From the sequence record PQ850623.1: a DNA stretch of 64,000 bases. One strand, given 5' to 3'. The notes below the pieces were generated by a model. The model was given only the letters and a program-made list of their open reading frames with translations. It made no database searches and had not been told where the DNA came from. Made by a program: the position numbers and the translations under genes. This DNA is from Escherichia phage RudolfBernhard_Bas96. Of this stretch, positions 1-64,000 are shown one piece after another (the first letter of the stretch is position 1; every line of letters starts with the position of its first letter).

Positions 1-11
1 CATCAAAATAA

Positions 12-46
12 CAAAAAAAAAAAAAAACATCAGCTTTTTGAAGCTG
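12..46 (-). terminator. Putative rho-independent terminator for leftward transcription
   Basis: Hairpin CAGCTT-TTTG-AAGCTG (31-46) followed on the - strand by a 15-nt T run (A15 at 13-27 on +). Confidence 0.35.
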
Positions 47-85
47 GAGTGATGTAGTACACATTGCTGGCACTATTGATAAGCA

Positions 86-110
86 CCCCTCTTCGGAGGG
101 GTTATTTTTA
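86..110 (+). terminator. Rho-independent terminator
   Basis: Perfect 6-bp stem CCCCTC/GAGGGG with TTCG tetraloop followed by TTATTTTTA. Confidence 0.55.
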
Positions 111-136
111 TCATTAGAAAAAGTATTTAATCTTTG

Positions 137-165
137 AAGCCCATTAGGAGAGGGGCTTTTTTGTT
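137..165 (+). terminator. Rho-independent terminator (second of tandem pair)
   Basis: Stem AAGCCC/GGGCTT with 10-nt loop followed by TTTTTT. Confidence 0.5.
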
Positions 166-234
166 GTACCCCAAACTCACCTTTATGTAGACTGTTTCAG
201 TCAATCACGACTTAACTAACCTGAGAAAGTCCCT

Positions 235-567
235 ATGGGAAATGAACCAGATAACGTAACTCTAGCCAGACTCGAAGAGAGACTGAGAAACATTTTCGAA
301 AACCAAACTCGTGAAGCGAGGGAAAGGGAGAAAATGGAAGAGTCTATTAAAAAGCTAAGTGAGTCTATGGGCGACCTTAGTACCCGACTTAAACGGGTAG
401 AGGAAAGCATCACTAAGTCTGAACCTACCATCGAAGAGTTCATCACCATTAAACATAAAGTTGCTGGTGCTGGAATTTTTGGTAAGTGGGTATGGGCTGG
501 AGCAGGTGCAATTATTGGTGTATTGGCTGCTGCAAGACGGGAGATATTCGCATGGTTCGCAAGCTAA
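235..567 (+). CDS. Lysis-cassette membrane protein (holin/antiholin candidate)
   Basis: 110-aa ORF with ATG start; charged coiled-coil-like N-terminus and one C-terminal hydrophobic segment (GAGIFGKWVWAGAGAIIGVLAAA); sits directly upstream of the endolysin. Confidence 0.3.
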   Translation: MGNEPDNVTLARLEERLRNIFENQTREAREREKMEESIKKLSESMGDLSTRLKRVEESITKSEPTIEEFITIKHKVAGAGIFGKWVWAGAGAIIGVLAAARREIFAWFAS

Positions 568-812
568 AAAGAAAGATAGGGCTAGTTCCTAACTGGAAGA
601 AGTCCTGGAAGTGGGCATCTGTTCAGATTAGTGCATTTGGATTAATTCTATTTTCTGCTGTAGATATTATCCAACCAATGCTAACAGGACTACCACGTCA
701 CATCCTTGAAGATATTCCACATGGTTCCAGTATTACAATCGCACTGTTTGCTTTAAACATTGTAGGCAGACTAATACGATTCCATCCAAAGGAAGATTCT
801 CATGAAAGCTAA
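552..812 (+). CDS. Putative holin (two predicted TM segments)
   Basis: Internal ATG at 552 preceded by GGGAG RBS; basic N-terminus then two hydrophobic helices (ISAFGLILFSAV, ITIALFALNIVG); overlaps neighbours on both sides. Confidence 0.35.
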   Translation: MVRKLKRKIGLVPNWKKSWKWASVQISAFGLILFSAVDIIQPMLTGLPRHILEDIPHGSSITIALFALNIVGRLIRFHPKEDSHES

Positions 813-1437
813 ACAGAAACTTGCTGCAAAAGGTGGTGCAGTGGGAGGAGTTGTCGCTGCTATTCTGGGGGCAGTGTTCTATATGGAAGGAGGGTACGTA
901 AACAATCCTCACGACCCAGGTGGGGAAACTAATCATGGTATTACTCAATCAGTAGCCAAGTCTCATAAAGAAGTTCTGGCTACTGAGTATGGTTGGGATG
1001 GTTCCATGAAGGGTTTATCAAAAGAGATGGCTGCTGAGATATACATTGATGACTACGTACTTAAGCCTAACTTCGTAGCCTTCGCTGATATATCTCCTGC
1101 TGTAACACACAAACTGGTTGATGCTGGTGTTAACACTGGTGTAACCAGACCGGCTAAATGGTTGCAGCAATCCCTTAATGAAATGTCCCGTAATGGCAAA
1201 GACTACCCTAAAGTACAAGTTGATGGTAAAGTCGGTGCAGGTACTGTTAATGCATATAAAGCGTTACAGAAAAAACGAGGCAAAGTTGCAGCATGTCAGG
1301 TAATGATTAAGTTGCTTGATGCTAAACAACTGAACCACTACACCTCATTGAACATGCCAGACTTTACGTATGGTTGGGTAGCTAACCGAATCGGCAATGT
1401 GCCACTGGAGGCATGTAATGAAGATGCTAATCTCTAA
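802..1437 (+). CDS. Endolysin, GH108-family N-acetylmuramidase (N4 gp61-like) with SAR-like N-terminus
   Basis: 211 aa; EGGYVNNPHDPGGETNHGITQ matches the GH108 catalytic motif as I recall it; Gly/Ala-rich hydrophobic N-terminus GGAVGGVVAAILGAVF; RBS AAGGAAG. Confidence 0.75.
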   Translation: MKAKQKLAAKGGAVGGVVAAILGAVFYMEGGYVNNPHDPGGETNHGITQSVAKSHKEVLATEYGWDGSMKGLSKEMAAEIYIDDYVLKPNFVAFADISPAVTHKLVDAGVNTGVTRPAKWLQQSLNEMSRNGKDYPKVQVDGKVGAGTVNAYKALQKKRGKVAACQVMIKLLDAKQLNHYTSLNMPDFTYGWVANRIGNVPLEACNEDANL

Positions 1438-1918
1438 AGGTTGGCCTTATCTTCTGGTGGTGGTCCTCGGGGCCACCATTTACTTTTGGGGTAATTCCAA
1501 TGGACAGTCTACTGTTCAAAAGAAGTGGGATGCCCAAAAGGTTGAAGACCTGAAGGCAACACAAAAACTACAGGACAAATACAATGCTCTCCAAAGAAAC
1601 CATAGTTATGAAGTCGGGTTACTCACTTCCCGGTTGCAGACGGCTGAGAGTAATTACGCAAGCGAGCTTGCTCGCGTTAGCAGTGATTACGACAGCCGGA
1701 TGCAACAGTCTGAAAGACGAGCATCGGTATATAAACGTCAAGCCGAAGCCGGAACCCTTGAGTGCAGAAGTCTTGCAAGCCATGCAGCCAGACTCGACAA
1801 CAGTCTTGAAGAAGGCAGACGTTTGGTTGAAGAACTCCGGGCAACTGTTAGACTCCGTGACAACCAACTAATTGGGTTGGGTAAGCAAATTCAGGCTGAC
1901 CGTAAACTTTTTGAATAG
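1418..1918 (+). CDS. Rz-like inner-membrane spanin (i-spanin)
   Basis: ATG at 1418 with GGAGG RBS; N-terminal TM ([16 protein letters not shown]) followed by a long charged coiled-coil region; immediately after the endolysin. Confidence 0.5.
1584..1871 (+). CDS. Rz1-like outer-membrane lipoprotein spanin, embedded in Rz in the +1 frame
   Basis: ORF wholly inside the Rz gene in another frame; signal-peptide-like [12 protein letters not shown] ending in Cys (lipobox-like) then Pro-rich KPKPEPL; start may be ATG 1584 or 1608. Confidence 0.4.
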   Translation: MLSKETIVMKSGYSLPGCRRLRVITQASLLALAVITTAGCNSLKDEHRYINVKPKPEPLSAEVLQAMQPDSTTVLKKADVWLKNSGQLLDSVTTN

Positions 1919-1926
1919 GATTAACT

Positions 1927-4197
1927 ATGGAACACCAAGACACTTTTAAGCCTTTACCAGACCCGGCTCAATCAGAGAAGCTAACGGACTGGAAGAAGGA
2001 ACCAAGTATCCAATTACTGAAGGGTGATTTGGAATCAGCTAAACCTGCTCACGATGCAATTATGGCCCAGATTCGTGAGTGGAATGACCTAATGGAAGTC
2101 AAAGGTAAAGCTAAACCCCCAAAGGTTAAAGGTCGTTCACAAGTCCAACCTAGACTGGTTCGCCGTCAGGCAGAGTGGCGATATGCTCCATTGTCCGAGC
2201 CGTTCCTCTCATCTAATAAACTCTTTAAAGTAACTCCAGTTACTTTTGAAGATGAGTTAGCTGCACGTCAGAACGAATTAGTTCTTAACTACCAATTCCG
2301 TACACAGCTTAATAAAGTAAAACTAGTGGATGATTACGTACACAGTGTCGTAGATGACGGTACTGGTATTGCTCGTATTGGTTGGGAACGTAAGACTGTT
2401 AAGATTAAAACAGAAACACCAGTCTTCCAGTTGTATCCAATTGAGAATCAGGAACAGGCAGATGTTCTTCAACAGGCTTTACAGCTCCAGGCTGAGAATC
2501 CTCGTGAGTATGATGAAACTATGCCGGAAGATATTAAAGAAGCTGTTAACTACTTTAATGAAACTGGAGAAGCTACCTATGCAATCCAGACAGGGGTTAC
2601 TGAGGTAGAAGTAGAGAAGGCACTGGTTAACAGACCTACTGTTGAAATGCTTAACCCCAATAACGTAGTTATTGACCCAAGCTGTAATGGCGATTTGGAA
2701 AAGGCTCTGTACGCAGTTATCTCGTTTGAGACATGCAAAGCAGACCTCATGAAGAATAAAGACCGTTATCACAACTTAGATAAGATTGACTGGGAAAGTT
2801 CTAGTCCTATAACTGACCCAGACCATGAGAGTAAAACCCCTAGTGACTTCCAGTTTAAGGATGCACTTCGTAAGAAGGTTGTTGCTTACGAGTACTGGGG
2901 ATTTTACGACATCAATGATGATGGTTCTCTGGAACCAATTGTTGCTACCTGGATTGGTTCTACTCTTATCCGTATGGAGAAGAACCCATTTCCAGATGGT
3001 AAATTACCCTTAGTAGTTGTTCCTTACATGCCTCGTAAACGCGAACTCTTTGGTGAAGCTGACGCTGAACTGCTGGGGGATAACCAAGCAATTCTTGGTG
3101 CAACTATGCGTGGGATGATTGACCTGTTAGGTCGAAGTGCAAATGGACAACGTGGTTATCCTAAAGGGATGTTGGATACACTGAACCGACGTCGATATGA
3201 CGATGGGCAAGACTATGAATATAACCCAATGCAGGGTAATCCTAGTCAGGCCATTATGGAGCATAAGTTCCCTGAGTTACCCCAGTCGGCAATAGTAATG
3301 ACTCAGATGCAAAACCAGGAAGCTGAATCACTAACTGGTGTTAAAGCATTCTCAGGTGGTGTAACTGGTTCAGCTTATGGAGATGTGGCTGCTGGTATTC
3401 GTGGTGCACTTGATGCAGCATCCAAACGTGAGATGGCAATCCTTCGTCGATTAGCTAAGGGTATGGCAGACATTGGTACTAAGATTTGTGCAATGAATGC
3501 TGTGTTCTTATCTGAGAAAGAAGTAGTACGTATTACTAACGAGCAGTATGTAGAGATTAACCGTGAAGACCTTAAAGGTAACTTCGACATTGAGGTTGAT
3601 ATTAATACTGCTGAAATTGATAACCAGAAATCCCAGGACTTGAGCTTCATGGTTCAAACATTGGGTAATACGGTTGACCAAACTATTACGTTATCTCTTG
3701 TAGCTAAGATTGCAGAACTTAAACGTATGCCTGACCTGGCTCATGAGTTACGTACTTGGCAACCACAACCGGACCCTATGGAAGAACAGCTTAAGCAACT
3801 GGCAATTCAGAAAGCACAGCTTGAGAATGAAGAGTTACAAAGCAAGATTGCACTCAATATGGCTAAGGCTAAAGAGGCTGCTTCTGCTGGTGACCTTAAA
3901 GACCTGGATTATCTGGAACAGGAATCTGGTACTAAACATGCCCGTGATATGGAAAAACAAAAAGCACAATCTCAAGGAAACCAGAACCTTCAAATAACTA
4001 AGGCATTGACAACACCTATTAAAGAAGGGGAAACTACCCCCAACATATCTGCAGCTGTTGGATATAATACTTTGACTAACGGGAACTCTATACCAGAACG
4101 TGATTTAGCTGCTCAGCAAGACCCGGCTTATTCACTTAGTTCCCAATACTATGACCCTCGCCAAGACCCAGCATCGGCTCTTGGCATGAACCTGTAA
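1927..4197 (+). CDS. Portal protein (N4 gp59-like)
   Basis: 756-aa ORF with AGGA RBS; size and position (after lysis genes, before scaffold and capsid genes) match N4 late-gene order; no motif check possible by eye. Confidence 0.6.
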
Positions 4198-4210
4198 GGC
4201 AGACCTTCAC

Positions 4211-4555
4211 ATGAGTAAAGAATCAACAATCGCTGGACTGGAACATCGACTGGAAGCTGCTAAAGGTGCAGTTGCACATGCAGAAGATGTACGTAAACTT
4301 CTGGAGAACCCACTGTTCCGTAAAGTAATCCTTCGCCAGTTCTGTACTGAAGATTGTGCACGTTACGTGCAAGAGTCTGGTGACCCACTGCTTGAAGCAA
4401 ATAACCGTGCAGATGCATTGAACATGGCTCAAGCTGCTGGTCACTTACGTCGTTGGCTCGACCTCGCTATTCGTATGGGCGAAAACGAAGCTGATGTTAT
4501 TCTACAGGTAGAAGAAGAACTCGACGCAGTTCGTGCTGAACCTGAAGACGAATAA
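4211..4555 (+). CDS. Hypothetical late protein
   Basis: 114-aa ORF, ATG start, tightly packed between portal and scaffold-like gene. Confidence 0.5.
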   Translation: MSKESTIAGLEHRLEAAKGAVAHAEDVRKLLENPLFRKVILRQFCTEDCARYVQESGDPLLEANNRADALNMAQAAGHLRRWLDLAIRMGENEADVILQVEEELDAVRAEPEDE

Positions 4556-4574
4556 TTAACCGGAGATATTTCCT

Positions 4575-5795
4575 ATGACTACGGAAGCTGCAACCACAGC
4601 TTCCGACATTCTCGCAATGTCGGATGATGAGATTCTGAATATGGAAGCCCCAGCAATTATCGCTGAGGAAGATACTTCCACTCAGAACAACCCAGAAACC
4701 AACGGCGTACAGACTCCTGATGAAGAAGTTGACACCCCTGCTGTTGAAGACCTACCAACCGAAGAAACCTCCCCTGAAGCCGAACCAGATGAAGAAGATT
4801 CAGCAAATACTTTAACTTCTGATAAAGTTGATGATAAAGTTGTTGACACAGAAGTTGATAGTAACGGTGAGCCGATTACTAAAGCTGAACCTTCTACTAC
4901 TGAACCAGGCCAGGAACAGGAAGAAGAAGGCAAACAGTCTGAAGGTCTGCCTGCTGACTTCAACTATAAGGAAGGTTACGAAAAGTTGATGGCTCCTTTT
5001 AAAGCTAACGGCAAAGTGATTACTCCCCGTTCACCGGAGGAGGCCATTAGCCTGATGCAGATGGGTGCTAACTATACTCGTAAGATGCAAGAACTAAAGC
5101 CTTACCGTAAGGTAATGCTGATGTTACAGAACAACGGTTTAATGGATGAGGATAAACTTTCTTTCCTTATTGACCTGGATAAAAAGAATCCAGAAGCCAT
5201 TAAGAAGTTGCTCAAAGACTCTGGTACAGATCCTCTGGACTTTAACCCAGATGAGGAAATTAACTACCAGGGTGGCAATCACCGTGTTACCGACACCGAA
5301 GCAGATTTTGCAACCGAAATTGACGACTTAAAGTCTACTCAAGAAGGACAAGCTACATTAGGTGTTATCGGCTCGACATGGGATGCTGCCAGTAAAGATG
5401 CTCTTTACCAGAATCGTGGCCTACTCCAGACTATTCACGAACAACGTGAGAATGGTATTTATGACACCATTGCAAACGAAGTGAACCGTCTTCAGATGTT
5501 AGGCCAGATTCCGGTAGGTACTCCGTTCATTCAGGCTTATAACCACGTCGGTAACCTCCTTGCACAACAAGGGGCATTTAACCGAGTGGCTAAGCCAGAA
5601 TCGGTACAAGCAGTCAAGCCAGTGGTTCAGCCGGTAGTGCGTGTAGCACAACCTAAGCAGACTCTGGCTAACAGTGAGCAAGCTAAAGCAGCTTCCCTTA
5701 ATCGGGCTGCTACACGTAAAGCAACACCTATTGTAAACCCACTCGCTATGAGTGATGAAGATTTCGCTAAACTCCCAGTACCGGGTAGTCTTTAA
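4575..5795 (+). CDS. Acidic scaffold-like protein (putative scaffolding protein)
   Basis: 406 aa; highly acidic, Pro/Glu-rich N-terminal third; directly upstream of the capsid gene; GGAG RBS. Confidence 0.4.
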   Translation: MTTEAATTASDILAMSDDEILNMEAPAIIAEEDTSTQNNPETNGVQTPDEEVDTPAVEDLPTEETSPEAEPDEEDSANTLTSDKVDDKVVDTEVDSNGEPITKAEPSTTEPGQEQEEEGKQSEGLPADFNYKEGYEKLMAPFKANGKVITPRSPEEAISLMQMGANYTRKMQELKPYRKVMLMLQNNGLMDEDKLSFLIDLDKKNPEAIKKLLKDSGTDPLDFNPDEEINYQGGNHRVTDTEADFATEIDDLKSTQEGQATLGVIGSTWDAASKDALYQNRGLLQTIHEQRENGIYDTIANEVNRLQMLGQIPVGTPFIQAYNHVGNLLAQQGAFNRVAKPESVQAVKPVVQPVVRVAQPKQTLANSEQAKAASLNRAATRKATPIVNPLAMSDEDFAKLPVPGSL

Positions 5796-5811
5796 ACAGG
5801 AATAAGATGAT

Positions 5812-7014
5812 ATGTTAAATTATAACGCCCCAATTGACGGTCAGAAATCTAGCATTGATGGTGCTGGTTCCGACCAGATGAATACCTATTACTGGCTGAA
5901 GAAGGCTATTATTCAGTCTCGTAAAGACCAGTACTTCATGCCTCTGGCTAACACCATTAACATGCCGAAGAACTACGGTAAAACTGTTAAGGTGTATGAG
6001 TACGTTCCACTGCTTGACGATAAGAACATTAACGACCAGGGTATTGATGCTAATGGCGCTACCATCGTTAATGGTAACCTGTACGGTTCTTCCAGAGACG
6101 TTGGTAACATCACTTCTAAACTGCCTCTGCTGACAGAGAACGGTGGTCGTGTTAACCGTGTGGGCTTTACTCGTCTGTCTCGTGAAGGTTCCATCCATAA
6201 GTTCGGTTTCTTCTACGAATTTACTCAAGAGTCCTTGGACTTTGATTCTGATGATCAACTGAAAGAACACCTGTCTCGTGAACTGATGAACGGTGCTGTA
6301 CAGTTGACTGAAGCTGTTCTCCAGAAAGACCTGTTGGCTGCTGCTGGTACTGTATTGTATGCAGGTGCTGCTACCTCCGATGCCACCATCACTGGTGAAG
6401 GTTCTACCCCGTCCGTAGTTTCTTATAAGAACCTGATGCGTCTTGACCAGATTCTTACTGAGAACCGTACTCCGACTCAGACTACTATCATCACTGGTTC
6501 TAAACTTACCGATACCAAAGTACTTGGTGGTACTCGTGTAATGTACGTTGGTTCTGAACTGGTTCCAGAACTGAAAGCGATGAAAGACCTGTTCGGTAAC
6601 AAAGCATTCATCGAGGTTCAGCACTATGCTGATGCCGGTACTCTGATGAATGGTGAGATTGGTTGTATCGACAAGTTCCGTATTATTCAGGTTCCTGAGA
6701 TGCTGCATTGGGCAGGTGCTGGTGCTCAGGTTACTACTAACCCGGGTTATCGCTCTTCTATGGTTAGTGGGCAAGAACACTACGACGTATTCCCGATGCT
6801 GGTAGTTGGTGATGACTCCTTCTCTACCATTGGCTTCCAGACTGATGGTAAGTCTGTTAAGTTCTCCATCATGACTAAGATGCCTGGTCGAGAAACTGCT
6901 GACCGTAATGACCCGTATGGTGAGACTGGCTTTAGTTCCATCAAGTGGTACTACGGTATTCTGGTTAAACGTCCAGAACGTCTGGCTCTGATTAAGACTG
7001 TTGCTCCTCTGTAA
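5812..7014 (+). CDS. Major capsid protein (N4 gp56-like)
   Basis: 400 aa; strong RBS AGGAATAAG; strongly biased codon use (the antisense strand is stop-free for 472 codons); followed by a hairpin; position matches N4 order. Confidence 0.65.
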
Positions 7015-7032
7015 TAGTCCTAAATAAAACAA

Positions 7033-7058
7033 GGGGGACATAAGTCCCCCTCTTAATA
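7033..7058 (+). terminator. Hairpin terminator after capsid gene
   Basis: Perfect stem GGGGGAC/GTCCCCC with ATAA loop, then T/A-rich tail. Confidence 0.45.
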
Positions 7059-7081
7059 AAACTAGTTGAACCACAGGAAAT

Positions 7082-7723
7082 ATGAACATGAGCATTAACG
7101 ATAAACCGACCACTGACGTAGAACTGGACGTACAGGGCAACGAAGATACCGTTAACGATATTGCAATGCCTAGCGAACTTGAAGTTCTTAAGCAACGTGC
7201 AACGTTGATGAATATTAAGTTCTCTAACAACATCTCCGTTGAGAAGCTCCGTGAGAAGATTGAAGCTGCACAAGCAAAAGACGAACCAGAAGTAAAAGAA
7301 TCTGCTGTTAACCCTTTGGGTGAAAAACAGGAAGCTGGTGTTAAGAAAATGACCCTGGGTCAGAAGATTCGTGCAGAACAGACTCGACTGATTCGTGTAC
7401 GTATCCAGAACCTTGATCCCAAGAAGAAAGACCTGCCGGGTGAGATTATCACCGTAGCTAACGAATATATGGGTACTGTACGTAAGTTTGTTCCATTCGG
7501 TGAAGTCACCGACAATGGTTATCATATTCCGTACTGTATTTACGAGTTCCTTAAAGAGCGTAAGTTCATCAACATTACGACTCGTAAAGGTAAGAATGGC
7601 TTACCGGATATCCGTGCAACAGAAGCACGAGAGTTCTCCATTGAAGTATTGCCTCCGCTGACTGAAGCAGAATTGGCTCAACTGGCTCAAGCACAGATTG
7701 CTGCTGGTAGCCTGAACGATTAA
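7082..7723 (+). CDS. Virion-associated protein (N4 gp55-like position)
   Basis: 213 aa; RBS AGGAAA; synteny only. Confidence 0.45.
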   Translation: MNMSINDKPTTDVELDVQGNEDTVNDIAMPSELEVLKQRATLMNIKFSNNISVEKLREKIEAAQAKDEPEVKESAVNPLGEKQEAGVKKMTLGQKIRAEQTRLIRVRIQNLDPKKKDLPGEIITVANEYMGTVRKFVPFGEVTDNGYHIPYCIYEFLKERKFINITTRKGKNGLPDIRATEAREFSIEVLPPLTEAELAQLAQAQIAAGSLND

Positions 7724-7744
7724 CGTATAAGCTACAGTTCAACA

Positions 7745-7781
7745 CGGCTCACTGGGGTAACTCCGTGGGCCGTTTCTTTTT
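7745..7781 (+). terminator. Putative rho-independent terminator
   Basis: 8-bp stem CGGCTCAC/GTGGGCCG (one G-U) with 11-nt loop, followed by TTTCTTTTT. Confidence 0.45.
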
Positions 7782-7799
7782 GAACCAAGAGGAATGATT

Positions 7800-8636
7800 A
7801 TGTCTTGTTCTGCTGAGGTAGAAGCTAACCGACTCCTAGAAGAGTTAACTAAGGGTGATGACTTTACCCTCCCTGACATTGATATGTCTGGTCCTGAATG
7901 GGATATCCCTGGTGGTGATAATTCCCCAATCTTTGATGCTATTACTAAAGTAACAAATGAATCACTTACTACCCGTGAAGTAGGTGGTAGTGGTACGTTT
8001 GATGCATTAATGGAATCTGCACACAATCACCTTAAAGCTGAGTTTAAAGCTAATCGTATTACTGGTGGTGAATATACCAAAGCATACATTGCTATGATGG
8101 AATCGTGCATGAGTAATGCTGTTCAGTTTTTACTTGGTCGTGACCAAGCATACTGGGCTGCTGCTATGGCACAGATTCAGGCAGTTACTGCACGTGTTCA
8201 ATTGGCAACCTCTAAAGCACAGTTTGTACTGGCTAAGATTCAGGCACTGTCTGCTAAGAGTGAATATGCTCTCACTAAGATGAAGATTGCTACCGAGTCT
8301 GAAACATACTGTGCTGCATTGTTTAATGCTGACCAGATGTTACCTCAACAGCTTAAACTGATTACTGAGCAGACCGAAGCACAACGTGCACAGACACTGG
8401 ATACCCGAAGTGATGGGGCTACTGTTACTGGTTCCGTAGGTAAGCAGAAAGAGTTGTACTCTCAACAGATTACTTCTTATCAACGTGATGCAGAAGTTAA
8501 AGCATCTAAGTTGTTTACCGATGCATGGATTACACAGAAGACTATTGATGAAGGCTTGAACCCACCTAATGGTTTCACTAACGCAAGTATTGATACCATT
8601 CTGACCAAGCTGAAGTCTAACAACGGGCTGAACTAA
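7800..8636 (+). CDS. Virion protein (N4 gp54-like position)
   Basis: ORF 7794-8636; ATG at 7800 has better spacing to the AGAGGA RBS; coiled-coil-rich. Confidence 0.5.
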
Positions 8637-8637
8637 T

Positions 8638-11292
8638 ATGGGCTTATTCAGTGGGAAGACCAAAGTATACGTAGCATCCTCTGTCTATAACATGGCAGGG
8701 GATATACACAAACGTCCAAACTATATGAAGACTGTAGTCATCGGTAAGATTGTTGCTGATACAGGATTCACTATGGCAGACACTATCTCTGATAGTTATC
8801 TGAATGGACCGGGTATTCGTATGCGATTGTTCTCCAGCTGGAGTAAGAATCACTATGATTCAGAAGTTGGTATGGCTGGTTCTTCATTAGGTGTACTGGC
8901 TAAGATTGACCCTACTGTTATAGAGGGTCAAATTACTCCACCTGCTGGTGAATCAGTCTATGTTCAGGCAGCAGAGATTGGCTTTGCTGACTTTGAGCAA
9001 TGGTGTGACCAATATCTTTATGAGAATGCCCCAAGTCGAATCATGGAACGATTCGACGTAGACATTGATGAAGATACCAATGAAATTACTATGACCTCCC
9101 TGGATGGGGGTTCTACCATTACATTCACACCTACTAACTTTGAACCAGGTGCTTTGTATCTCTATGCTGATTACACATTCTATAAGTCTCCATCTACCAA
9201 TCCACCGGTAGTAGGACCGACTACTGTCTATGATAGTGAAGGCGACTTACCGTCTACTTTGTTATGGACCACTATCTCAAGCGATACTACAGCTAATACA
9301 ACCAATCTTACTAAGACTATACAGACCCATTCTGTTTACTCTGATGGTAGACCAGATGAAGACAATACTGTCACTGAACCAAGCGTAGATAACTGGAACT
9401 CTTACGTTAAGGTTTATCGTAGAGGGTTTACTGAGAAACCCGATGATGTGACTGTAGTTGTATCTGACAGGGTAATGACTCATAAAAAGTTTGGTGAGGT
9501 TCAGTCCAGTACTACTGTAACTACTAATGTAGTTGATATAGGTGGTGGTGTTACTCGGACTGACACAATCACCACAACTACAGAGACACTGGTTCGTAAG
9601 TATTCATCCCAGACTACCCGTACTGATACAGAGATGACTGCTGTTGGTACACCTAAGATGCTTATCTATAAGCAGAACTCAGGCAACGTTGCACTCGATT
9701 CACTGTTTGAAACTGAGGCTACTGATAACCGATTCTATCCATTCATTCCAATCAGGAATGATAAACAATGGGTAGAGAATGATCCAATCTACCCCCACTG
9801 TAAGAAGGCACTCTATAAAGCTACTGGTGGTAAGCTTGATAAAGTAGTAACCGAGCTTAAGAAGAACGACGACATAGGTGATATCCAGTACATCTATGGC
9901 ACATTCGGTGTATCTCTTAATACTCCAGAAGATACTGCTAAGGAATACATCTACCGTTTCTTTCAGATGGCTACTGAAGCATTCCCACCTGACCCAACCT
10001 ACCCTACATTGGAAGCAGTGATTGCAGGTTATCAGGCAGCAAATGATGCAGTCGATGCATACGTAGAATGGTGGAACAGGCAGGAAGGTCAGATTGTTGG
10101 AACACCTCCTCCCTTGCCAGAATATCCTGTCATACCTAAGCGAGAGTTTAGGGTACATAGTAATAAGCAGTACAAGTATGACATGACTATTGGTTGGAAC
10201 TATGTGTCTGAAACTGCTCATTCTGGTGAAGCATGGTCTGGTGCTAAGCAAGGACAACTTCGAGCCAGATATGCAGGGGATATAACTCTTACTCGTAAGA
10301 ACATACGTACTGCTAGTAACTCTGGTTCGACTAAGAAGCTGGAAGTTACCACTACGTTTTATTCCATGCAGGAGTATGAGTTGCTTTGGCAGGACGGTAA
10401 CAACACCTACCGTAAACTTAGAGTACTGGGTCTGAACCATAACAATAGGGTATATAAAAATAAGTCAGTGAGTATTGATGTTGCTGAAGCAATGGGCGAT
10501 GCAGAAGAGAGTGGGTTCATTATCCCACTACACACTAACATCTACCGTTCAATGTCACTGACTCGTAGTACCCAACTGTCTACTGCCTGTTCCTACTTAG
10601 TTATGAACTCGTATAAGAAGGTTAAACAGAAGTGGTATCAAACCTCTGCCTTTAAGATTGTAGTTGTTGTGGTTGCTGTCGTTGTATCCGTATTCACTAT
10701 GGGTACTGGTGGTGCAGGTATTCTTGGGGCATATGGTGCAGTTGGTGCATCGCTAGGTTTTGTTGGATTGGCTGCTGTAATAGTGGGTGCTGTAGCAAAC
10801 GCCATTGCTGCAATGATTCTGATATCTATTATTACTAAAGTATCCACTTCACTGTTTGGTGATAAGCTAGGTTTTATCATTGCTGCTGTTGCTTCAATGG
10901 TAGCCATGAACGTTGGTACTGCTATGTCTACTGGTACATCCTTATCTACCTTAGCTAGTGAAATGATGAATGCTCAGAACATCATGCAACTTACCAGTTC
11001 AGTAGGTAACGGCATTAGCCAGTATATTAATGCATCTACGGCTGCTACTATTCAGAAAGCAGAGAGTGTAATGCAGCAGTACAATACTGATATGATGGCA
11101 ATCAATAAGCAGTATGAAGAAATGTTTGGTACTGCTGGGCAGGGTGTAATTGACCCCATGCAATTCGTGTCAATGGAGTCGATGGATTCTTTCCTCTCAC
11201 GTACTCTCATGACTGGTTCGGATATAGCTGACATGTCTTTAAACATGGTTGGCAGCTACTCTGATATGACTCTTAATACTGACCTTGTTTAA
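8638..11292 (+). CDS. Large virion/ejection protein with C-terminal multi-TM region (N4 gp53-like position)
   Basis: 884 aa; Thr-rich central region; about 100 residues of contiguous Gly/Ala/Val-rich hydrophobic sequence (VVVVVAVVVSVF...ILISIITKV) near the C-terminus. Confidence 0.5.
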   Translation: MGLFSGKTKVYVASSVYNMAGDIHKRPNYMKTVVIGKIVADTGFTMADTISDSYLNGPGIRMRLFSSWSKNHYDSEVGMAGSSLGVLAKIDPTVIEGQITPPAGESVYVQAAEIGFADFEQWCDQYLYENAPSRIMERFDVDIDEDTNEITMTSLDGGSTITFTPTNFEPGALYLYADYTFYKSPSTNPPVVGPTTVYDSEGDLPSTLLWTTISSDTTANTTNLTKTIQTHSVYSDGRPDEDNTVTEPSVDNWNSYVKVYRRGFTEKPDDVTVVVSDRVMTHKKFGEVQSSTTVTTNVVDIGGGVTRTDTITTTTETLVRKYSSQTTRTDTEMTAVGTPKMLIYKQNSGNVALDSLFETEATDNRFYPFIPIRNDKQWVENDPIYPHCKKALYKATGGKLDKVVTELKKNDDIGDIQYIYGTFGVSLNTPEDTAKEYIYRFFQMATEAFPPDPTYPTLEAVIAGYQAANDAVDAYVEWWNRQEGQIVGTPPPLPEYPVIPKREFRVHSNKQYKYDMTIGWNYVSETAHSGEAWSGAKQGQLRARYAGDITLTRKNIRTASNSGSTKKLEVTTTFYSMQEYELLWQDGNNTYRKLRVLGLNHNNRVYKNKSVSIDVAEAMGDAEESGFIIPLHTNIYRSMSLTRSTQLSTACSYLVMNSYKKVKQKWYQTSAFKIVVVVVAVVVSVFTMGTGGAGILGAYGAVGASLGFVGLAAVIVGAVANAIAAMILISIITKVSTSLFGDKLGFIIAAVASMVAMNVGTAMSTGTSLSTLASEMMNAQNIMQLTSSVGNGISQYINASTAATIQKAESVMQQYNTDMMAINKQYEEMFGTAGQGVIDPMQFVSMESMDSFLSRTLMTGSDIADMSLNMVGSYSDMTLNTDLV

Positions 11293-11305
11293 CAGGAGAA
11301 TCCCC

Positions 11306-11749
11306 ATGGATTTGTCATTCTTAACAGGCAACCAAACCCCACAGCCAGCTGCTATGTCTTGGATGTCTAATAACAATCAAAACTTTAATACCCCAGCTAT
11401 GAACTACAATCCGGGTGCAACTATTGGTATGAATGCAGGTACAGGGTTAGCTACCCCTGCATCTTTCTTATCTGGTTCAGCTAATCAGTTGGGTATGAAC
11501 GTACCTACCTTTCAACTAGGACTTGGTGCACTTGGTTCCTTAGCTGGTATCTATAGTGGTTTCCAGGCCAACAAACTAGCCAAAGACCAGTTGAACTTCA
11601 CTAAGAGTGTTACTAACACTAACCTGAATAATCAGATTAAGTCTTATAACACTGCACTGGAAGACCGTGCTCGTAGTCGTGCTACAGCAGAGAACCGTGA
11701 CCAGTCTTCGGCTGATGCTTATATTGCAGCTAATAAACTAACCCGTTAA
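11306..11749 (+). CDS. Small virion protein (N4 gp52-like position)
   Basis: ORF track starts at TTG 11285; ATG 11306 follows a strong AGGAGA RBS; Asn/Gly-rich. Confidence 0.5.
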   Translation: MDLSFLTGNQTPQPAAMSWMSNNNQNFNTPAMNYNPGATIGMNAGTGLATPASFLSGSANQLGMNVPTFQLGLGALGSLAGIYSGFQANKLAKDQLNFTKSVTNTNLNNQIKSYNTALEDRARSRATAENRDQSSADAYIAANKLTR

Positions 11750-11761
11750 TAGGAAACCATC

Positions 11762-13726
11762 ATGGCTCAGATAACGTGGAGAAATGTTGATGCACCTAAC
11801 TTCTCTGGAGTTGGTGACAGCATTCGCACATTTGGCAACATGATTGGTAACGCCACCTCCGGCTTAAGTGATGCACTGGGTAATTTCCAGAACGCTGCCA
11901 AGCAGGAGGCTGGCAATGCCGTCATGATGAATGCTATGCAGTACCAAGACCCTAATGAGTACCGTAATGCTTTGGCATCTGGTGCACTGTTTCAGGGAGT
12001 TGACCCTTCACTGGTAAACCAGCGTACCCTCCAAAACCTGGATGAGCGAGCAGGTACACTACTGACTCAACAAGGTCAGCAGGGAACCAATGACTACAAT
12101 TCTTATGTCTTTGACCGTTTACGGAATACTAATACTGCATTAGATAATGCCTCCCCTGCTATCCGTTTACTGTCTGAGGCATACCAGTCTGGTGACCAGA
12201 ATCGTATCAATACTGCGTTGGAACAGACACGTGATACATTGTCTGCACTCCCTGCCGACCAACAGCTTGAGCTGATGACCAGTCTCCAAGGTCAGGGTGG
12301 TCAGGCTATTAATCAGGCACAGAACCGTTTTGATTTGGGTGTTGCTCAACGTAATGATGCTGATAGTCAGGCAGCTATGGGTGTAATGTCACAGATTACT
12401 CGCGGTGCTGAGAACCCCAATGATGCCCGTCTGTTAGCAGAAGCATATAGCAAGAACCTGTCTCCGGTTGCACAGGCACGTTTGCAGGAAATGCTTGCAC
12501 GAGCATATCCGGGTGTTTACGGTAATAATGTTGGTGCTACGTCTGCTCCAGGTACTGCTGGTACACGTCAGGGTTCCCCTTACGATGTTACTTACCAGTT
12601 TGCTGGTACATCTACTCCTATTACTCAAATGAGTATTGGTGATGTAATTAAACACCAGGATGGTATGAAGTCGAAGCAGGGTGCTTCTCCTGTTGGTGCA
12701 TTCCAAATTAACCAAGCTACTCTGCTAGACTTCGCTCCCAAAGTTCTTGGTTCAGATTGGCAAAGCCAGCCTCTTTCTCCTGAGAACCAGGATAAGATTG
12801 GTAAGGCTATCTTCGAGGCCCGTAAGAACGGTAACCTTAAAGATACCTGGGCTGCTCTGCCTAACTCTACCCCAGGTGCTTATAAGGATATGACTTGGGA
12901 ACAGATTAAACCTGTTATTGCCCAAGCAGAAGTGGGGGCTGACCCTCTTGCTATGGTTCAGAATAATCAAGGTAATCAGGCAGTATCTACTCTGACTCAG
13001 GGTATGATTGGTACTCGTTCTATGCAGGATAATACCGGTAGTCTTAATACTGATTTCCTTGGTACTGTCACTGATAATACCCCGGTAGGTGAGATTGCTA
13101 ACCGTCTGTTGGAGGGTGATTTTAAAGGTGCTGACCGTAACTGGGTACTGAACCGACTGAACGATATTTCTCAACGTGGGAACATGTCACCAGCTATGGC
13201 TGCTGCTGTTATGCAACGTGCACAGACTGGCGTACCAGAAGGTTATATTAGCCGTGCTATTGATGCAGTTAACCCATTCATTACTAATGAAGCCGGTAAT
13301 GGTATGCGTCTTAATGACCGTCAGGTAGAACAGTTAATTGAGGGTGTGAAACGGGGAGAGCCACTGGAAGGTAGCGTTCGTAACCTGGGTCGTGCTCAAG
13401 CTATGCAGAATATTCAGGCAGCACAGACTGCATATGATGCTGCTGTAGCTGCACTGGCAAATACCCAGAATAAGATTAACACCGGACAAAGTGGTCTTAC
13501 TGCACTGTTACCTGCACGTCAGGAGGCTGTTACTAAAGCTGCTGCAATGCTCCAAGCTGCACTGGCACAAGTACAAGCTGACCCGGCTAACCTGGCTCCA
13601 AGAGGTTTCCAGTCACAGACTAGTGTGGACAGGGCACGAGCCAAGGAAGATGAAGAACGTGCTGCACGATACTTACGTCAGGCACAAGGATTGCCTGAGT
13701 ATATGCAACCAAGACAAAATCGGTAA
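11762..13726 (+). CDS. Virion/ejection protein (N4 gp51-like position)
   Basis: 654 aa; RBS AGGAAA; Gln/Asn/Ala-rich; segment GAFQINQATL loosely resembles a lytic-transglycosylase motif (weak). Confidence 0.5.
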   Translation: MAQITWRNVDAPNFSGVGDSIRTFGNMIGNATSGLSDALGNFQNAAKQEAGNAVMMNAMQYQDPNEYRNALASGALFQGVDPSLVNQRTLQNLDERAGTLLTQQGQQGTNDYNSYVFDRLRNTNTALDNASPAIRLLSEAYQSGDQNRINTALEQTRDTLSALPADQQLELMTSLQGQGGQAINQAQNRFDLGVAQRNDADSQAAMGVMSQITRGAENPNDARLLAEAYSKNLSPVAQARLQEMLARAYPGVYGNNVGATSAPGTAGTRQGSPYDVTYQFAGTSTPITQMSIGDVIKHQDGMKSKQGASPVGAFQINQATLLDFAPKVLGSDWQSQPLSPENQDKIGKAIFEARKNGNLKDTWAALPNSTPGAYKDMTWEQIKPVIAQAEVGADPLAMVQNNQGNQAVSTLTQGMIGTRSMQDNTGSLNTDFLGTVTDNTPVGEIANRLLEGDFKGADRNWVLNRLNDISQRGNMSPAMAAAVMQRAQTGVPEGYISRAIDAVNPFITNEAGNGMRLNDRQVEQLIEGVKRGEPLEGSVRNLGRAQAMQNIQAAQTAYDAAVAALANTQNKINTGQSGLTALLPARQEAVTKAAAMLQAALAQVQADPANLAPRGFQSQTSVDRARAKEDEERAARYLRQAQGLPEYMQPRQNR

Positions 13727-13736
13727 TACTAATAAA

Positions 13737-13757
13737 AGCCCTACGGGGCTTTTTTCT
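13737..13757 (+). terminator. Rho-independent terminator upstream of vRNAP gene
   Basis: Stem AGCCC/GGGCT with TACG loop followed by TTTTTT. Confidence 0.55.
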
Positions 13758-13820
13758 TTAACTGGCTTACTGTAGAGTAAGTTACCTATATACGATATAA
13801 GTTTGAACAGGAAACATGCT

Positions 13821-16800
13821 ATGTCAACATTTGACCGTCTGGCAGGTTTCGCAGACAGCATCACTAATGCTAAGCAAGTCGATGTCTCTACTGCAACCTC
13901 TCAGAAGCAAGCTGCACAAGGGCAAAGCCCTTTCCAATTAACCCCAGAGAATGCTTACAATCTCCAGACCGGACGAGTAGGTAATCTTGGAATCGGTGCA
14001 TTCGAACCAGGTTCACTTCAGGCAGATTTCACTCAAGCCTCCCCATTAGAAATCATTAATAAATACGGTAATGAGCAAGGTTTACAGATTCTTAATAGCC
14101 GAGCTAATGCTGCTGATGTTGTACGTCAGGACTTATCTAAACAACGTACTAACGCAGAAGCATTTGGCGATACTCTTTCTGGTGTTGGTCTTGGTGTTGC
14201 TAATACCCTTGGGGGCATTGCTGCTCTTGGTACAGGTCTGGTCAATGATAATGCCGGGGCATCCATTGCTTCCGGGATGGATTGGTTGAATGAAGGTGTA
14301 CACAATCTACAGTCTGATGCACTGAATGCTACCCGTAAAGTTGTTCAGAATCAGAACCAGATTTCTGCTCAAAAGAACCAGAAACTCTATGAACAAGACA
14401 TCAAAAATGGGGAGAGCGATTTGGTTGCCTCCTTGTCTCGCATTGGTCGTGACGCTTTCGATTCTGTTGCTAACACACTTGATAATGGTATGGCTGTTTC
14501 CGACGGACTGAGTGAAGGTGTTGGTTCTCTCTTTACTGGTGGTCCACTTATCCGTGGTGTATCTGCACTAGGTAAAGTAATGGTAGGGGGTGATAAAGCT
14601 GTTAAGGGTATTACCTTAGCTGCTGGGTTAGGTTCACGTCCTGCACAGGTTGCATTGTCTGCCGGTCGTGTTGCTGCACCTGCTATCGCAATCGGTGGTA
14701 TGGAAGCAGGTGGTGCATACCAACAGACTGCTTCTGAAATCATGAAGATGTCCCATCAAGAACTGGCAAGTAAGTCTCCTGTTTACCAACAACATATTGC
14801 CGATGGTTTATCTCCTGATGAAGCACGACGTCAGGCTGCATCTGAAACAGGTATTATTGCTGCTGGCTTAACTGCTCCAGTTGCTGCTGCTACCGGTCCA
14901 CTGGTATCTCGCTTTGAACTTAACCCACTTAAGGTAGGTTCACTGGCAGGTGCTGGTTCTAATATGCTGCGTGAAACTGTAGAGGAAGGTATTCAATCCG
15001 GCTTTGGTCAGTTCGCACAGAATACTGCAATCAAAGGAAACGTTGATGCATCCCGTGACACCCTCAAAGGGGTTGGTGAGCAGGCAGGTCTTGGTGCACT
15101 TTATGGGTTCGGTAGTGCTGGGGTTGCTCAGGCTCCTGGTGCAACTGTTAAAGCAGTTGGTGCTTCTGCTGGTCCTGCTCTTCGTACTACCCTGGCTGGT
15201 GCTTCTCTGGTTGGTAAAACATTAGCAAAAGCTGCCTCTCCTCTTACTAACATCCTGGTTCAACGTGGTGAAGAAGTTGCTAAGCGTAATGAACAAGCAT
15301 CCCCTGTAGCTGATGCTACGGTTAATGCTGCTGCACAGGAAGCTGCTGCTCAGGCAGAACAAGCACAAGCAACTGTACAGGAAGCAGTAGATGCAATGGA
15401 TATCACTCCAGAAGAGAAAGCTGCTGCTACCCAATACGCTGCTGATTTAACTCAGGCAATGAAGTTTGACCCAGTAGAATTGGAACAAGCTAACCCAGTA
15501 ATCCGTGAAGCTGTTTCTGGCTCTACTAACCGTGTAGAAGCTATTCAGAAGATGGCTGACCTGGTTAATACTGCTGAAGACCCTAACGTTCAAATGGAAG
15601 CTGCAATCCAGATGTATGACAACATCATGTCTATGGATAGCTTCATTAACCGTGACCCAGGTGCACTGGCTAATCTGGAACAAGGTTCTCCTGCTGCTGC
15701 AATCGTAGACCAGTTCTCTGGCTTGATGGCTAACGTACAGAATACCCCTAAAGTACTTCGCGCATTCCGTGCCATCCATTCCATGATTCAGGAACAGGCT
15801 GAAGCAGGTAAATTGAAAGCTACTGAAGAAGCCAATCAAGCCCAAGCAAACAATATTGCTATGGCTGCTGATGTGTCCCCAGAAGTGCTAGATGCAGATT
15901 CAGTGAACATGGTTCTGAAACATGCAAGTGAAGGTAAGATTACATTGGGGAATCGTCAACGTGCTGCCCTGCAATCTGCTGCTGCCTTGTTACAGGGTGC
16001 ACGAGAGTTCGACGCTAAAGCAGAAGAACTAGGCTTACGTCCTCAAGACATTGTTAGTAAACAGATTAAAACCGACGAGTCTCGTTCTAATGAAGGACAG
16101 TACTCTGCGTTGCAACATGCGAAACGCATTCGTTCTGCGTATAACTCTGGTAACTTCGATTTGGCCTCCGCTTATCTGAGCGACTTTATGAAGTTCGCCC
16201 AGCACATGCAGAATAAGGTCGGAGCGTTGAATGAGCATCTGATTTCGGGGAATGCGGATAAGAATAAGTCTGTTCATTATCAGGCTCTCTCGCCTTCCCG
16301 TGAATGGGTACGTAGTCGTACTGGCCTCGGTGTCAATCCGTATGATACCAAATCTGTTAAGTTTGCCCAGCAAGTAGGACTGGAGGCCAAAACCGTAGCT
16401 GATATTGCTAATGCACTTGCTACGGCTTACCCGGAGCTTAATGTTTCTCATGTGAAGGTTACCCCATTGGATTCACGTCTGGACAAGCCTGCTGCCCAGG
16501 TAGTTAAAGAGTTCCGTCAAGGTGGTCTTGATGCCACTCAGTCTCAACAGACTAATGAACCAGTGAATCAGGTTGATGAAACTCCTGCACCAGTGCAAGA
16601 GGACACTACTACTGTACAGCCTAAAGCTAAACCAGTGGTAGAAAATAAGACTGCTCCTACTAAGGAGACTAGTCCAAAAACAGAAGAAGTCTCTACTACT
16701 AAGCCTGAAACAGTAGATGCTACCCTTACTAATGAGGATACCATCGAGCAACCTACTGAATCGGAAAGAGATGCTTATGTGAAAGAGAATACTATTTCAC

Positions 16801-19800
16801 AAGATACTCTTAATAAGTATGGTGACCGTAGAGAGAGTCCATGGCTCTTTGCTGATGGTACTGTTGTTGGTTCTAACGGTGACCATATCAGTCTGTCTGA
16901 TGTATTTGGTCATGATGGTTATCGTGATATGTCCTTGGATACTGGTGCTATTCGCTCTACTTTCTATAAAGGTAGTGAGCAACCATTTGTATCTCTGCAA
17001 TTGTTTGATAATCAGAAGTTGACTGCTGAACAATTCAATACTGTTCAATCTTTCGTTGAAGCCAATAATGCACAGATTCTGGTTGGTGTAGATACCTCTG
17101 GTCGTAACACTAACAACGTGGAGAAAGATGAGGTATCACTGGCTCAGCTAAAAGCAGGTTATACTGTTGGTGGTAAACCTCTGTCTGAAATGGAAACAGT
17201 GTTCCCTGTCTATAACAATGAAAAGACACCGAACCAGTTCCTGAAAGCATTCTCTCTGCCGGAAGAACCTAAGTCTCGTACCATTGGTTCCGAATCCCCT
17301 TTAGCTGATATTAAGCAAGCACTCTCTTCTGCTGCTCGCTTTGAAGCATTTACTCAAAAAGAAAATAACGCTCTCACAGGTGATGTGTTAAAACGCTATC
17401 AAGACTTGATGGACTTTGGGGAAACTCTGAAGACTACTTTGTCTGAACGACTGGCTAAGTTCCTTGCTAACAAAAATGTTGGTAAACGTTTTGCAGAAGG
17501 TACTGAAGCTAACCGTTGGGTAGGTGGTAAGTTACTTAACATCGTAGAGAAAGATGGAGATACCTTTAAGTTTAATGATCAGTTGTTAGAGACTGCTGTA
17601 CTTGCTGGTCTGCAATGGCGACTAACTGCTACACAGAATGCTGCCATTAAAGATATGAAAGACGTAGCTGCTATTACTGGTGTAGAAGCATCTCTGTTAC
17701 CAGAAGGCATTCTGGCTGAGTTCGAGAATGCCCAGACTTTAGTAGAAGCTACTAGCTCACTGGCTCAGAAGATTGAATCCTACTGGGGTTTGAATCGTAA
17801 CCCTAATGCACCACTGGGTTATACCAAGGGTATTCCAGTGGCAATGGCTACAGAGATTTTGTCTTCCCTCATTGAGATGGGTGCAGTTACTGAGACTATG
17901 CTGGATGTGTCTGAGATTGACCCAGACTCTAATAAGACTGTTGGTCTGTACACTATTAATAAGTTGGCTGATAAAGACCCTATTAATAATTTCCCTACAG
18001 CAATTGAAGAAGCTGTTTTGGTAAACCCGGAAGAGAAAATGTACTTTGGTGATGACATTCCTTCCGTGGCTCAAACTCAGTTACGTAACCCTGCTGTTAA
18101 GAACACCCCTGAACAGAAAGCTGCACTGAAAGCCGAACAGGCTACCGAGTTCCGTGTACACATGCCGATGGTTAACTTCTATGAAGCTTTAGGCCGTGAC
18201 AACATTCTGGAACTAATGGGTGCTGGTACTCTTAATCCTGATTTGCTGAATAAGAACAATGCTAAATCACTGGAAGGTAAGAACTTATCAGTATCTATGG
18301 CATATGATTCCTTGTTTGGTTTAATTAATCAGCTAAAAGAACAAGAGAATGGTTTGGATACCCCTATTCACTATGGCTATAACATGACCCGAGTAGGTCG
18401 TATGCAGATGCTTGGTAAGAACAACCCACAATCCAGTAAGCTGGTTCGTGAAGCAATTCTGCCAACCTTCTCTACTATTGACTTGAGTAATGAAAACAGC
18501 CAAGCGTTCTCTGACTTCCAGTTAGGACTGGCTCAGGCATTAGGCATCAAGGTACACAAAATGTCCCGTGAAGCTATGGCCGAAGAGTTGACTAAAGCTC
18601 TGGAAGGTAAACTGAAACCTGCTGTTGATATGATGGTTGAGTTCGATAAGTCTGGTTACTTACCTACAGATGCAGTAGATATTCTGAAGACCTCTCTGGG
18701 TGATAACAAATCCTTCGTAGCTCTCATGGCTCTGATGGAATATGCCCGTTACCTGAACAGTGATGACCGTGCCAACTTTACTACTCCCCTGTACGTTGAA
18801 GCTGATGGTGTAACCAACGGCCCAATCAACGCAATGGTATTAATGACTGGTGGTAAGTTCACTTCGGACTGGATTAAGAATACTGCCAAAGGTGGTTTGT
18901 TCTTCGGTCGTGCTGGTAAAACGATGAACGAACATTGTTCTATTGACGATAATGTTGACCTGTATGAAGCATCTACTAATGGTCTGCAATTTTATCTAAA
19001 TGAGTTACGTACTACTTACCGTAACAATATTCCGGTTATGAGCCAGATGAATCATCTCCAGAAGTTAATGGATTTGTTCATTAAAGATTTTAACCTGAAT
19101 GAAGACGGTACTCTGGACCTGAAACGTGGCATCGCTAAAAACCCCCTGACCATTACCATCTACGGTTCTGGTGCTCGTGGTATTGCTGGCAAGATGGTTA
19201 GTGCAATCACTGACACCATCTACGAACGCCTCAGTGACGTTCTACAAGCACGGGCTGCTGACCCTAGCATTTCCCCAGCTATGGCAATGTTTGGTAAGGA
19301 GGCTGCGTCTGAGGCAGATGCTCAGGCTATGCTGAATACCTTCCTTACTTCTATGGAAGCACTGACCGGTAAGATTCCAGCTAAGCGTAAAGGTAAGTTA
19401 TTTATTAAGGAAGTAGATGGTGCTCTGACTGGTGAGCTAGATCCCCAGGAGTTTACTGTATCTGGTGATGCCCTTAAGAACTTACAAGAGAATATGTTGC
19501 ACTTCTTCGTTGAACCAATGAGACAAAGTATCCGGTTCACCGTTGGTGAAGGTCTGATGCACTCCACTGAGAACTTACAGAAGGCTACCCAGATTCAGTC
19601 TCTGGTATTGCAGGATATGTTCCAACAAGCAGTACAAGCTAAGCTGGCAGAAAAAGAAAAAGACCCATCCTGGAAGAAGGGTGATTTCTTAACACAGAAA
19701 GAACTGAATGAAATTCAGAAATCATTGTCTCCACTGGCTCCAATGATTGAGACTGGTTCACAGACTTTCTACATTGCAGGAAGTGAGAATACTGATGTTG

Positions 19801-22800
19801 CTAACCAAGTACTGGCTACCAACTTAGATGACCGTATGCGTGTGCCAATGAGCATCTATGCTCCTTCACAGGCAGGCGTTGCAGGTATTCCATTTATGAC
19901 CATTGGTACTGGTGATGGCATGATGATGCAGACCCTTTCTACTATGAAAGGTGCTCCGAAGAATACCCTGAAAATCTTTGATGGTATGAACATTGGTATC
20001 AATGACATCACTGATGCAAGCCGTAAAGCTAATGAGGCTGTATATACTTCCTGGCAGGGCAACCCTATTAAGAACGTGTATGACTCCTTCTCTAAGTTCA
20101 TGAAGAACGTAGACTTTAATAAGTTGTCAGATAAGACAATTGATGACATTGCCCGTTCTGCTTTAGATTTTGAACAGCTTTCTCATATCAGTCGTGTTGA
20201 GGGAGACAGGCAGTATAAGATTGATATGATTAAGAATTCCGGTGTTAACCTTATTGAACGTAACTTGCGTAACATTGCTCTGGGTGTAGATATTCGTCAC
20301 AAAGTAATGAACCAAGTACAGACCACTGTTGACCAGATGGCTGCTGTGGGTGCTCCTTATGTGAACAACGGTAAAATCTCTCTGGAAGGTCTGACTGTAG
20401 ACCAGCAAGTAGCTAAGCTGAACGAACTGTTCGATGCTGAATTAAACAAGCGTCGTGATGCAGTACGTGCTGCTAAAGCAGAACCAGTGAAAGAAGTACC
20501 AGTTATGGAACAAGTTGGTCGTGTACTTAAGTCTGGTGTACGTCTGTTATCTAATACTGCTATCACTAAGCTGGGTAAAGAGATGACCCCTGAACAACAA
20601 GCAGTATTGAAAGAAGTACAGAAATCCCTTGCTGCTAAAGACTACAAGGTTGTTTACGGTACTCCTGCTCAACTGGATGCTTACGCTATTGAGAAGAATA
20701 TTACTCGTCCTGCACCGGAAGATATTGAAGCTGCTGAAGCTGGTAATGCGTATGGCTGGACTAACTTTGATGATAAGACCATCTACTTAGTTACCCCTTC
20801 TTTAGAGACTCTGGTTCACGAACTGGTACATGCTTCTACTTTTGAATCTGTACTGGCTCACTATGAGGGTACTCCTAATGAAGCAGTCCAGAATATTGAA
20901 GACCTGATGAACCAGTTCCGTACTCTGGATGTTAAGAACGAATCCCCGGCAGTACGTGAAGCATATGCTGATGCACTCAATACCATTAATGGTCACTTGT
21001 CTAATGGCTTCATTGAACCAGCAATGGCTAAAGCTGCTGCACTGAATGAGTACATGGCATGGGGCTTAACCAACCGTGAACTGATTGGTAAGCAGAAGAA
21101 GACTACTGCACTGAAGACTATGGTTCAGTCTGTATATGAAGCAATTAAGCGTCTGGTATTTGGGCGTAAGAAAGCACCTGCTAATGCAGATGATATGTTC
21201 TCTGGCTTACTGTTTAACTCTTCAGTAGTTATGCGTGGACAGGCTCCTACGGCTGCTGTATCCAAGGACACTACCTTGTTTCATAACAAGGCATACGGTG
21301 ACAATACCCGTCTGGAAGAGTTGGGACAGACTTTTGATAAACTGATTACTAACTACATTGGTTCTGAACCAGTACAGCAAGTAATTCGTAAAGGTAAGTT
21401 CTCTGATGCAGTAGTGAATGCAACTAAAGTAACTCGTGATGTTCAGGCTCACGGCTTTACCATGAATATGCAGGAACAGCGACTGTTTACTAATATCGTT
21501 GCTGCTTTGGCTACTGAAGCTGCTATTAGCCCGGCTGCTCTTTCTCGTGCACAGGAATATTACGCACACGTCACCAAGAACCTGACCGTTGAAGCATTCA
21601 TGGCTGACCCGGATAGTACTAACCCTGCTGACCGTTATTATGCTCAGCAGAAGTTCGATACTATCATGGGGGCTAACAACATTGAGTTTGATGCACAGGG
21701 TCATTCTTCCTTACTGCCTACCTTTGTTGGTCTGGCAATGGTAAGTGAAGAGGTGCGTAACGTACTGGCTAACATTCCTGTTATGAAAGCAGATAAGAAA
21801 TCTGGTAATACCATTGATGCAATGCTGACTAACATCGGTACTGCTGCAATGTCTAGTCTGAATGCTCGTGTAGCTGGTGATACCAAAGCTACCAACGTAC
21901 AGGAAGGTATGGATGCACTGGCTCAGACAATCATGCAGACTAGCTTAAATGCACAGTCATTCTATGATTCCGTTGCTACACCTAGTGGTAATGCTATTGA
22001 CCGTGCTAATCAGTATCTGGTGGATTCTATTGATGTACTGTCTACTCGTGCTTTAGAAAGTGCCCGTGAAGTTGCAGCTAATACCAAGAATCCATTGGTT
22101 AAGGGTGCTGCTCATGCTGCACAACTGGTAGCTGCCATTGCTACAGAGAAGAATGGTGCAATCGTAGCCGAAGGTGTTATGGCTGCAATGAACCAGGGCA
22201 AGGTATGGCAACCTTTCCACGACTTGGTTAATGACTTAACCGGTCGTACTAAGAGTAATGCTTCTGTGTATGATTTGATTAAAGCAGTTCGTGCACAGGT
22301 ACAAGCAGACCGTCAGCAGTTCCGTGAACATCTGCCTACCACTATTGCATCTAAGTTCAGCCGTAAGCTGACTAATGATGAGTGGAAAGCAATGTACACT
22401 GGTATGGGTAAAACTGACTTAGCTGTTCTGCGTGACACCATGTCTCTGGCTGAAATCCGTGACCTACTGTCTGACCAAAAGATCGTTGACCGTGAAGTGA
22501 ATAAGCTGGAAGCAGATTTGCAGAAGCAAGCTGGTCGTAACTGGCCTCTTATTAGCCGTAAATCTAAGCAACTGGCTCAGTACATGATTAACGGTACAGT
22601 CGGCAATAACCTGCTGCGTAATGCTACTGCAATCTCTCGTATGCTGGGTGAACGTCAGGCTGCTCGCTCTACTGTAGATGTAGCTCAACTGGATAAACTG
22701 ATTACCCTGTATGCACTGGAAGCAATGAATAAGTCTGACCGTGAGATGTTATCTTCACTGGCTCAGGCAGAAGTTGATGGAATGGACTTTGCTACTTCTT

Positions 22801-24620
22801 ACCTGGTTGGTCAGCGTAAAGATGAAATGGCTAAAGCCAAGTCTGATATGCGTGCAACCCTGAACCAGTACAAAGGGCATATCCCTAGTGAGACTAAACA
22901 GAGTGTTAATCTGATTGTTGCTGAAGATAGTCAGTTTGCTGATTTGATTGAGAAGTCCTATGTACGTCTGGGTACTTATCAAGGTAGCTCTGCTAATCGT
23001 GGTCCGGCACGTAGTTACTACTTTGCACCAGTACAGGCACAGGCTCCTTTCTCACAGGGTATCCTACAGAACGTTCGTAATACTGCTGGTGGTGTAGACC
23101 TCGGCACAGGCTTTACGATGGGTTCGATGGTAGCTGGTCGTATTACTGACAAGCCTTCCGTAGACCGTATTACTAAAGCACTGGCTCGTGGTGAACGTGG
23201 TAATGAACCACTGCTGCCTGTGTATGATGACAAAGGTAATGTAGTTGCTTATGAGCAATCTATTGACCCCAACATGCTGAAGCACATTGAAGGTGAAAAC
23301 CACCTTGCCCGTGCAATTGGTGTATGGCGTGGTCGTCAGGTGGAAGAAGCTAAGGCTCAGCGTTTCAACGATATGCTGATTGAGAACCTGCATAGCATGT
23401 ATGAGAATGACATTAAGATGTCTGCCTCTAACAAGTCCCAGTATGTGAACCTTCTTGGTTCTAAACTGGATCCAGTAACTGCTGATGCTCTTAAGCTAAT
23501 GAACAGTGAAACCCGTCAGAAAGCAGAAAGTCTGTTTGGTGAGGGTGAACTGTGGGTACGTCGTGACATGCTGAATGATGCACTTGGTTATCGTGCAGCT
23601 TCTGTTGGTGATGCCTGGTCTGGTAATTCTCGTTGGTCCCCGGAAACTCTGGATACTTTCAAGAAAGCTATGCTGGGTGTATTTGGCAACCGTGCTTATA
23701 AGTACACAATGGGTGGAGAGAACCTGGTTCAAAACTTAGTTAAAGAAGCCAAGACTCTGATTGTAGTTAAGTCAGTAGTCGTACCTGCTGTTAACTTCTT
23801 GGCTAACCTTTACCAGATGGTTGCTCGTGGTGTACCGGTTAAGAACATTGCTAAGAGCATTCCACAGAAGACTGCTGAGATTAACCAGTACCTTAAATCT
23901 CGTCTGCGTCAGGTAGATGCAGAAGCAGAATTACGTGCAGCTACTAACCCGAACCAGATTCGTAAACTTAAGGCTGAGATTCAGTCCATTACTGATAGTC
24001 ATAAGCGTATGAGTATCTGGCCTCTGTTAGAAGCCGGTGAGTTCTCTTCTATTGCAGATGCTGGCATCGGTCGTGATGACATCCTGATTACTGAGGGCAA
24101 ACTTCATGAATACATGGAAAAACTGGCTGATAAGTTACCTAAGTCTGTACGTACTGCCGGACGCTATGCACTTATCACTAAAGATACTGCTCTGTTCCAG
24201 GGTATCCAGAAGACAGTTGAGTACTCTGACTTTATCGCTAAAGCAATCATCTATGATGAACTGACTCAGCGTAAAGGTAAGACTCGTGAAGAAGCACTTG
24301 GACGTGTAACGGAAGAGTTTGTTAACTATGACCGTCTGCCGGGTCGCTTCCGTGGGTATATGGAAAGTGTTGGTTTAATGTGGTTCTACAACTTTAAGAT
24401 TCGTTCAGCTAAGGTTGCAGTGTCCATGATTCGTAATAACCCGGTACACGCAGCAATGGCTATGTTGGCTCCAACCCCTACCATGTTTGGTAACGTTGGT
24501 CTGCCTATTCAAGACAACATCTTTAGCATTGCTGCTAAAGGTAGTCTGGATTACTCATGGGGCTTTGGTCAGGGGCTTCGTGCACACAACCTGAACCCTT
24601 GGATGAACCTGGTAAACTAA
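13821..24620 (+). CDS. Virion-encapsidated RNA polymerase (vRNAP, N4 gp50-like)
   Basis: Single 3599-aa ORF (track begins at TTG 13803; ATG 13821 follows AGGAAA RBS); central region has a T7-like motif B (KRGIAKNPLTITIYGSGARG); size is diagnostic of N4-like phages. Confidence 0.85.
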   Translation: MSTFDRLAGFADSITNAKQVDVSTATSQKQAAQGQSPFQLTPENAYNLQTGRVGNLGIGAFEPGSLQADFTQASPLEIINKYGNEQGLQILNSRANAADVVRQDLSKQRTNAEAFGDTLSGVGLGVANTLGGIAALGTGLVNDNAGASIASGMDWLNEGVHNLQSDALNATRKVVQNQNQISAQKNQKLYEQDIKNGESDLVASLSRIGRDAFDSVANTLDNGMAVSDGLSEGVGSLFTGGPLIRGVSALGKVMVGGDKAVKGITLAAGLGSRPAQVALSAGRVAAPAIAIGGMEAGGAYQQTASEIMKMSHQELASKSPVYQQHIADGLSPDEARRQAASETGIIAAGLTAPVAAATGPLVSRFELNPLKVGSLAGAGSNMLRETVEEGIQSGFGQFAQNTAIKGNVDASRDTLKGVGEQAGLGALYGFGSAGVAQAPGATVKAVGASAGPALRTTLAGASLVGKTLAKAASPLTNILVQRGEEVAKRNEQASPVADATVNAAAQEAAAQAEQAQATVQEAVDAMDITPEEKAAATQYAADLTQAMKFDPVELEQANPVIREAVSGSTNRVEAIQKMADLVNTAEDPNVQMEAAIQMYDNIMSMDSFINRDPGALANLEQGSPAAAIVDQFSGLMANVQNTPKVLRAFRAIHSMIQEQAEAGKLKATEEANQAQANNIAMAADVSPEVLDADSVNMVLKHASEGKITLGNRQRAALQSAAALLQGAREFDAKAEELGLRPQDIVSKQIKTDESRSNEGQYSALQHAKRIRSAYNSGNFDLASAYLSDFMKFAQHMQNKVGALNEHLISGNADKNKSVHYQALSPSREWVRSRTGLGVNPYDTKSVKFAQQVGLEAKTVADIANALATAYPELNVSHVKVTPLDSRLDKPAAQVVKEFRQGGLDATQSQQTNEPVNQVDETPAPVQEDTTTVQPKAKPVVENKTAPTKETSPKTEEVSTTKPETVDATLTNEDTIEQPTESERDAYVKENTISQDTLNKYGDRRESPWLFADGTVVGSNGDHISLSDVFGHDGYRDMSLDTGAIRSTFYKGSEQPFVSLQLFDNQKLTAEQFNTVQSFVEANNAQILVGVDTSGRNTNNVEKDEVSLAQLKAGYTVGGKPLSEMETVFPVYNNEKTPNQFLKAFSLPEEPKSRTIGSESPLADIKQALSSAARFEAFTQKENNALTGDVLKRYQDLMDFGETLKTTLSERLAKFLANKNVGKRFAEGTEANRWVGGKLLNIVEKDGDTFKFNDQLLETAVLAGLQWRLTATQNAAIKDMKDVAAITGVEASLLPEGILAEFENAQTLVEATSSLAQKIESYWGLNRNPNAPLGYTKGIPVAMATEILSSLIEMGAVTETMLDVSEIDPDSNKTVGLYTINKLADKDPINNFPTAIEEAVLVNPEEKMYFGDDIPSVAQTQLRNPAVKNTPEQKAALKAEQATEFRVHMPMVNFYEALGRDNILELMGAGTLNPDLLNKNNAKSLEGKNLSVSMAYDSLFGLINQLKEQENGLDTPIHYGYNMTRVGRMQMLGKNNPQSSKLVREAILPTFSTIDLSNENSQAFSDFQLGLAQALGIKVHKMSREAMAEELTKALEGKLKPAVDMMVEFDKSGYLPTDAVDILKTSLGDNKSFVALMALMEYARYLNSDDRANFTTPLYVEADGVTNGPINAMVLMTGGKFTSDWIKNTAKGGLFFGRAGKTMNEHCSIDDNVDLYEASTNGLQFYLNELRTTYRNNIPVMSQMNHLQKLMDLFIKDFNLNEDGTLDLKRGIAKNPLTITIYGSGARGIAGKMVSAITDTIYERLSDVLQARAADPSISPAMAMFGKEAASEADAQAMLNTFLTSMEALTGKIPAKRKGKLFIKEVDGALTGELDPQEFTVSGDALKNLQENMLHFFVEPMRQSIRFTVGEGLMHSTENLQKATQIQSLVLQDMFQQAVQAKLAEKEKDPSWKKGDFLTQKELNEIQKSLSPLAPMIETGSQTFYIAGSENTDVANQVLATNLDDRMRVPMSIYAPSQAGVAGIPFMTIGTGDGMMMQTLSTMKGAPKNTLKIFDGMNIGINDITDASRKANEAVYTSWQGNPIKNVYDSFSKFMKNVDFNKLSDKTIDDIARSALDFEQLSHISRVEGDRQYKIDMIKNSGVNLIERNLRNIALGVDIRHKVMNQVQTTVDQMAAVGAPYVNNGKISLEGLTVDQQVAKLNELFDAELNKRRDAVRAAKAEPVKEVPVMEQVGRVLKSGVRLLSNTAITKLGKEMTPEQQAVLKEVQKSLAAKDYKVVYGTPAQLDAYAIEKNITRPAPEDIEAAEAGNAYGWTNFDDKTIYLVTPSLETLVHELVHASTFESVLAHYEGTPNEAVQNIEDLMNQFRTLDVKNESPAVREAYADALNTINGHLSNGFIEPAMAKAAALNEYMAWGLTNRELIGKQKKTTALKTMVQSVYEAIKRLVFGRKKAPANADDMFSGLLFNSSVVMRGQAPTAAVSKDTTLFHNKAYGDNTRLEELGQTFDKLITNYIGSEPVQQVIRKGKFSDAVVNATKVTRDVQAHGFTMNMQEQRLFTNIVAALATEAAISPAALSRAQEYYAHVTKNLTVEAFMADPDSTNPADRYYAQQKFDTIMGANNIEFDAQGHSSLLPTFVGLAMVSEEVRNVLANIPVMKADKKSGNTIDAMLTNIGTAAMSSLNARVAGDTKATNVQEGMDALAQTIMQTSLNAQSFYDSVATPSGNAIDRANQYLVDSIDVLSTRALESAREVAANTKNPLVKGAAHAAQLVAAIATEKNGAIVAEGVMAAMNQGKVWQPFHDLVNDLTGRTKSNASVYDLIKAVRAQVQADRQQFREHLPTTIASKFSRKLTNDEWKAMYTGMGKTDLAVLRDTMSLAEIRDLLSDQKIVDREVNKLEADLQKQAGRNWPLISRKSKQLAQYMINGTVGNNLLRNATAISRMLGERQAARSTVDVAQLDKLITLYALEAMNKSDREMLSSLAQAEVDGMDFATSYLVGQRKDEMAKAKSDMRATLNQYKGHIPSETKQSVNLIVAEDSQFADLIEKSYVRLGTYQGSSANRGPARSYYFAPVQAQAPFSQGILQNVRNTAGGVDLGTGFTMGSMVAGRITDKPSVDRITKALARGERGNEPLLPVYDDKGNVVAYEQSIDPNMLKHIEGENHLARAIGVWRGRQVEEAKAQRFNDMLIENLHSMYENDIKMSASNKSQYVNLLGSKLDPVTADALKLMNSETRQKAESLFGEGELWVRRDMLNDALGYRAASVGDAWSGNSRWSPETLDTFKKAMLGVFGNRAYKYTMGGENLVQNLVKEAKTLIVVKSVVVPAVNFLANLYQMVARGVPVKNIAKSIPQKTAEINQYLKSRLRQVDAEAELRAATNPNQIRKLKAEIQSITDSHKRMSIWPLLEAGEFSSIADAGIGRDDILITEGKLHEYMEKLADKLPKSVRTAGRYALITKDTALFQGIQKTVEYSDFIAKAIIYDELTQRKGKTREEALGRVTEEFVNYDRLPGRFRGYMESVGLMWFYNFKIRSAKVAVSMIRNNPVHAAMAMLAPTPTMFGNVGLPIQDNIFSIAAKGSLDYSWGFGQGLRAHNLNPWMNLVN

Positions 24621-24622
24621 AT

Positions 24623-24657
24623 TAAAAAAGCCCCTCAAATGAGGGGCTTCTATTTTA
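24623..24657. terminator. Bidirectional terminator between convergent late (+) and early/middle (-) units
   Basis: Stem AAGCCCCTC/GAGGGGCTT with AAAT loop, A-run on the left and T-rich run on the right. Confidence 0.7.
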
Positions 24658-24948
24658 CTTCTTAACTACAAGAATTTTTCGATCAGTTTTGATTACATAA
24701 TCAATATTGTTGGCTTCAAAATGAATATCTACAAAATCAGCGTGTACACTTTGATAAGTACCATTGTTTCTACGAATACCTAACTTCTTACAGAGAACCA
24801 TTGCAATTCCTGTATCTGGTACAGCAATCCAATTGTTACCATCAATTTGTACATCACAACCAAAGGTTAAACGATGCCTTGCCTTACGGTGTACATGCAA
24901 TCCACCAATACGCTTTGGTATAAGCTGCCCTTTCTTAAAGAGTTCCAT
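24655..24948 (-). CDS. Hypothetical protein
   Basis: 97-aa ORF, last gene of the leftward unit. Confidence 0.4.
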   Translation of the reverse strand: MELFKKGQLIPKRIGGLHVHRKARHRLTFGCDVQIDGNNWIAVPDTGIAMVLCKKLGIRRNNGTYQSVHADFVDIHFEANNIDYVIKTDRKILVVKK

Positions 24949-24956
24949 ATAGTTTC

Positions 24957-25484
24957 CTATAGAATTATCCAGTCATCTGCTAATACATCCGATTGGGATG
25001 GAACCCAAGGCATAAACTGGTCATCAGCAGTTTTGATGCCTAACCATGGGCGAGGCTTCAGTTCATCAGCAAATCTTGGACGTTCTAGACTACTGCTGTT
25101 CCATTCTTCAGCAGCAACGTACTCAATGTACATTCCCTTACCGTTCCAGCCTTTACGGGCTAGTTTGAAGCCTGCCTTAAGAATCTCTATGGCATGACCA
25201 AACGTGCAGCCTTTGTCCACATCGTGGTATGCAGCTTCAAATGCAGCCCTCGGTGACCAGCTAATATAACCACGGAATTGCTCATGGTTAGGTTTAGAAT
25301 CCGGGTATTCTACTAAGTAACCTACTTCTAATGGATCTTCATTAGCAGGCACATCCCATCCACGAAGTTTGCAATATGTTTCCTTGTTCATCCGGAATCC
25401 ATTTACACACTTGGTTCCAATGTAGTTGGTGAAGTGAACTTTAATTTCTTCTGACGTAACTACCTCAAATGATAAAGCCCTCAC
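24957..25484 (-). CDS. gp49-like N-terminal region fused to DUF2829 (Tad2-like) domain
   Basis: 175 aa with GTG start; C-terminal half has ARKGWNGKGMYIEY and PWVPSQSDVLADDW, the two DUF2829 signature blocks as I recall them; N-terminal half resembles the neighbouring 126-aa protein. Confidence 0.55.
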   Translation of the reverse strand: MRALSFEVVTSEEIKVHFTNYIGTKCVNGFRMNKETYCKLRGWDVPANEDPLEVGYLVEYPDSKPNHEQFRGYISWSPRAAFEAAYHDVDKGCTFGHAIEILKAGFKLARKGWNGKGMYIEYVAAEEWNSSSLERPRFADELKPRPWLGIKTADDQFMPWVPSQSDVLADDWIIL

Positions 25485-25575
25485 TAGGAGGGCTTATTTT
25501 GTTTTGGCTTCGTGAGCCTTACCACATGTCGGGTAGTTCAGTACCTTTCGGTAAAAACTACCTTACACTTGTTTA

Positions 25576-25956
25576 TTAAATGGTGCAACCACCACCATCA
25601 CAGGTATTGTTTTCTGCAAAGGAAGCCAGAGCCTTAGCAGTCTCCTCTTTCTCATGCAGTGCCTGACGTAGCAGGTAACCCTCTATTTCCCAAATCTTAT
25701 CGAATGCATTTTCATATGCATACTGACGGCCTTTCTGCTCATCATAGATGGCCGGGTCAACACAGGCAGATTCGCCTGTAACTTTGAAGCCGTTTTCCAG
25801 GATGATAACACAGTAGGTTGTCAGGCCCAGGTTAGCCAAATCGTCTGCCGGAAGTGCAGAAGGGTTAACGAAGGCAGACTTTACTGCATCAGCACCGTTG
25901 AAATAGTAGACGCTCTTAATCTTAGCTTCGATTGATTCTTTACTTACTGTTGCCAT
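25576..25956 (-). CDS. gp49-like family protein (hypothetical)
   Basis: 126 aa; shares motifs with the N-terminal half of 24957-25484 (CV..NGF...E..C); C-terminal CDGGGC. Confidence 0.4.
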   Translation of the reverse strand: MATVSKESIEAKIKSVYYFNGADAVKSAFVNPSALPADDLANLGLTTYCVIILENGFKVTGESACVDPAIYDEQKGRQYAYENAFDKIWEIEGYLLRQALHEKEETAKALASFAENNTCDGGGCTI

Positions 25957-26098
25957 TATTAGCCTCGTAGAGTGGTTTGAGTTTGTATTTAAACATGACT
26001 GCGTTGTTATAGGCTACGCTACCTGCAAACACCAAAGACTTACGTCCTCGGTTATCCGTTACCTCATAGGCATACGGGGTTAAAATTAGGTCAATCAT
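25940..26098 (-). CDS. Small hypothetical protein
   Basis: ORF track 25940-26125 starts at TTG; internal ATG at 26098; weak RBS. Confidence 0.25.
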   Translation of the reverse strand: MIDLILTPYAYEVTDNRGRKSLVFAGSVAYNNAVMFKYKLKPLYEANNGNSK

Positions 26099-26123
26099 AT
26101 AAATCGTCCAATGAGTAGTTCTC

Positions 26124-26161
26124 AAATAAAAAAGTCCCCCAGAGTGACGGCTCTGAGGGAC
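26124..26161 (-). terminator. Rho-independent terminator downstream of the tRNA-like cluster
   Basis: 11-bp stem GTCCCCCAGAG/CTCTGAGGGAC (one mismatch) followed on the - strand by TTTTTTATTT. Confidence 0.6.
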
Positions 26162-26410
26162 TTAGTACTATTTACCCATAGCTGGGAGGCTTGTATGAAC
26201 TTTATGAGTACCAGGTTCAGGTACGCTTAACTGGTGTGCTACTTGGATTGATAGTCCACTCATATCGCTCAGGCTAGGATTTAAGGAGTTCCTATTCTCC
26301 AGCGAAATTCCCGTCGAGGGGAATAACAATACATTAGCAGCCACTGGACTGTCTTACCAGTGTTGTCTTTAGAGTGCTATGCAATCAGGACTATGTTACT
26401 GCTGAATGGG

Positions 26411-26495
26411 TGTCCACTACTGGATTTGAACCAGTGACCCCAGACACCTTGTTCTCTCGAAGCTTTCCTGTGCTCTACCACTGAGCTAAGTGGAC
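26411..26495 (-). tRNA. tRNA-like gene, about 85 nt, isotype unassigned
   Basis: Minus strand reads acceptor GTCCACT/AGTGGAC, canonical D-arm GCTC-AGTGGTA-GAGC and T-arm ACTGG-TTCAAAT-CCAGT; the 35 nt between them did not fold into a standard anticodon arm by eye. Confidence 0.45.
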
Positions 26496-26994
26496 ATAAT
26501 AGAATGAGCTGGGGCAGGATACCTACCCCATCCAACCAAGTTACTCTGTATCTGAAGAACTATATTAAGTAGTTCATTTTACAGCAATAAGTAATTAGCT
26601 ACTGCTTAACCAGGATGATTAGACGTGCTCATATTGGGTGAGTCATGCCAGGCTCTAACTGGCTCCTTCTTCGCAATCCTTACATACCCCTACATAATTA
26701 TTGCGTTAAGCTTTTTTGTTTAAGTTTAAGTGAAGGCGTTCTTGCTGACTCATAATTGGGTGGGCGTTTGACGAATGACTAGTTCGTTACTACCCGTTTG
26801 CCATAAGTACCTGGCGACTATGGTTTGAGATGGGAGTCCGAGTCCTGTACAGCCTTACCGTCTCCACATTGGCAGCGTATCTAGAATAGCACTTCCGGGT
26901 ACGGATTTAACTGTTACATCTCAAATATGGTAGGGGCGTCCAGAGGTTTCATCTGGTACTTACGCCGTCGTATTTACGACTTACCCCCATTGTT

Positions 26995-27075
26995 TGGTTG
27001 CAGGTGGAGGAGTTGAACCTCACTTCACATACAGATTGGGAAACCTGTAGCATAACCGTATGCTCACCCACAATA
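26995..27075 (-). tRNA. tRNA-like element (3' half convincing, 5' boundary uncertain)
   Basis: Minus strand ends ...GAGG-TTCAACT-CCTCC-ACCTGCA-A-CCA (T-arm, acceptor 3' strand, discriminator, encoded CCA); no complementary 5' acceptor found at the expected distance. Confidence 0.3.
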
Positions 27076-27200
27076 ATTCTTCCAATTCAGAGTAGCACTG
27101 TTGCAGTCGTCACTGCCCATAGGTGAGGACTCGAACCTCACAATACCGTATGGCTAACGTCGCTGAACCTTTTCGCGTTCTATGCAGTGCTACTTTGAAT

Positions 27201-27285
27201 TGGTTACCAGTGAAGGATTCGAACCTCCGGTTGGAGTCTATAGCTTACCGCAGCAGCCCTCCAATCTAGCGGTGTCACACTTAGT
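27201..27285 (-). tRNA. tRNA-like element (3' half convincing, 5' boundary uncertain)
   Basis: Minus strand ends GGAGG-TTCGAAT-CCTTC-ACTGGTA-A-CCA; the only perfect 5' acceptor complement (TACCAGT) lies 124 nt upstream. Confidence 0.3.
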
Positions 27286-27326
27286 CCAAACTTGAACATG
27301 CCAAGCCATCTCGTGCAACTGGTAAT

Positions 27327-27405
27327 TGGTTCCGGCGTCTGGACTCGAACCAGAACACTCATGCCGGGCACGACACTAGTACCTACACCGGAATAGTTGC
27401 CAGGG
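27327..27405 (-). tRNA. tRNA-like element (3' half convincing, 5' boundary uncertain)
   Basis: Minus strand ends TCTGG-TTCGAGT-CCAGA-CGCCGGA-A-CCA; nearest acceptor complement (TCCGGTG) gives only 66 nt. Confidence 0.3.
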
Positions 27406-28210
27406 ATTCCACCTGGCTCTATCTGTTTTTATAGTCACTCAGATATTGTCTGGACTTTGACCATCTGGGGATTCGAACCCTCATCTCGGTGGCCAACCGT
27501 GCATTTGCCTCATGCTACTCTGGTCATAGTTGGCCCCCGTTTCTAATACATGGACGGGGGAACTCCACGGTCGTTTGATAATCAGGACGACTCACTCCTG
27601 ACTGAGGTTACGCTGTTAGGCGACCATCAGATACGCTTCTTCGTTTGCATTTATGTTATTGGTTCGTTTCTAAAAAACCGCATAATCGCTACGAAAACTA
27701 TCGGAGAGTGTACTAACTCTGGGCCACGCTTTTGTGGACATCGGCCTACCTTCCACAGCTAATCAGCTAATACACTCACCGATAGCCCGTAATAGGGGGG
27801 AGGGGACGAATCCTCCCTTTATACCCTATATTGCATGTAAGACCTAACAATTCGATGTTGTAGACGGATAGGCTTATGCTTACCGGCATTAAACTCCCGC
27901 CCCCTTAGTGGGCTGGGTTAATTAGTATACTCAACATTGAGCAGTTAGTTTGATAAGGGATCTGAAGCCTTATCCCAAAGATACCAACCTTTGGGATATA
28001 GCCTAAGATTCAGAAATGGCCCCTATAGGAGAGGCCATTGATTAACCCGAATGTTGCTTTACATTTTCTGTGATAACCGGTTCTTAAAATAGTCTGTCTG
28101 ACGGATGGGGGGCCACCCCTAGCGTCAGTGCCATACGGCAAAGATTAAGTTAAGAAAGGTTATGATAGGAGTTCCTATCTCAAAGGATTCTGACAGAACC
28201 CTTCACGATA

Positions 28211-28477
28211 TTAACTACTCTTTTTCAATGCTTCAACTTCGCCATCTTTATACCAAGCATATGGTATTAAGATTTTGCAGCCTTCTGAATCAATGTGGAA
28301 TGCTTTGTTTACTTCAGCAGGTTCTCCACCCATGAAAGAACTAACCTTTCCATTGAGCCAGTGAATAGTAAATTTGTTCATATTAACCCCGGTTGAACCA
28401 ATGGACTGGGGAGAGTATTCCAATCCACTGGTTCGGTTGTTGTTATTCTGGCGGCTTGTCACCACCGTGTTTACCAC
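28211..28477 (-). CDS. Hypothetical protein
   Basis: 88-aa ORF, first gene left of the noncoding region. Confidence 0.4.
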   Translation of the reverse strand: MVNTVVTSRQNNNNRTSGLEYSPQSIGSTGVNMNKFTIHWLNGKVSSFMGGEPAEVNKAFHIDSEGCKILIPYAWYKDGEVEALKKSS

Positions 28478-28612
28478 TGCATTTCCACAGGATAATGACA
28501 GTGATGATAAAAGCTATGTATGGAGCCGACACGTCTATAATCCTGACCAGTAGTAGCATCAGGACTATAAACACTACCACACCTAGCAGCAGCTTCTGAG
28601 CCACCTACCAGA

Positions 28613-29062
28613 TTAACTACGTTTTAGGCCAGCGAACAGTGAAGGCTTCGCAGCAGGTTTCTCTGCTGGTTCTTCAGCCTTAACTTCTTCCTGCACAACT
28701 TCTTCTTGTGCTTCTGGTTCAGCTACTGCTTCTTCAGGTTCCGGCGTAGAACTCTCGTTCGGTCCACCAGTAGAGGTCTGGATTTCTTCTTCCTTTGCCT
28801 CTTCTTCTGCTTCATCCTCAACAACCGGTTCTGGTTCTACCGGACGGTGTTTGGCTTCTTGTGGGTTCTTACGAGGACGGCGAGTCTTCTTCTCTACCAC
28901 GGGGGGGGTGTCATCACTATGACCGACCTCTTCATTGATACCAATGGTGGCAGTACCGTCTGCATTCACCAGGATATTAATGTCCCCGGCAAGATTAACT
29001 TGTTCATTTACATAAGCTTCAATAGCAGCTTCTACTTCAGACTGGTTCAGAACGATTTGCAT
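28613..29062 (-). CDS. Highly acidic protein (Glu/Pro-rich C-terminal half)
   Basis: 149 aa; C-terminal 90 residues dominated by E, P, A, V (EPEPVVEDEAEEEAKEEE...). Confidence 0.5.
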   Translation of the reverse strand: MQIVLNQSEVEAAIEAYVNEQVNLAGDINILVNADGTATIGINEEVGHSDDTPPVVEKKTRRPRKNPQEAKHRPVEPEPVVEDEAEEEAKEEEIQTSTGGPNESSTPEPEEAVAEPEAQEEVVQEEVKAEEPAEKPAAKPSLFAGLKRS

Positions 29063-29063
29063 A

Positions 29064-29618
29064 TTATGCCTTTATTAATTTAATGAGATTCTGGAAAGCT
29101 GGTAGATTTACCCCAGCGTGGATTGCACCGATTGCATCAGCTAAGTGCTCATTCTTATTCAGAAGTTTACCTTTCTTATCCGTGAGCCAGTTGGCTTCAG
29201 GATAGATGGCATGAGCAGCACGAATCATCGTGTCTTTGGATGCTGTTTTATCACCGACCAGTGCAAGTTTGTTTTCAATTGGGGATACTTCAAAGATTGG
29301 ACAATCCAATGCACGGAATGCACCGATTAGTCCTACGCATACACCATAGGACTTCATTCCGTTAGCAGACTGAGAGCCTACTGGTACTTCTACGAATACT
29401 GCTTTAGCAGACCGTAACCATTCCTCACAACCAAGAAACAAATCATGGGCAGCTTGTATATCTTTGGAGTTGGTTCGAACTTGTTTGTTATGGTCAACTT
29501 CAGTTTGAACCAGTTTAAGTTCGACCTGCTCGAAGACACCGGACTCAATGTCCAGCATCCCACGAGCTAATCCCCAATTGCGGAGGCTAATGTCTGCACC
29601 GACAATTGGGATTTTCAT
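29064..29618 (-). CDS. RuvC-like Holliday-junction resolvase (putative)
   Basis: 184 aa; N-terminal IPIVGADISLRNWGLA and C-terminal EHLADAIGAIHAG resemble RuvC catalytic Asp/His motifs. Confidence 0.45.
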   Translation of the reverse strand: MKIPIVGADISLRNWGLARGMLDIESGVFEQVELKLVQTEVDHNKQVRTNSKDIQAAHDLFLGCEEWLRSAKAVFVEVPVGSQSANGMKSYGVCVGLIGAFRALDCPIFEVSPIENKLALVGDKTASKDTMIRAAHAIYPEANWLTDKKGKLLNKNEHLADAIGAIHAGVNLPAFQNLIKLIKA

Positions 29619-30421
29619 TAACGCTTACCGAACAGAGATTTACCACCAGCAGGAGTAGTACCTGTGCCAGCACCTGCACCAGGTTTAGGAGGCAAGCCAC
29701 CTTTACCGTTACCACCAGTAGAACCCTTGGTCTTATCACGGGTTTTACCTTTGTTCTTTTCCAGCCATGCTGCATAGAATACAGCCAGTTCTGGAGTCAG
29801 TTCTTTCTCAGCCTTCTCTGCTTCCTGAGCCTCGACGACTGTGACCAGCAGTTCCGGGTGAAACACTTTCTGAATCTCGTTTACTTCTCGAGTTTCACCG
29901 GAGTCAACGTAACCGTTGTCACCTTTAACCTGCTTAGCTTCCAGAACCTTTTCCAGAGCGAAGGTAACAGTCTGACCAACCAGATCAACTGGAACCATGA
30001 CAGACTTGTTGGTTTCTGCTTTCAGATCGAAGTCATAGACTTTAACAATCTTCTCTTCGAAGTCTGCATCTGGCAGTTCACAACCAGTAGCCATAAGCAT
30101 CATGTCATTAATGACAGTGTAACCAGGCAGGAAGTATTCTTTACCATTCTTCTCGTAAGTCGGCTTATTGCCTTTAGCATTACCAGAAGTAAAGTACACC
30201 TGAGCACGGAACTCACCAGCATCATTGCCGTCAGAACCTTTCAGGTTTTCGATGATTAACTGCATCCAGTCTGCACCAGAGTCAGCTTTACCTACGTAAG
30301 CTACTTTTACAGTACCGGTGTAGATATCGGATTCTTTAGCACCGAAGCCACCCCCACCAAGAGTGTCTTTTGCAGCTTCAACGTTTTTGGTCTTTTCTTT
30401 CAAGTTACCGAACAGTGACAT
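29618..30421 (-). CDS. Single-stranded DNA-binding protein candidate (N4 gp45-like size and position)
   Basis: 267 aa (N4 SSB is about 265 aa); Gly-rich flexible C-terminal tail; assignment by size and position only. Confidence 0.3.
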   Translation of the reverse strand: MSLFGNLKEKTKNVEAAKDTLGGGGFGAKESDIYTGTVKVAYVGKADSGADWMQLIIENLKGSDGNDAGEFRAQVYFTSGNAKGNKPTYEKNGKEYFLPGYTVINDMMLMATGCELPDADFEEKIVKVYDFDLKAETNKSVMVPVDLVGQTVTFALEKVLEAKQVKGDNGYVDSGETREVNEIQKVFHPELLVTVVEAQEAEKAEKELTPELAVFYAAWLEKNKGKTRDKTKGSTGGNGKGGLPPKPGAGAGTGTTPAGGKSLFGKR

Positions 30422-30461
30422 AATATTTTTCCTAATAAGTGATTAACAACCAGGCAAACGC

Positions 30462-30905
30462 TTAAGCGTAGTATTCAGCCAGATGGTCTAAGAGTTTTTG
30501 GGCATCATTGTCGATATAAGTCTGAGATTTATCGAACATACCCATCGGTGAACGAAGTCGTTTACCAACAGACTTCTTGGTTGGACGAGTCTGGAATACG
30601 TGCTTATAGCCTAAGTCACGTTCTTCTTCCGTAATATCAAGCATCTTGTTGCCATACTTTTCCAGTTCTTTGATGTCTACACGTTCTGCGTAAACCACTG
30701 TAGAGAAGTAAGCCTCAAGGCCATTGTTCTTCAGTGAACCCTTAACTGGGATGAATGTTTTCATCACACCAGCAGCTTCGTCGAGTTCATCTTTGGCATG
30801 GGCAGTAATAATTACTGGCTTACCAAACTTAACGACTTTCTGTTGCAGCAGTATTTTAAAGAACTGCGCAAAGTCTCCCCACGATACGTTCAAGAGTGTA
30901 CGCAA
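30462..30905 (-). CDS. C-terminal segment of a split P-loop ATPase (possible exon 2)
   Basis: 147-codon frame with no ATG at its 5' end (track start is TTG); lies downstream of an HNH ORF that follows the Walker A/B half. Confidence 0.4.
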   Translation of the reverse strand: MRTLLNVSWGDFAQFFKILLQQKVVKFGKPVIITAHAKDELDEAAGVMKTFIPVKGSLKNNGLEAYFSTVVYAERVDIKELEKYGNKMLDITEEERDLGYKHVFQTRPTKKSVGKRLRSPMGMFDKSQTYIDNDAQKLLDHLAEYYA

Positions 30906-31050
30906 CTACACTCCCAGCAGCATTACCTGCATCTGCATGTTTCCATGCAGTCCAGACTATATCTTCATCCTCGTTAATTACGATAGGATGCTGACCGCTT
31001 CGAGCAGCATTAGCTTCTGCCCTACTCCATTACTGGATAGTCGTTGCACC

Positions 31051-31542
31051 TTACTTAATCTTTTGTATAGCATGGGGTAAGCCATGCTCAATGATATAGG
31101 CATTTCTCGCTTCCAGAGCTTCAACCTCGGAATCAAAATTACCTACAAAGATTCTTTCATTACCATTGCAGATTCTTGCTGACCATTTTTTCTTAGTGGT
31201 ATTTAAACCTATTCCTAAGTAGGTAGCTTTACTGGTTATTCTTTTTCTGGAATTAATGGCCTGAGTTGTTCTAGTTGCCCATCTCAGATTTCCTGGTACA
31301 TACCCCAGTGAACCATCTATTCTGTCTAAAGTAAGACCCAGCCTTTCCCTGTCTGCATAACCATCTAATGACTCTAGATAGGCAGCAAACACTTTGAAGT
31401 CAGAGAACTCTTCTGCTCTAGTTATCCCCCTAGCCCCATAGTTTTTATAACTAGCGTGCTTAGGGTTGTCACATCTCTGTTTAATGGTTAACCATGTGTA
31501 ATACAGAGGATGTAATTCATTACCGAATCTTTTCTTACTCAT
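31051..31542 (-). CDS. HNH-family homing endonuclease with AP2 DNA-binding domain (degenerate HNH)
   Basis: 163 aa; LDRIDGSLGYVPGNLRWAT (HNH_3-like with His replaced) plus C-terminal AP2-like YLGIGLNTTKKKWSARI...FDSEVEALEARNAY; flanked by about 130-145 bp of noncoding sequence on each side. Confidence 0.55.
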   Translation of the reverse strand: MSKKRFGNELHPLYYTWLTIKQRCDNPKHASYKNYGARGITRAEEFSDFKVFAAYLESLDGYADRERLGLTLDRIDGSLGYVPGNLRWATRTTQAINSRKRITSKATYLGIGLNTTKKKWSARICNGNERIFVGNFDSEVEALEARNAYIIEHGLPHAIQKIK

Positions 31543-31674
31543 GTTTGTAACTCCGTTAATAAAAACCGGAGAAAGATTAAGTCTTGGCTCAGGATTGCCC
31601 TCGTCTTTACGTTAGGGGTTTCCCTGAATTCAATCAGTTATCATTAATCATTACTGACTAACGGGCCTTAGTAG

Positions 31675-32010
31675 TTAAGCCTTTTGGGTATTAGCAGATG
31701 GCAATACATATTGGGATTCCAGCATGTCCATCATAAAGGTAGCAGAGTCGATAATGATACCATCAACATCATCTGCCATTTCACCACCAGGTGATGCAAC
31801 ATCAAATGCTTCCCAAATCTGGTATGGGTCTTCAATGTTGTAAGTATTGAACTTGTTACGGAAAGGCAGACGTTTACCTGCTTCAGTATTCAGATAGAGC
31901 CAGCGTTCCTGGTTCCGGATATTACGCAGTGATGCTGATTTACCACTCGCTGAGAATCCTGCGATCAGGATTAGCTGAGTGTTCATATCATTGGAGATTT
32001 CTTCGGACAT
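31675..32010 (-). CDS. N-terminal segment of a split P-loop ATPase (possible exon 1)
   Basis: 111 aa; Walker A GFSASGKS and Walker B-like GIIIDSATF; too short to be a complete ATPase. Confidence 0.45.
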   Translation of the reverse strand: MSEEISNDMNTQLILIAGFSASGKSASLRNIRNQERWLYLNTEAGKRLPFRNKFNTYNIEDPYQIWEAFDVASPGGEMADDVDGIIIDSATFMMDMLESQYVLPSANTQKA

Positions 32011-32066
32011 TATTTTTCCTCGTTTAGTTTAGGAGTCCTTCAAACCAAAGAAAGACTCCTGTTTAC

Positions 32067-34220
32067 TTACTTGCCAGCGAAGCGTTTAGCCACGGTGACC
32101 ATTACGGTTGAATTCAATTCATCATCCGGCAATGGATTAGCCAGTTTCTTATTGAATGAGTAGACGGCTTGCTGTACTTGAGCAAAGTCCCAACCACTGT
32201 CTACTAATGCCAGTGCGTATTTAATCATTTGATTATTACGATTACCGGAGGCAATACGACCAGCGAACCAACGCTCCAGATTGTCTAACGACTGTACTTC
32301 CTTCATCTGGTTCTGGAACTGCTCGTTCTTACTGGTACGGGGAATAAAGTCACGTACATCCAACAGATTCGCATCAAGATTGTAATGATAGGAACCAGTC
32401 TCACAGGACATCCACTTCTTGGCTCGTTGGTTAGCAGACTCATCCGTTTCGAATGGTAGCCAAGCCATAACGTTATTCATGAACTCTTTGTATTCCTCAG
32501 TGTCGAGGTGTAGCTCATAGTTCATTGGAATAATCAGACGGAAGCGGTTCTCTTCTTCAGTATGACGCTTAGTGGTATAGGTCATGAACTTATATTCCTT
32601 CATCAGTTCATGGCACGTATGCAGTGGTACTCCTCCATCACAGTCAATAACAATCATGTTAAATCCTGGGATAACGTTCTCTTCAGAACGATGCCCATTC
32701 TTCATGTGATGGTTAACCCAGTGCATACCGGGAGCTTGGGTTAATACATGTAATTGGTCAAACGGTACTCGTTCACCAACATAGTCATAAGCAAAGCTAT
32801 CACTATATGCCACTATCATCTCATTGGTGTCAGTCTCTTTCAGAGTCTCACCACGGAAGAATTCAATACCCTCATTGAAGGTCTTCTTAATAATGATGTG
32901 CTGTTTGTAACCCCATGCTGTAGCAAGAGTCATCATCTCATTACGAGCTGCATTACCACTCTTATAGAACGGTAATGACTCCAGCAAGTCAGCATGAGTC
33001 ACTTCTTTACCTACGGAGGCAATGTACTTAGCCAGCTTCACATAGGCTTTCTCACGATTGAGAATACCCTGGAATGCTGCCCCGGATTCTTCTACGAGCA
33101 GGATCGCTTGTTTAAGGTGAGACATCTCAATGAATGAACTCTGGTCAACAAACGCTAGTGCACCTGCCAGCTTAAGAGCCTTAAAGTAACGGTGGGAGAT
33201 TTCAGCCTTACGAATTTCTTCGTGGTCAGCCATAGCTTCTGCTTTCTTCTCACAATCAATTTTGTAAGTAATCAGAGCAATTCCCACTGCATCTTCCACA
33301 ACCATCTTAAAACCAAACAGGTTTGGGTCAGCCAGACTATGGAAGTGGTTAGCCCATTTACCAAGGGACTGTACGTTATCCTGCTTAATCAGGTTACGGT
33401 AGATTTCTTCCGGGGTCAGCGTTGCATGTGCTCGCTTGTCTAAATGCCCGATGGCAAACAGACAACGACGTGCATACCCTGTATCAAGGAAATCATAGAA
33501 CTGATCTTCAGTTTGCCCACCATCCAACAGCTTACTCGGAGTACCGAACAGCAGCAGGTTAGCAGGAGTCTTACCATCCAGTTCTTCACCACGAATACTT
33601 TCAGCAGTGTTCTTGGTTAACTTCTGTTTTACTTTCCCCTGGTCATATAACTCAAGGAACAGGTTAAGCACTTCAACGTTGGCAATGAGGTTAGAACCAA
33701 TCTCATCAATCTGTAAGTTAATAGCACCACAACCAGCCATAAGCAGCTTGTGACGAAGCTGTTTTACAGCAGGTGCTGTACCAGAGTCGAATGTGAATGG
33801 GAATGCCCCAGCACGTTTATACTCTGCTTCAACTTTATCGAACTCATCATTCTGGTCAGTACCTTGACGAGCAGCACGTTCGTTAGCAATCTTCCATAAA
33901 CGGTCATTTGCAATGACGGGCATGGTGTCTTCCATAAAACGTTTACGGAAGCCAGTCATGAACCCGTCTTCAATAATATTTACCGAGTGACCTTTACCGA
34001 AACCAGATGTAGCCAACGCCATAGCGTAGATGTTTACCGGCAGGTCACCACGGTCTTTAGTTACGATGGTTGCACCCATGCAGGATGCCATTTTAGCCAA
34101 GAAGTAGGCTACTTCGACACGGAAGAATCCCCGGTCGTTATTCTGGGTTTTATTGCAGAGCACATCTACGATTTCTTCAATCGCCGGATGGTGCACTACT
34201 CCGGTAAGGTCAATACTCAT
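32067..34220 (-). CDS. Primase-like replication protein (putative DNA primase)
   Basis: About 717 aa from ATG 34220, which overlaps the upstream stop as ATGA (track start 34277); large replication-module protein between nuclease and ATPase genes; function by size and position. Confidence 0.35.
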   Translation of the reverse strand: MSIDLTGVVHHPAIEEIVDVLCNKTQNNDRGFFRVEVAYFLAKMASCMGATIVTKDRGDLPVNIYAMALATSGFGKGHSVNIIEDGFMTGFRKRFMEDTMPVIANDRLWKIANERAARQGTDQNDEFDKVEAEYKRAGAFPFTFDSGTAPAVKQLRHKLLMAGCGAINLQIDEIGSNLIANVEVLNLFLELYDQGKVKQKLTKNTAESIRGEELDGKTPANLLLFGTPSKLLDGGQTEDQFYDFLDTGYARRCLFAIGHLDKRAHATLTPEEIYRNLIKQDNVQSLGKWANHFHSLADPNLFGFKMVVEDAVGIALITYKIDCEKKAEAMADHEEIRKAEISHRYFKALKLAGALAFVDQSSFIEMSHLKQAILLVEESGAAFQGILNREKAYVKLAKYIASVGKEVTHADLLESLPFYKSGNAARNEMMTLATAWGYKQHIIIKKTFNEGIEFFRGETLKETDTNEMIVAYSDSFAYDYVGERVPFDQLHVLTQAPGMHWVNHHMKNGHRSEENVIPGFNMIVIDCDGGVPLHTCHELMKEYKFMTYTTKRHTEEENRFRLIIPMNYELHLDTEEYKEFMNNVMAWLPFETDESANQRAKKWMSCETGSYHYNLDANLLDVRDFIPRTSKNEQFQNQMKEVQSLDNLERWFAGRIASGNRNNQMIKYALALVDSGWDFAQVQQAVYSFNKKLANPLPDDELNSTVMVTVAKRFAGK

Positions 34221-35197
34221 GATGGAAAATATCTCTCTCTTTGTTTGCAAATAGATGCGACAGGGCAGTAAAGACATCTTTTAACCTGTCCCTCCACGAC
34301 CTTGATAGCACCCTTGCCACCTTTTTCAGCCATGAAGATACGAGCAGATGCCATATCGTCAAAGTTTTTGGTACTTCTGGCTCCAGGTACATCTACCTTA
34401 GAAGCATCAGAGAAGTATTTGAACTGTGGCTCTGTTCGCCACAACTCCTCGTCAGTACATTCCGGGATTTCCTCTTCCGGTGCATCCCAGTACTTTTCGA
34501 TTAGGTGAATCTTCTCCTCTACCCAACGCTCAGTTTTCTCGACAGACAGCAACGGAATATCCTTATGCATAATGCGATTAGCAGGATAGTTCGGATTGCT
34601 ATTAGCCATGTGTTTCATGAAGTCAGTGAAGATGTAGTTAATACGGATTACATCCTCAGTAATGATGTCGTTGTGAATCCAACGGTACAAGCTGCCTTGC
34701 ATCTTGTGTTCATCATCACGGGAACCAGCAACCCAGGAATAGGTTGAGGTAGACTTGAAGTCTTGTAACAGACCTTCTGTTACGATGTCGAATTTACCAC
34801 CAATAGTCCATCCCTTAACCTGCTTGGTTCCACGCTGTTCAATGTAGATTGGGATAAGGTCAGGATTAGCAGCAAAGTCTGCTTTGGTTGGGTTAATGAC
34901 TACTGCATCAATTACTCGCTGAGGATAACCTAGCTTCTTCAATGCAGTCTTATGGCCTAGCTTCCAGGCTTTCTCGATAGAATCATGTAAGCCAGTACCC
35001 ATTGATGTGGAGACGAAATCCATGACATCAATTGACTGGTCACTAAAATCTACACGATGCTTCATGACGATTTGCTTAATAGGCTTAAGCAATGTAGTAG
35101 CAGACAGGTACTTAGGATTGTCTACGTAATCGTACTCATCATGTAATAGCCATACAGCCAGAGCCAGTGAGACATCATGATTGTTGGTTACCTTCAT
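34217..35197 (-). CDS. PD-(D/E)xK-type nuclease with C-terminal Cys cluster (RecB/Cas4-like)
   Basis: 326 aa; GKFDIVTEG...QDFK fits a D...(D/E)xK core; C-terminal CLYCPVASIC. Confidence 0.4.
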   Translation of the reverse strand: MKVTNNHDVSLALAVWLLHDEYDYVDNPKYLSATTLLKPIKQIVMKHRVDFSDQSIDVMDFVSTSMGTGLHDSIEKAWKLGHKTALKKLGYPQRVIDAVVINPTKADFAANPDLIPIYIEQRGTKQVKGWTIGGKFDIVTEGLLQDFKSTSTYSWVAGSRDDEHKMQGSLYRWIHNDIITEDVIRINYIFTDFMKHMANSNPNYPANRIMHKDIPLLSVEKTERWVEEKIHLIEKYWDAPEEEIPECTDEELWRTEPQFKYFSDASKVDVPGARSTKNFDDMASARIFMAEKGGKGAIKVVEGQVKRCLYCPVASICKQRERYFPS

Positions 35198-35459
35198 TGT
35201 AAGCCTTTTTCAATATTCGATTAGCATAATGCACAATCTTCTCTGAGTCGTACACCGAAGAGTTACCTGGTTTACCATTACCCATACGGGCAGCAGCATT
35301 TCGCCATAGAGCTTTAAAGGCACAACCTTCATCGAAGGTCATGCCCAGTGCTTGGATAATATCCTCACACTCTGCTTGATATGGCTCTTGCTCTTTCCGT
35401 TGGGGATTCTTAATTAAAACTACATAGTAGTTATTAAGACCACCGGAGAGCTTAGTCAT
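35175..35459 (-). CDS. Hypothetical protein
   Basis: 94-aa ORF; coupled to neighbours (overlapping stop/start). Confidence 0.4.
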   Translation of the reverse strand: MTKLSGGLNNYYVVLIKNPQRKEQEPYQAECEDIIQALGMTFDEGCAFKALWRNAAARMGNGKPGNSSVYDSEKIVHYANRILKKAYNEGNQQS

Positions 35460-35764
35460 TATTCCCCCTTGGGAATCATGTTTGCCTGGAACTCTGGTTC
35501 AGACATCAGACCCAGGTTGCTAAGAGACAGATAAACAATATCTTTCAGGTCAACTGAGGTGTCGAAACGCTGGTCCAGACTAATCTTCAGGGAGTGATTG
35601 ACACGGGCCAAATCTTTATAAGTCACATGAGGTTCGTCAGTGAGCAGCATTGTATTCATGGTAAGCAGGGAACCATCATCTGCTTTAGGAAGCTGGAAGA
35701 TTACCTGTGCTGCCACCATCCAATGATACTTTTTGACGACGGTTTCTTTAGTACTTTTAGTCAT
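35459..35764 (-). CDS. Hypothetical protein
   Basis: 101-aa ORF; ATGA-type overlap with the DNA polymerase gene. Confidence 0.4.
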   Translation of the reverse strand: MTKSTKETVVKKYHWMVAAQVIFQLPKADDGSLLTMNTMLLTDEPHVTYKDLARVNHSLKISLDQRFDTSVDLKDIVYLSLSNLGLMSEPEFQANMIPKGE

Positions 35765-38340
35765 GCGAATGCCTTTTGAATTATTTGATTAACTTCTTCT
35801 GGGGTAGCGTGATTTGGAATCTCAATCTCGTTAGCCCACGTTGGGTAAAACAAGGATAGTTCCCCACCCAAACCAACTTCTGGATGAGCAATATCAGGAT
35901 GGTCTTGCCAGTTAACGGCTTTAACCAAGTGCTTGTTCGTGTACTGCAAGGTATCCATGTTGTCACGAATCATGAAGTACTGAGCATCATGAATGTGAAT
36001 ACTAGGACGTATATCTAATCTGAACTCACTGGCTCTGACTTTACGCATAAATTCTGAACCAGCACGGTTATTCAGTAGACACCAGCTTTGTCCCAAGGCA
36101 TTACCAGCAGTTCTACCTTCAGCCTCTGCTTCATATGGAGTCTTACATGTCCCACGTAAAACCTGAGCCAGTAAAGGAGTACGCACTCTCAAACCAAATG
36201 CAGCAGTTATATATCCAGTCTTGGCAGCTTCGTCTAGCTTAGCCTGAACCCACATATCACTAACTACATAGAGGTCGTGATAACGTTTCTCTGTTGTTTT
36301 AGCTTTCTCTTCTGAGAAGCCACAGTTTTTCATCAAGCCCATGTACGTGCCACCATAGGTAAGCAAGAATGTTGGGGCTTTAGAATCACTACGCAAGTGC
36401 TTGTACTTCGTCTGAATAGAATTAATTGACTCAACTGTATCTACAATATCTGGCATCTGCTCACCGAAGTAAGCATACGCACGAAGACTATGCCCATCGT
36501 AACCATCGGTATACACCTTAAGTTTCTGAGGGTCTTTCGTAGTCAATGCAGATATTCTGTCTTCCAGTGAGGCGAAGTCCAAACCGCAAAATATCCAGCC
36601 AGGAGGGGCTTCGAAGCATTTCTTAATCTTCTTGGCATATTTAGAACCGGATGGAATTGTTTGTAGATTTGGCTCTGAAGCCGATAGCCTACCGGAGACT
36701 GTGCCTCCCAGATTGAGGTTGCCGAACAGATAGTGCCAGCCATCCGGCCCCGGTTGGGCATTCCTGAAAGCTGGTATAAAACTAGTGATAATCTTATCCA
36801 CGAGTTTATAGTCGATAAGTGCATTGAGCAGTTCCTTAACATCTTCACTCTGCGTATGTGTACGCAGTGCTTTAATAGTGTCACCGTCAGTAGCAGGTTG
36901 CTTGCTCTTAGTAAGACTAAGAACCGGTAAACCAATGTAATCAAATAACAGTTTCTGTAATTGTGGACCGGAGTTAGGATTAAACTCGATGTCACAATCA
37001 GCCAATGTTACCTGCTTCTTCTTAAGCTTAGCATTCTTATCGTCTACCCATTCCTGACGAAGCATCAGGGTGAAATTCTTCATGAGCTTAGACTCACGAA
37101 TAGTTTTCAAAGCCTGGTTCCTGTCAGTTTCCATTTCTTCAGCCACTTGGTTAACGGTTTCCATATTCATAGGCATACCGGTTAACTGCATCTGAATAAT
37201 GTCTTCACAGGCTGGTTTAAAGATGTTGTTGTAAACATCCAGTTGATCGTCAGCAATGAGAGTATCCCAGTGCTTCTCGTAGGTGTACCACGTACACAAA
37301 CCATCAATGAGGTTGTAGCGTAACAGTTGCTCATTAGGAATAAGACGTATGTCTTTAATATCATCCTGAGCGTAGTTACCTGCATACTCCTGAGCCTGGT
37401 CTTTCAGACTAAGGTGATTACCAGCACAACTGTTAGTAGCCAGGTAGGTGATTAACTTAGTACAGTCCCAATTACGTAGCATGATTTCCATGCCATGCAG
37501 TAAGCCTTCTGTATCAATCAGGTTATCCATGAATAACTGATAGATAAGTATGTACACGTCATAGCTAATGTTGTGATACATCTGCCGTTGAGTGTATTTA
37601 ATGAAGAACTCACGCAATAGGTTACGAACAACATCATTCCTGTTGATACGCCCATAAGGAGCTTCAGTAGCCCCCTTAATTGGCTCGTAGTCCACATTAA
37701 AAGCTATGCCTTGTGTCTTACTCCAACAGAATGTAATCGTTCCTATGCCTGCGTTATAGTGCTTTAAACCGAAGGATTCGATGTCTATAGCCAGAGGCTT
37801 ATTCATCTCAAGCAACTGGTCTAGCCAGGCTTTAATCTTTTCGGGTGTATCTGGGTAGGCCTCAAACTCAATGATTCCCTGACCTGGTTCAGCATACTGT
37901 CCACGAATGTGGTTAAGTAATGCATCCATACCCTGAGCAATCTTAGCTTTTACTACGGGTGGGTCGTAAAAGACCTGTCTGTAGCTGGGTGTATAGATAA
38001 CCTTCTGCTTACCCCATACTGAGTCACAAACATAGCCGAGGTTAGCCTCTGCTTTAGCTTCTTTAGTCAGTATTTTGAAATAGTCAGAATCGGTACAGAT
38101 AATGTACTGAGTCTCTGCATCGTCCAGTACTTGTTGCAGTTCCTGCTGTATGAACTCCTTAATCTCCCTTGCAGGAGTCTTCTTCTTGCCTGGGGCAGAA
38201 TGAAGTTCAAGGAAGATGAAATCTTCCATACTTAGGTCATAAGGCAGCAGGTAGGTTTTAATCATCTCCTCCCTTCGGATTTGATGACCGAGGATAGCAA
38301 TAGGATACTTGCCAGTATCCTGAGAGGTGATGTAACGCAT
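35761..38340 (-). CDS. DNA polymerase, family A, with 3'-5' exonuclease domain (N4 gp39-like)
   Basis: 859 aa; exo motif AIDIESFGL; Pol A motif A LDFASLEDR, motif B KAPTFLLTYGG, motif C IHDAQ. Confidence 0.85.
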   Translation of the reverse strand: MRYITSQDTGKYPIAILGHQIRREEMIKTYLLPYDLSMEDFIFLELHSAPGKKKTPAREIKEFIQQELQQVLDDAETQYIICTDSDYFKILTKEAKAEANLGYVCDSVWGKQKVIYTPSYRQVFYDPPVVKAKIAQGMDALLNHIRGQYAEPGQGIIEFEAYPDTPEKIKAWLDQLLEMNKPLAIDIESFGLKHYNAGIGTITFCWSKTQGIAFNVDYEPIKGATEAPYGRINRNDVVRNLLREFFIKYTQRQMYHNISYDVYILIYQLFMDNLIDTEGLLHGMEIMLRNWDCTKLITYLATNSCAGNHLSLKDQAQEYAGNYAQDDIKDIRLIPNEQLLRYNLIDGLCTWYTYEKHWDTLIADDQLDVYNNIFKPACEDIIQMQLTGMPMNMETVNQVAEEMETDRNQALKTIRESKLMKNFTLMLRQEWVDDKNAKLKKKQVTLADCDIEFNPNSGPQLQKLLFDYIGLPVLSLTKSKQPATDGDTIKALRTHTQSEDVKELLNALIDYKLVDKIITSFIPAFRNAQPGPDGWHYLFGNLNLGGTVSGRLSASEPNLQTIPSGSKYAKKIKKCFEAPPGWIFCGLDFASLEDRISALTTKDPQKLKVYTDGYDGHSLRAYAYFGEQMPDIVDTVESINSIQTKYKHLRSDSKAPTFLLTYGGTYMGLMKNCGFSEEKAKTTEKRYHDLYVVSDMWVQAKLDEAAKTGYITAAFGLRVRTPLLAQVLRGTCKTPYEAEAEGRTAGNALGQSWCLLNNRAGSEFMRKVRASEFRLDIRPSIHIHDAQYFMIRDNMDTLQYTNKHLVKAVNWQDHPDIAHPEVGLGGELSLFYPTWANEIEIPNHATPEEVNQIIQKAFA

Positions 38341-38349
38341 AGCTTTACC

Positions 38350-38880
38350 TTAGAAGATCAGATGTGAAGCTGCATAGTACTCAATAGAAGGTAGAATCTT
38401 CTCATACTGTTTGATTGCCATAGCATCACCAGCAAGAGTCCAAGCTGCTTCACGAGTACGTGGTAGCCCTTTGTACTGACCAGTCTGGTCTTGTGCTACC
38501 AGACATTCAGGTAGAGCATCACGTACATCCTGATAGGACATACAACCACGAACCAGACGATATACAGTCTGGTTTACAAGGTGTACTTCCATAATCAGAC
38601 GACTGGAGGCTTTCAGATACTTGTCCATTGCAGGCCAAAGTTCTGGATTAAGTGTTAACCGCTCACCGTAGGTTGGAGGTCTGGTAGCATTAGAACGCTG
38701 ATAGAACTCCCCTTGATGAAGAAATCCAGCCGATACATCTACACCATTGATACGGTCATTCTTATCAATGATGCCATTTAACACACCATCAAGGCGAACC
38801 AGTTCTGCTAAGAACAGGTGCTTGACTATCTCACTACTATTGGCAACCTGACCAATAGTTGCTGAACCAATCTGAGGCAT
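38350..38880 (-). CDS. Hypothetical protein
   Basis: 176-aa ORF between helicase and polymerase genes. Confidence 0.45.
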   Translation of the reverse strand: MPQIGSATIGQVANSSEIVKHLFLAELVRLDGVLNGIIDKNDRINGVDVSAGFLHQGEFYQRSNATRPPTYGERLTLNPELWPAMDKYLKASSRLIMEVHLVNQTVYRLVRGCMSYQDVRDALPECLVAQDQTGQYKGLPRTREAAWTLAGDAMAIKQYEKILPSIEYYAASHLIF

Positions 38881-38890
38881 ATACCCTCCC

Positions 38891-40201
38891 TTAGAAAGTT
38901 AGACCACCGTACTTACTGGCAAGATTGCCATAGAACACTACACGCTTACGGGCACGTGACACAGCGACGTAAAGCAGACGGGCAACCATATCAGGTTGGC
39001 GACAGCTTGAGAGGTCATTTGCATCAATGAAGATTGTGTCGTAAGTAGAGCCTTGTGATTTATGAACAGTACATGCATGAGTAGCACGCAGGTCTGGAAT
39101 GGTTTCTTTAAGACGGAAGTAAGGTTCCCAGTTCTTCTCTTTACCTAACCACTTAACCAAACGGTTGAAGTAGTCTGGGTCAGTAGGAATTGGAACTTCA
39201 CTAACAATACCACCATAACCAAGGTCTAGAGTACTATCACGGACTTCCAGTTCCAGGTCACCTGTAACCTTAATCATGCGAGTACTGCTATCCTGGTCAA
39301 TGAGTTTTACGTCCTGCTCGATAGACAGACGGTCTTCCACGCCCAAGCGAACAGCAGAGTTAGATACCAACTGTTCACCAATGGAGTATTCACCTACGTA
39401 GCCATTAGCTTCACGAATGTAGTTATTGTAATTAATAACCTGGTCATTGGTGTAAGCAACAATACGGCTATTGGTGGGTTGGGTGAAGTGACTGAGAACC
39501 AGTTTCTCCATCTCTTCCCCTTGCACCCAGTCAATAATGCCTGGAATACATTTAATAGGTAGGAAGCCTGTCTTACCTTCCACCGTATCACGCAATTGCT
39601 GGTGCAATGCTTTGAGTTCTGGTGTATCGGTACGCATCTGTTCAGTCAGATAGTGTGTTGGGATATTGCCAGCATACACTGGAGACTTACTCTCTTTAAC
39701 AGGTAGAAGCTGAGAAGCATCACCTACGAATACCAGTTTACACTGGTGAGTACCTTCACGAGCATACTTAAGTAACTGACGGTCAATCATGGATGCTTCG
39801 TCTACGAAGATAATTTTGTTCTTCTTAATATTGAATGATTTAGACGGTACAACATTAGCCTCACCAGTCTTAAAGTCATTCTTAACAATCAGCCCCTGAA
39901 AGGAATGATAGGTAGAGGTTGGACGCCCAGTAGCTTGAGCCAGAACTTCAGCAGCTTTGTTCGTGGTCGCAGTCATGACAACTTCGTTATACAGGGGCTT
40001 GGTTCCCATTAGAGAACAGGTTTCCATATATGCAGGCATAGTGTCATCAATAAGGTGCGACATCAGGAATGTCTTACCAGTTCCTCCAGGTCCACTGATT
40101 CCGAACTCTGTGGCATTAGGGTCGAGCAGGAAGTCGAAGAACTCCTTCGCAACCGCTTCTTGCCCCTGGTTCAATGGGGCTTTGGTAGGTTTGGAAAACA
40201 T
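38891..40201 (-). CDS. SF1 DNA helicase (Dda/RecD-like)
   Basis: 436 aa; Walker A GPGGTGKTF near the N-terminus, Walker B-like IIFVDEASMI. Confidence 0.7.
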   Translation of the reverse strand: MFSKPTKAPLNQGQEAVAKEFFDFLLDPNATEFGISGPGGTGKTFLMSHLIDDTMPAYMETCSLMGTKPLYNEVVMTATTNKAAEVLAQATGRPTSTYHSFQGLIVKNDFKTGEANVVPSKSFNIKKNKIIFVDEASMIDRQLLKYAREGTHQCKLVFVGDASQLLPVKESKSPVYAGNIPTHYLTEQMRTDTPELKALHQQLRDTVEGKTGFLPIKCIPGIIDWVQGEEMEKLVLSHFTQPTNSRIVAYTNDQVINYNNYIREANGYVGEYSIGEQLVSNSAVRLGVEDRLSIEQDVKLIDQDSSTRMIKVTGDLELEVRDSTLDLGYGGIVSEVPIPTDPDYFNRLVKWLGKEKNWEPYFRLKETIPDLRATHACTVHKSQGSTYDTIFIDANDLSSCRQPDMVARLLYVAVSRARKRVVFYGNLASKYGGLTF

Positions 40202-40213
40202 TTAAATCTCCAG

Positions 40214-40236
40214 TAAAAAACCCTCCGTAGAGGGTT
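40214..40236 (-). terminator. Rho-independent terminator
   Basis: Stem AACCCTC/GAGGGTT with CGTA loop; T run on the - strand. Confidence 0.55.
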
Positions 40237-40693
40237 AGATGTAAGGGGTTAAATCCGGGGGAGTGTAGTCTTTCCCCTTCATGACTTTCTTGTTCTCGTT
40301 GAAGATAGGTTCCCCATCTTCGAACTTGGAATAGTTTGAGCGATTGACTTCAGCCAATGCTCCAGGGACATTCATCCCAAGGAAAGTACCGACGCCAGTT
40401 GCTGTAACAATCTGATCTGCCAGTGCATCCAGTAGTTCTACTGAGTCTTTGATAACAATATTGTTATCCTTTTTAAGCAGGTTGCCTACATGGTCAATTG
40501 CTGCACGTAGTGCCTCGATTTGTGAGGCACGTTCCAGGTTTTTACTGGTAATAGCGTTTAGCATTTCTGCTACTTCTTCCAGATGGCAACCAATCTGTGT
40601 ATTGATGTTCTTACTCGTCGGATTCGGTACGGCTTTTAGAAACCATTGCCGTGTGTTTTCCAGCGTACAAACGGATGAACTTGTCATGCTCAC
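40235..40693 (-). CDS. MazG-like nucleotide pyrophosphohydrolase (putative)
   Basis: 152 aa; HLEEVAEML and ELLDALADQIV resemble the paired EExxE/D-rich helices of MazG/HisE-type NTP pyrophosphatases; weak. Confidence 0.3.
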   Translation of the reverse strand: MSMTSSSVCTLENTRQWFLKAVPNPTSKNINTQIGCHLEEVAEMLNAITSKNLERASQIEALRAAIDHVGNLLKKDNNIVIKDSVELLDALADQIVTATGVGTFLGMNVPGALAEVNRSNYSKFEDGEPIFNENKKVMKGKDYTPPDLTPYI

Positions 40694-41006
40694 TCTCTTG
40701 GTTAAGGTGGCGATTATTATATGCCTCCAGAATCAAGTCCCTTACGTATGAACGAATCTCATAAGCAGGGCCAACTTGCTCTGATAGCCAATATACCACA
40801 TGGGTTGGTAATGGACGGAGTACATTCTCCATGAACGTCCGACGTGTGTCGGCTGGTTCAATGTTTAAAGAACGCAATCGCAAAGTAACCGTAGTGGGGT
40901 GAACCCCCAACGTCTTAGCGATAGTTGCGAGGGACAGACCAACAGCATTCATACGAATGATGTCTTCATCAGTTGCTTTGCGATTAACTCTGTAAACTTT
41001 ACTCAT
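40611..41006 (-). CDS. Helix-turn-helix DNA-binding protein
   Basis: ORF track 40611-41036; likely start MSKVYR at 41006; HTH-like segment LSLATIAKTLGVHPTTVTLRLR. Confidence 0.4.
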   Translation of the reverse strand: MSKVYRVNRKATDEDIIRMNAVGLSLATIAKTLGVHPTTVTLRLRSLNIEPADTRRTFMENVLRPLPTHVVYWLSEQVGPAYEIRSYVRDLILEAYNNRHLNQESEHDKFIRLYAGKHTAMVSKSRTESDE

Positions 41007-41232
41007 AGTACATTTCCTCTTCAAATTTACCCTCACTTTATTATAAGTGAGGGCATTTGAACAGGCTAGGACTGGTTCTTATACCATTCCCCGAACTCTT
41101 TCATTGCATCTTCTAAGGATAAGCCTTCGAAGAATTGACCAAAGTGTCCGTTGTACTTCACACAAATCCTTGTAACGGTTTGCTTTTGGGGTGTGATTAC
41201 TTCCCGTATATCCACCTTATCAATGCTAACCA

Positions 41233-43284
41233 TTACTTAGCAGCCTTGACCAGCTTAGTAGCTAACTTAGCTTCTTCTTCAGTCAGTCCCATTGCAGTGA
41301 ATGACTTCTTGGCATGACGCTTATAGTCTTGCAGAGCATGGCCTTTCTGATAGTCAGAGTAGGACGTATCGTTCAGGATGCTACGCAGGTTATCAACGTG
41401 TTTACCAGACGGTGCTACCTTAGTGGCAGTAGCCGAGCGGTGAACCTTAGCTTGCTTCACTGGTTTTGGTTTGCCGATAGGTTTAGCTGTGTAAGTTGTA
41501 CGTACATCTGCAATCTTAGCCACCACATCAGAACTAACACCTAAAGCAGCCCATGGCTTACGAGCCTTACCTCGCATTTCCACAAGTAAATCAGCAGCAG
41601 CTAATTTATCTTCCGGGGAAGTAGCGTTAAGGAACTCTTTGATCAGTTCCTGAATTTGTTCTTTCACAGTAGGAGCCTTATTAACAATAGGTTTAAGGTC
41701 AGTAGCCTTCACTGGTTCAGCAGCTACAGCTTCATTTAGTGACTCTTCCATATTCAGTGCTTCTTTATTAGCAACTGTACGGAATTGTTCTACGGAACCG
41801 GATGAGAGATTGGTGTATTTGAGGTTAGTACCACGATGCCCACCAACCATAACAAGTGTGGTAGGTGAACTATGGTTCCCAACGATGGCATCGTTAAGTA
41901 ACTTCTTACCCACTTCTGTCTTAGACAGGTAGATACCATTGTTAACGTTGCAACGTTCCTCTTCCGGTAGTTCAGCAATAATGTGATACGCAGCTACACG
42001 CATCTTATTAGTGTTGTACTCAGGAACAGCAAATACATCTTCTGGTGCTACTTTACCAAGGATAGTTACGTTACCACCGAAGGTACGGATGTAACTCATG
42101 GATGCTACGTGCAGGCCGTTGGAGCAGTCCTGACGACGGTCAGGGTCTACCAGGTCTTCTCGCACCTGTACTTTACAACCTACCCACTGACGAATGTTGC
42201 CTGAGTGACAGTCAACGAATACACGTTTACCATTTTCTTCACCACTGAACTTAAGGCGTTTCAGGAACAGGATGGAACCATCATCAGCAATAGGCAGTTC
42301 AGCAGTTTCCATGAACTTCATCAGGTCTTCTACTGAGTGCAGACGGTCTTTAATAACCGGAGCCAGACGTTCAAGGAACTTAGTAAAGCCCTTATAGTCT
42401 TTTAGCTGGGCAGACTGACGCAGGTGACGTTGCAGGTTCTCAACTCCAGGGATAACCCCATTGTTGGTAACAGCAACAACCACTTCATCTTCCTTCACAT
42501 CAGTGTGAAAGTAAGCATCATCGGTACTGATAGCACCTAATGCAGCCAGCTTCTCAGAAGCAGCAGCCAACTTATCCTGGTTCGTAGTTTTAGCTACTTC
42601 CACATAAGGCAGTGGTGTTTCCTCACGGTTGGTAAATACAACATGTACACCTTTGATGTTCTGGGCTTGTTTAGCAAACTCACCCATTTCATCGTCAGAT
42701 ACTGCACGAATTCCAATTGGCCATTCTTGTGAAAGAGTATGGTTGGTATGGTCATAACCCCAGCCTAGTACGTCGTTAATAAAACGAACCAGTGCAGGAT
42801 GGTTATGGTCTTTGCCCCAGCCAGTAACCCACATCAGATTGTCACGTTTGTCATAGTAACCATCTGCTACCGTTACTTCTGGTTCATTAGCCTGGACAGC
42901 CAGAAAAGTATCCATAGCTTTAGACACTAGCGTCTTAGTAGGATTACCTAGCTTAATATCTGAGACGGTACGGGCTGGTGAAACACCTGTACCATCTTCG
43001 AAGAACTCTTTAAGTTTAGCTTTAGCTATCTTGAAGAAACGGACGAATCCGTTGGTGTTCTTTTCTGCTTCCAGGTATTCAGTACGTAGTTCTACTTCTG
43101 GTGCAATGTTTACTTCTATTTGGTCTTGGGTAGTACCCAGACCTTTAGTCTGTGCTTCAGATACAATGCGAGCAACCCGTGGGTCGCTCTGAGGATATAC
43201 AACCGTGGAGCCATCAGGCTTCCACAGTGTGAGGTTTCGACTGTCAACTGCCAGTGCGATGATAGAAATCAATTCGATTTTCAT
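41233..43284 (-). CDS. rIIB: rIIB-like protein
   Basis: 683 aa, immediately downstream of the rIIA-like gene; assignment rests on the conserved rIIA-rIIB pairing in N4-like phages. Confidence 0.4.
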   Translation of the reverse strand: MKIELISIIALAVDSRNLTLWKPDGSTVVYPQSDPRVARIVSEAQTKGLGTTQDQIEVNIAPEVELRTEYLEAEKNTNGFVRFFKIAKAKLKEFFEDGTGVSPARTVSDIKLGNPTKTLVSKAMDTFLAVQANEPEVTVADGYYDKRDNLMWVTGWGKDHNHPALVRFINDVLGWGYDHTNHTLSQEWPIGIRAVSDDEMGEFAKQAQNIKGVHVVFTNREETPLPYVEVAKTTNQDKLAAASEKLAALGAISTDDAYFHTDVKEDEVVVAVTNNGVIPGVENLQRHLRQSAQLKDYKGFTKFLERLAPVIKDRLHSVEDLMKFMETAELPIADDGSILFLKRLKFSGEENGKRVFVDCHSGNIRQWVGCKVQVREDLVDPDRRQDCSNGLHVASMSYIRTFGGNVTILGKVAPEDVFAVPEYNTNKMRVAAYHIIAELPEEERCNVNNGIYLSKTEVGKKLLNDAIVGNHSSPTTLVMVGGHRGTNLKYTNLSSGSVEQFRTVANKEALNMEESLNEAVAAEPVKATDLKPIVNKAPTVKEQIQELIKEFLNATSPEDKLAAADLLVEMRGKARKPWAALGVSSDVVAKIADVRTTYTAKPIGKPKPVKQAKVHRSATATKVAPSGKHVDNLRSILNDTSYSDYQKGHALQDYKRHAKKSFTAMGLTEEEAKLATKLVKAAK

Positions 43285-43288
43285 CAGA

Positions 43289-45850
43289 TTATTTACCTTT
43301 CAGTTTATTTAGACGATTACGGTAGAGGGACTTAAACCCAGGAATATCCTCTGGATTCTTCTTGAGATGTTTAACTAAACTACCTAAGTCTAGGCTCTGT
43401 AGGATGTCACCAGCACTCCAGCTGTAACTGAATAGTCCTTTGTACTCGTTAAGTACTTCGAAATGCTTGTGCATACGAGGATTAACCATCCTTACATATG
43501 GCTCTAAGACATCTACTGACTTAATGAGGCCCAGCTCAACAAGTCTCTCTTTGTTACGTGGATGGTTTCTTAGGAAGTCACATGCCCATTCATATTCTGG
43601 TTTAAAAGTCAGACTCTGTAATGGTTTAAATGTTAGACCCAGGATGTCGAGGATTTCCCAATATTCTCTGTCATCCAGACCTACGTATTCCAGAACACCG
43701 ATACGCTGTTCAGTGGCATACTTCTTAAATCCCTTGCTGGTAATAACAGACATCAATTCATTAAGACGAATATCGTCAATGTGAATAGCACCACGGCGTT
43801 TGGCCTTGTTAACTTCGATTTGATTACGACAGACAACAGTCTCTGCTTTCATCTCATCAGATAACTCCCACCATTTCCACATGGTTCCAATCTTGGCAGT
43901 TTCTGGTCTACCAGAAACAACCTGATTGGCTAGCACGTAGTACTTTGGCAGTTCTACTTCAACGAACCCGTATTTCTCATGATAGATTGGATCAGCAAAT
44001 TCACTCCGAATAAGTGGCTTGGATTCCCAATCACCACTCGTATTTCGTTCACGAATAGTACCTAGTACAGCATTCAATGAAACCAGTGCATTAGTTTTAC
44101 CTCCTGCTTTGGTTTTATTGGCAGCTATTGTCTTAGCACGCTTCTCAGCAGCTATCTTAGCTTGTTCTCTGCGGAAGTTAGTTGGCTTGTCCCACTCATT
44201 ATACTGAGTAAGGTCAATTACCCGATAACCCATAGCAGTGAACTTAGCTACAGCTTTTTCTGCTTCCCCTTTCTTAGGACTAACAACGTGAACAAAAGCA
44301 GTACGCTCCAGGTCACCTCGGTTGTATTCTGGGAAGTATGAGAAAGAATCTGCACAGTCAGATAAACGACGAGTAACTACAACGTTCTTAGTAGTGAATA
44401 TGCCAATACTCTGGTGGGAGTTATTGTATATCCTAAAGTAATCAGTGAGTTTACCTTTTACTAAGTCAACACGGTTACCCTGGTTCATTATGTAACCAGA
44501 CCACTTAATACCTGTAGCTTTTAAAGCAGCAAGCTGAGGTAGGTGCAGATGACGGTATACTAAATCCTGGAATAAGGATGTACCGTCTGCACGGGTATCC
44601 TTAAGAGCACTCATAGCTTTACTATACAGTTTCTTAAGACCTGCATACTCAGGGCGAGCTAATAATGCCTTATTGGATAGATTACGCCAGTGCTTAATAT
44701 GATGCTTACGTTGCTTAGCCCACAAGCTAGAGGACATATAGCGTTGAACGATTCTGTCTGTAACAGCACCCAGGAAAGACGGATATTCCCAATAGCGAGT
44801 AGAAGATTCGGAGGCATACTCTTCAACCTGCTTAATGGCTTCAGGAATCTTAGCCTTAATCTCTTTCTCCATACGGTCTACTAAATCTACACATAGAGCA
44901 GTAATACCATCGTCGGTTAACTTCTGGTTAGATAGAGTTTCACGACTAGGGGCAATAGCTAAGGTGTCTGGTGCAGCCTGAACTACTAAAGTCTCAGCAC
45001 CAATGATATTCATAAAGTTGAGAATAAGACCTACAGCCTCTTCACTAGCTGGACTATATACTATTGGGTACATTACGTTACCGTAGCGAACGAAGATGTT
45101 ACTGCTACCCATATAGCTTTGATACCAGCTATCAGACATATCATAAGAACCAGGTTCAAATGACATACCTAGTGTTTTTAGTAGAGTGTAGTCACCTTGC
45201 TGAATACTATTGCCTGTTTCTTCACGAATTAATTTGGGAAGACTAAGCTCAGCCTTAATCTCTCCGTTAAATACAATTGATGTGATGTAATGCACAAAGG
45301 TATTTACATCATGCTTACCCAGTTGGAATTTAACTTCCAGACCAGATTCCTCAGTAGGAATACCAGTAATGATAGGAACAATACCCGGTTTACCATCATT
45401 CTCAATTGCAGCCTTAGCTACGTTATATACCGACATCTTTCCTTGGTTCCATGAAGTAACCTGGAAGCTATCTGTATAAGCAAATGGGGATTTACAACCC
45501 AGACCAAAGCCACCAGTAACACTACTGTTGGACTTCTTAGTAGATGCACCATATACACCATAAATGGAACCAATGAGTTCATCCGGGATACCGTTACCAA
45601 AGTCACGGAAAGTAATAAAATTGTCAGTATCAATGGTGATACGGATAGGAGTATCAGTATTACCTGCTTCAATATGAGCATCCCAACTGTTACAGATAGT
45701 CTCACGGACTACTGCCAGAGTAGGGTTGTTATATAAGGAAGTACTTAATACGTGAAAGAATGCCGGGTCATCAGAGATGCCAAAGGCGATTGCTTCTTTG
45801 CCACCCAGTGTCGCTGAAGTGGCTGATTGATTGGTATCTGCAACTAACAT
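43289..45850 (-). CDS. rIIA: rIIA-like protein (N-terminal GHKL ATPase fold)
   Basis: 853 aa; N-terminal GHKL motifs (ETICNSWDA, RDFGNGI, GGFGLGCKS) typical of rIIA proteins. Confidence 0.6.
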   Translation of the reverse strand: MLVADTNQSATSATLGGKEAIAFGISDDPAFFHVLSTSLYNNPTLAVVRETICNSWDAHIEAGNTDTPIRITIDTDNFITFRDFGNGIPDELIGSIYGVYGASTKKSNSSVTGGFGLGCKSPFAYTDSFQVTSWNQGKMSVYNVAKAAIENDGKPGIVPIITGIPTEESGLEVKFQLGKHDVNTFVHYITSIVFNGEIKAELSLPKLIREETGNSIQQGDYTLLKTLGMSFEPGSYDMSDSWYQSYMGSSNIFVRYGNVMYPIVYSPASEEAVGLILNFMNIIGAETLVVQAAPDTLAIAPSRETLSNQKLTDDGITALCVDLVDRMEKEIKAKIPEAIKQVEEYASESSTRYWEYPSFLGAVTDRIVQRYMSSSLWAKQRKHHIKHWRNLSNKALLARPEYAGLKKLYSKAMSALKDTRADGTSLFQDLVYRHLHLPQLAALKATGIKWSGYIMNQGNRVDLVKGKLTDYFRIYNNSHQSIGIFTTKNVVVTRRLSDCADSFSYFPEYNRGDLERTAFVHVVSPKKGEAEKAVAKFTAMGYRVIDLTQYNEWDKPTNFRREQAKIAAEKRAKTIAANKTKAGGKTNALVSLNAVLGTIRERNTSGDWESKPLIRSEFADPIYHEKYGFVEVELPKYYVLANQVVSGRPETAKIGTMWKWWELSDEMKAETVVCRNQIEVNKAKRRGAIHIDDIRLNELMSVITSKGFKKYATEQRIGVLEYVGLDDREYWEILDILGLTFKPLQSLTFKPEYEWACDFLRNHPRNKERLVELGLIKSVDVLEPYVRMVNPRMHKHFEVLNEYKGLFSYSWSAGDILQSLDLGSLVKHLKKNPEDIPGFKSLYRNRLNKLKGK

Positions 45851-45877
45851 TTATTTACTCTCCAGTTTAAATGTTGC

Positions 45878-46069
45878 TTATAGAAGTACTTGTTTACACT
45901 TATAAAAAATAGCTTTACGTAGTTCAGCTTCTTCCAGTGGTTCATCATTAGGATGATGACCTACTGGACTGTTTTGAAAAGCACTCATTAGGAATAAGAC
46001 CTGATATTCGGTTAAGCCATTAATCTGAATGCTATACGTTTTCTCTGAGGCGATGTTTACATTAGCCAT
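45878..46069 (-). CDS. Small hypothetical protein
   Basis: Track ORF 45878-46189 overlaps the upstream gene by 128 nt; internal start MANVNI at 46069 removes most overlap. Confidence 0.3.
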   Translation of the reverse strand: MANVNIASEKTYSIQINGLTEYQVLFLMSAFQNSPVGHHPNDEPLEEAELRKAIFYKCKQVLL

Positions 46070-46436
46070 TGCGTTTACCCGCCATTGCTTGAAGAACGAA
46101 TACAGCCATATCTGATGCCATATCGTCAGTAATGTCATTAACCGTACCGTAAGGTAACGGACCATTATCTTCCCAGTTATCGAGTACATTCTGCACTTCA
46201 GCTAATCCAGCCTGAATCATCTCTTTGTTTGGTTCTAGCCATAATTTACGTTCCTCTGCCAGTGCAGCAATGCACATACACAAGGAAGCGATATTAGCTG
46301 GGCAAGCAGCAATATCACCGGTAACTGCAATATCACTAAGTGGAACAGCCTTACCAGTTTTACTATGAATAACTTCAGGATTAATCACGGATTTGCTCCA
46401 GGTTGTGGGCAGGAATAGGGAAACATGGATAGTCAC
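46062..46436 (-). CDS. Hypothetical protein
   Basis: 124-aa ORF. Confidence 0.4.
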   Translation of the reverse strand: MTIHVSLFLPTTWSKSVINPEVIHSKTGKAVPLSDIAVTGDIAACPANIASLCMCIAALAEERKLWLEPNKEMIQAGLAEVQNVLDNWEDNGPLPYGTVNDITDDMASDMAVFVLQAMAGKRNG

Positions 46437-46593
46437 CGGTAGGATCCAGTGTTACTGATACATGCAGTGTATTTGTCATTTGGGTTAACATCAGAGCAGC
46501 ATTGAAATCGTCTTGGATACAGGCATATACAATGTCACCCTTCTCACCCTCACACATTATAGGTGTGTCTTTGATACGGTATTTAGCAGGCAT
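46381..46593 (-). CDS. Hypothetical protein
   Basis: 70-aa ORF. Confidence 0.35.
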   Translation of the reverse strand: MPAKYRIKDTPIMCEGEKGDIVYACIQDDFNAALMLTQMTNTLHVSVTLDPTGDYPCFPIPAHNLEQIRD

Positions 46594-46602
46594 ATTATTT
46601 CC

Positions 46603-46827
46603 TTATTTTTTACTAACAATGGGGTTTCTGTAATTCCAGGCTTTACTAAGTTTTTCTAACTTAAATCCTGCATACCCATATTCTTTAGACAGGATTTCTT
46701 CTGCAATATCCAATGCATTAATTTTGCATAAACGCCCGTCTATGCAGATGTTTTTAAAACTACCGACGGATTCCCTGTATAGTCCATTGGAATCTTTCTC
46801 CAACATAGTTGCATACCAACTTGCCAT
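46603..46827 (-). CDS. Hypothetical protein
   Basis: ATG at 46827 preceded by a perfect AGGAGG RBS (track start 46857 is TTG inside the terminator). Confidence 0.45.
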   Translation of the reverse strand: MASWYATMLEKDSNGLYRESVGSFKNICIDGRLCKINALDIAEEILSKEYGYAGFKLEKLSKAWNYRNPIVSKK

Positions 46828-46852
46828 AAATCCTCCTGGGACAGTAATTGAA

Positions 46853-46880
46853 ACCAAAAAAAGACCTCCCGGAGGAGGTC
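46853..46880 (-). terminator. Rho-independent terminator
   Basis: 8-bp stem AGACCTCC/GGAGGTCT with CGGA loop; TTTTTTT on the - strand. Confidence 0.65.
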
Positions 46881-46886
46881 TTAGGT

Positions 46887-47123
46887 TTACTTACGATTCC
46901 GTCCTACGAATTGTAATAGACGTTCCTTAGCATCATCCTGTTCCTTGATAGCTACATAGTCGCGTGCATAGTAATACACACACCATAAGCCAATAGAACA
47001 TGCAGAATATCGAGCCACTACGAAGAACATCTCTTCCAGGCTCTGTGCACCATGCAGTGTAAATACAAATTCCAGAACCAGGATGATACTTATAAACATT
47101 GCTTGAATAGCTAAACGTTTCAT
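46887..47123 (-). CDS. Small membrane protein
   Basis: 78 aa with two hydrophobic helices; ATGA overlap with thyX. Confidence 0.45.
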   Translation of the reverse strand: MKRLAIQAMFISIILVLEFVFTLHGAQSLEEMFFVVARYSACSIGLWCVYYYARDYVAIKEQDDAKERLLQFVGRNRK

Positions 47124-48064
47124 TCTGTAATTGTTTCTCCGGGAATTAGTTTACGGAATTGGATGAAATCCAGTAAGTTGCCTGAATATAGCTTACCTTC
47201 ACGGTCCATTGAAGTAACACCCTGTTCCCAGGTTAATGGGTTCTGGTTGTTAACAAACTTGGTACTGAAGTCCATCGGGGTAGCCTGATGTTCAGTAGGT
47301 GATGCATGAATTGGCTGTTTCTCTACCAACTTAGCAAACAGAACAAGATCATCACTGATAGTAGATGGCTTGCCTTCAAAGTTGTTATAGGAGGCACGAG
47401 CACAACGAGCAGCAGAGACTTTAAGCAGTAGACCTAAAATTTCTCCATCACTTGGTTCATCACGAGTAATTCGTTGATATTTGCAATGATTGTAAGCATT
47501 AGCACAATCAGTATTGCGAATATAAGGCAGATGCCAGTCACCTTTCTTGAGCTTTTGCGGAACAGATTCTTCATGAGCCTTCTTCATGGCCTGAGCCAGT
47601 AAACGGATTTCCGGTTGGGCATCTTCATGGTCACGTAAGCCATAGAAGTTAGCCCAGCTAGTTGAAGTTACCACTACACGGATATGTGTGAATGGTTCCA
47701 GAATACGGTTAACAATCTGCTTATGTACTTGTCCACGACGCAGTTGTTCAGCATATACAGCAGCAGCAGATGCAGCGTTATCCCAGATAAACTTAGCATC
47801 CTCAATCTCCATAGGAGTGAGTTCTTCTTCTGCTTGCATACCTTTCTGATTCTTGCCCCAGTGACTTGGCATCACTGGTTCATTACGAACCTGCTCGATG
47901 AACTTAGACGTAGGTATAGCACGACTGCTTGAAGCATTGCGGTTGAATACACGGTGAGTCATAAACTCACTGTGAATGAATCGGGGGTAGACCAATTCAA
48001 AGGTAGTAATACGAGTACCAGTTGCATGATGAACGGAATCTGCAATGACAGTTGCCTTAATCAT
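47120..48064 (-). CDS. thyX: Flavin-dependent thymidylate synthase (ThyX-like)
   Basis: 314 aa; HRVFNRNASSSR fits the ThyX signature RHRxxxxxxxSxR. Confidence 0.55.
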   Translation of the reverse strand: MIKATVIADSVHHATGTRITTFELVYPRFIHSEFMTHRVFNRNASSSRAIPTSKFIEQVRNEPVMPSHWGKNQKGMQAEEELTPMEIEDAKFIWDNAASAAAVYAEQLRRGQVHKQIVNRILEPFTHIRVVVTSTSWANFYGLRDHEDAQPEIRLLAQAMKKAHEESVPQKLKKGDWHLPYIRNTDCANAYNHCKYQRITRDEPSDGEILGLLLKVSAARCARASYNNFEGKPSTISDDLVLFAKLVEKQPIHASPTEHQATPMDFSTKFVNNQNPLTWEQGVTSMDREGKLYSGNLLDFIQFRKLIPGETITE

Positions 48065-48507
48065 TAGAATGACCTTAGATAGTTGGTTATACCACTACGG
48101 CTTTCTGTAATCCTCTTGGCCTGAACATACACCAGCTTAAACTCACTACGAGGCAGTTCCTGTAATATTGCTATACCTTCAGTAAGAGCCACAGAACACG
48201 CTACAGCGGTTTCTTTTTTAAAGGAGTACAAGTCTTCATACATGAGGGCTTCATACTCTTTCCGGAGCATACAGAGAGCATCTCTTGCCTTATCACTTAC
48301 TTCTTGTGAACCAGCAGACATAGCTAAGCTGTATATGATAAAGACTTGTTCGAAAACAAAGTCCAGTAATCTATCAGGGGTATTAGTCCCCATAAATAAT
48401 TTTGTTGCGTAGGAACGGGCCTTACGGTTGAGTTCATACTCATCCTCTATACCTTTATTATAAAGAACAGGATTCCGTTCCCTTTTTCTTAGAAATGGGA
48501 TACGCAT
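48064..48507 (-). CDS. Hypothetical protein
   Basis: 147-aa ORF; stop/start abut thyX. Confidence 0.45.
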   Translation of the reverse strand: MRIPFLRKRERNPVLYNKGIEDEYELNRKARSYATKLFMGTNTPDRLLDFVFEQVFIIYSLAMSAGSQEVSDKARDALCMLRKEYEALMYEDLYSFKKETAVACSVALTEGIAILQELPRSEFKLVYVQAKRITESRSGITNYLRSF

Positions 48508-48890
48508 TAGTATTTACTACCTCTTCTATACCAAGGGTAATGATGGGTAGTGCTCTTACCTTTAAACACATCCTTAGTACGAGGATTCTTTTGTATTTGA
48601 GCCAGGTAAAGATGCATTTCGTCACACGGACTAAGCCAGAACTTATCTATGATTCGGTCTACCTTAGATTTTAGATGAGGCTCAGGAGGGATGTATGGGA
48701 AAACATTAAATGATCTACTAGTCCATCCTTTCTGAATAGCAGCTTGCATTGCTGCGTAAACATCAGGACCAATTCCATTTTCTTCTACTTGGTCATGTAT
48801 AGTTTTGCCTAAAGTAAGCATTGCAGTTTGTTCCAGTTTACTTAAGTCCAGTCCATATAAGATAGACTTACCATTTTGTCTGTTTGACAT
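48507..48890 (-). CDS. Hypothetical protein
   Basis: Track ORF extends to 48992 through a terminator hairpin; ATG at 48890 lies just downstream of the hairpin. Confidence 0.45.
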   Translation of the reverse strand: MSNRQNGKSILYGLDLSKLEQTAMLTLGKTIHDQVEENGIGPDVYAAMQAAIQKGWTSRSFNVFPYIPPEPHLKSKVDRIIDKFWLSPCDEMHLYLAQIQKNPRTKDVFKGKSTTHHYPWYRRGSKY

Positions 48891-48904
48891 AAGAGTACCT
48901 GTAA

Positions 48905-48932
48905 TTAAAAAAGCCCACGGGTTAGGTGGGCT
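48905..48932 (-). terminator. Rho-independent terminator
   Basis: Stem AGCCCAC/GTGGGCT with 7-nt loop; TTTTTTAA on the - strand. Confidence 0.6.
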
Positions 48933-49007
48933 TGGATTAGGAGATGGATAAGCAATGAGCTGGAAGTAACTTCCACAAGCACCACTATACAATGATGCTT
49001 AGGTTAG

Positions 49008-49304
49008 TTACTTATCAGACTGGCTCGTTTGAGACACGTTGTACTGGTTCCCACTACCAACGTTAACGATTGTAGTCTGAGACTGTCCTTTATTAGACAG
49101 TGACCAAATCAGTGCTACTACCCAGAAGACTAAAGACCAGCCTAATACGATATTGAGTACACCAATGCCCCACTTAGAGACATGGCCCCGTGCAAAAGCA
49201 ATAATGGTAGGGATAAGGTATACAGCTAGTGCAAATAAAAGAACGAGGATTGCTGCTAAAGATTCCATGATGGTTCCTATGTGGGGTTGAGTTAGTTTCT
49301 TCAC
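49008..49304 (-). CDS. Membrane protein (two TM helices)
   Basis: 98 aa; helices LAAILVLLFALAVYLIPTIIAF and IGVLNIVLGWSLVFWVVALIW. Confidence 0.5.
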   Translation of the reverse strand: MKKLTQPHIGTIMESLAAILVLLFALAVYLIPTIIAFARGHVSKWGIGVLNIVLGWSLVFWVVALIWSLSNKGQSQTTIVNVGSGNQYNVSQTSQSDK

Positions 49305-49341
49305 AAATAGCCCAACTATGCTGGGCTATTTAGGCAGCTAC

Positions 49342-49554
49342 TTACTCATCTAAAGCTTTACGAACGTAACCACGTACTGAACGATAGCTTTCTTTTGCAG
49401 TTACAGTTCGTCCATCAATGAGATGAATTACAGCACCAGCCGGAGTTTCATCTACATCTACTACGTTAGTTGCAACAATAGTTTTACGCTGGGTACTGTC
49501 AACAGGAGTTACTTGAAATACAGACATGTTGTTTCCTTTAGGCATTTCTGCCAT
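49342..49554 (-). CDS. Hypothetical protein
   Basis: 70-aa ORF. Confidence 0.4.
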   Translation of the reverse strand: MAEMPKGNNMSVFQVTPVDSTQRKTIVATNVVDVDETPAGAVIHLIDGRTVTAKESYRSVRGYVRKALDE

Positions 49555-50104
49555 GGTTGGGGTTATAACCGAAAAGTATTTCGGCTTCTTTTCTTGTGGC
49601 TACTGCGTCATCTAACTCAGCAAACCATCCCAGGTGGATTTTATTCCCATTATCATAAATGGAAACATTCCATAAATTATGACGTTTACTATAGCTTACT
49701 CCGTGGTAACCACTTGTATTATTCGAGCTTAATGCCCTATTTTTTAAGTTATCTGACCTTGACCGGCTAAATAAATTAAAATGCCTGTTATTAGTGCGTA
49801 CACCATCATCATGGTCTATATCTTCTGGCTCAGTACCATGAAGCATTTTCCAGATAATACGGTGAGCATAGTAAAACTCACCATTTAATGTTCCGCGCAA
49901 ATAACCATTTTTAGATAATGAGGCTAGTGCAGGTTTCCCTGCCCATGCAGAATTCCATACATTAGCTACATGTTCTGGACTTCTTAGTGGGTTGCTGTTA
50001 AATGTCCACTCTGGTCTTACCTTCCAGGTTAATCCCCCAGTTAGTGGGTCATAATCTAAGCAAGCTAGTAACAACAAGCGATTTGGTAAAACCTTTGCTT
50101 TCAT
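49538..50104 (-). CDS. HNH homing endonuclease with AP2 domain
   Basis: 188 aa; HNH core IDHDDGVRTNNRHFNL and AP2-like GYHGVSYSKRHNLWNVSI...GWFAELDDAVATRKEAE. Confidence 0.7.
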   Translation of the reverse strand: MKAKVLPNRLLLLACLDYDPLTGGLTWKVRPEWTFNSNPLRSPEHVANVWNSAWAGKPALASLSKNGYLRGTLNGEFYYAHRIIWKMLHGTEPEDIDHDDGVRTNNRHFNLFSRSRSDNLKNRALSSNNTSGYHGVSYSKRHNLWNVSIYDNGNKIHLGWFAELDDAVATRKEAEILFGYNPNHGRNA

Positions 50105-50107
50105 TTT

Positions 50108-50614
50108 TTACTTACTTTCCCTAGCCTCTACCGGCATATTCGGTTGATTATTGTACTTGCCATTGTAATTAGCAGGCTCTTGAACCAGATGAAATAATAC
50201 TTGAGCTATCCCAGCACCAGCCGGGATATGCAGTTTCTTGCGACCTTGATAGACCAGTTCGAGGGTAAGATACCCTTTCCATCCTGGTTCTATTACGGTA
50301 TTGAACACTGATAATGCACGCCTTGCCCAGGTAGATTTATCGTGAACGATTGCTACACAGGAAGGGGACATGTTGAACTTCTCAATTGCTGAAGCCAATG
50401 CGAATTTACCGAAGTGGCGTTTAACAACCCCAGCATCGACAGTCTTCACCATTGGAATCAACCCAAATAAGCGATAGAAGGTGATGTCTTGTTTGATACG
50501 AATATCATAACCGGCTTCACCTAATCCATAACTTACACCATGCTCGGATACCTTACGGTCTGGTACATCCAGCAATTGAGATGAACGGTATAGAGAATTA
50601 CCATTAACAACCAT
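50108..50614 (-). CDS. dcd: dCTP deaminase-like (dUTPase superfamily)
   Basis: 168 aa; VIEPGWKGYLTLELV resembles the dCTP deaminase/dUTPase signature. Confidence 0.5.
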   Translation of the reverse strand: MVVNGNSLYRSSQLLDVPDRKVSEHGVSYGLGEAGYDIRIKQDITFYRLFGLIPMVKTVDAGVVKRHFGKFALASAIEKFNMSPSCVAIVHDKSTWARRALSVFNTVIEPGWKGYLTLELVYQGRKKLHIPAGAGIAQVLFHLVQEPANYNGKYNNQPNMPVEARESK

Positions 50615-51789
50615 TATTTCATTCCTTTAGGGATGTGAACTACCCCCCCAAAAGGTACGGTAGCATTAGGATTATTCAGAACACACCAGATGATAGGGAT
50701 ATCAAATGGCAATTCTTCCATTGGACGAACATACATATCGGAGAATACGATTGCAGCGGTTGGCTTATTCTTAATAATCCATTCACGCACTGGCTCAAGG
50801 TTTGTGCCACCACGACCAGTAATCTTAATCTCTTCAAAAGTATCTTCTTCAGTGATGTCTATTTCTTCTTGGATAATATCGTCGAAGGTAATAAGGGTCA
50901 TCTTCTTAGGATTGAACTGGCTCTTAACGTAGGCAACCTCTGAGTTAAAACGCAGAGAGTCAGCACTACTAATAGAACCAGATACATCCTCAAAGTAGGC
51001 TAAGTGTCGTAAGCGTCCTTCATCATCTTCCAGCGATGGTAGATAGATATCAGTGAAACGACGGTTAGGTCTGGCCCACGTATAGTGTGTATCATCAATG
51101 TCGGTAAAGAAGTTCAGCAGGACTTCCTGCCAAGGAACCACTGGTTTAAGGAATTGGGTAATTACCTCTTCCATACGACCAGCACCCTTACCTGGCATCA
51201 TTCCACCAGCCATCTTCTGGCTTTGCATTGCACGAACTACGTTGTTGACAACAGCGCCCTGGGACTGCCCCGAAGAGGGGGCTTTCATGTCGCCAGCAAG
51301 ACCTGCTCCAGCACCCCCTGACGGCTTCTGCCTTTTCTGAGGGTTCTTCATCAAGTCGTCGTAGATGTCTTCTTCGACCCATCCTTTATATTGAGGATCT
51401 TTGCAAATGCCTTCGTCAATACCGGTGAACTTGTAACCATCCTCTTCTAACTGAAGGTTAATGAAGTGGTCACATGCCTGGTTCCAGACTTCCGGGTCAC
51501 GGCTTCCACGACGGATGCCATGTAGATATGCCACATGCCAGAGTTCGTGCATTAGCACTGTTTCTCTTGTATCGGGACACATCCATATAAAGAAGTCTGG
51601 GTTGAAATGGAGTTCTATCCCATCAGTACATGCAGTGGGACAGTCTTCACGTTTCCATGAGAACTTAAGACTACACAGCAGTGAACCAAAAAACGCTGCA
51701 CTACGTCCGAGAAAGGCGTTAGCTTGGATCCTGTCGTACTCACGCATGAGTTGTTCATCACTAAGTGTGTGCTGAGGTATCTGGTTCAT
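50614..51789 (-). CDS. VWA-domain protein with N-terminal HExxH metallopeptidase-like motif
   Basis: ATG at 51789 (track start 52023 overlaps the AAA gene by 227 nt); HELWHVAYLHG motif; MIDAS-like DVSGSIS. Confidence 0.5.
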   Translation of the reverse strand: MNQIPQHTLSDEQLMREYDRIQANAFLGRSAAFFGSLLCSLKFSWKREDCPTACTDGIELHFNPDFFIWMCPDTRETVLMHELWHVAYLHGIRRGSRDPEVWNQACDHFINLQLEEDGYKFTGIDEGICKDPQYKGWVEEDIYDDLMKNPQKRQKPSGGAGAGLAGDMKAPSSGQSQGAVVNNVVRAMQSQKMAGGMMPGKGAGRMEEVITQFLKPVVPWQEVLLNFFTDIDDTHYTWARPNRRFTDIYLPSLEDDEGRLRHLAYFEDVSGSISSADSLRFNSEVAYVKSQFNPKKMTLITFDDIIQEEIDITEEDTFEEIKITGRGGTNLEPVREWIIKNKPTAAIVFSDMYVRPMEELPFDIPIIWCVLNNPNATVPFGGVVHIPKGMK

Positions 51790-51796
51790 GTTGTGA

Positions 51797-52849
51797 TTAT
51801 CCGTGAATGTAACGAGAGATATTGGCAGCAGCCTTACGCCACTCAGGGGTAGCCTGAATTTCTGGTAATGCTCTGCCCACTGTACGGAAGTACAGAATCT
51901 TATGGGTGAACGTTTTAAAGCGTTCAATGTACTGAAGAACATCTGTGAAGTTATCTTCAGTAGTTTTGTTAGCCAGATGGTTAACGGTAGCCCAACACAG
52001 GTTATTATCTTCAGGCAATGCACAGCCCAGAGGGTCTTTGACTACCTTCTCAATCGTAATCATACGATTGTATACCTGAGTGAACTGAACAAACTCTACG
52101 GCCTTACCTGGTGTAACAAAACCGCTGTAGTACAAGGAATCTTCATCAGGCAGAGCACCTTCTGGTTGGTTCTTGAGGTCTTTGTTAATGAAGTCCCAGG
52201 TACGTGGGCAGCAGAATGTCTTGTTCTTATGGGCGGGGTCGAAGTCGTGTAGATAGCCAGGGTTAGCATGTAAGAATGCAACCAGACGCTCATCCCATTC
52301 TTGCGGAATCATTACGTCTTCAACAAAGATGTCGAAGTTAAGTTCCATTTCAAAGTGAACAACACGAGACTGCATTGCAGTACCCAGTGGGTTAACGATA
52401 GCACGGTCAGTAGCTTTGTTACCGGCACAGATAATCATCACATTAGGGTGAAGTTTTTTCTGTCCAGTCATACGGTCTAGAATCAGTTTGTATGCAGCAG
52501 CTACTACTTCTTTCTTAGCTGAGTTGAACTCATCAAGGAACAGGAGCCAGCCATTATAACCTTCTGGTACTTCATCCCCCTCGATAGGGAATAAGTCAGC
52601 AAAGGGAATAAACTCTGCACGGTCACCTTTACGGAATGGTAGACCAGACAAGTCTTCCGGGGCAGAAGTAGACAGACGATGGTCAATCAGCTTCATACCA
52701 AATTCTTCTGCAACAGAACGAATAATTGCAGACTTACCCATGCCTGGTGATGAAGTCAGGAATGGTACGTTACCTGCTTGCAAGGCACGGATAATAAAGT
52801 TACGGGCTTGGCGTGTATTACATACAGTCAAGGAGTCAATGCTCGCCAT
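51797..52849 (-). CDS. AAA+ ATPase (MoxR-like, paired with the VWA protein)
   Basis: 350 aa; Walker A SPGMGKS, Walker B LLFLDEFN. Confidence 0.6.
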   Translation of the reverse strand: MASIDSLTVCNTRQARNFIIRALQAGNVPFLTSSPGMGKSAIIRSVAEEFGMKLIDHRLSTSAPEDLSGLPFRKGDRAEFIPFADLFPIEGDEVPEGYNGWLLFLDEFNSAKKEVVAAAYKLILDRMTGQKKLHPNVMIICAGNKATDRAIVNPLGTAMQSRVVHFEMELNFDIFVEDVMIPQEWDERLVAFLHANPGYLHDFDPAHKNKTFCCPRTWDFINKDLKNQPEGALPDEDSLYYSGFVTPGKAVEFVQFTQVYNRMITIEKVVKDPLGCALPEDNNLCWATVNHLANKTTEDNFTDVLQYIERFKTFTHKILYFRTVGRALPEIQATPEWRKAAANISRYIHG

Positions 52850-52883
52850 TTACTTACTCTCCTAAAGTTAATGGAATTACTAA

Positions 52884-53210
52884 TTAAGATTTAACGCATG
52901 GATACGCTGTATCAATTGCTAACAGAATCATGTCTGATGGTTTTTCTACTGCATTAACCTTTCGGTCATACAGAATAATAGAGGCCACTTTGTCAAAAAG
53001 GTGACCTAACTTAATACCATCAGGTACACAGTTATTTCCTGCTTCTGCTCCCATGGTAACCATGCCCATGAAGTAACCCTGGTTCAAAAAGTTACCCTTA
53101 TCTGCTTTGTAATCAGCAGCAGCTTCCAATAAGGTTGCACGACTGGATGCTTGAGCACCGAAGGAAAGAACTGATAAAGCTACTAGAACAACAGCAATTA
53201 AAGTTTTCAT
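52884..53210 (-). CDS. Secreted/periplasmic protein with cleavable signal peptide
   Basis: 108 aa; N-terminus MKTLIAVVLVALSVLSFGAQA looks like a Sec signal peptide with AxA site. Confidence 0.5.
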   Translation of the reverse strand: MKTLIAVVLVALSVLSFGAQASSRATLLEAAADYKADKGNFLNQGYFMGMVTMGAEAGNNCVPDGIKLGHLFDKVASIILYDRKVNAVEKPSDMILLAIDTAYPCVKS

Positions 53211-53396
53211 TTAGTCACCTTTTAACTCGTTGAGTTGAAGTACTCCGGTAGGGGTTAATGACCACCCAAAACCAGCATTGAATTGTACTAAGCCCAGTTT
53301 CTTAAGAGACTGTGCTGTTTTGTTATTATGGTTGCGGGTAGCAGAACCACCTTGAACCATGCGAAGGAAGATTGCTTGGGACTGGGTAAGTTTCAT
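53211..53396 (-). CDS. Hypothetical protein
   Basis: 61-aa ORF; coupled to flanking genes. Confidence 0.35.
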   Translation of the reverse strand: MKLTQSQAIFLRMVQGGSATRNHNNKTAQSLKKLGLVQFNAGFGWSLTPTGVLQLNELKGD

Positions 53397-53581
53397 TTCT
53401 TCTCCGGTACGAACTGCATTACGCAGCTTTGATTACGAGGGATATTCAATTCACATTCATGCTTGAGGGTTTGTGTTACAGAATTTGGAGTAGAACCAAA
53501 GTAGGTATTAGAAATAGCTACAATTCCCGCACCAATTAACCCACCTAACAAGAATGAGAAGAATGCAATCTCTTTATACAT
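53393..53581 (-). CDS. Small membrane protein
   Basis: 62 aa; one TM helix (IAFFSFLLGGLIGAGIVAI). Confidence 0.4.
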   Translation of the reverse strand: MYKEIAFFSFLLGGLIGAGIVAISNTYFGSTPNSVTQTLKHECELNIPRNQSCVMQFVPEKK

Positions 53582-53605
53582 TTCCTGGCTCCAGGTTGTT
53601 TAAGT

Positions 53606-53635
53606 CAAAAAAAGACCTCCCTTTATTAGGGAGGT
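53606..53635 (-). terminator. Rho-independent terminator
   Basis: 8-bp stem GACCTCCC/GGGAGGTC; TTTTTTT on the - strand. Confidence 0.65.
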
Positions 53636-53686
53636 CAATCTTGAGGGTTTCCTTTCAGGGTTTATAACCCCAAATAAGGGATACCC

Positions 53687-54520
53687 TTATTCTGCAACAG
53701 TAACAGCGATGGTTACATCGACAGTACCGTTGGTAACTACTACAGAAGTAGCATCACCAGCAGCCACTGGTTTAACTGTCAGTACGTTACCAGCAATAGT
53801 AGCTGTAGCACGACCTGAATCTGGAGCAGTCTTGATAGACAAAGTACCAGCAGATGAACCAACAGGCATAGCTGCAATGGTTACATTCTTACCTTCAGCA
53901 GTATCAGCAGCAACAGACAGAGCCAGTGAAGCAGGGGTAGCTACCAGTGAGCTTGCTTTGTAGTAACCTACAGCCAGCAACGAGGTATCTTCTACCGTGG
54001 TTCCATTAGCATCAGTAACAATCACTTTATAAGTACCAGCAGAAGTAGCTGTTACGTTGTTAAGGGTCAATGTTGCAGTAGCAGCAGAAGGGTTAGTACT
54101 GGAACTAATATCAGCGAATGCTGCACCAGCAGTATCAGTTTTGAATTGCCATTTATAAGTAAATGGTGCTTTACCACCTGCTACCTCAATATGCCAGTTA
54201 ATATCTTCATCTTTAATGGCAGAGATTACACGAGGCAGTTTGGTAGCAATAGTCAGGCGTGGAGTAGCTTTCATGTCGATAGTGACCGACTGCATATCCA
54301 CGATGTTGTCAGGCCAGAAGCCTTCTTCAGCAGGGTTTTTAGCAGAGCGTTTATACAGCAGGTCACGTACACCGTGAAAAATAACTAAGCTATCAGGGTA
54401 AGTGGCATCCGGATGTACAAAAGTACCTACTTCCACAGAACCACCTGGAACACTACCACCCGAATCAAGCACGGTAGCAACGTTGGTAGTTTTATTAAAC
54501 GCAATCTTTAAGGTTGGCAT
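53687..54520 (-). CDS. Ig-like domain capsid decoration protein (N4 gp17-like)
   Basis: 277 aa; Thr/Ala/Val-rich beta-strand repeats typical of bacterial Ig-like domains; next to the RNAPII genes as in N4. Confidence 0.5.
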   Translation of the reverse strand: MPTLKIAFNKTTNVATVLDSGGSVPGGSVEVGTFVHPDATYPDSLVIFHGVRDLLYKRSAKNPAEEGFWPDNIVDMQSVTIDMKATPRLTIATKLPRVISAIKDEDINWHIEVAGGKAPFTYKWQFKTDTAGAAFADISSSTNPSAATATLTLNNVTATSAGTYKVIVTDANGTTVEDTSLLAVGYYKASSLVATPASLALSVAADTAEGKNVTIAAMPVGSSAGTLSIKTAPDSGRATATIAGNVLTVKPVAAGDATSVVVTNGTVDVTIAVTVAE

Positions 54521-54566
54521 GCATGTATCCTCTTGAGTAAATATGCCTAATCATTATGAAGGCTGA

Positions 54567-54597
54567 TAAAAAAGAAAGCCACCCTCAAGGGTGGCTA
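54567..54597 (-). terminator. Rho-independent terminator
   Basis: Perfect 8-bp stem AGCCACCC/GGGTGGCT with TCAA loop; T-rich run on the - strand. Confidence 0.65.
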
Positions 54598-54792
54598 GTT
54601 GTTGATGTGGTAAATCCAGTAAGCTATCCAACCGGCTAATACAAAACATCCGGCAGAGTATGCTCCATAGTAGCAATAGGCAAACTTGGATTTGTGGGCG
54701 TTAACTATAGTGAGTATCATAATAGCAGATAAAACTATCAGTACAGTTTTAGTAATAACATCATAGATGTCTGGCATGTTGACTACCTCCAA
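54595..54792 (-). CDS. Small membrane protein
   Basis: 65 aa; two hydrophobic helices. Confidence 0.45.
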   Translation of the reverse strand: MEVVNMPDIYDVITKTVLIVLSAIMILTIVNAHKSKFAYCYYGAYSAGCFVLAGWIAYWIYHINN

Positions 54793-54829
54793 GCAAAAAA
54801 TAAAAGCCCCATACCCGAAGGTATGAGGC
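54793..54829 (-). terminator. Rho-independent terminator after RNAPII genes
   Basis: 10-bp stem (one mismatch) with CGAA loop; TTTTATTTTTT on the - strand. Confidence 0.7.
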
Positions 54830-54836
54830 CAGTTTA

Positions 54837-56054
54837 TTAACTTAATGCATAGTCTGTTTCAAGAATGTCCTGCCAGAGGCTGTCATCCAGCTTACCAGCG
54901 GAGAACTCTTGTCCCAGTACCTGAGACAGGATGAAGCCCAGCAGGTCACTCTTAGCAATGTCAGACAGAATCTGATTGTACTGACGACGCAAGTCATTGC
55001 CATAGTTAGGGTGGCAACGGAAGCAGTCATGTACAGTCATTACAGGGAATGGTTTCTTAGGCATGGTATTGAGCGTAGCCATGATTACATCTGTATCAAC
55101 CAATGCAATCGTTACTGAGTCCAGATAATCAAAGATACGGGTAGACAGGAATCCCGACTTCTCATAGTTAGTCCACAGTGTGTTAACCATTTCATAGTTA
55201 TCATTGGAGCCAACCATGTAATCACTGGTTCCTTCGCAGAGGGACTTAATATAGTTCACCTGGTTCATGCTGAAGTTACAACGACGTAGCATCTCGCGTA
55301 CCACCATCCCATCAATAGAGTGGGTGATGTTAGCAGATAGCATACGGGTCTTTTCTTCAGTACCCTGAACCATACGAGTGATATCGAATGGTTTACCTAA
55401 GAAGTTAACAGTCTGTACTTCAGGAACCATGACCTTAATGACAGCGTGGAAGTTGTCAGGCAGTACCCATACGTAACGGTTAGCATCCGGGTTGCCACAT
55501 TGCAGTAAGAACTTGTTCAGTGCCCAAGGACCACTAGCAACAGTTTTCATTACATTCTCAAAAGTCTTGATACGGATACCTTCACCGAATACTTCTTTCG
55601 GCTTAGCTTCTGAACCATAGAATGCAGTCATAACTGCCTGCTTAGTATCACTACGTTTAATACGAGATGCTTCTCCAAGGATGTCCAGCATCTTGTGGTA
55701 GATAACTGTGTAAGCATCACGACGTAATGGCTTACCATTCTCTCCCATGTAGTTAACTACGTTACACAGTTCAGCAGCAGAACGGTCACCAGTCAGGCAA
55801 GCCAGTAACTGTAAGCCAGATGATGTAGCATCCAGAGCTACGGCATAACCGATAGGCTTACCGGCTTTCATATCTTTCCATGCGTTTACACCAGCGTAGA
55901 ACAGCGCAGATTCTTCAGCTTCATCTACCAGATTGAACAGGTTAGCTTCATTCTCGTCGAACCAGCTAATACGTTCATCCCATGTCTTCTTATCCAGACC
56001 GTAAGAGTTCGCAATATCAATTTTTAAATACTCTTTAGCTGTGAAAATCTGCAT
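54837..56054 (-). CDS. N4-type RNA polymerase II large (catalytic) subunit, T7-like
   Basis: 405 aa; T7 RNAP motif A-like DATSSGLQLLACL, motif B KQAVMTAFYGS, motif C VHDCF. Confidence 0.75.
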   Translation of the reverse strand: MQIFTAKEYLKIDIANSYGLDKKTWDERISWFDENEANLFNLVDEAEESALFYAGVNAWKDMKAGKPIGYAVALDATSSGLQLLACLTGDRSAAELCNVVNYMGENGKPLRRDAYTVIYHKMLDILGEASRIKRSDTKQAVMTAFYGSEAKPKEVFGEGIRIKTFENVMKTVASGPWALNKFLLQCGNPDANRYVWVLPDNFHAVIKVMVPEVQTVNFLGKPFDITRMVQGTEEKTRMLSANITHSIDGMVVREMLRRCNFSMNQVNYIKSLCEGTSDYMVGSNDNYEMVNTLWTNYEKSGFLSTRIFDYLDSVTIALVDTDVIMATLNTMPKKPFPVMTVHDCFRCHPNYGNDLRRQYNQILSDIAKSDLLGFILSQVLGQEFSAGKLDDSLWQDILETDYALS

Positions 56055-56055
56055 C

Positions 56056-56637
56056 TTAGGCTCCTAGTTTCCACTTATATCCGTATACTTGTGCATACGT
56101 ACCATTAATTACTTGATTAATATTAGAAGGTATACCATTAACACTTCGTGCAGCAGCACTAAGTGAATGGAACGTCTTAATGTATTCGCCATCTAGTGAG
56201 TACTGCTCAACAGGCTTAGCTGATTTAGTATTGATGCCATTAATTGCATCAGAGTAGTACCTCTTTACGTTGGTATTAGCTGTAACAATACGAATGTTAT
56301 CCAAGGAATAACCTTTGTAATCATCCAACCTGTCTAAGCTAGGCTTCAAGGCAGTTGGATAATCTTCTAATACCCACTTGTCATACAATGTGTGAAATTC
56401 TTTGTTTGAATATACCCATTTCTTTAGCTCCTCCTTAGTGAAGGACACAGGAGTAAATCCTTTCTTCTTGGTTCTACTAATAGAATTGGAGTACATTTGA
56501 TTAATGACCCCATGTTTTGAACGGGTAAAGCGTTTAAGGCAGTCTTTACAGTCTGCCCTTACACCTTGTTTGCCAGTGGACTGTTTATTGAACATGTCCA
56601 GAGGCAAGTTCTTCTTACATACTGAACATGTCTTCAT
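56056..56637 (-). CDS. Homing-endonuclease-like protein inserted between RNAPII subunit genes
   Basis: 193 aa; N-terminal Cys cluster CSVCKK...CKDC, central YSLDNIRIV, C-terminal repeated DNA-binding-like modules; sits exactly between the two RNAPII genes. Confidence 0.4.
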   Translation of the reverse strand: MKTCSVCKKNLPLDMFNKQSTGKQGVRADCKDCLKRFTRSKHGVINQMYSNSISRTKKKGFTPVSFTKEELKKWVYSNKEFHTLYDKWVLEDYPTALKPSLDRLDDYKGYSLDNIRIVTANTNVKRYYSDAINGINTKSAKPVEQYSLDGEYIKTFHSLSAAARSVNGIPSNINQVINGTYAQVYGYKWKLGA

Positions 56638-56638
56638 A

Positions 56639-57457
56639 CTAATCCTCGTTTACTAGTTCTTTATCTGCAAATTCAATCACTGCCTTGTTGTAGGATGTCC
56701 CTTGAAAATTAATATGGTATCCACAGGCATAGGTTCTGCCCCTCTTGTCATACTTATGCGCTAGTGAGAAGTTATTGCCTTCCTGAGTCACTAATTCCAT
56801 TACTTCTTTAGCAGTACGACTGTACTTCTCAAAGGCTTTAACTCGTTTCTCATAGTCCTGACGGGTTTCACCCTCTTTGGGTTTATCCATATTAGGACGA
56901 GAGTCTTTTACATAGTTAGCAACGTCCCAGTTAATACAGAGGCGTTGGTTGTTCATACGGTTGATGTGGTCAAGGCAGACGTCCATCTCATGATGGTTCT
57001 TCTTGAGGATGATGCTTCCTTTAGTCTGGTAGTAACCAGTATCCCTGTTAGTTCTGACGGGATTGGGAGCACTTACTATAGGTAATGGATACTGGAATGC
57101 TTCCAGTTCCATCTGAACATCTTCACTAATCTCATAGATAACACCGAACTTGTCGATGGTAGGGTCATAGTTGAAGCAGTCATTCTCTGCCATCTTATGC
57201 AGACAGTCAGCGATGTACTGAGCATCATCTGAGTGACTCATGAGAGAGCCAATCATAGTCTGGATGTCAGCACGTTTATGTAGGGCAATCTGCACCATTG
57301 CATCAATGAGCAGCTTATAATCAATATCTAAATAGGCAGCGAATGCCTTAAAGTCAATTTCTTTGGAGTCCTCGAATTCCTTCCTCATGCGAGGCAGTAA
57401 TTGATTTTTATTGAATAGGACTTCAAGCTGCTTCTGATGTTCAATAGATGAGTACAT
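56639..57457 (-). CDS. N4-type RNA polymerase II small (N-terminal) subunit
   Basis: 272 aa; GGAGA RBS; assignment by adjacency to the catalytic subunit and N4 gp15/gp16 arrangement. Confidence 0.5.
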   Translation of the reverse strand: MYSSIEHQKQLEVLFNKNQLLPRMRKEFEDSKEIDFKAFAAYLDIDYKLLIDAMVQIALHKRADIQTMIGSLMSHSDDAQYIADCLHKMAENDCFNYDPTIDKFGVIYEISEDVQMELEAFQYPLPIVSAPNPVRTNRDTGYYQTKGSIILKKNHHEMDVCLDHINRMNNQRLCINWDVANYVKDSRPNMDKPKEGETRQDYEKRVKAFEKYSRTAKEVMELVTQEGNNFSLAHKYDKRGRTYACGYHINFQGTSYNKAVIEFADKELVNED

Positions 57458-57488
57458 CGCATATTCTCCAATTAGTTAATTACCACAA

Positions 57489-57501
57489 GGTGCGGAGCAC
57501 C
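57489..57501 (-). promoter_or_regulatory. Candidate vRNAP early-promoter hairpin GGTGC-GGA-GCACC
   Basis: Perfect 5-bp inverted repeat around a GGA triloop on the template (+) strand, 38 nt upstream of the RNAPII small-subunit start. Confidence 0.5.
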
Positions 57502-57505
57502 CTTC

Positions 57506-57856
57506 TTATGACCAGTAGTTGTAAGCATCACCTAAGTGTTTACGCCATGCTTCAGGTAACAGTACATTGCCAGTAACATTATTGAACAGGTATGGGTCCA
57601 GAAAGTCATCTCCCATTACTTTGAAATCCCACTGTGGATTAGTAGATGCATAGGAAATAAAGCCTTCAACGAAGCCATAGATAGCACCCTCTTTAATTCG
57701 GTTACCATTGCCATCCCTTACTGGAATGGCAAAGCTATTACCATAATGACCGTAGGCCATACCCCAACGTGCACCGTGCTTCTTATAGGCTAACTTGGCA
57801 GCAGCATTGGTATGCTGACCTAATGTGTTAGTAGTGAATACGAAGATTTCTTTCAT
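57506..57856 (-). CDS. Hypothetical early protein with Gly-rich Rossmann-like N-terminus
   Basis: 116 aa; IFVFTTNTLGQHTNAAAKLA...GNSFAIP pattern. Confidence 0.45.
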   Translation of the reverse strand: MKEIFVFTTNTLGQHTNAAAKLAYKKHGARWGMAYGHYGNSFAIPVRDGNGNRIKEGAIYGFVEGFISYASTNPQWDFKVMGDDFLDPYLFNNVTGNVLLPEAWRKHLGDAYNYWS

Positions 57857-57859
57857 TAG

Positions 57860-58240
57860 TTACCCTTTTGGATTTTCTACAAAATAGTTATACATAGCCC
57901 GAACGAGCTTCTCTTTAATAACCTCACCATGACATGGTTTCGGATAACAGAAGCATTGTAAGGCTAGGCCTTTTTCATCAATGGCTTTATTACCAAGACG
58001 ATTGAGTTCATCCAGTACAACTGGATTACCTTTATCAATCTGTTCTTGCAGCCAGACTTTATACTTAGCAATTACTTGCTCTCTGGTTCCATGCTTACCA
58101 ATGACGAATGGATTGCCTAACGGTGAGCCACGACCAATGTACTCACCGTATTTACCGTGATGTTTATTAACAATGATAATCGGACGTGCGGATATACCCA
58201 ACAGAGCATTGGTGTTATCACCTAATGAGATAGTTTTCAT
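57860..58240 (-). CDS. DUF4326-like protein
   Basis: 126 aa; GNPF motif and LQCFCYPKPCHG Cys/His motif as I recall DUF4326. Confidence 0.4.
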   Translation of the reverse strand: MKTISLGDNTNALLGISARPIIIVNKHHGKYGEYIGRGSPLGNPFVIGKHGTREQVIAKYKVWLQEQIDKGNPVVLDELNRLGNKAIDEKGLALQCFCYPKPCHGEVIKEKLVRAMYNYFVENPKG

Positions 58241-58551
58241 GGTTTAAGTACCTGAAATGCGAATACAGGGCGTTTACTACGCCATTGATTCATAGCCAGT
58301 TCACTGGCAGGAGAGCCATCATGTAAGTCATATATGAATGTAATCATATACTCTGGTTTCTCTGGGAAGTTCTCTGTAGAGAATGGTAGACCTGCTTCCT
58401 TTAATACAGGAACCAGTGGTGATTTGGCTTCACAGTAAATAGTGAACTCTTCATTGAATGCTTTACTAGTCTGAGATACATAATCAATATTACGCATCAT
58501 CTTATCGACATCAGTAAATGTATTATCATGTACTACTACAATGTTATTCAC
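58237..58551 (-). CDS. Hypothetical early protein
   Basis: 104 aa; ATGA overlap with both neighbours. Confidence 0.45.
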   Translation of the reverse strand: MNNIVVVHDNTFTDVDKMMRNIDYVSQTSKAFNEEFTIYCEAKSPLVPVLKEAGLPFSTENFPEKPEYMITFIYDLHDGSPASELAMNQWRSKRPVFAFQVLKP

Positions 58552-58805
58552 TCTACTTTCTCCAGGGTTAGGTATACTGTATTTGGTTGAGGTACATAGT
58601 CACAAAAACCAATTTCCTCTTGTCTGCCACTAGACTTCCAAATACAGTTTTCGGTTAGCTTAGGCTTTCTACTAAATCCAATTAGTGAGGCATTCTTACT
58701 CTTCTGGGGACGAGGTAATAAGGCTACATATTTAACCCATAATGGGACTTCAATAGTTTGCCCCATATAGTTAAATGATTTAGTTACAGGGAATGTAATA
58801 ATCAC
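58548..58805 (-). CDS. Hypothetical early protein
   Basis: 85 aa; ATGA overlaps. Confidence 0.45.
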   Translation of the reverse strand: MIITFPVTKSFNYMGQTIEVPLWVKYVALLPRPQKSKNASLIGFSRKPKLTENCIWKSSGRQEEIGFCDYVPQPNTVYLTLEKVE

Positions 58806-59023
58806 TTTTGGTATCCTTGTATATAGTTAATACGGCGAATACGCTGAGTAGATGCCTTAACAGCCATCTGCTGATTCTCTTCTTTATGCTGATTCTTTAA
58901 CAACTTATCCCATTCTTCCTGGTTCCGTTGTTTCTGCAATATACGACTACAACGCTTATGATTGGCAACTCCACGTCCTTTCTTACAGACTGGGCAGATA
59001 CCATAATCGCTCGTGTACATCAT
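58802..59023 (-). CDS. Small Cys-containing basic protein
   Basis: 73 aa; CPVCKK...HKRC; Lys/Arg/Gln-rich C-terminus. Confidence 0.4.
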   Translation of the reverse strand: MMYTSDYGICPVCKKGRGVANHKRCSRILQKQRNQEEWDKLLKNQHKEENQQMAVKASTQRIRRINYIQGYQK

Positions 59024-59328
59024 TGGCTTAAAGCCTCCATTAATATTTTACGAATAACGTTAACATCAGATTCAGTACCAATTAAACCAACAGGTTTCTT
59101 TGTACTATCTGTGACAAAGGATGCAATCCTTTCCATCTCTGCTGTAATTAATTTGTCACCACTAATAAGACGATTACGAAGGTAGGCTTCATAAGCTACT
59201 TCTATATCCTCTACTGTGGTTCTTTCATTACGAGTGAATGGATTACTTAATGGGAAGGGTAAATGTATCCGTATATTCCTGTCAGCTACCTTAGCTAAGT
59301 GAGGAAGTATACATACTATTTCATTCAA
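59020..59328 (-). CDS. Hypothetical early protein, weakly DUF4326-like
   Basis: 102 aa; PLSNPF...VAYEAYLRNRL parallels the GNPF...KYKVWL block of 57860-58240 but lacks the Cys/His motif. Confidence 0.4.
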   Translation of the reverse strand: MNEIVCILPHLAKVADRNIRIHLPFPLSNPFTRNERTTVEDIEVAYEAYLRNRLISGDKLITAEMERIASFVTDSTKKPVGLIGTESDVNVIRKILMEALSQ

Positions 59329-59365
59329 GGTTCTTTCTCCTATTTAAATACATATCTAACTATTC

Positions 59366-59403
59366 AAAAATAAAAAATAGGAGCCTCCTATTGGAGGACT
59401 CCT
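59366..59403 (-). terminator. Rho-independent terminator
   Basis: Imperfect stem AGGAGCCTCC/GGAGGACTCCT; ATTTTTTATTTTT on the - strand. Confidence 0.6.
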
Positions 59404-59405
59404 TA

Positions 59406-59534
59406 CTATTTAATACATGGGTGATTGAAGGTAACAATCTTACGTACTGGTTCAGATGCCTGTTTCTTAGCAGCCAGACGTTCTTTCATCTTCTGTACGT
59501 CAGATTTATTACCTAAAATAAGTGATTTACGCAT
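59406..59534 (-). CDS. Small basic ORF (42 aa), unannotated in the ORF track
   Basis: ATG at 59534 with AAGGA RBS 9 nt upstream; Lys-rich product MRKSLILGNKSDVQKMKERLAAKK...; ends right at the terminator hairpin. Confidence 0.25.
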   Translation of the reverse strand: MRKSLILGNKSDVQKMKERLAAKKQASEPVRKIVTFNHPCIK

Positions 59535-59538
59535 TATA

Positions 59539-60012
59539 TTAATCCTTACCATGATTAGAGTGGAAACCATATTCATTGTTAGCTAACTCTCTAGCTTCTA
59601 CAGCTTCGTCGAAAGTGTTGAATCTACCTAAATGCTTTAGCTTACCATTAATCTTTATACGAACTCTCCATTTACCAGCTTCATATCTTACTCCCGTTGC
59701 ACCCGACATATTATTAGAAGCTCTACTTCTATTACGATTGTTATCTTGGGAAGATACTGCCCTTAGGTTTTCTAAACGGTCATCTGTTCGTATGTGATTG
59801 ATATGGTCAACCATATAACCGTCAGGCAATTTACCGTTGTGCATTTCCCAGATTATAGTAGCTGCCTTAAGATGTCGGTATTTTACTTGGACATATACAT
59901 ATCCACTGTACGTGTCGAAACTTCCAGCAATATCCCCACTTTTAGCTCTGCCACTACTAACCTTCCAGTAGAGTTTGCCTTCACGGTAGGAGAAGAATTC
60001 ATGCCAGTCCAT
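59539..60012 (-). CDS. HNH homing endonuclease with AP2 domain
   Basis: 157 aa; HNH core VDHINHIRTDDRLENLR; AP2-like GVRYEAGKWRVRIKINGKLKHLGRFNTFDEAVEAR. Confidence 0.7.
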   Translation of the reverse strand: MDWHEFFSYREGKLYWKVSSGRAKSGDIAGSFDTYSGYVYVQVKYRHLKAATIIWEMHNGKLPDGYMVDHINHIRTDDRLENLRAVSSQDNNRNRSRASNNMSGATGVRYEAGKWRVRIKINGKLKHLGRFNTFDEAVEARELANNEYGFHSNHGKD

Positions 60013-60205
60013 ATTTGGTTCCCATGATTAATGACTTACGCATGTTTAGTACTCCACATAAAGTTAAAAGGTTTATTGTTACGTACAATTCTTACAGCCA
60101 TTTGATAGCCATTGAGTTGCACAACACCATAGTGTCGCTTCTGTACTCCAGTGTGATATCTACGGAAGATACATTCTTCAATGGCATCCTCAATGTTAGT
60201 GAATA

Positions 60206-60394
60206 TCACTGGTTCCTCTTTGCAAACTCTTCTGCTTGTTGCTTGTAATACTGAGTCATTGCTTTTTTGTGTTTAACACTGGCAATGAGACACTCGATAG
60301 TAACGAATGGCAGCTTAGCAATAAGCAACCATTTATGACGTAACTTCCAGCCTAGAAAGTAGAAGATTACACAGAAAGCGATGAAGTCTAACAT
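60206..60394 (-). CDS. Small membrane protein
   Basis: 62 aa; N-terminal TM helix FIAFCVIFYFLGW. Confidence 0.4.
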   Translation of the reverse strand: MLDFIAFCVIFYFLGWKLRHKWLLIAKLPFVTIECLIASVKHKKAMTQYYKQQAEEFAKRNQ

Positions 60395-60494
60395 GGTTAA
60401 TTCCTCTTCTAAGATAGCTCTATTGAGATAGCTTTACTTTCTAGGGACTCTTCGTCGAAAACCCCTGAAAAGTAGAACTTATCTTATCGTCTAG

Positions 60495-60526
60495 TTAAAA
60501 ATAAAAGGACTACCCGAAGGTAGTCC
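60495..60526 (-). terminator. Rho-independent terminator
   Basis: Perfect 8-bp stem GGACTACC/GGTAGTCC with CGAA loop; TTTTATTTTT on the - strand. Confidence 0.7.
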
Positions 60527-60535
60527 AGTTGTTGA

Positions 60536-60919
60536 TTAGAAAGTCAGTTTACGAGCATATTTATTCTCGTCTGCTGGGATGTCAGCAGCCTCTGCTTTCA
60601 CACGACGAAGTTGAACTTGCAGGTTAATGATACCTTCTTCACCTGGTTTCAGGTTCTGAGCATATTCGATTAACTGTTCCAGCAAATCGTTCTGTGCACA
60701 ACGCATAGCACGGAAGTCAGCATTGCTGCTATTAGTAGGCAGTGGTTCCTGAGTATCCAGTGGGATACCAGTAGGCAGAGAGATGAATTTCTCATCATCA
60801 GAGCCTTCATTAGCAATATAACCAATGTTCAGCCAGAACTGAGCTTTTGGCTTATCAGTTTTAGCAGTAGAAGTAGCAGCAGCGTTAGATTGACCGAAAG
60901 TGAATTTTTGAATAGACAT
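60536..60919 (-). CDS. Early protein (hypothetical)
   Basis: ATG at 60919 with GGAGAG RBS (track start 61018 lies too close to the promoter hairpin); 127 aa. Confidence 0.5.
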
Positions 60920-61030
60920 TTTGTACTCTCCAGATTGATAAATGTTTGATTTATGGGTTTGTCCGTCGGTGACTAAACCCAAGAAAAGACTTAGGATTTC
61001 GATAAGAAGTGGATTCATTCTTATCCTTTA

Positions 61031-61043
61031 GACGCGGAGCGTC
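61031..61043 (-). promoter_or_regulatory. Candidate vRNAP early-promoter hairpin GACGC-GGA-GCGTC
   Basis: Perfect 5-bp inverted repeat around GGA on the template strand, between a terminator hairpin and the next early gene; preceded by ATCCTTTA. Confidence 0.5.
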
Positions 61044-61102
61044 TTGGTTTTTAGAAGTAGAAGTAAAGTAGATAAATATCTACTTTTGACTATCTATCTA
61101 AT

Positions 61103-61133
61103 CTTTATAAAAGGAGACTCCGAAGAGCCTCCT
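61103..61133 (-). terminator. Putative terminator
   Basis: Stem AGGAGACTC/GAGCCTCCT (one mismatch) with CGAA loop; modest T/A run. Confidence 0.45.
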
Positions 61134-61139
61134 ATTGAT

Positions 61140-61463
61140 TTAGTCTTTAGTCAGGATGTCGATTACTTTTGAATATTCTGCGTTATAGATACGAGCGTTC
61201 TCTGAATCTTTGCAGAATTCTTCGATACTTTTCTTACGCATAGTCTCGTTCATAGCTGTTTCTTCAGCTAATTTGTTTACGAATGTATGCATTTCTAATT
61301 TAGTACGAATGGCTTGTTTCTCTGCCATAGTAGATACATATGAGTTAAGCATACCTACTGCTTTAGTAGCTGTGCTGAATGTATCTGCAACAGTAGTAGC
61401 AGCAGAGTTAACAGTACCCAGTAAAGTTCCTGCGGTCATACGTACAGTAGCGGCAGTAGTCAT
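61140..61463 (-). CDS. Early protein (hypothetical)
   Basis: 107 aa; Thr/Ala-rich N-terminus; 50 nt downstream of a candidate promoter hairpin. Confidence 0.5.
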   Translation of the reverse strand: MTTAATVRMTAGTLLGTVNSAATTVADTFSTATKAVGMLNSYVSTMAEKQAIRTKLEMHTFVNKLAEETAMNETMRKKSIEEFCKDSENARIYNAEYSKVIDILTKD

Positions 61464-61506
61464 GATGATAGCTCCAATAGTTGATGATAGGACGACATGT
61501 CCATAA

Positions 61507-61519
61507 CATGCGGAGCATG
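61507..61519 (-). promoter_or_regulatory. Candidate vRNAP early-promoter hairpin CATGC-GGA-GCATG
   Basis: Perfect 5-bp inverted repeat around GGA in a 215-bp noncoding G-rich gap; preceded by TCCATAA. Confidence 0.5.
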
Positions 61520-61678
61520 TGTAACGTGTAAGGTGGGGTAGGGTAGTGGCTACAGGGTCAACATACCGGGGGGGCTAGTTGAGTGTAAGGGTGTAGCCCC
61601 AGCCACACCACTGTAGCCATACATAGCTATCACAATTTTGACATGCAAAAATATTATAACTATCCCACTTATAAGCAG

Positions 61679-62017
61679 TTAAATAGGAGGTGAGATTCGG
61701 GTGATAATACGAGCTATGTCAGAGTAATAATCAGGATGGTTAGGGTTACCACTACTATGTCTTACGGCAGCATCTTTGATAAACACATGAGCATAATCAC
61801 CTAATAAGATGAAGGCTGACTCACCATTTTGCAAGATAACTATCTTTGCATTGCTGTTAGTAAGAATCTTATGCCCTTGTGCAAAGTCTGCTAACTCTCC
61901 TGGTTCCATTATTAGTGTGGAATCCCCATAGGACATAAGGTGGATGATTGCTTTCTCTGGTTCAGAAGAGTAGTGCAGTAAGTCAGTACCACTCATGCCT
62001 AAGAGTTTAACGTTCAT
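61679..62017 (-). CDS. Early protein, member of tandem paralog array
   Basis: 112 aa; shares hydrophobic core motif with neighbours (STLIMEPGELADFAQG). Confidence 0.45.
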   Translation of the reverse strand: MNVKLLGMSGTDLLHYSSEPEKAIIHLMSYGDSTLIMEPGELADFAQGHKILTNSNAKIVILQNGESAFILLGDYAHVFIKDAAVRHSSGNPNHPDYYSDIARIITRISPPI

Positions 62018-62056
62018 GCTTCAGTACCTGTACCAGATATGGGGATGAGTTTAGTT

Positions 62057-62341
62057 TCACCGTCTTTCCTTATAGATTGGGGTGTTATCCTCGAAGGATA
62101 GGATGTACTTATCTGTATTGAGATGCCACGGACTGAATCTATCCTGCCAGGACATAGGTGTTCCTGGTTCAAGTAGATGTACTTCTGCTTTCTTATTGTA
62201 TAAGAAAAGCAATCCCTGTAGTTCGTGCAAGGACTGTTCGTCTGGAACCAGGATAAGTACATCAGCGTCTAGGTTAGCTACTTCTTTATGGTGGGTGTAT
62301 TCATCCCAAGACAGAACTGAATAAATTTTACTGATAACCAT
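62057..62341 (-). CDS. Early protein, member of tandem paralog array
   Basis: 94 aa; DADVLILVPDEQSLHELQGLLFLYNKKAEVHLLEP aligns with 63539-63829. Confidence 0.5.
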   Translation of the reverse strand: MVISKIYSVLSWDEYTHHKEVANLDADVLILVPDEQSLHELQGLLFLYNKKAEVHLLEPGTPMSWQDRFSPWHLNTDKYILSFEDNTPIYKERR

Positions 62342-62658
62342 TAGTAGCTCTCGTCGCTAGATAAATATGAGGAAGGATAGAGGGTAATGAGTCTACCTGT
62401 AAGAGTAGTATCTACCATAGGCTCACAAGTGGAATAGATATATACCCGTGCAAACTCAGATACTTCAACCGATGTATCTATCTTAGTGAATGTAATTGGT
62501 ATGCCTAACATTAGACAAGAACCAATAAGCTCATCAGCTTCTTCACTAGGTTCATATAAGATAGTAGCACCATCCAGTTTACCACTTAAGCAATCTTGCT
62601 TAGTTACCTTACTGAGATAGCAGCTTGTACTTAGTGCAATTAATGAGTAGAAGTGCAT
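62341..62658 (-). CDS. Early protein, member of tandem paralog array
   Basis: 105 aa; GATILYEPSEEADELIGSCLMLG core. Confidence 0.45.
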   Translation of the reverse strand: MHFYSLIALSTSCYLSKVTKQDCLSGKLDGATILYEPSEEADELIGSCLMLGIPITFTKIDTSVEVSEFARVYIYSTCEPMVDTTLTGRLITLYPSSYLSSDESY

Positions 62659-62661
62659 AAC

Positions 62662-62976
62662 TTACATCCTTACATAGTAGTAACGGTACTCATCGTTCTC
62701 ATAGCGGCTACCCCATTGGTATTCATCAGATACCATCATGTACGGGATAGGGTCATTAGCGTTATAGTTGGTATAGACAGAAGGAGGAATGATACATACA
62801 ACCTTACGGTCATTACCTGCTAGGAAGAGTTGGCCCCTTACTTCATGATAATCTTCTAAGGTAGGAACCAGTATTACTTGTTGAGGGTTGCTGTTCATGA
62901 CTTCTTCTAAAGTGAAGTCGGTTGTGTACATGGACTCCCCCTTAACAAAACTGGGGACGGTCATTATGAATTTCAT
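62662..62976 (-). CDS. Early protein, member of tandem paralog array
   Basis: ATG at 62976 preceded by AGGAAGGA RBS (track start 63051 overlaps the upstream gene); QQVILVPTLEDYHEVRGQLFLAG core. Confidence 0.5.
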   Translation of the reverse strand: MKFIMTVPSFVKGESMYTTDFTLEEVMNSNPQQVILVPTLEDYHEVRGQLFLAGNDRKVVCIIPPSVYTNYNANDPIPYMMVSDEYQWGSRYENDEYRYYYVRM

Positions 62977-63337
62977 GATTAATTTTCCTTCCTTTAGGGA
63001 TAGGTCTGAAGAAAATGGAAAGTGTTTTATTAAAGAGGTTATGTTCAACAATCATTTCCCAGCCAGGTACTTTATAGAACCTAACTCCTGGGAAGAATGT
63101 TTCGAAGTCTACATACTCAGTAAGGTCGTATACAACTGGTTCAGTAAGTATACGCGTATTGATTTGTAGGTTACTTAAGAAAAATGAACCAACTATCTCA
63201 TGGGATTCTTCGCAGTCTGGTAGGAAGACTACATGTTTAGATAGGAACTTACTTACCATCTCTGGTTCCCCTAGGTAGTAGGGTTCCTGCTTACGTAGTA
63301 CTCCAGTAATATCAATATCAAAAGCGTAGATGCACAT
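62942..63337 (-). CDS. Early protein, member of tandem paralog array
   Basis: 131 aa; GGAGGT RBS; KHVVFLPDCEESHEIVGSFFLSN core. Confidence 0.5.
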   Translation of the reverse strand: MCIYAFDIDITGVLRKQEPYYLGEPEMVSKFLSKHVVFLPDCEESHEIVGSFFLSNLQINTRILTEPVVYDLTEYVDFETFFPGVRFYKVPGWEMIVEHNLFNKTLSIFFRPIPKGRKINHEIHNDRPQFC

Positions 63338-63349
63338 AATTGCATACCT

Positions 63350-63389
63350 CCAGAAAAAGAAATGGGGTAGAGCCTCTCGACCCTACCCC
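63350..63389 (-). terminator. Terminator/attenuator-like hairpin directly upstream of an early gene RBS
   Basis: Stem GGGGTAG/CTACCCC enclosing a 12-nt loop, followed on the - strand by ATTTCTTTTTCTGGAGGT (T run merging into the RBS). Confidence 0.4.
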
Positions 63390-63445
63390 TTACCGTTTTC
63401 AATCACGGGTCAGTTCATCCCCCTAGGTACTTATGTACCGTTAGA

Positions 63446-63458
63446 CCTACGGAGTAGG
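63446..63458 (-). promoter_or_regulatory. Candidate vRNAP early-promoter hairpin CCTAC-GGA-GTAGG
   Basis: Perfect 5-bp inverted repeat around GGA on the template strand, between the first two early genes in the window. Confidence 0.45.
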
Positions 63459-63538
63459 AAAGGAGCCGGGGAACCCTGACTGTAGAAGTTATTAACTCTT
63501 TACGAGTACCGCCACTGTCTACTAGGCGGTATGACTAA

Positions 63539-63829
63539 TCACATCATCACCGTCATCCGAACGCTGTCTTTGCTTCGTTTGATGGAGACACTATGAGGTA
63601 ATTTTGTGAAGAACACAAGAGCTGAAAATCGTTTTTCTAAAGAGTAAGTTTCTCTTGGTTCTAAAATCTTAATGCCTGGACGATTCTCTAACAGCATCAT
63701 CCCAGCTAATTCATGATAGGTATCTTCATCATGTGTAATGATAATATCATCCGGTAGAATACCAGCCTTGGTGTGGTCTAGCTCTTTGTATTCATCTTTA
63801 GAGTCGTGGACTCTCATATAGATTCTCAA
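63539..63829 (-). CDS. Early protein, member of tandem paralog array
   Basis: 96 aa; PDDIIITHDEDTYHELAGMMLLENRPGIKILEP aligns with 62057-62341. Confidence 0.5.
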   Translation of the reverse strand: MRIYMRVHDSKDEYKELDHTKAGILPDDIIITHDEDTYHELAGMMLLENRPGIKILEPRETYSLEKRFSALVFFTKLPHSVSIKRSKDSVRMTVMM

Positions 63830-64000
63830 GATAATACTCCTTGGGGAATAGGGTCATCGGAACATTACATACTATTTAGTATCATGAACTTTTTCTATAT
63901 CATGACTAAAGTGTAACTGTATGATATGGTTTCTACAAGGGGTATCTCACCCCAAGAAAAGAATCTTCGTTAATAGACATAACTTTGTAGAGAGATAAGT

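Follow-up and report, generated by a model that had tools for sequence, protein, structure and literature searches.

The gene-free zone on the minus strand of a 64,000-nt stretch of Escherichia phage RudolfBernhard_Bas96 (PQ850623.1; hereafter the window) encodes no standard decoding tRNA. The zone (28205-26132) is the accessory "tRNA slot" of an N4-like phage, and it is filled here by a ~2-kb structured RNA array that is closed by an intrinsic terminator. We think it probable that this array is made up of tRNA-shaped, non-decoding RNAs, which the host would process into scaffolded small RNAs.

In sequence comparisons, the closest relatives of the window were Gamaleyavirus phages, and on this basis the window was assigned to Gamaleyavirus (N4-like). 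As originally predicted, the zone is free of ORFs (none longer than ~60 aa on the minus strand in 28205-26132). It sits between homologues of gp47 and gp48. In phage N4 the gp47–gp48 gap holds tRNA-Asn, Ser, Thr and Pro and a homologue of one of the units described below (element D), which, together with the Gamaleyavirus relationship, identifies the zone as the tRNA slot. The 5′ part of the array (27836..28205) begins just past the stop codon of ORF 28477-28211, is kept in relatives and contains further stable hairpins (z = −3.4 for 28205-28035; z = −2.8 for 28034-27967, a region that relaxed ARAGORN reports as 'tRNA-???'). At the other end, a promoter/terminator scan placed an intrinsic terminator at 26132..26163 (minus strand; a 13-bp G+C-rich stem, then TTTTTTATTT), and the fold of 26330-26125 had a z of −4.3. 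A sigma-70 promoter scan found none on the minus strand; N4 middle promoters are outside its scope. Directly downstream of the array lies a Tad2-like anti-defence (anti-Thoeris) gene. Nearly all array segments were more stable in folding than shuffled sequence.

The tRNA finders, named in the original prediction as the means to overturn it, returned no ordinary full-length tRNA. ARAGORN at its default settings reported no tRNA or tmRNA gene in all 64 kb, and the Rfam tRNA model (RF00005) scored element A alone above threshold (54.4 bits), with an aberrant anticodon arm. Element B was not reported as an RF00005 tRNA even at E ≤ 10, its sole Rfam match being a sub-threshold one to tRNA-Sec (31.7 bits, against a gathering score of 47), and elements C, D, E and F gave no Rfam report even at E ≤ 10. 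The earlier statement that these units have no standard anticodon arm was therefore correct. The tRNA-like pattern nevertheless exceeds chance, judging from six copies of the T-loop motif GGTTCRANNCC on a single strand within 1.1 kb and from stems that covary among relatives.

The minus-strand ends with T arm, acceptor and CCA that had been located by eye near 26995, 27201 and 27327 proved to be the encoded CCA ends of B (26997-26995), C (27203-27201) and D (27329-27327), and the 85-nt element with canonical acceptor, D arm and T arm was recovered at 26495-26411, within element A. The 5′ acceptor strands, said to be missing at the correct distance, had been overlooked in manual folding: they are present in D (27392-27386), C (27324-27318) and B (27072-27065), and MFE folds and relaxed ARAGORN close the stems. 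Also overlooked were E (27526-27457), F (27198-27115), a minihelix (27829-27792), the identity of the locus as an N4-type tRNA slot, and a tmRNA-like coding module directly upstream. A, C and D have acceptor and T stems of 7 and 5 bp (T loops UUCAAAU, UUCGAAU and UUCGAGU), B has 8 and 4 bp, and the stems covary. All four failed the test for an anticodon arm (5-bp stem, 7-nt loop, U33, purine 37), A having a 22-nt region with a GNRA hairpin, B an 8- or 6-nt loop, C ~88 nt of extra hairpins and D a hairpin loop of 4 nt. The aberrant part of the units is thus the D/anticodon region, not the acceptor. Four options had been offered for the cluster at the outset. Failed manual folding explains the overlooked 5′ strands, pseudogenes are disfavoured, an atypical decoding tRNA is possible among the units for B alone (8-nt anticodon loop), and the evidence favours tRNA-derived structured RNAs.

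Element A (26408..26495, minus strand) combines an acceptor stem (GUCCACU/AGUGGAC) with a canonical D arm (GCUC-AGUGGUA-GAGC), a canonical T arm (ACUGG-UUCAAAU-CCAGU) and the tail A-CCC. In place of an anticodon arm it has a 30-nt module (CAGG-AAAGC-UUC-GAGA-GAA-CAAGGUG-UCUG), a GNRA-capped hairpin over a conserved internal loop, with 24 nt where the Rfam tRNA model has 11. Homologues occur in Cba120, SKML-39, EP_H11 and N4-like contigs, and the family spans N4-like, Ackermannviridae and T5-like phages, across which the replaced arm is nearly invariant. All 23 base pairs of the family are paired in 100% of cells, 5 of the 7 acceptor pairs change by compensatory substitution, and the covariation score was reached by none of 500 shuffles. 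The tetraloop varies in sequence (GAGA, GGAA, GAAA, GGGA) and always stays GNRA. The module is also present in a non-tRNA cloverleaf, with a 9-bp closing helix that covaries. At the same site, close relatives have an ordinary tRNA-Ile(AAU) with the same acceptor and T arm as A. A neighbouring hairpin (26511..26529, minus strand; GGGGUAGG-UAU-CCUGCCCC) is, by alignment and by ARAGORN on relatives, what is left of another tRNA-like gene, namely of its T-arm/acceptor end; in the relatives this second gene is a 'tRNA-???' with loop UAAACUAA upstream of their tRNA-Ile.

Upstream of A lies a structured non-coding spacer (26630..26994, minus strand) that is 94-99% conserved in relatives. It includes a three-way junction (26990-26927) ending in GCCCC-U-ACCA (z = −3.8 for the fold of 26994-26925), and a 99-nt piece (26923-26826) with 91% identity to phage N4 by BLAST. 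Next comes element B (26995..27072, minus strand), which folds as an MFE cloverleaf (z = −2.2) with an 8-bp acceptor (UGUGGGUG/CACCUGCA), a 6-bp D stem with a 4-nt loop, a 4-bp T stem and A-CCA. Its anticodon stem carries the 8-nt loop UUUCCCAA (6 nt if U:A closes), which is CUUCCACA in two relatives, and ARAGORN in relaxed and mitochondrial modes gave the anticodon as 'cc' or 'tccc'. Just three homologues of B were found, with one change from G.U to G:C. A tRNA-Sec was rejected as the identity of B: it shares the 6-bp D stem and 8-bp acceptor, but lacks a UCA anticodon, has a variable region of 9 nt and scores below the gathering value.

Elements F and C were both found by ARAGORN at relaxed thresholds only. 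F (27115..27198, minus strand) has a T-arm hairpin (GUGAGG-UUCGAGU-CCUCAC, 27141-27123) set in a short acceptor-like helix (CCAUA/UAUGG, 27153-27117), and does not encode CCA. Its T stem covaries (GUGAGG/CCUCAC to GUAAGG/CCUUAC) and its outer helix is poorly kept. C (27201..27324, minus strand) is a 124-nt tRNA-like RNA with acceptor UACCAGU/ACUGGUA, T arm GGAGG-UUCGAAU-CCUUC and A-CCA, its extra hairpins standing where the D and anticodon arms would be; ARAGORN called it either 'Thr + 45-nt intron' or a 96-nt 'Ser'. Compensatory changes were found in its acceptor (C:G to U:A in PBM-2 and locus L064) and in its T stem (A:U to G:C in PD205 and L064).

Element D (27327..27392, minus strand; MFE fold) is a 66-nt tRNA-like RNA without a D stem or an anticodon loop. 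Its acceptor (UCCGGUG/CGCCGGA) is followed by U8 A9, a single central hairpin (GUGUCG-UGCC-CGGCAU), a T arm (UCUGG-UUCGAGU-CCAGA) and A-CCA. Together with the cassette on its 5′ side (S65), D is 94% identical to N4, compared to 67-77% for the flanking genes. It is annotated as 'tRNA-Undet' in phages AL25 and Jura, and the changes in AL25 leave the central hairpin paired. S65 itself (27394..27457, minus strand) consists of a bulged helix (CC..AUCUG/CAGAU(A/G)G) and a hairpin (GCCAGG-UGGAAUC-CCUGGC), the stem of which covaries (CCAGG/CCUGG, CAGG/CCUG, CCGG/CCGG) around a conserved loop, UGGAANC; it also stands alone in kuraviruses, Shigella phage DS8 and temperate Klebsiella phages. Element E (27457..27526, minus strand; relaxed ARAGORN) is a weak tRNA-like element with an acceptor (UGACCA/UGGUCA), two short hairpins, a T arm (GGG-UUCGAAU-CCC) and no encoded CCA. 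Just three homologues were found, in which one change breaks a pair. The whole of 27526-27330 is missing from E20, ST4 and L057, and in other relatives the position of E is taken by a 'tRNA-Cys(ACA)'-like unit (PBM-2) or a 15-bp helix unit (PhAPEC5, PD205).

The tmRNA-like coding module (MLD; 27534..27697, minus strand) was picked up by sub-threshold Rfam matches (tmRNA_permuted, 23.5 bits with a threshold of 47; beta_tmRNA, 16.7 with a threshold of 84), and related loci score alike. It runs from a PK1-like region (27697-27660) through AUAAAU, the resume codon GCA at 27648, a tag ORF (27648-27619; GCA AAC GAA GAA GCG UAU CUG AUG GUC GCC, or ANEEAYLMVA) and the stop UAA (27618-27616) to the pseudoknots PK2 (27601-27570) and PK3 (27568-27534). 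The tag has no start codon, and an in-frame stop lies three codons upstream. Ten-codon tags were found at 68 loci in three phage groups; the 12 distinct coding variants all have 10 codons, with synonymous third-position changes, and the last Ala codons vary synonymously only. The 21 pairs of PK2 and PK3 are paired in 100% of cells, four of them changing on both sides; the sequence of the PK1-like region varies in a way compatible with pairing, though this does not decide the matter. At loci with a promoter immediately upstream, the MLD starts just ~60 nt before the tag. No tRNA-like domain (TLD) could be assigned to it, and a TLD search of the whole window gave no match.

The MLD therefore has the coding domain and flanking pseudoknots of a tmRNA, and lacks the TLD and an above-threshold Rfam score. 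As in tmRNA (SsrA, and the two-piece forms RF01850 and RF04321), AUAAAU precedes a GCA resume codon, the 10-codon tag has a hydrophobic end (L-[AM]-[AV]-A), and the stop is followed by two H-type pseudoknots, of which PK2 aligns with the beta_tmRNA model. In contrast to tmRNA, there is neither a TLD with G3:U70 nor a P2 helix joining the ends, the Rfam scores are far under threshold, and the module is a movable cassette. From its sequence, we conclude that the MLD is a previously unannotated tmRNA-like tag-coding RNA.

Adjoining the MLD is helix X (27698..27785, minus strand; MFE −41.6 kcal/mol, z = −5.3), an irregular helix of ~20 bp (CUAUCGG-U-GAGUGUA.../...UACACUC-U-CCGAUAG) that encloses an H-type pseudoknot (GUGGA..GGCC..UCCAC..GGCC). 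In PBM-2, PD205 and PhAPEC5 several of its pairs are maintained by compensatory changes, the U.U mismatch is G:C in PhAPEC5, and an equivalent helix precedes the MLD in Ackermannviridae. Beyond it lies the minihelix (27792..27829, minus strand; AUAGGG-UAUAAA-[GGGAGG-AUUCGUCC-CCUCCC]-CCCUAU), with 12 stacked base pairs in its MFE fold (z = −3.5), the geometry of an acceptor/T-arm minihelix. The region 27920-27694 is ~80% identical to kuraviruses such as ES17.

High identity within Gamaleyavirus says little by itself, because these genomes are ~90% identical overall. The units are structured, conserved and exchanged as modules, with selection acting on stems and on the tag codons. Breakpoints between relatives coincide with unit borders, and single modules are found again in kuraviruses, in T1-like, T5-like and Ackermannviridae phages and in lambdoid prophages. 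The MLD is common to T1-like and Ackermannviridae phages and to 159 of 5426 complete E. coli genomes, O26:H11 among them; in these genomes the modules lie within the late-operon leader of prophages, and RefSeq leaves them unannotated.

How might such an array work? We assume that 28205-26132 is most likely one polycistronic non-coding transcript, stopped by the terminator at 26163-26132. Each unit would retain the signals for host tRNA processing, namely an acceptor-like helix stacked on a T-arm hairpin, often with an encoded CCA, its D/anticodon half having been swapped for other structures such as the GNRA-capped arm of A, the single hairpin of D or the ~88 nt of hairpins in C. RNase P and the enzymes for 3′-end trimming and CCA addition would cut the array at its units, the long helix X being a possible site for RNase III. 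Cutting would release stable small RNAs whose activity resides in the replaced arms; these would probably bind or titrate some factor of the host or the phage, and the tRNA-like part would serve as scaffold and punctuation rather than as adaptor. The same transcript would carry the tag-coding module between two tRNA-shaped units. This scaffold-plus-cargo idea is modelled, by analogy, on the engineered 'tRNA scaffold', where the anticodon arm gives way to an RNA of interest, which the cell then processes and stabilises. Like these constructs, A keeps the acceptor, D arm and T arm and has a foreign structured hairpin at the position of the anticodon stem-loop; in contrast to them, it is natural and conserved. 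In phage T4, small stable RNAs ('species 1/2') are co-processed with the tRNAs.

The units could instead act as anti-defence decoys, absorbing or blocking tRNA-targeting nucleases or tRNA-sensing immune proteins, with D titrating SmpB. We regard this as rather unlikely, although it is a specific version of the cargo idea and does not contradict it. Phage tRNA clusters have been proposed to counter anticodon nucleases (PMC10264068), the Tad2-like gene lies close by, and accessory or anti-defence loci typically show such a patchy, cassette-like distribution. The replaced arms, however, look like none of the anticodon loops of host tRNAs, although a nuclease decoy might be expected to imitate one. 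For SmpB, the argument turns on D, whose layout (no D stem, one hairpin, T arm, ACCA) is that of a TLD-only tmRNA. Such an RNA has been discussed for mycobacteriophage DS6A, along with similar tmRNA-inhibiting molecules (PMC4131195). DS6A RNA, YrlA (a bacterial Y-RNA-like tRNA mimic) and the TLD-like D are alike as non-decoding acceptor/T-arm modules on phages or mobile elements, yet D lacks G3:U70, does not resemble tmRNA in sequence and gave no match to tmRNA in Rfam. It also differs from YrlA in having no Ro-binding stem, and the YrlA model gave chance-level matches only, which fell on true tRNAs.

Decay would be a simpler account, in which ordinary N4-like tRNAs had their anticodon halves scrambled by mutation or illegitimate recombination and the units are functionless pseudogenes. 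It fits the ordinary or near-ordinary tRNAs of relatives at some sites (tRNA-Ile(AAU) at A, the 'tRNA-Cys'-like unit at E), the obvious remnant of a deleted neighbour at 26529-26511, the poor conservation of E and of the outer helix of F, and the freedom with which close relatives gain and lose units. Decaying genes would not be expected, however, to stay paired through compensatory changes, as A, C, the T stem of F and helix X do; nor does decay fit the arm of A, nearly invariant across three phage groups (N4-like, Ackermannviridae, T5-like) and present in a second scaffold, or D, which is far better kept relative to N4 (94%) than the neighbouring protein genes (67-77%). We consider decay improbable.

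An equally improbable account treats the units as genuine but atypical decoding tRNAs, B being a quadruplet or frameshift-type reader and A and C containing introns. ARAGORN, when introns were allowed, did call A a 'tRNA-Pro(AGG)' with a 14-nt intron and C a 'tRNA-Thr(GGU)' with a 45-nt intron, and B, C and D encode CCA. No part of A, however, is better conserved than its 'intron', which also occurs outside tRNA, in the non-tRNA cloverleaf; inserts of 14-45 nt are far too short for self-splicing group I introns, Rfam gave no group I match within the cluster, and to our knowledge E. coli has no tRNA-splicing endonuclease. We therefore rejected intron-containing tRNAs for A and C. D entirely lacks an anticodon loop, its hairpin loop being 4 nt. 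The case is best for B, whose loop (UUUCCCAA, or CUUCCACA in relatives) resembles that of tRNA-Gly(UCC) with one extra base, much as in classical +1 frameshift-suppressor tRNAs. Against this, B has no linker nucleotides 8, 9 and 26, its D loop is 4 nt, and its acceptor does not match E. coli Gly identity.

That the units are parts of one complete phage tmRNA, with E or the next unit as its TLD, is most improbable: ARAGORN at an 80% threshold does report 27787-27458 as a standard tmRNA (acceptor GGCUAUC/GAUGGUC, tag ANEEAYLMVA, T arm taken from E) and a helix-closed unit always follows the coding module, but the proposed 5′ acceptor strand belongs to helix X and covaries with its own local partner, E is missing in E20, ST4 and L057 and replaced by unrelated units in PBM-2, PhAPEC5 and siphoviruses, G3:U70 and CCA are absent, loci L033 and L015 have no T-loop motif within ~1.5 kb, and RNase P would sever any unit 3′ of the module. 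A swapped acceptor/P2 topology through repeated flanking helices was also considered, and is contradicted by covariation within units in L014 and L024.

Read as tRNA-shaped, non-decoding RNAs, the units can be set beside known phage RNAs. The array resembles phage tRNA clusters, including that of N4, in its gp47–gp48 slot, its tandem tRNA-sized units on one strand, its often encoded CCA, its closing terminator and its variable, cassette-like gene content. It differs from them in having no standard decoding tRNA, the anticodon arms being replaced by conserved non-decoding structures, and in sharing its units as modules with unrelated phage families. GOLLD and ROOL are, like the array, large, ornate and pseudoknotted RNAs of phages or prophages, of unknown function and often near tRNA islands, and tRNAs are sometimes embedded in the linker of GOLLD (PMC12286853). 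Neither was matched in Rfam at E ≤ 1 in the window or related loci, and the array strings together small exchangeable units instead of forming a single large conserved fold.

A wider and more speculative reading, to which we give little weight, is that enterobacterial phages and EHEC-type prophages share an unrecognised toolkit of tRNA-scaffold cassettes, an orphan tmRNA module, and scaffolded decoys or aptamers. It would extend over at least four groups (N4-like phages, T1-like and other siphoviruses, Ackermannviridae and lambdoid phages). The orphan MLD would be translated by trans-translation without a covalently attached canonical TLD, using either a separate tRNA-shaped partner from the array or captured host tmRNA/SmpB machinery, and the GNRA-armed A and TLD-like D would be scaffolded decoys or aptamers against translation-linked host defences. 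If true, the tmRNA system would be split or modular, and stalled proteins of the host or the phage would be re-tagged with a degron that the phage specifies.

Phage tRNA clusters are usually taken as codon supply or as spares against nucleases, and what tRNA finders miss stays unannotated. Here, in the well-studied N4/G7C-like lineage, default tools report as empty a ~2 kb stretch of conserved structured RNA, whose modules recur in T1-like, Vi1-like, T5-like and kura-like phages. Two testable questions follow: what a tRNA body with an invariant GNRA-capped arm (A) binds, and how a tmRNA-style tag frame with codon-level signs of selection works without a recognisable TLD (MLD). Either answer would add to what is known of how phages manipulate translation, ribosome rescue or tRNA-directed immunity, and would improve the annotation of their genomes.

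The tRNA-like cluster reported on the - strand of the window is real. The four elements named in the original prediction were all found at their - strand positions, and the absence of a normal anticodon arm was borne out: ARAGORN at its default settings found nothing in the whole 64 kb, and the D/anticodon part of each unit was poor or absent. The 5' acceptor strands, which had been thought to be missing, are present, as acceptor helix and T arm were good in each unit in relaxed ARAGORN searches, with which MFE folds agreed. With 70-80% thresholds or introns allowed, ARAGORN returned seven to eight abutting tRNA-sized units. Only one Rfam tRNA match was above threshold (26495-26411, 54.4 bits), and it had 24 nt in the anticodon arm compared to the 11 expected by the model. 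A tRNA-Sec match at 27073-26998 was sub-threshold (31.7 bits vs 47), and no further Rfam tRNA matches were found, even at E <= 10. Known ribozyme and sRNA families gave no above-threshold Rfam match in the cluster or in related arrays. The array is not an ordinary tRNA cluster, and it does not consist of pseudogenes either.

The window is that of an N4-like phage of the genus Gamaleyavirus. Region 26000-28300 is 90-94% identical to Escherichia phages E20, KKP 3715 and PBM-2, and the N4 counterpart of the 3605-aa ORF at 13803-24620 (+) is annotated as virion RNA polymerase. The ORF-poor zone on the - strand has homologues of N4 SSB, gp46 and gp47 as its upstream neighbours, and the array ends in a terminator-like element (26163-26132, -), in which a T run follows a 13-bp G+C-rich hairpin. 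Downstream of the zone lies a gp49/gp66-family gene (25956-25576, -). A Tad2-like gene (25484-24957, -), also called a gp49 homologue, has a Thoeris anti-defence 2 domain (Pfam E = 3e-24); its position directly downstream of the array characterises the surroundings as an accessory or anti-defence region. As N4 and its close relatives carry tRNA-Asn, tRNA-Ser, tRNA-Thr, tRNA-Pro and one 'tRNA-Undet' in the corresponding gap, the region is the tRNA slot of the lineage. The relatives' ordinary slot tRNAs, tRNA-Ile(AAU) and tRNA-Cys(ACA), have A at the wobble position, which is unusual for bacterial-type tRNAs (these A-wobble tRNAs lie at L001 1904-1982, L002 1896-1974 and L003 1895-1973, and in L047 upstream of the tag-coding module), and a 'tRNA-???' with an 8-nt (or 6-nt) loop, UAAACUAA, adjoins tRNA-Ile.

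The units recovered by relaxed ARAGORN, all on the - strand, differ in what they carry. Unit A (26495-26408) is a complete tRNA body bearing a foreign arm. In unit D (27392-27327), the acceptor and U8-A9 are followed, without a D stem, by a single 6-bp hairpin (4-nt loop), a T arm and ACCA; it is laid out like a stand-alone tmRNA tRNA-like domain but lacks the G3:U70 pair. In C (27324-27201), about 88 nt of extra hairpins separate the acceptor from the T arm, while B (27072-26995) combines an 8-bp acceptor with a 6-bp D stem, which is capped by a 4-nt loop; an 8-nt loop in B reads UUUCCCAA, where relatives have CUUCCACA. F (27198-27115) and a further element at 27829-27792 are scarcely more than acceptor/T-arm minihelices. 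The list is completed by E (27526-27457), with more tRNA-sized units upstream of it. The portion shared by all units is the one recognised by RNase P and by the enzymes that trim 3' ends and add CCA; the 'cargo' differs from unit to unit.

Comparison with relatives showed paired changes in several of these helices. In C, an acceptor C:G pair is replaced by U:A and a T-stem A:U pair by G:C, and the T stem of F changes from GUGAGG/CCUCAC to GUAAGG/CCUUAC. D together with S65, its 5' cassette at 27457-27394, is 94% identical to N4 (27460-27324), compared to 67-77% for flanking protein-coding DNA, and both substitutions in AL25 leave the central hairpin of D paired. B has a coherent structure and is known in three copies only; support for E is weak. 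Two non-coding pieces of the array with stable folds, 26923-26826 (-) and 26403-26334 (-), are 91% and 84% identical to N4, well above the flanking genes, and are therefore likely to be additional conserved RNA elements.

At the site of unit A, close relatives have a normal 74-nt tRNA-Ile(AAU) whose acceptor and T arm are identical to those of A. The arm standing in place of the anticodon arm is a 30-nt module with the consensus CAGG-ARAGY-UUC-GNRA-GAA-CAAGGUG-YCUG, and its tetraloop varies (GAGA, GGAA, GAAA, GGGA) but is GNRA throughout. Unannotated or 'tRNA-OTHER' genes of more than 100 Ackermannviridae, among them Cba120 and SFP10, share about 91-94% identity with A, and SKML-39 of the same family 87%; the T5-like phage EP_H11 and further N4-like contigs match A as well. 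All 23 proposed pairs were formed in every sequence (n = 8 distinct), with two-sided changes in five of the seven acceptor pairs. None of 500 shuffles reached the covariation score, and slid controls fell to 33-45% pairing.

The A module has a second host, a non-tRNA cloverleaf of T1-like siphoviruses and prophage-like contigs, in which it stands as the 'anticodon arm'. This cloverleaf is closed by GUUGUGGUG/CACCACAAC or GAUUGGAUG/CAUCCAAUC, with GCGCA-GGCUGA-UGCGC as its first arm and GCCGG-AGAUCAGCA-CCGGC as its third; its 26 pairs were formed in 97.9% of cells, and four closing-helix pairs were compensatory. Identification of the module as a sarcin-ricin loop, a K-turn or 16S rRNA 1499-1506 (AACAAGGU) was rejected, as the flanking nucleotides did not fit by eye; by a rough estimate, the 8-mer rRNA match is expected by chance. 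In one prophage-like contig (L079, ~2640-2960), the cloverleaf is flanked on one side by a perfect boxA, GCTCTTTAACA, and a boxB-like hairpin, and on the other by the beginning of an ORF; the ORF translation, judged by eye, resembles the phage 21 N antiterminator. This places the cloverleaf in an N-gene leader, a hint that the GNRA-module RNA may be used in cis regulation.

The second component is the tmRNA-like coding module (27697-27534, -), which abuts helix X (27785-27698, -). Two permuted-tmRNA Rfam families match weakly at 27777-27569. The module reads AUAAAU GCA AAC GAA GAA GCG UAU CUG AUG GUC GCC UAA, which encodes the tag ANEEAYLMVA*; the frame has no start codon and an in-frame stop three codons upstream. 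Its length was 10 codons plus stop in 68 of 68 loci, with the tags ANEEMYLAVA, ANDDVVLMAA, ANEEAYLMVA, ANEEVYLAVA, ANDNAFLMAA, ANDNTFLAVA, ANDNAYLMVA and ANEEMYLAAA. The same peptide is encoded by different codons (Ala-Ala by GCG GCG, GCA GCC or GCT GCT), as predicted by selection on the peptide, and an overlapping AUG frame is not conserved, being absent in phage 3M. After the stop come two H-type pseudoknots, whose 21 pairs were formed in 100% of cells (n = 11 distinct sequences), with a two-sided change in 4 of the 21; siphovirus versions covary further.

Four kinds of phage genome share the ~110-nt core of the module at about 80% identity: T1-like siphoviruses, a Roufvirus, Ackermannviridae (Serratia phage 3M) and other contigs. 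The coding module and a cloverleaf array were also present, unannotated, in 159 of 5426 complete E. coli genomes; in O26:H11 strain 11368 the two are flanked by the Q antiterminator gene and the holin gene and come right after a tR'-like terminator. In siphoviruses and lambdoid prophages the coding module sits inside a 400-700-nt array (L119, Shigella phage DS8, 300-1000; L121, E. coli O26:H11 prophage, 3460-3990; L006 and L007), which opens with a promoter or tR'-like terminator and continues with the tag module, a pair of pseudoknots, 15-bp helices and lastly cloverleaf domains. The 15-bp helices have a U.U mismatch and a boxA-like 3' strand, UGCUCUUU, the cloverleaf domains are closed by GUUGUGG/CCACAAC, and the cargo within the array helices varies by phage. 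L079 has a true boxA. Nus-factor boxA elements were rejected for the cluster in the window, which has no boxA-like site on its - strand.

Does the coding module have a tRNA-like domain? Lowered to an 80% threshold, ARAGORN called a whole tmRNA at 27787-27458. This call was rejected: its 5' acceptor strand belongs to the locally covarying helix X, and its 3' half is E, which close relatives lack or have exchanged for other units. Also rejected, for the family, was a permuted tmRNA in two pieces whose acceptor piece would lie upstream, as the loop enclosed by X has no T loop or CCA; moreover, siphovirus and Ackermannviridae loci have a sigma-70-like promoter directly upstream of the module or its helix, which leaves no room in such loci for an upstream acceptor piece. 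A swapped acceptor/P2 topology, drawn from the repeated flanking helices of the siphovirus arrays, was rejected, as unit-internal covariation in L014 and L024 contradicts it and points to local hairpins. In some loci no T-loop motif was found within ~1.5 kb of the module, and no tmRNA-like elements were found elsewhere in the window. No tRNA-like domain could be assigned to the module, and the most interesting question it raises is how its tag frame would be read.

In BLAST comparisons, individual blocks were found in some relatives, lacking from others or swapped, and the breakpoints coincided with unit borders; E20, ST4 and L057, for example, jump directly from 27527 to 27329-27333. Block 27900-27693 is also found in kuraviruses, S65 in kuraviruses, Shigella phage DS8 and temperate Klebsiella phages, and A in Ackermannviridae and one T5-like phage. 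The array modules occur together in some genomes and apart in others. Strict linkage of the coding module to the A module or D was rejected, as each is found without the others, N4 having D without the coding module.

Elsewhere in the window, a group I intron Rfam model matched twice, at 30933-31168 (-) and 31343-31687 (-), with 48.4 bits (E = 3e-9; just below the gathering score of 50) and 32.3 bits. Just downstream, the match of ORF 30905-30462 (-) is limited to the C-terminal half of an AAA_24 ATPase domain; together with the intron matches, this suggests that one or more introns split the gene. For the 163-aa ORF lying between the intron matches (31051-31542, -), Pfam gave no match. A hammerhead HH9 match at 56832-56907 (-; 23.4 bits vs a gathering score of 52, E = 0.24) is probably due to chance.

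The array is filed with tRNA-cluster-associated phage non-coding RNAs. Its closest analogues are tRNA clusters with co-processed stable RNAs, GOLLD/ROOL RNAs, which occur near phage tRNA islands (PMC12286853), phage tmRNAs consisting of a tRNA-like domain only (PMC4131195) and phage tRNAs proposed as counter-defence (PMC10264068); the array has no sequence or covariance-model match to any of them. A 2014 census listed phage tmRNAs in mycobacteriophages and Bacillus phage G only (PMC4131195). We found nothing specific in the literature on phage tmRNA in the present families or on these tRNA-like RNAs, and no prior description, in the literature searched, of either the GNRA-armed tRNA body or the orphan tmRNA-like module.

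The evidence shows an array whose RNA units are conserved, structured and exchangeable and are built on tRNA-like scaffolds, together with a tag-coding module. We infer, with moderate confidence at each step, that the whole array would be made as one transcript, that host tRNA-processing enzymes would cut it into stable small RNAs, and that the non-tRNA arms would carry the activity, plausibly in that they titrate or bind factors related to translation or defence. RNase III may also cut at long helices such as X. The Tad2-like gene downstream and the cassette-like distribution of the units fit an accessory or anti-defence locus.

Follow-up and report, generated by a model that had tools for sequence, protein, structure and literature searches.

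The spacer between the replication genes and the tRNA-like cluster of a Gamaleyavirus (an N4-like coliphage) encodes, at 27785-27534 on the minus strand, an unannotated RNA that is similar to the message part of tmRNA and lacks the tRNA part. Members of its family turned up in 299 phage records, which represent six or more lineages. The window, i.e. the whole 64,000-nucleotide stretch of Escherichia phage RudolfBernhard_Bas96 (PQ850623.1) that was analysed, contains one member. We consider there to be an even chance that this RNA of about 250 nt, derived from the message part of tmRNA, docks on host tmRNA and offers its own tag template. The broader proposal, that a mobile RNA gene of at least six unrelated lineages reprograms host trans-translation by pairing with tmRNA and supplying a surrogate template in trans, is put forward more tentatively, just short of an even chance. 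The parts of the tmRNA-like RNA are the following, from 5' to 3'.

27771-27785 (-): W helix 5' strand CUAUCGGUGAGUGUA, pairing with 27698-27712
27722-27757 (-): H-type pseudoknot-like insert in the W helix, UGUGGA..GGCC..UCCACA..AAAAGCGU..GGCC
27698-27712 (-): W helix 3' strand UACACUCUCCGAUAG, the last 5 nt of which overlap the start of the antisense arm
27668-27702 (-): antisense arm GAUAGUUUUCGUAGCGAUUAUGCGGUUUUUUAGAA, a shortened reverse complement of host tmRNA nt 65-107
27649-27669 (-): A-rich linker AAACGAACCAAUAACAUAAAU, with U at -5 and A at -4 of the resume codon
27616-27648 (-): tag-like frame, GCA AAC GAA GAA GCG UAU CUG AUG GUC GCC UAA, encoding ANEEAYLMVA*
27602-27630 (-): helix-5-like hairpin holding the last four codons, with UAA inside, between the outer stem strands
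27570-27601 (-): first pseudoknot, with hairpin UCAGGA-GUGAGUCG-UCCUGA at 27582-27601, the loop GUCG(U) of which pairs with (A)CGAC at 27570-27574
27534-27569 (-): second pseudoknot, CGUGGA (27564-27569) with UCCAUG (27549-27554) and CCCCCG (27555-27560) with CGGGGG (27534-27539)

The frame of the window, ANEEAYLMVA, comprises 10 codons and has no start codon (the tag of E. coli tmRNA is ANDENYALAA); an in-frame UAG is found 8 codons upstream, and nearly all of 123 copies have AUAAAU, or a sequence very similar to it, upstream of the frame. The 33 distinct versions present in these copies all have exactly 10 codons followed by a stop, and their resume codon is GCA throughout, except for a single GCU. 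Variation is concentrated at the third positions of codons 1-4, 9 and 10, codon 10 being GCN with all four bases in use, and the two other frames contain stops in 32 and 25 of the 33 versions. To judge by this pattern of variation, the tag frame behaves as a coding sequence. In E. coli tmRNA, A86 at -4 is the main frame-setting nucleotide, activity is destroyed by base-paired structure around the resume codon, and both pseudoknot 1 and the tag sequence are replaceable (PMC2481249). Sequence comparison indicates that the phage RNA has kept the features of resumption, namely U-5, A-4, GCA, the 10-codon frame, the stop in a helix-5-like hairpin and two pseudoknots.

Rfam models matched the element below their gathering thresholds, over the linker, the tag and the first pseudoknot. 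In the window, tmRNA_permuted scored 23.5 bits (threshold 47) and beta_tmRNA 16.7 bits (E = 0.019; threshold 84). Among unrelated phages, the best score was that of L006, with 31.9 bits against 47 (E = 7e-5 in a 421-nt search), while beta_tmRNA reached E values of 5e-4 to 7e-4; L003 and L005 matched too. The phage tag ANEDRFLMAA aligns with the betaproteobacterial consensus ANDEHFAMAA, and the spacing of the pseudoknot is equal.

The predicted helices were assessed in 59 diverse phage sequences. Overall, 93.2% of cells were paired, versus 35-48% when the partners were slid, double changes occurred at 16 of 21 pairs, and compensatory cells numbered 171, versus 45 ± 10 in shuffles (0 of 500 as high). 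The outer stem CUGA/UCAG of the helix-5-like hairpin was paired in 99.6% of cells, with compensatory changes at all 4 pairs (variants CUGG/CCAG, UGAU/AUCA and AAAG/CUUU). The stem of the first pseudoknot was paired in 98.6%, with double changes at 3 of 5 pairs, and its loop-downstream pairing in 89.4%, with double changes at 3 of 4 pairs (CCGA/UCGG, CCAG/CUGG, CCAA/UUGG and GUCG/CGAC). Both stems of the second pseudoknot covary in the major class, and the window-type class shows compensatory changes as well (CAUGGA/UCCGUG, CGUGGU/ACCAUG, GGAGU/ACUCU and ACCCCU/AGGGGU); for the two downstream pseudoknots, double changes were seen at 12 of 17 pairs. The RNA strand corresponds to the minus strand of the window because a U.G pair is present in 50 of the 59 sequences. 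An earlier note on this DNA, made from the letters alone, had suggested that the hairpins could belong to a structured noncoding RNA. This is borne out for 27534-27630, the stems of which are kept by compensatory changes in the 59 sequences, and for 27792-27990, which is conserved in Kuraviruses with some compensatory changes. The first hairpin of that note is the CCCCCG/CGGGGG stem of the second pseudoknot, i.e. one stem of a pseudoknot in a tmRNA-like RNA, which its author could not see.

Upstream of the frame, 14 of the 15 positions of the W helix are complementary, and the helix is formed in the minimum-energy fold. Equivalent W helices flank the element in other phages (consensus CAGGUAAGAGCAUU...AGUGCUCUUUCC). 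The insert at 27722-27757 is an optional and variable cassette: at locus L114, the equivalent position shows the compensatory change UGAGGA/UCCUCA, and Vi1-like phages of Klebsiella and Serratia share a 48-nt piece with 87.5% identity. It is missing from T1-like phages, in which a promoter (TTGACA-17-TAGATT) takes its position and abuts the arm. A strand exchange of the W helix, with the flanking strands swapping partners to form the standard tmRNA topology, was considered and abandoned because the T1-like copies have this promoter instead of an upstream cassette.

The arm of about 35 nt located 5' of the frame covers, in host tmRNA, the 3' strand of pseudoknot 1, U85/A86, the resume codon and tag codons 3-6. 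RNAduplex predicted 32 bp between the arm and nucleotides 65-66, 68-79, 85-91 and 97-107 of E. coli ssrA, including U85, A86, G90 and C91. The duplex energy was -33.1 kcal/mol, versus -22.2 ± 2.3 for shuffles (0 of 1000 as good), and was reached by 1 of 500 shuffled ssrA sequences. When the window arm was aligned to the reverse complement of ssrA, z was 5.8 and 1 of 2000 shuffles scored higher; the statistics for the window's own arm suggest complementarity with moderate strength. The arms of P22-like and T1-like phages gave z values of 8.8-12.1, and those of eight lineages were collinear with the reverse complement of ssrA 68-107 (z = 4.8-12.1); against the sense strand of ssrA, the arms of these lineages did no better than shuffles. 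Among 184 sliding windows over the 1.8-kb spacer, the arm was the only outlier and no other antisense match to ssrA was found, the next-best window scoring 21 versus 28 for the arm and a mean of 15. RNAcofold retained the intermolecular helix, with a dimer at -216.9 kcal/mol versus -210.0 for the RNAs apart, a gain of about 7 kcal/mol computed without pseudoknots. U-rich arms easily pair with the A-rich tmRNA. A likeness of module A (see below) to the reverse complement of ssrA 303-330, perceived by eye, was not supported.

The first set of loci had been found with a pattern lying inside the arm, which inflated the apparent conservation of the latter; in a scan ascertained only on the second pseudoknot, no locus that extended far enough upstream lacked the arm or the tag. 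A minor class (L256, L275, L280, L282 and L299) keeps just the two outer blocks of the arm, and these arms would leave the resume codon of the host looped out rather than paired. We also considered pairing of the arm in cis with the phage tag codons, which amounted to only 4-7 bp and showed no covariation with GAA or GAU as codon 3. Since the arm does not covary with its own codon 3, its conserved partner is external. The target segment of ssrA is conserved over Enterobacterales, Vibrionaceae and Aeromonas, and its near invariance across ssrA from 31 genera leaves little to compare for a covariation between arm and host tmRNA. The arm of 'Aeromonas' phage pIS4-A (GCGC for GCGG) fits the Aeromonas target no better than the enterobacterial one, and vice versa.

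We considered the possibility that the RNA is only an antisense inhibitor or sponge, the arm of which blocks or destabilises host tmRNA and ends tagging or all trans-translation, whereas the frame and the pseudoknots would be untranslated mimicry of tmRNA, binding for example S1, SmpB or RNase R. The complementarity of the arm would serve inhibition and docking alike, and a paired resume region inactivates E. coli tmRNA (PMC2481249). There is also a precedent in mycobacteriophage DS6A, which makes a molecule consisting only of the tRNA-like domain (TLD), a similar molecule being inhibitory to tmRNA in E. coli (PMC4131195, PMC11915505). Yet, mimicry at the RNA level does not predict a coding signature with degenerate third positions, a fixed length of 10 codons, an absence of in-frame stops and closed alternative frames, nor do the preserved A at -4 and U at -5, which set the frame, agree with it. 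Inhibition alone is in our opinion unlikely.

A tRNA-like domain was looked for in several ways. ARAGORN, applied to the window and to 66 related loci, reported no tmRNA, and a domain with an acceptor stem bearing G3.U70, a T-arm and a CCA end was absent from about 150 copies. A pattern combining a T-arm with NNNNUCC-ACCA matched, near the copies, only ordinary tRNA-Met genes, which have A3-U70. Among the loci examined, we found neither a 5' acceptor strand nor a universally linked acceptor piece, and the HK620 copy lies in a late leader without any tRNA. As the phage RNA has no tRNA-like domain, it cannot enter a stalled ribosome by itself. We also considered whether the GGGAGG/CCUCCC hairpin could be a permuted acceptor piece or an acceptor/T-arm minihelix, and rejected this: its loop has 8 nt, and both G3.U70 and a CCA are missing. 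The UUCG in its loop is not conserved (CUCG in ECBP1), and it belongs to module A, which also occurs in Kuraviruses without the tag module.

An autonomous split tmRNA would account for this in another way: the RNA would be the coding piece of a phage two-piece tmRNA, with an acceptor piece provided by the neighbouring elements 27458-27526 or 26998-27073, or by T-arm-bearing 'W' cassettes in other phages, and its likeness to the reverse complement of ssrA would be incidental. The best Rfam resemblance is to permuted, two-piece models, the RNA is immediately followed, in the window as at many other loci, by tRNA-like elements with good T-loops, and the element 26998-27073 has both a tmRNA-like T-loop (GGUUCAACUCC) and an encoded CCA. 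Complete phage-encoded two-piece tmRNAs are reported to exist (PMC9004378). This explanation is nevertheless quite improbable, in view of the absence of G3.U70 from the candidates inspected (including 27458-27526 and 26998-27073; the 'tRNA-Ala' of ECBP1 has U3-A70) and of a universally linked tRNA-like element, HK620 having none and T1-like phages only ordinary tRNA-Gly/Arg/Met. Furthermore, the copies with a promoter abutting the arm have no 5' acceptor strand ahead of it, and the likeness of the arm to the reverse complement of ssrA is far above that of shuffles.

In the docking model that we favour, the RNA would come free from a long non-coding transcript, of which tRNA-like elements are also a part, and its arm would anneal to host tmRNA. 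Annealing would unfold the 3' half of host pseudoknot 1 and sequester U85/A86, the first two bases of the resume codon and tag codons 3-6, the single-stranded resume region of the phage RNA then being placed 9-22 nt away, roughly at the position of that of the host. Ribosomes rescued by the Ala-tmRNA-SmpB of the host would resume on the phage template, and the nascent chains would end in ...A-ANEEAYLMVA (...LMAA or ...LAVA with other phages) rather than in ...AANDENYALAA. A phage-specified tag ending in ...LMAA, ...LAVA or ...LMVA would thus replace the ClpXP degron ...ALAA. Annealing, the change of template and what becomes of the re-tagged proteins are all inferred. The arm may fail to reach its target in the cell because of host pseudoknot 1 and of bound SmpB or S1. 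To our knowledge, a message domain delivered purely in trans via an antisense helix is without precedent; in natural two-piece tmRNA, the coding piece contributes the 5' acceptor strand too.

The hairpin region as a whole is read on the minus strand, is flanked by replication genes and the tRNA-like cluster, and is modular, consisting of the tmRNA-like RNA (27785-27534(-)), module A (27792-27990(-)) and a stretch called R1 (27990-28210(-)). The four inverted repeats described earlier were all located at essentially the same coordinates.

27534-27540 / 27554-27560: hairpin 1, CCCCCGT / ACGGGGG, 7 bp, perfect
27798-27803 / 27812-27817: hairpin 2, GGGAGG / CCTCCC, 6 bp, perfect
27792-27797 / 27824-27829: extension of hairpin 2, ATAGGG / CCCTAT
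27960-27980 / 27989-28009: hairpin 3, 21-nt arms, 81% complementary, with a perfect 10-bp core TATCCCAAAG / CTTTGGGATA
28015-28024 / 28030-28039: hairpin 4, AATGGCCCCT / AGAGGCCATT, 90% complementary
28098-28128, 28164-28179, 27582-27601 and 27733-27757: additional hairpins

The ATGGCC/GGCCAT core of hairpin 4 is perfect, as had been stated, and the longer stem has one mismatch. The density of hairpins is above chance: the minus strand of the 681-nt region folds at -236.8 kcal/mol, versus -188.6 ± 6.6 for dinucleotide shuffles (z = -7.3; 0 of 20 shuffles folding as well), and the plus strand has a z of -8.0. The statement that the region has no plausible ORF is right in substance, as ORFs reach 70 aa and the longest, 27550-27762(+), is not conserved, being broken by stops or frameshifts in relatives. 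The region also adjoins a tRNA-like cluster, as noted, with T-loop-like motifs on the minus strand from about 27479 on to about 26411. Degenerate tRNAs, which had been suspected within 27540-28210, were not detected there by ARAGORN or as Rfam tRNA-like matches at E ≤ 10; such matches fall outside the region, at 26411-26495 and 26998-27073. A replication or packaging element, also suggested, found no support: direct repeats and iterons are absent from the region and the base composition is unremarkable, with a GC content of 0.46-0.48 similar to that of the flanks. Scans for an origin, a pac site, a promoter or a terminator were negative on the transcribed strand of the region. The remaining modules are the following.

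27792-27990 (-): module A, a separate conserved structured RNA
27952-27974 (-): first hairpin of module A, GAUAAGG/CCUUAUC, with two compensatory pairs
27894-27917 (-): central GC-rich hairpin of module A
27831-27863 (-): invariant block of module A, CUACA..UGUUAGGUCUUACAUGCAA
27792-27829 (-): terminal hairpin of module A, AUAGGG-UAUAAA-GGGAGG..CCUCCC-CCCUAU, equivalent to hairpin 2
27991-28210 (-): R1, a genus-specific hairpin stretch directly after the stop codon of ORF 28211-28477(-)
28164-28179, 28098-28128, 28015-28039 (hairpin 4) and 27971-27998 (hairpin 3) (-): hairpins of R1

The conserved blocks of module A are 77-82% identical in Kuraviruses, for example phiEco32; its terminal hairpin does not vary, and in Kuraviruses a U-rich tail comes after it. 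R1 is 93-98% identical among Gamaleyaviruses, more than the neighbouring modules. The initial ~45 nt of R1 are a duplicate of the beginning of module A in its phiEco32 form, and its hairpin at 27971-27998 overlaps the start of module A. On the transcribed strand of R1, we found no sigma-70 promoter or intrinsic terminator. Module A and R1 are further structured and conserved RNA on the same transcript as the tmRNA-like RNA.

This arrangement could also be that of a scaffold for processing or stability, or of a relic. Hairpins would punctuate a transcript resembling a tRNA precursor, as RNase sites, 3'-end protection or termination signals, and the tmRNA-like piece would be a fossil of recombination with ssrA. 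The region is modular and mosaic, lies between genes and a tRNA-like array, and has in Kuraviruses a terminator-like hairpin at the end of module A. Moreover, the tmRNA-like module is dispensable, since it is missing from some Gamaleyaviruses (SP5M and pSb-1). The preservation of an open 10-codon frame through 33 distinct versions, of compensatory changes in five helices and of an unpaired arm over six phage lineages and 299 genomes is, however, incompatible with a fossil, and we regard a scaffold or relic as very improbable. It is hardly credible that the region is a replication origin, a packaging site, a set of hairpin promoters for a phage polymerase or a group of small protein genes, despite its dense inverted repeats and the 'hypothetical proteins' annotated over it in several relatives, since it has no direct repeats or anomaly of composition, its 70-aa ORF is not conserved, its hairpin loops have 2, 5, 8 and 13 nt and not the 3 nt (on a 5-7 bp stem) of the DNA hairpin promoters used by the N4-type virion RNA polymerase, covariation including G.U pairs fixes the RNA strand, and phages whose replication and packaging systems are unrelated carry the same modules.

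The conserved pieces present in unrelated phages are always in the transcribed orientation, beside tRNA genes or in a late leader, the latter being the location of the lambdoid and P22-like prophage copies. The RNA family was found in 136 of 5,426 complete E. coli genomes (2.5%), as prophage copies of the tag module only, and module A and R1 had no match in these genomes, in a search that is blind to short antisense seeds. The element occurs in six different genomic contexts without a conserved protein neighbour; it therefore probably works with host factors. Neither a tmRNA-like phage RNA devoid of the TLD nor an antisense RNA directed against tmRNA was described in the freely accessible full-text literature that our searches covered.

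If the proposed reprogramming is correct, virus and host would each contribute one molecule to a natural two-molecule tmRNA, and this would be a new way for a virus to take over the quality control of translation. Docking would make this the first virus known to rewrite ribosome-rescue tagging rather than to encode its own tmRNA, and the first natural tmRNA message domain acting in trans on a complete tmRNA. It would also provide a handle on the choice of the resume codon by the ribosome, on how much of the pseudoknot ring is needed and on why several phages depend on host tmRNA, for which a plaque assay is in use (PMC2481249), and infected cells and lysogens would be predicted to contain C-terminal tags of a new class. 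Whatever the mechanism, about 300 sequenced phages of Escherichia, Klebsiella, Salmonella, Shigella, Serratia and relatives, many of them therapeutic candidates, contain an unannotated structured RNA gene with a translated-looking 10-codon frame. Annotation pipelines miss this gene because they look for the tRNA-like domain.

The phage RNA shares with tmRNA (SsrA; RF00023) a start-less frame opening with GCA AAC GA(N), which encodes AN(D/E)(D/E/N)... and ends with hydrophobic residues and Ala, as well as A at -4, U at -5, a stop inside the following hairpin and H-type pseudoknots thereafter. It differs in lacking the tRNA-like domain, in having only two downstream pseudoknots, and in its scores (23.5-31.9 bits), which are far below the gathering threshold of 47. 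Furthermore, pseudoknot 1 of tmRNA is located about 12 nt upstream of the resume codon, whereas an unpaired antisense arm occupies this place in the phage RNA; the pseudoknot-like insert at 27722-27757 sits about 73 nt upstream of the resume codon in the window.

Two-piece tmRNA (RF04321 and RF01850; alpha- and betaproteobacteria, cyanobacteria) likewise splits tRNA and message between two base-paired RNAs, and the phage element is closest to the betaproteobacterial coding piece in its linker, tag and first pseudoknot. A two-piece tmRNA is also reported from a marine methylophage (PMC9004378). In two-piece tmRNA, one precursor yields both pieces, and their pairing forms the tRNA-like domain; the phage RNA is instead proposed to pair with a complete one-piece tmRNA, that of the host, through an antisense helix over the message region of the latter.

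Phage genes acting on ribosome rescue include the tmRNAs of mycobacteriophages Bxz1, Cali and Catera and of Bacillus phage G, and the RNA of DS6A. In a 2014 survey of 543 RefSeq bacterial viruses, ssrA was found only in mycobacteriophages (PMC4131195). DS6A carries only one half of tmRNA, the tRNA-like one (PMC4131195, PMC11915505). The element described here differs from all of these in being the opposite half, together with an antisense arm. Like the species 1 and 2 RNAs of T4, which are stable RNAs embedded in a phage tRNA cluster, it is a structured non-tRNA RNA co-transcribed with phage tRNA genes and presumably freed by tRNA-processing enzymes; the T4 RNAs, unlike this one, have no tag frame.

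Prophages of enterobacteria encode anti-sRNAs such as AgvB and AsxR of EHEC prophages. The phage RNA resembles such antisense RNAs in being phage-encoded and in having a conserved single-stranded segment complementary to an abundant host RNA; its complementarity is extended, statistically supported and conserved in homologues, and the pairing is predicted. It differs from AgvB and AsxR in its proposed target, which is tmRNA rather than an Hfq-dependent sRNA or an mRNA, and in the fusion of its antisense segment to a translatable tag template and pseudoknots.

The phage is a Gamaleyavirus (G7C/N4-like, Schitoviridae; host E. coli), and over the 900 bases around the hairpin-dense stretch at about 27540-28210 it shares 93% identity with Escherichia phage KKP 3715; identity with PhAPEC7 is 96% over the part in common. 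Gene order, as taken from related records, places the end of the plus-strand giant virion RNA polymerase gene near 24,900; from there to beyond 31,000 all genes are on the minus strand (primase, AAA ATPase, RuvC-like resolvase, small ORFs). On this strand the stretch starts directly after the stop codon of ORF 28211-28477 and is followed 3' by the tRNA-like array (about 27530-26400) that the earlier note had seen adjoining it, then by further small ORFs. The four inverted repeats reported in that note were all found where it had placed them, together with several additional ones, and the 681-nt stretch had a far more stable fold than its dinucleotide shuffles (minus strand z = -7.3, plus strand z = -8.0). 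The claim that there is no plausible ORF held in substance: ORFs of up to 70 aa are present, and the longest, 27550-27762(+), is broken by stops or frameshifts in relatives. The region contained no direct repeats, its transcribed strand neither a sigma-70 promoter nor an intrinsic terminator, and its base composition was ordinary. The positions of the repeats, the fold z-scores and the checks of ORFs, repeats, promoters and composition confirmed the initial observation. The features are as follows.

27991-28210, minus strand: R1, which holds hairpin 4 of the earlier note and part of hairpin 3
27792-27990, minus strand: module A, a separate unit
27785-27534, minus strand: tag RNA (tag module, lower module), tmRNA-like
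27702-27668, minus strand: arm, 5' of the tag frame, antisense to host tmRNA (ssrA)
About 27530-26400, minus strand: tRNA-like array

In a sensitive DNA search, 336 phage records contained parts of the region at 75-87% identity; many were phages unrelated to the N4-like group, and the pieces were almost never annotated. The modules are independent, since the Gamaleyaviruses SP5M and pSb-1 have the upper part only and Klebsiella phage JZBo1 the lower part only; module A (about 27791-27980) also occurs in Kuraviruses (phiEco32 group). By this comparison, the region is a mosaic of apparently mobile RNA modules. The lower-module piece at about 27597-27722 was found in P22-like HK620, in T1-like phages of Klebsiella, Escherichia and Salmonella, in Vi1-like Ackermannviridae of Serratia and Klebsiella, in Salmonella FSL SP-058/076 and in others. 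At every locus inspected the match was non-coding and oriented as local transcription: in HK620 it is flanked by the late promoter/qut site and the late terminator, in Serratia phiMAM1 it is within a tRNA cluster, and in Klebsiella VLCpiS13a and in pIS4-A it is upstream of tRNA genes; module A of phiEco32 occupies a gap of 290 nt downstream of a tRNA. Two T1-like phages recorded as Aeromonas (L128, pIS4-A) and Vibrio (pYD38-A, H160) phages also carry the tag module; their versions are nearly identical to the enterobacterial T1-like versions, and pIS4-A has the tag ANEEMYLAVA, the stop UAG and GCGC instead of GCGG in the arm. The arm-plus-tag core (27534-27702) matched 299 phage records (hosts: Klebsiella 99, Salmonella 91, Escherichia 65, Shigella 11, Serratia 10, and also Cronobacter, Enterobacter and Erwinia), almost none with an annotated feature under the match. 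It was also present in prophages of 136 of 5,426 complete E. coli genomes, with no feature annotated under any of the matches listed (H105-H143); carriers include several Shiga-toxin-producing strains (5.6-5.8 Mb). The contexts of the tag module differed wholly between lineages, and no protein neighbour was common to those compared.

The Rfam scan proposed in the earlier note, run permissively, gave sub-threshold matches to tmRNA models within the region, at 27569-27777(-) (permuted, 23.5 bits, E = 0.039; betaproteobacterial, E = 0.019). The same models matched the homologous stretch in three unrelated phages (best match 31.9 bits, E = 7e-5, 421-nt search); all matches were under the gathering thresholds, and the alignments spanned the linker, the tag frame and the next pseudoknot. 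The window frame reads AUAAAU GCA AAC GAA GAA GCG UAU CUG AUG GUC GCC UAA, i.e. ANEEAYLMVA, as compared with ANDENYALAA in E. coli tmRNA. A pattern scan of IMG/VR, with a pattern inside the arm, returned at least 120 loci, and a tag frame of this type was present in every locus among the matches listed, most often ANDDVVLMAA (47 copies), ANEEMYLAVA (28), ANDEQFLAVA (16) and ANDDLMLMAA (13). The 123 copies compared represented 33 distinct nucleotide versions, all with exactly ten codons and a stop (UAA 31, UAG 1, UGA 1); variation was mostly in third positions, at codons 1-4, 9 and 10, codon 10 being GCN with C, U and G at near-equal frequency. The other two frames contained stops in 32 and 25 of the 33 versions, and nearly all 123 copies had U at -5 and A at -4. 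The tag frame has no start codon, and eight codons 5' of it there is an in-frame UAG. The resume frame of E. coli tmRNA is set mainly by A86 (-4), next to a highly conserved U85 (PMC2481249). These features point to a putatively translated tmRNA-type tag frame and set it apart from ordinary ORFs and from RNA whose role is structural alone.

Structured ncRNA, one of the possibilities raised at the outset, was borne out for the lower module by compensatory changes. In an alignment of 59 diverse copies (A3), five helices were picked by eye and then scored: the outer stem of a hairpin that encloses the stop codon and the four codons before it; a second hairpin immediately 3' of the first; the pairing of the loop of this second hairpin with a downstream strand, forming a first pseudoknot; and both stems of a second pseudoknot. 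Standard pairs filled 93.2% of cells, versus 35-48% with partners slid by 1-3 columns, 16 of 21 pairs changed on both sides, and 171 cells were compensatory, versus 45 +/- 10 after shuffling (0/500 shuffles as high). These covariation counts strongly back the five predicted helices. One pair is U.G in 50 of the 59 sequences and would be A.C on the opposite strand, indicating that the RNA is the window minus strand. In a minority class, to which the window copy belongs, the second pseudoknot is a different one (CGUGGA/UCCAUG and CCCCCG/CGGGGG, 27569-27534), and its stems show compensatory changes within the class; the CCCCCG/CGGGGG stem is hairpin 1 of the earlier note.

The most conserved part of the element is directly 5' of the tag frame and has no pairing partner within the phage RNA. 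Comparison with the annotated E. coli ssrA gene indicated that this arm is a shortened reverse complement of host tmRNA. Sixteen diverse phage cores, when aligned with the reverse complement of ssrA 56-112, had one common set of collinear blocks: UAGUUUUCGU pairs with ssrA ACGAAAACUA (tag codons 3-6), GCGA(C/U) with GUCGC (which contains the resume-codon bases G90 and C91), U(U/A)UGCGG with CCGCAAA (3' strand of pseudoknot 1) and UUUUUA with UAAAAA. Local alignment scores were above shuffles against the reverse complement (z 12.1 for L008, 11.4 for the P22-like arm L010, 8.8 for the T1-like L006, 5.8 for the window and 4.8 for the Ackermannviridae arm L005) and equal to the shuffle mean against the sense strand; statistical support for the window's own arm is only moderate. 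RNAduplex predicted 32 bp between the window arm (27702-27668) and ssrA 65-66, 68-79, 85-91 and 97-107, at -33.1 kcal/mol versus -22.2 +/- 2.3 for shuffles (0/1000 as good), and the intermolecular helix was retained when the 261-nt phage RNA was co-folded with full ssrA (-216.9 versus -210.0 kcal/mol apart). The arm was the only ssrA-antisense outlier in 184 sliding windows over the whole 1.8-kb spacer (score 28; mean 15.1 +/- 2.7; next best 21). Its sequence showed no covariation with codon 3 of the phage tag (GAA or GAU), which argues that its constraint is external. Since the pattern of the first scan lay inside the arm, ascertainment was repeated on the second pseudoknot alone: the GUUUUCGU block and the tag frame were present in 122/122 loci with enough upstream sequence, and a small class had the two outer arm blocks only. 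Variant tag RNAs without the GCGAC block (L256, L275, L280, L282, L299) belong to a class whose tags end in ...LAAA (ANDDLMLAAA, ANDDYKLAAA), nearer to the canonical ALAA. The ssrA target segment is nearly invariant in Enterobacterales, Vibrionaceae and Aeromonas; this fits the conservation of the arm, yet gives no power to a test of arm-host covariation.

These comparisons establish, at the sequence level, a conserved and structured predicted RNA with a coding-type tmRNA tag frame and without a tRNA-like domain, and a conserved arm with predicted complementarity to the frame-setting nucleotides, resume codon and first tag codons of ssrA. We hypothesized that the phage RNA docks on host tmRNA and replaces its tag template (template switch), a model to which we give an even chance of being right. 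The arm would anneal to host tmRNA, opening the 3' half of pseudoknot 1 and burying U85/A86 and the resume codon; tmRNA is reported to lose its activity when the resume region is base-paired (PMC2481249). The phage RNA would leave the duplex on its pseudoknot-1 side as a single-stranded linker of 9-22 nt, equipped with a U(-5), an A(-4) and a GCA; in host tmRNA, 12 nt lead from pseudoknot 1 to the resume codon (PMC2481249). A ribosome rescued by host Ala-tmRNA-SmpB would then meet the phage template, not the host's. Pseudoknot 1 and the tag sequence of E. coli tmRNA are each individually replaceable (PMC2481249), and natural two-piece tmRNAs have their tRNA and message functions on separate paired molecules (PMC11915505). 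The minority class with outer arm blocks only would leave the host resume codon unmasked. If the docking model is true, C-termini would become ...LMVA, ...LMAA or ...LAVA, not ...ALAA. In the ssrA tag, the terminal LAA is read by ClpX and AAND..Y by SspB; judged by their residues, the phage tags largely retain the SspB-type part and the ClpX-type part is changed. To our knowledge, a message domain loaded in trans via an antisense helix is without precedent. The main rival, which we consider unlikely, is an untranslated RNA that acts as antisense inhibitor or sponge; it would account for the arm but leaves the coding signature unexplained.

tmRNA requires an alanine-charged tRNA-like domain. 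ARAGORN, run for standard and permuted tmRNAs, found none in the window or in 66 related loci, and the HK620 leader contained no tRNA-like element. In T1-like phages, only about 8 nt separate the conserved core from the end of a good sigma-70 promoter (TTGACA, 17 nt, TAGATT), making a 5' acceptor strand impossible in these copies. This promoter (L006 1467-1495; conserved in the homologous T1-like loci, among them L011, L022, L028 and L042) is immediately 5' of the arm and delimits a small non-coding operon that comprises the tag RNA, W cassettes and tRNA-Arg/Gly/Met. A search for a T-arm plus an alanine-type acceptor strand returned only normal tRNA-Met genes, with A3-U70. A split phage tmRNA, with a neighbouring tRNA-like RNA as acceptor piece, is more doubtful still than the inhibitor, no partner being universally linked or having alanine identity.

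ARAGORN found no tRNA in the whole window. The only tRNA accepted by Rfam, 26411-26495(-) (54.4 bits), has 13 extra anticodon-loop bases (24 nt versus the model's 11); the insert motif, CAGGA(A/G)AGCUUCG(A/G)(A/G)AGAACAAGGUG(U/C)CUG, occurs again in a tRNA of locus L108 and in the late leader of HK620 (L003 ~1792-1822), where it is not part of a tRNA. About six tRNA-like elements, with good T-loops near 27479, 27351, 27225, 27137 and 27019, lie in 26400-27530(-), which gives the impression of a degenerate or non-canonical tRNA array; relatives annotate some members as tRNA-Cys(ACA), tRNA-Ile(AAU), tRNA-Ala(CGC) or 'tRNA-other'. The element at 26998-27073(-) scored 31.7 bits with the Rfam tRNA-Sec model, below threshold. 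Its T-loop is that of E. coli tmRNA (GGUUCAACUCC), its 3' CCA is encoded, and its acceptor stem of 9 bp has U.G and G.U pairs; lacking G3.U70, the element was rejected as a tmRNA-type acceptor piece. W cassettes lie 5' or 3' of the tag module, several per locus (L003 1425-1790; L008, L010, L014, L096). A conserved long helix, CAACAGGUAAGAGCAUU ... AGUGCUCUUUCCGUUGUGGUG, surrounds variable inserts, often a small hairpin plus a T-arm-like GGUUCGAAUCC stem-loop. The cassettes have the appearance of tRNA-like units that were shuffled and whose leader and trailer are base-paired.

Module A fills a gap between small ORFs in Kuraviruses. One of its hairpins carries two compensatory pairs (GAUAAGG/CCUUAUC in the window versus GAUAGGA/UCCUAUC), its central GC hairpin is variable and a 30-nt block is invariant. 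The terminal hairpin (hairpin 2 of the earlier note) is also invariant and is followed in Kuraviruses by a U-rich tail, which suggests a terminator or 3'-end structure. Module A had no antisense match to ssrA and no copy in the E. coli genomes searched. R1 is 93-98% identical among Gamaleyaviruses, and its first 45 nt duplicate the start of module A; this phiEco32-type start (UAAUAUCGUGAAGG...CCUUUGAGAUAGGA) is found twice in the window, at 28160-28205 and 27950-27990 (-), with a ~190-nt R1 stretch in between. The two copies suggest an insertion or partial duplication. Hairpin 3 and the conserved hairpin of module A need the same strand, 27971-27980, so the former may be an alternative structure.

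When 543 RefSeq bacterial viruses were surveyed in 2014 with tmRNA-specific tools, mycobacteriophages were the only ones with ssrA (PMC4131195), and the 2025 update of the tmRNA database makes no mention of a form of this kind lacking the tRNA-like domain (PMC11915505). The open full-text literature searched described neither a phage RNA that resembles tmRNA but lacks the tRNA-like domain nor an antisense RNA directed at tmRNA. The domain that defines tmRNA is absent from the phage element, which places it outside that family, and no other described family matches it. Its layout, a hairpin-enclosed stop codon followed by H-type pseudoknots, is the same as that of helix 5 and pseudoknots 2-4 of tmRNA. 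It is a reasonable inference that the tag RNA descended from a tmRNA coding piece, and the arm must have been acquired or reshaped toward enterobacterial ssrA. The linker, tag and first pseudoknot align best with the betaproteobacterial two-piece tmRNA, in which the pseudoknot spacing is equal and the consensus tag is ANDEHFAMAA, as compared with ANEDRFLMAA in phage.

Follow-up and report, generated by a model that had tools for sequence, protein, structure and literature searches.

A putative mobile group I intron encoding an AP2-domain endonuclease-like protein in the Sak4-like ATPase gene gp44 of a G7C-like coliphage

We analysed a stretch of 64,000 nt from Escherichia phage RudolfBernhard_Bas96 (PQ850623.1), referred to below as the window, and conclude with high confidence (probability roughly 0.92) that its locus 30462-32010 on the minus strand is a single gene, gp44, interrupted by a mobile, IA2-like group I intron that carries a putative homing endonuclease. 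Judged from its sequence, the phage is a G7C-like coliphage (Gamaleyavirus, N4-like, Schitoviridae), as placed by Megablast with a 1.9-kb query. The splicing of the intron, as well as the activity and the target of its endonuclease, we infer from these sequence comparisons. The first-pass annotation of this DNA had already proposed that one ATPase gene is split here by a group I intron with a homing endonuclease, and its proposal is now supported by matches to the Rfam group I model (RF00028), by the exact boundaries of the insert and by covariation among its copies.

The host gene and the boundaries of the insert

The ORFs, the Walker motifs and the 147-codon frame without an ATG that had been described for this locus are all present on the minus strand (Table 1), and the noncoding flanks of the endonuclease ORF, put at about 130 and 145 bp, measure 132 and 145 nt. 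In PHROG 124 ("Sak4-like ssDNA annealing protein"), positions 37-141 correspond to exon 1 and positions 143-262 to exon 2, with the first 8 residues of the downstream ORF falling outside the match; such an arrangement of two halves on consecutive parts of one profile is far beyond chance. Pfam AAA_24 remained below its threshold on the C-terminal half (21.2 vs 27 bits). With Walker A and B in exon 1 and a span of PHROG 124 that covers the joined protein, the host gene is best assigned to gp44, an N4-type replication gene encoding a P-loop ATPase of the Sak4-like/AAA_24 type. In phage G7C, gp44 is one uninterrupted gene of 250 aa annotated as "AAA family ATPase" (AEL79655.1).

Table 1. Genes, spacers, exons and predicted intron elements at the gp44 locus of the window. 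Intron nt i corresponds to window position 31678 - i.
Feature	Window position	Intron nt	Strand	Remarks
Primase, 736 aa	32067-34277		-	
ORF, 111 aa	31675-32010		-	GFSASGKS (Walker A) and GIIIDSATF
Exon 1 of gp44, 111 codons	31678..32010		-	ends CAA AAG GCT; collinear with G7C gp44 codons 1-111
Group I intron, 796 nt	30882..31677		-	G7C and most relatives lack it at this very point
Spacer, 132 nt	31543-31674			
Endonuclease-like ORF, 163 aa	31051-31542		-	intron-encoded, looped out of P6a
Spacer, 145 nt	30906-31050			
147-codon frame	30462-30905		-	TTG directly after an in-frame TAG; no ATG
Exon 2 of gp44, 139 codons and stop	30462..30881		-	opens TGG GGA GAC (W-G-D)
SSB	29618-30421		-	
RuvC-like resolvase			-	next after SSB in minus-strand gene order
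P1	31664..31681		-	exon GGCU (31681-31678) and U1 pair with A10-GGCC14 (31668-31664)
P10		7-9		exon-2 UGG with C7-A9 (CUA) of the P1 loop
5' ribozyme segment	31543..31663		-	P2, P3 5', P4, P5/P5a, P6 5', P6a 5', P6b
P2		16-23 / 28-35		GUAA loop (GNRA)
P3	31637-31631 / 30997-30991	41-47 / 681-687		
P4		51-56 / 84-89		
P5/P5a		61-64, 67-69 / 74-76, 77-80		
P6		90-92 / 628-630		3' strand GGU
P6a	31580-31572 / 31063-31055	98-106 / 615-623		encloses ORF
P6b hairpin	31571-31551	107-111 / 123-127		
3' ribozyme segment	30882..31050		-	P6 3', J6/7, P7, P7.1, P7.2, P3 3', P8, J8/7, P9-P9.2
P7	31042-31037 / 30960-30955	636-641 / 718-723		
P7.1, P7.2				between P7 5' and P3 3' strands
P8		688-697 / 705-712		
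P9				GAAA loop
P9.1, P9.2				after P9
omega-G	30882	796		

Alignment of the window to intact homologues, a check that had been suggested for this locus, located the insertion point to the nucleotide. The junction reads CAGAAAGCC/TGGGGAGAC in G7C gp44 and CAAAAGGCT/(796 nt)/TGGGGAGAC in the window, or, written in codons, CAG AAA GCC/TGG GGA GAC in G7C and CAA AAG GCT/TAACTAC...GTATCG/TGG GGA GAC in the window (slashes mark the junctions). The insert opens with an in-frame TAA (intron nt 1-3) that forms the stop of the first ORF, ends with a G (30882) and takes in the opening 8 codons of the second ORF (LRTLLNVS), and exon 2 therefore opens at 30881 (TGG). With the insert excised at these boundaries, the reading frame of the host is restored: 32010..31678 followed directly by 30881..30462 encodes a protein of 250 aa that is identical to G7C gp44 at 250/250 positions, and the same junction applied to phage PhAPEC7 reproduces the product of the deposited joined CDS (YP_009056177.1). 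The intron and the Sak4/AAA_24-like ATPase foreseen in the first-pass annotation thus held up, with their lengths revised from about 770 to 796 nt (31677..30882) and from about 258 to 250 aa, 8 codons being intronic. Related phages carry gp44 uninterrupted rather than as two genes with starts of their own. A U before the insert and a terminal G were found in 10/10 copies examined at their ends. A group II intron and an intein were set aside, as stop codons interrupt the host frame within the insert, a reverse transcriptase is absent, and Rfam gave no match of another kind.

Structure and covariation of the predicted ribozyme

The covariance-model search that had been called for finds RF00028 on either side of the endonuclease ORF (minus strand), with a 3' match at 31168-30933 (48.4 bits, E 1.2e-10), whose well-aligned part is the 3' core, and a 5' match at 31687-31343 (32.3 bits, E 8.1e-6), whose well-aligned part is the 5' core. 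As the 492-nt ORF divides the model, each partial match by itself stays below the gathering score of 50 bits. An Rfam scan of the whole window gave no further intron cores, and nothing in it passed at gathering. The core junction sequences (AAUUCAGGGAAA, CAAUCCUGAGCCAAG, GGUGCAACGACUA and GAUGAAGAUAUAGUCU) are almost identical to the Rfam consensus, and core segments of the intron resemble those of introns in many unrelated phages.

A complete, IA2-like P1-P10 fold can be drawn for the insert, with the ORF looped out of P6a (Table 1). P1 has a U.G wobble at the 5' splice site that is invariant in 10/10 copies, and P10 comprises 3 bp only and is weaker in some copies, e.g., in L035. When the 3' part is folded without constraints, P7-P9.2 are recovered unaided (z = -3.46). 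P7.1 and P7.2 stand between P7 and P3', the IA-type order usual in IA2 introns of phages (PMC3984707), and by the class criteria of that review the presence of both helices would place the predicted fold in subgroup IA2; they occur in all copies, with compensatory changes in 2/3 pairs of P7.1 and 5/6 pairs of P7.2. The 3' strand of P6b (CGGAG) doubles as the ribosome-binding site of the endonuclease, whose ATG follows 8 nt further on, and the 3' strand of P6a coincides with the last ~13 nt of the endonuclease ORF, just before its stop.

Further copies of the element came from three sources. By Megablast, SP5M, PhAPEC7 and PW8 (five records) match the 1.9-kb query over its full length (94-97% identity), whereas the other relatives listed give a two-piece match of 58% of the query in which the middle is absent. 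In the close set formed by the window, SP5M, PhAPEC7 and PW8, 3/304 sites vary in the ribozyme flanks as against 28/492 in the ORF (Fisher p = 5e-4). IMG/VR added copies at the same site, one 97% identical (L025) and one, represented by L026-28, 80% identical and 794 nt long; aligned with the close set, these yielded 9 compensatory pairs vs 0 in six slid controls, with 99.8% of cells paired and no helix broken. Finally, homologues of the endonuclease (338 at E<=1e-5) led to seven further contigs of N4-like size, each with the order primase, ~105-aa ORF, endonuclease, C-terminal ORF and SSB. Their gp44 is 46-69% identical to that of the window, the insert lies at the same KA/WG codon boundary, and the ribozyme flanks again match RF00028.

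Ten copies at this one site in N4-like phages, with host gp44 proteins 45-98% identical, were aligned with MAFFT after deletion of the ORF. Compensatory double changes were found in 46/77 pairs vs 6-12 in slid controls, the covariation score was 0.499 vs 0.055-0.092 in the controls, and 0/500 shuffles reached the observed values. Altogether 94% of cells pair, and these counts are conservative, since variable hairpins that MAFFT misplaces (P2 in L035 and L039, distal P5 in half of the copies, and P9.2) were left as they are and account for nearly all "unpaired" cells. The exon and the guide strand of P1 covary, being GGCU/GGCC, AGCU/GGCU in L034 and GCGU/GCGC in L039, where the junction is shifted by 1 nt and the guide sequence matches it. 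Double changes also affect 3 pairs of P3 (CUGAUUG/CGGUCAG vs UCCAUUG/CGGUGGA) and 2 pairs of P7 (GACUAU/AUAGUC vs GAUCAU/AUGAUC), P6 occurs as GCC/GGU, GCU/AGU, GCG/CGU and GCA/UGU, and P4 is invariant across the ten copies. A conserved P4-P6 and P3-P8 core with the P3/P7 pseudoknot is thus backed by covariation, and where the first-pass annotation had made its reading depend on a P1-P9 fold, the ten copies share a covarying P1-P10 fold.

P6a and P6b could not be aligned by MAFFT and were assessed copy by copy with duplex folding. In 10/10 copies the stretch that follows P6 forms a duplex with the terminal 15-20 nt of the ORF (-10 to -15.5 kcal/mol), although the P6a strands have unrelated sequences from copy to copy, and in each copy a hairpin holds a purine-rich ribosome-binding site just upstream of the endonuclease ATG.

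The intron most likely splices itself out of the replication-gene transcript in the usual two steps, initiated by guanosine. The four final bases of exon 1 (GGCU) would pair in the pre-mRNA with the guide GGCC to form P1 with its U.G wobble, and a free guanosine bound in the P7 pocket would attack after the P1 U; the terminal G (30882) would then enter the same pocket, the short P10 would hold exon 2, and ligation of the exons would yield an mRNA encoding a gp44 of 250 aa, the same protein as in G7C. Ribosomes that enter the intron would be halted at its initial TAA. Translation of the endonuclease and folding of the ribozyme probably compete, because the ribosome-binding site lies in a hairpin and the 3' end of the ORF forms a strand of P6a.

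The endonuclease, homing and alternative readings

PHROG 374, named "HNH endonuclease," matches the intron ORF at E 3.8e-39. A direct search of the protein against Pfam and NCBIfam returned nothing, with no Pfam family even at E<=10, and HNH Pfam models were matched by 0/38 of its homologues; a comparison of the endonuclease profile with I-HmuI gave E = 0.11. The label "HNH" is based on PHROG and NCBI names, a marginal profile match and a weak fold match. In the family alignment R23, C24, Y32, Y35, G36, G39, R74, Y81, N85, Q94 and N97 are invariant, and the motif LDRID...N..RW...Q..N has LDRID where HNH enzymes have D/H-H: no catalytic HNH histidine is conserved in the 38 sequences, in which Arg74 is invariant instead. 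Of the "HNH/AP2" designation given to this ORF by the first-pass annotation, the AP2 part stands, as a DNA-binding domain of this type (PF00847) is solidly supported by both sequence-profile and fold matches to AP2/ERF; the HNH part, which has neither a Pfam HNH match nor a catalytic His, is less secure, the N-terminal domain showing only a loose likeness to HNH. Among fold matches outside AP2, the best is PacI, a real nuclease. Given that the canonical HNH histidine is missing, endonuclease activity is not assured.

If the protein is active, its PacI-like or atypical HNH-like N-terminal domain, together with the AP2 domain, would cut intron-less gp44 in mixed infections, and homing would follow, the cut allele acquiring the intron and adjoining exon bases when it is repaired on the intron-bearing template. 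Several features of the distribution fit homing and a cycle of gain and decay. The intron is patchy among near-identical phages, occurring in about 3 Gamaleyavirus isolates in the phage collection and in 4/27 IMG/VR loci. Exon 1 ends AAGGCT in 8/8 intron-bearing alleles of the comparison that joined the close set and the IMG/VR copies, whereas intron-less alleles differ at those synonymous sites (AAAGCC, AAAAGT, AAGGCA, AAGGCG, AAAGCT and others), as P1 pairing and co-conversion predict. The third such feature is the state of the ORF in PhAPEC7, where a TGG to TAG nonsense change at codon 88 and D75G show that this copy is decaying and its endonuclease is a pseudogene. Conservation at the insertion site is 0.79 vs a protein mean of 0.68, with W112 and G113 invariant; the idea that the site is the most conserved stretch of gp44 was rejected, as it is not the top-ranked window of the protein. 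Comparison by eye of the ORF flanks with the exon junction gave no convincing resemblance of the kind expected as a signature of endonuclease invasion, and no ORF-less partner intron was found.

A rather doubtful, though not negligible, alternative is that the intron splices but its ORF is no active homing nuclease, being either in decay or employed otherwise (in help with splicing or in DNA binding), so that the element is inherited vertically only. The invariant Arg at the position of the catalytic His, in a query and 38 homologues that all lack a Pfam HNH match, would suit such a protein, the PhAPEC7 lesions show that decay of the endonuclease occurs, and the divergence of the endonuclease, which roughly follows that of the host gene, is compatible with a long vertical association. 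The ORF of the window, however, is intact and differs from those of SP5M and PW8 by 15-20 synonymous and 2 non-synonymous codons, and this excess of synonymous differences points to purifying selection. Vertical inheritance also sits poorly with the patchiness among near-identical phages and with the shared AAGGCT, which co-conversion would give, and an inactive protein with a best non-AP2 fold match to an actual nuclease.

It is far less probable that the insert is a mobile element that does not splice, its ribozyme-like shell being dead or never active, and that gp44 is made as two separately translated, cooperating polypeptides. There is a precedent in G7C-like phages, in which the g16 intron is spliced but the g39 insertion of phage 10Gb is not, the latter giving no spliced product and two polypeptides (bioRxiv 10.1101/542787), with a Shine-Dalgarno sequence and an internal ATG serving the second. 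The records of SP5M and PW8 likewise annotate two separate ORFs, and the window has an in-frame GGAG-N6-TTG at codon -8 from the junction, a conceivable start for a C-terminal fragment. But this candidate lacks conservation and forms part of the P9.2 hairpin, the earliest start codon lies 11 codons inside exon 2 in L035 and 22 in L040, so that the invariant W112-G113 would be lost, and no start codon for a stand-alone C-terminal fragment of gp44 is conserved across the copies. Moreover, a dead ribozyme would hold neither 46 compensated pairs across hosts down to 45% protein identity nor a co-varying exon-guide P1, and a dead shell offers no reason for ribozyme flanks that are more conserved than the ORF. 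The lack of a conserved start in exon 2, together with a fold and a P1 that are under selection, makes a non-splicing insert unlikely. Two unrelated short genes on either side of a free-standing endonuclease gene, which the first-pass annotation had listed as an alternative and which the ORF layout alone would allow, are refuted by the consecutive matches of the halves to the single profile PHROG 124 and by their identity, once joined, to the uninterrupted G7C gp44, residue for residue.

Relation to known introns and implications

The spliced, mobile intron that we favor for gp44 is of a familiar selfish-element type and is essentially already known through the record of PhAPEC7 (NC_024790 / KF562340). 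This phage has the same element at the same site (97% identical), with a CDS joined at exactly the same junction and an endonuclease noted as "encoded in putative intron"; its endonuclease is a pseudogene by the nonsense codon 88, in contrast to the intact ORF of the window, and the record is an annotation only, giving no structure or evidence. In the literature on PhAPEC7, Gamaleyavirus and Schitoviridae we found no description of the structure, splicing or distribution of this intron.

The td intron of phage T4 has its ORF in P6a and an early in-frame stop. As in T4 td/I-TevI, T4 nrdB and the IA2 introns of the SPO1/Twort type (Hausner et al., 2014; PMC3984707), the gp44 intron lies in a gene of DNA metabolism and shows P7.1 and P7.2 between P7 and P3', an ORF in a peripheral helix, a U before and a G at the end of the intron, with homing as the model of mobility. 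It differs from T4 td in its host gene, which encodes a Sak4-like ATPase, and in that splicing is predicted here, and its endonuclease combines AP2 with an atypical HNH-like domain, unlike I-TevI, which is a GIY-YIG enzyme. The g16 and g39 inserts mentioned above come from the same genus and resemble the gp44 intron in their size (~800 bp), their internal endonuclease ORFs and their location in essential genes, but they interrupt different genes and have no Rfam match according to their authors, whereas the gp44 intron matches RF00028 on both flanks. Both insertions are absent from the window, which is collinear with G7C across gp16 and gp39. Another group I intron of an N4-like phage (PMC5746245) has an HNH-annotated ORF, a T before and a G at its end; it lies in a different gene and host, and it, too, was predicted. 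I-PfoP3I (PMC3428280) belongs to an IA2 intron with an HNH-type nicking endonuclease in a cyanophage DNA polymerase gene, likewise a phage replication gene; that enzyme is described there as experimentally characterised and as a canonical HNH protein, whereas the protein of the gp44 intron has an AP2 domain and no HNH histidine.

Vibrio phage 1.097.O (L036) has an intact gp44 with the site AAGGCT/TGGGG and two free-standing members of the endonuclease family, one overlapping the gp44 stop and the other after SSB, and no ribozyme match was obtained for these endonucleases. One family is thus intron-borne in gp44 and free-standing beside an intact gp44, as in scenarios of collaborative homing and of the capture of free-standing endonucleases by introns (Zeng et al., 2009; Bonocora and Shub, 2009; reviewed in PMC3984707), although the link of the 1.097.O endonucleases to such a scenario is circumstantial. 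Both the wide spread of the intron across N4-like phages and the free-standing endonuclease relative beside an intact gene are apparently undescribed. It is tempting, but remains tentative, to view the gp44 intron as long established and widespread among N4-like phages (Schitoviridae), always at KA/WG, with an uncharacterised endonuclease family (Arg in place of the HNH His, a PacI-like fold and a C-terminal AP2 domain) that also exists free-standing beside intact gp44.

For the biology of these phages, a textbook-type selfish element changes little. Its exact boundaries nevertheless correct the annotation, as 3/4 public genomes with the element, as well as metagenomic gene callers, report two or three "hypothetical" ORFs in place of one essential replication gene and a mobile intron. 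The ten diverged copies at one site also constitute a data set for the co-evolution of intron and endonuclease, which includes a junction shifted by 1 nt with a matching guide, the decaying endonuclease of PhAPEC7 and free-standing relatives, and the chemistry of this endonuclease family is unexplained by its database label HNH. If the more tentative view of an old resident should prove true, these phages would offer a natural series leading from a free-standing, gene-targeting endonuclease to its capture by an intron in the same gene, and the family would represent a new catalytic variant of homing nuclease.

Free-standing and decayed relatives of the intron endonuclease

In the family of the endonuclease encoded in the gp44 intron (338 homologues; alignment A3), an invariant Arg in the LDRID motif occupies the position of the catalytic His of HNH enzymes, and the R-C and Y..YG.RGI motifs upstream of it are likewise invariant. 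Pfam has no model for the first ~100 residues of this family; the nearest fold match for the N-terminal part of the intron endonuclease, a weak one, is PacI.

Homologues also occur outside an intron. In Vibrio phage 1.097.O (MG592470; 2283-4698) gp44 is uninterrupted, the site reading AAGGCT/TGGGG, and a free-standing homologue follows whose ATG overlaps the end of gp44, with a second paralogue located after SSB (4231-4698). Rfam detected no ribozyme core in this region. The intron endonuclease of PhAPEC7 is a pseudogene (nt 2159-2650 of locus L002), with TGG changed to TAG at codon 88, which is why the record lists only an 87-aa "restriction endonuclease". It additionally carries D75G within the conserved DRID motif. 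Despite this decay, the flanking ribozyme sequences are unaltered.

Other endonuclease genes and a candidate tRNA

The window and G7C are otherwise collinear at 90-96% identity, and compared with G7C no insertion is present in gp16 or gp39, the two genes reported to be interrupted in other G7C-like phages. Four free-standing HNH endonuclease genes present in G7C (gp24.1, gp41.1, gp47.1 and gp2.1) are missing from the window. Conversely, ~600 nt missing from G7C, between the homologues of dCTP deaminase (50108-50614) and gp27, hold a 188-aa ORF that probably encodes another homing endonuclease: its product combines a classical HNH_3-like motif, IDHDDGVRTNNRHFNL, with an AP2-like module downstream of it. 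The greatest divergence from G7C is found at 24657-27790, around a candidate tRNA matched by Rfam, although ARAGORN returned no tRNA in window 24000-28500.

Coordinates of the features discussed
Feature	Window position	Strand	Basis
Intron endonuclease ORF	31051-31542	-	alignment A3
Intron core segments with matches in many unrelated phages	31642-31580 and 31062-30882 (intron nt 36-98 and 616-796)	-	70-95% identity
Free-standing ORF, 188 aa	49538-50104	-	HNH_3-like motif and AP2-like module
Junction without G7C gp24.1	~51780/51797		
Junction without G7C gp41.1	~35197/35215		
Junction without G7C gp47.1	~28374-28416		
Junction without G7C gp2.1	~60232-60477		
Candidate tRNA, 85 nt	26411-26495	-	Rfam 54.4 bits, E 6e-9

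Variation and possible kinship of the ribozyme

In the intron copy of the diverged N4-like contig L039 (1832-2651), the splice junction is displaced by 1 nt relative to the other copies, so that the Trp codon begins with the U that precedes the 5' splice site. Its guide sequence, GCGC, pairs with its own exon end, GCGU, and P7 contains two compensated pairs.

The octamer AAAAGAUU lies just inside each end of the intron endonuclease ORF (31533-31526 and 31065-31058, minus strand). With the copy at the ORF start an alternative, shorter P6a/P6 pairing is possible, the one used by Rfam's second hit, which might form before the ORF is completely transcribed. Alternatively, the octamer pair might be a trace of the entry of the ORF into the loop.

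Segments of the intron core resemble stretches of many unrelated phages, including the DNA polymerase genes of Ralstonia BOESR1 and Bacillus SPO1-like phages as well as Salmonella Vi06, rV5-like nrdD, Staphylococcus Twort/K-like phages and Lactococcus Tuc2009. Sequence identity of this degree between unrelated phages suggests a single ribozyme lineage, widely shared across hosts.
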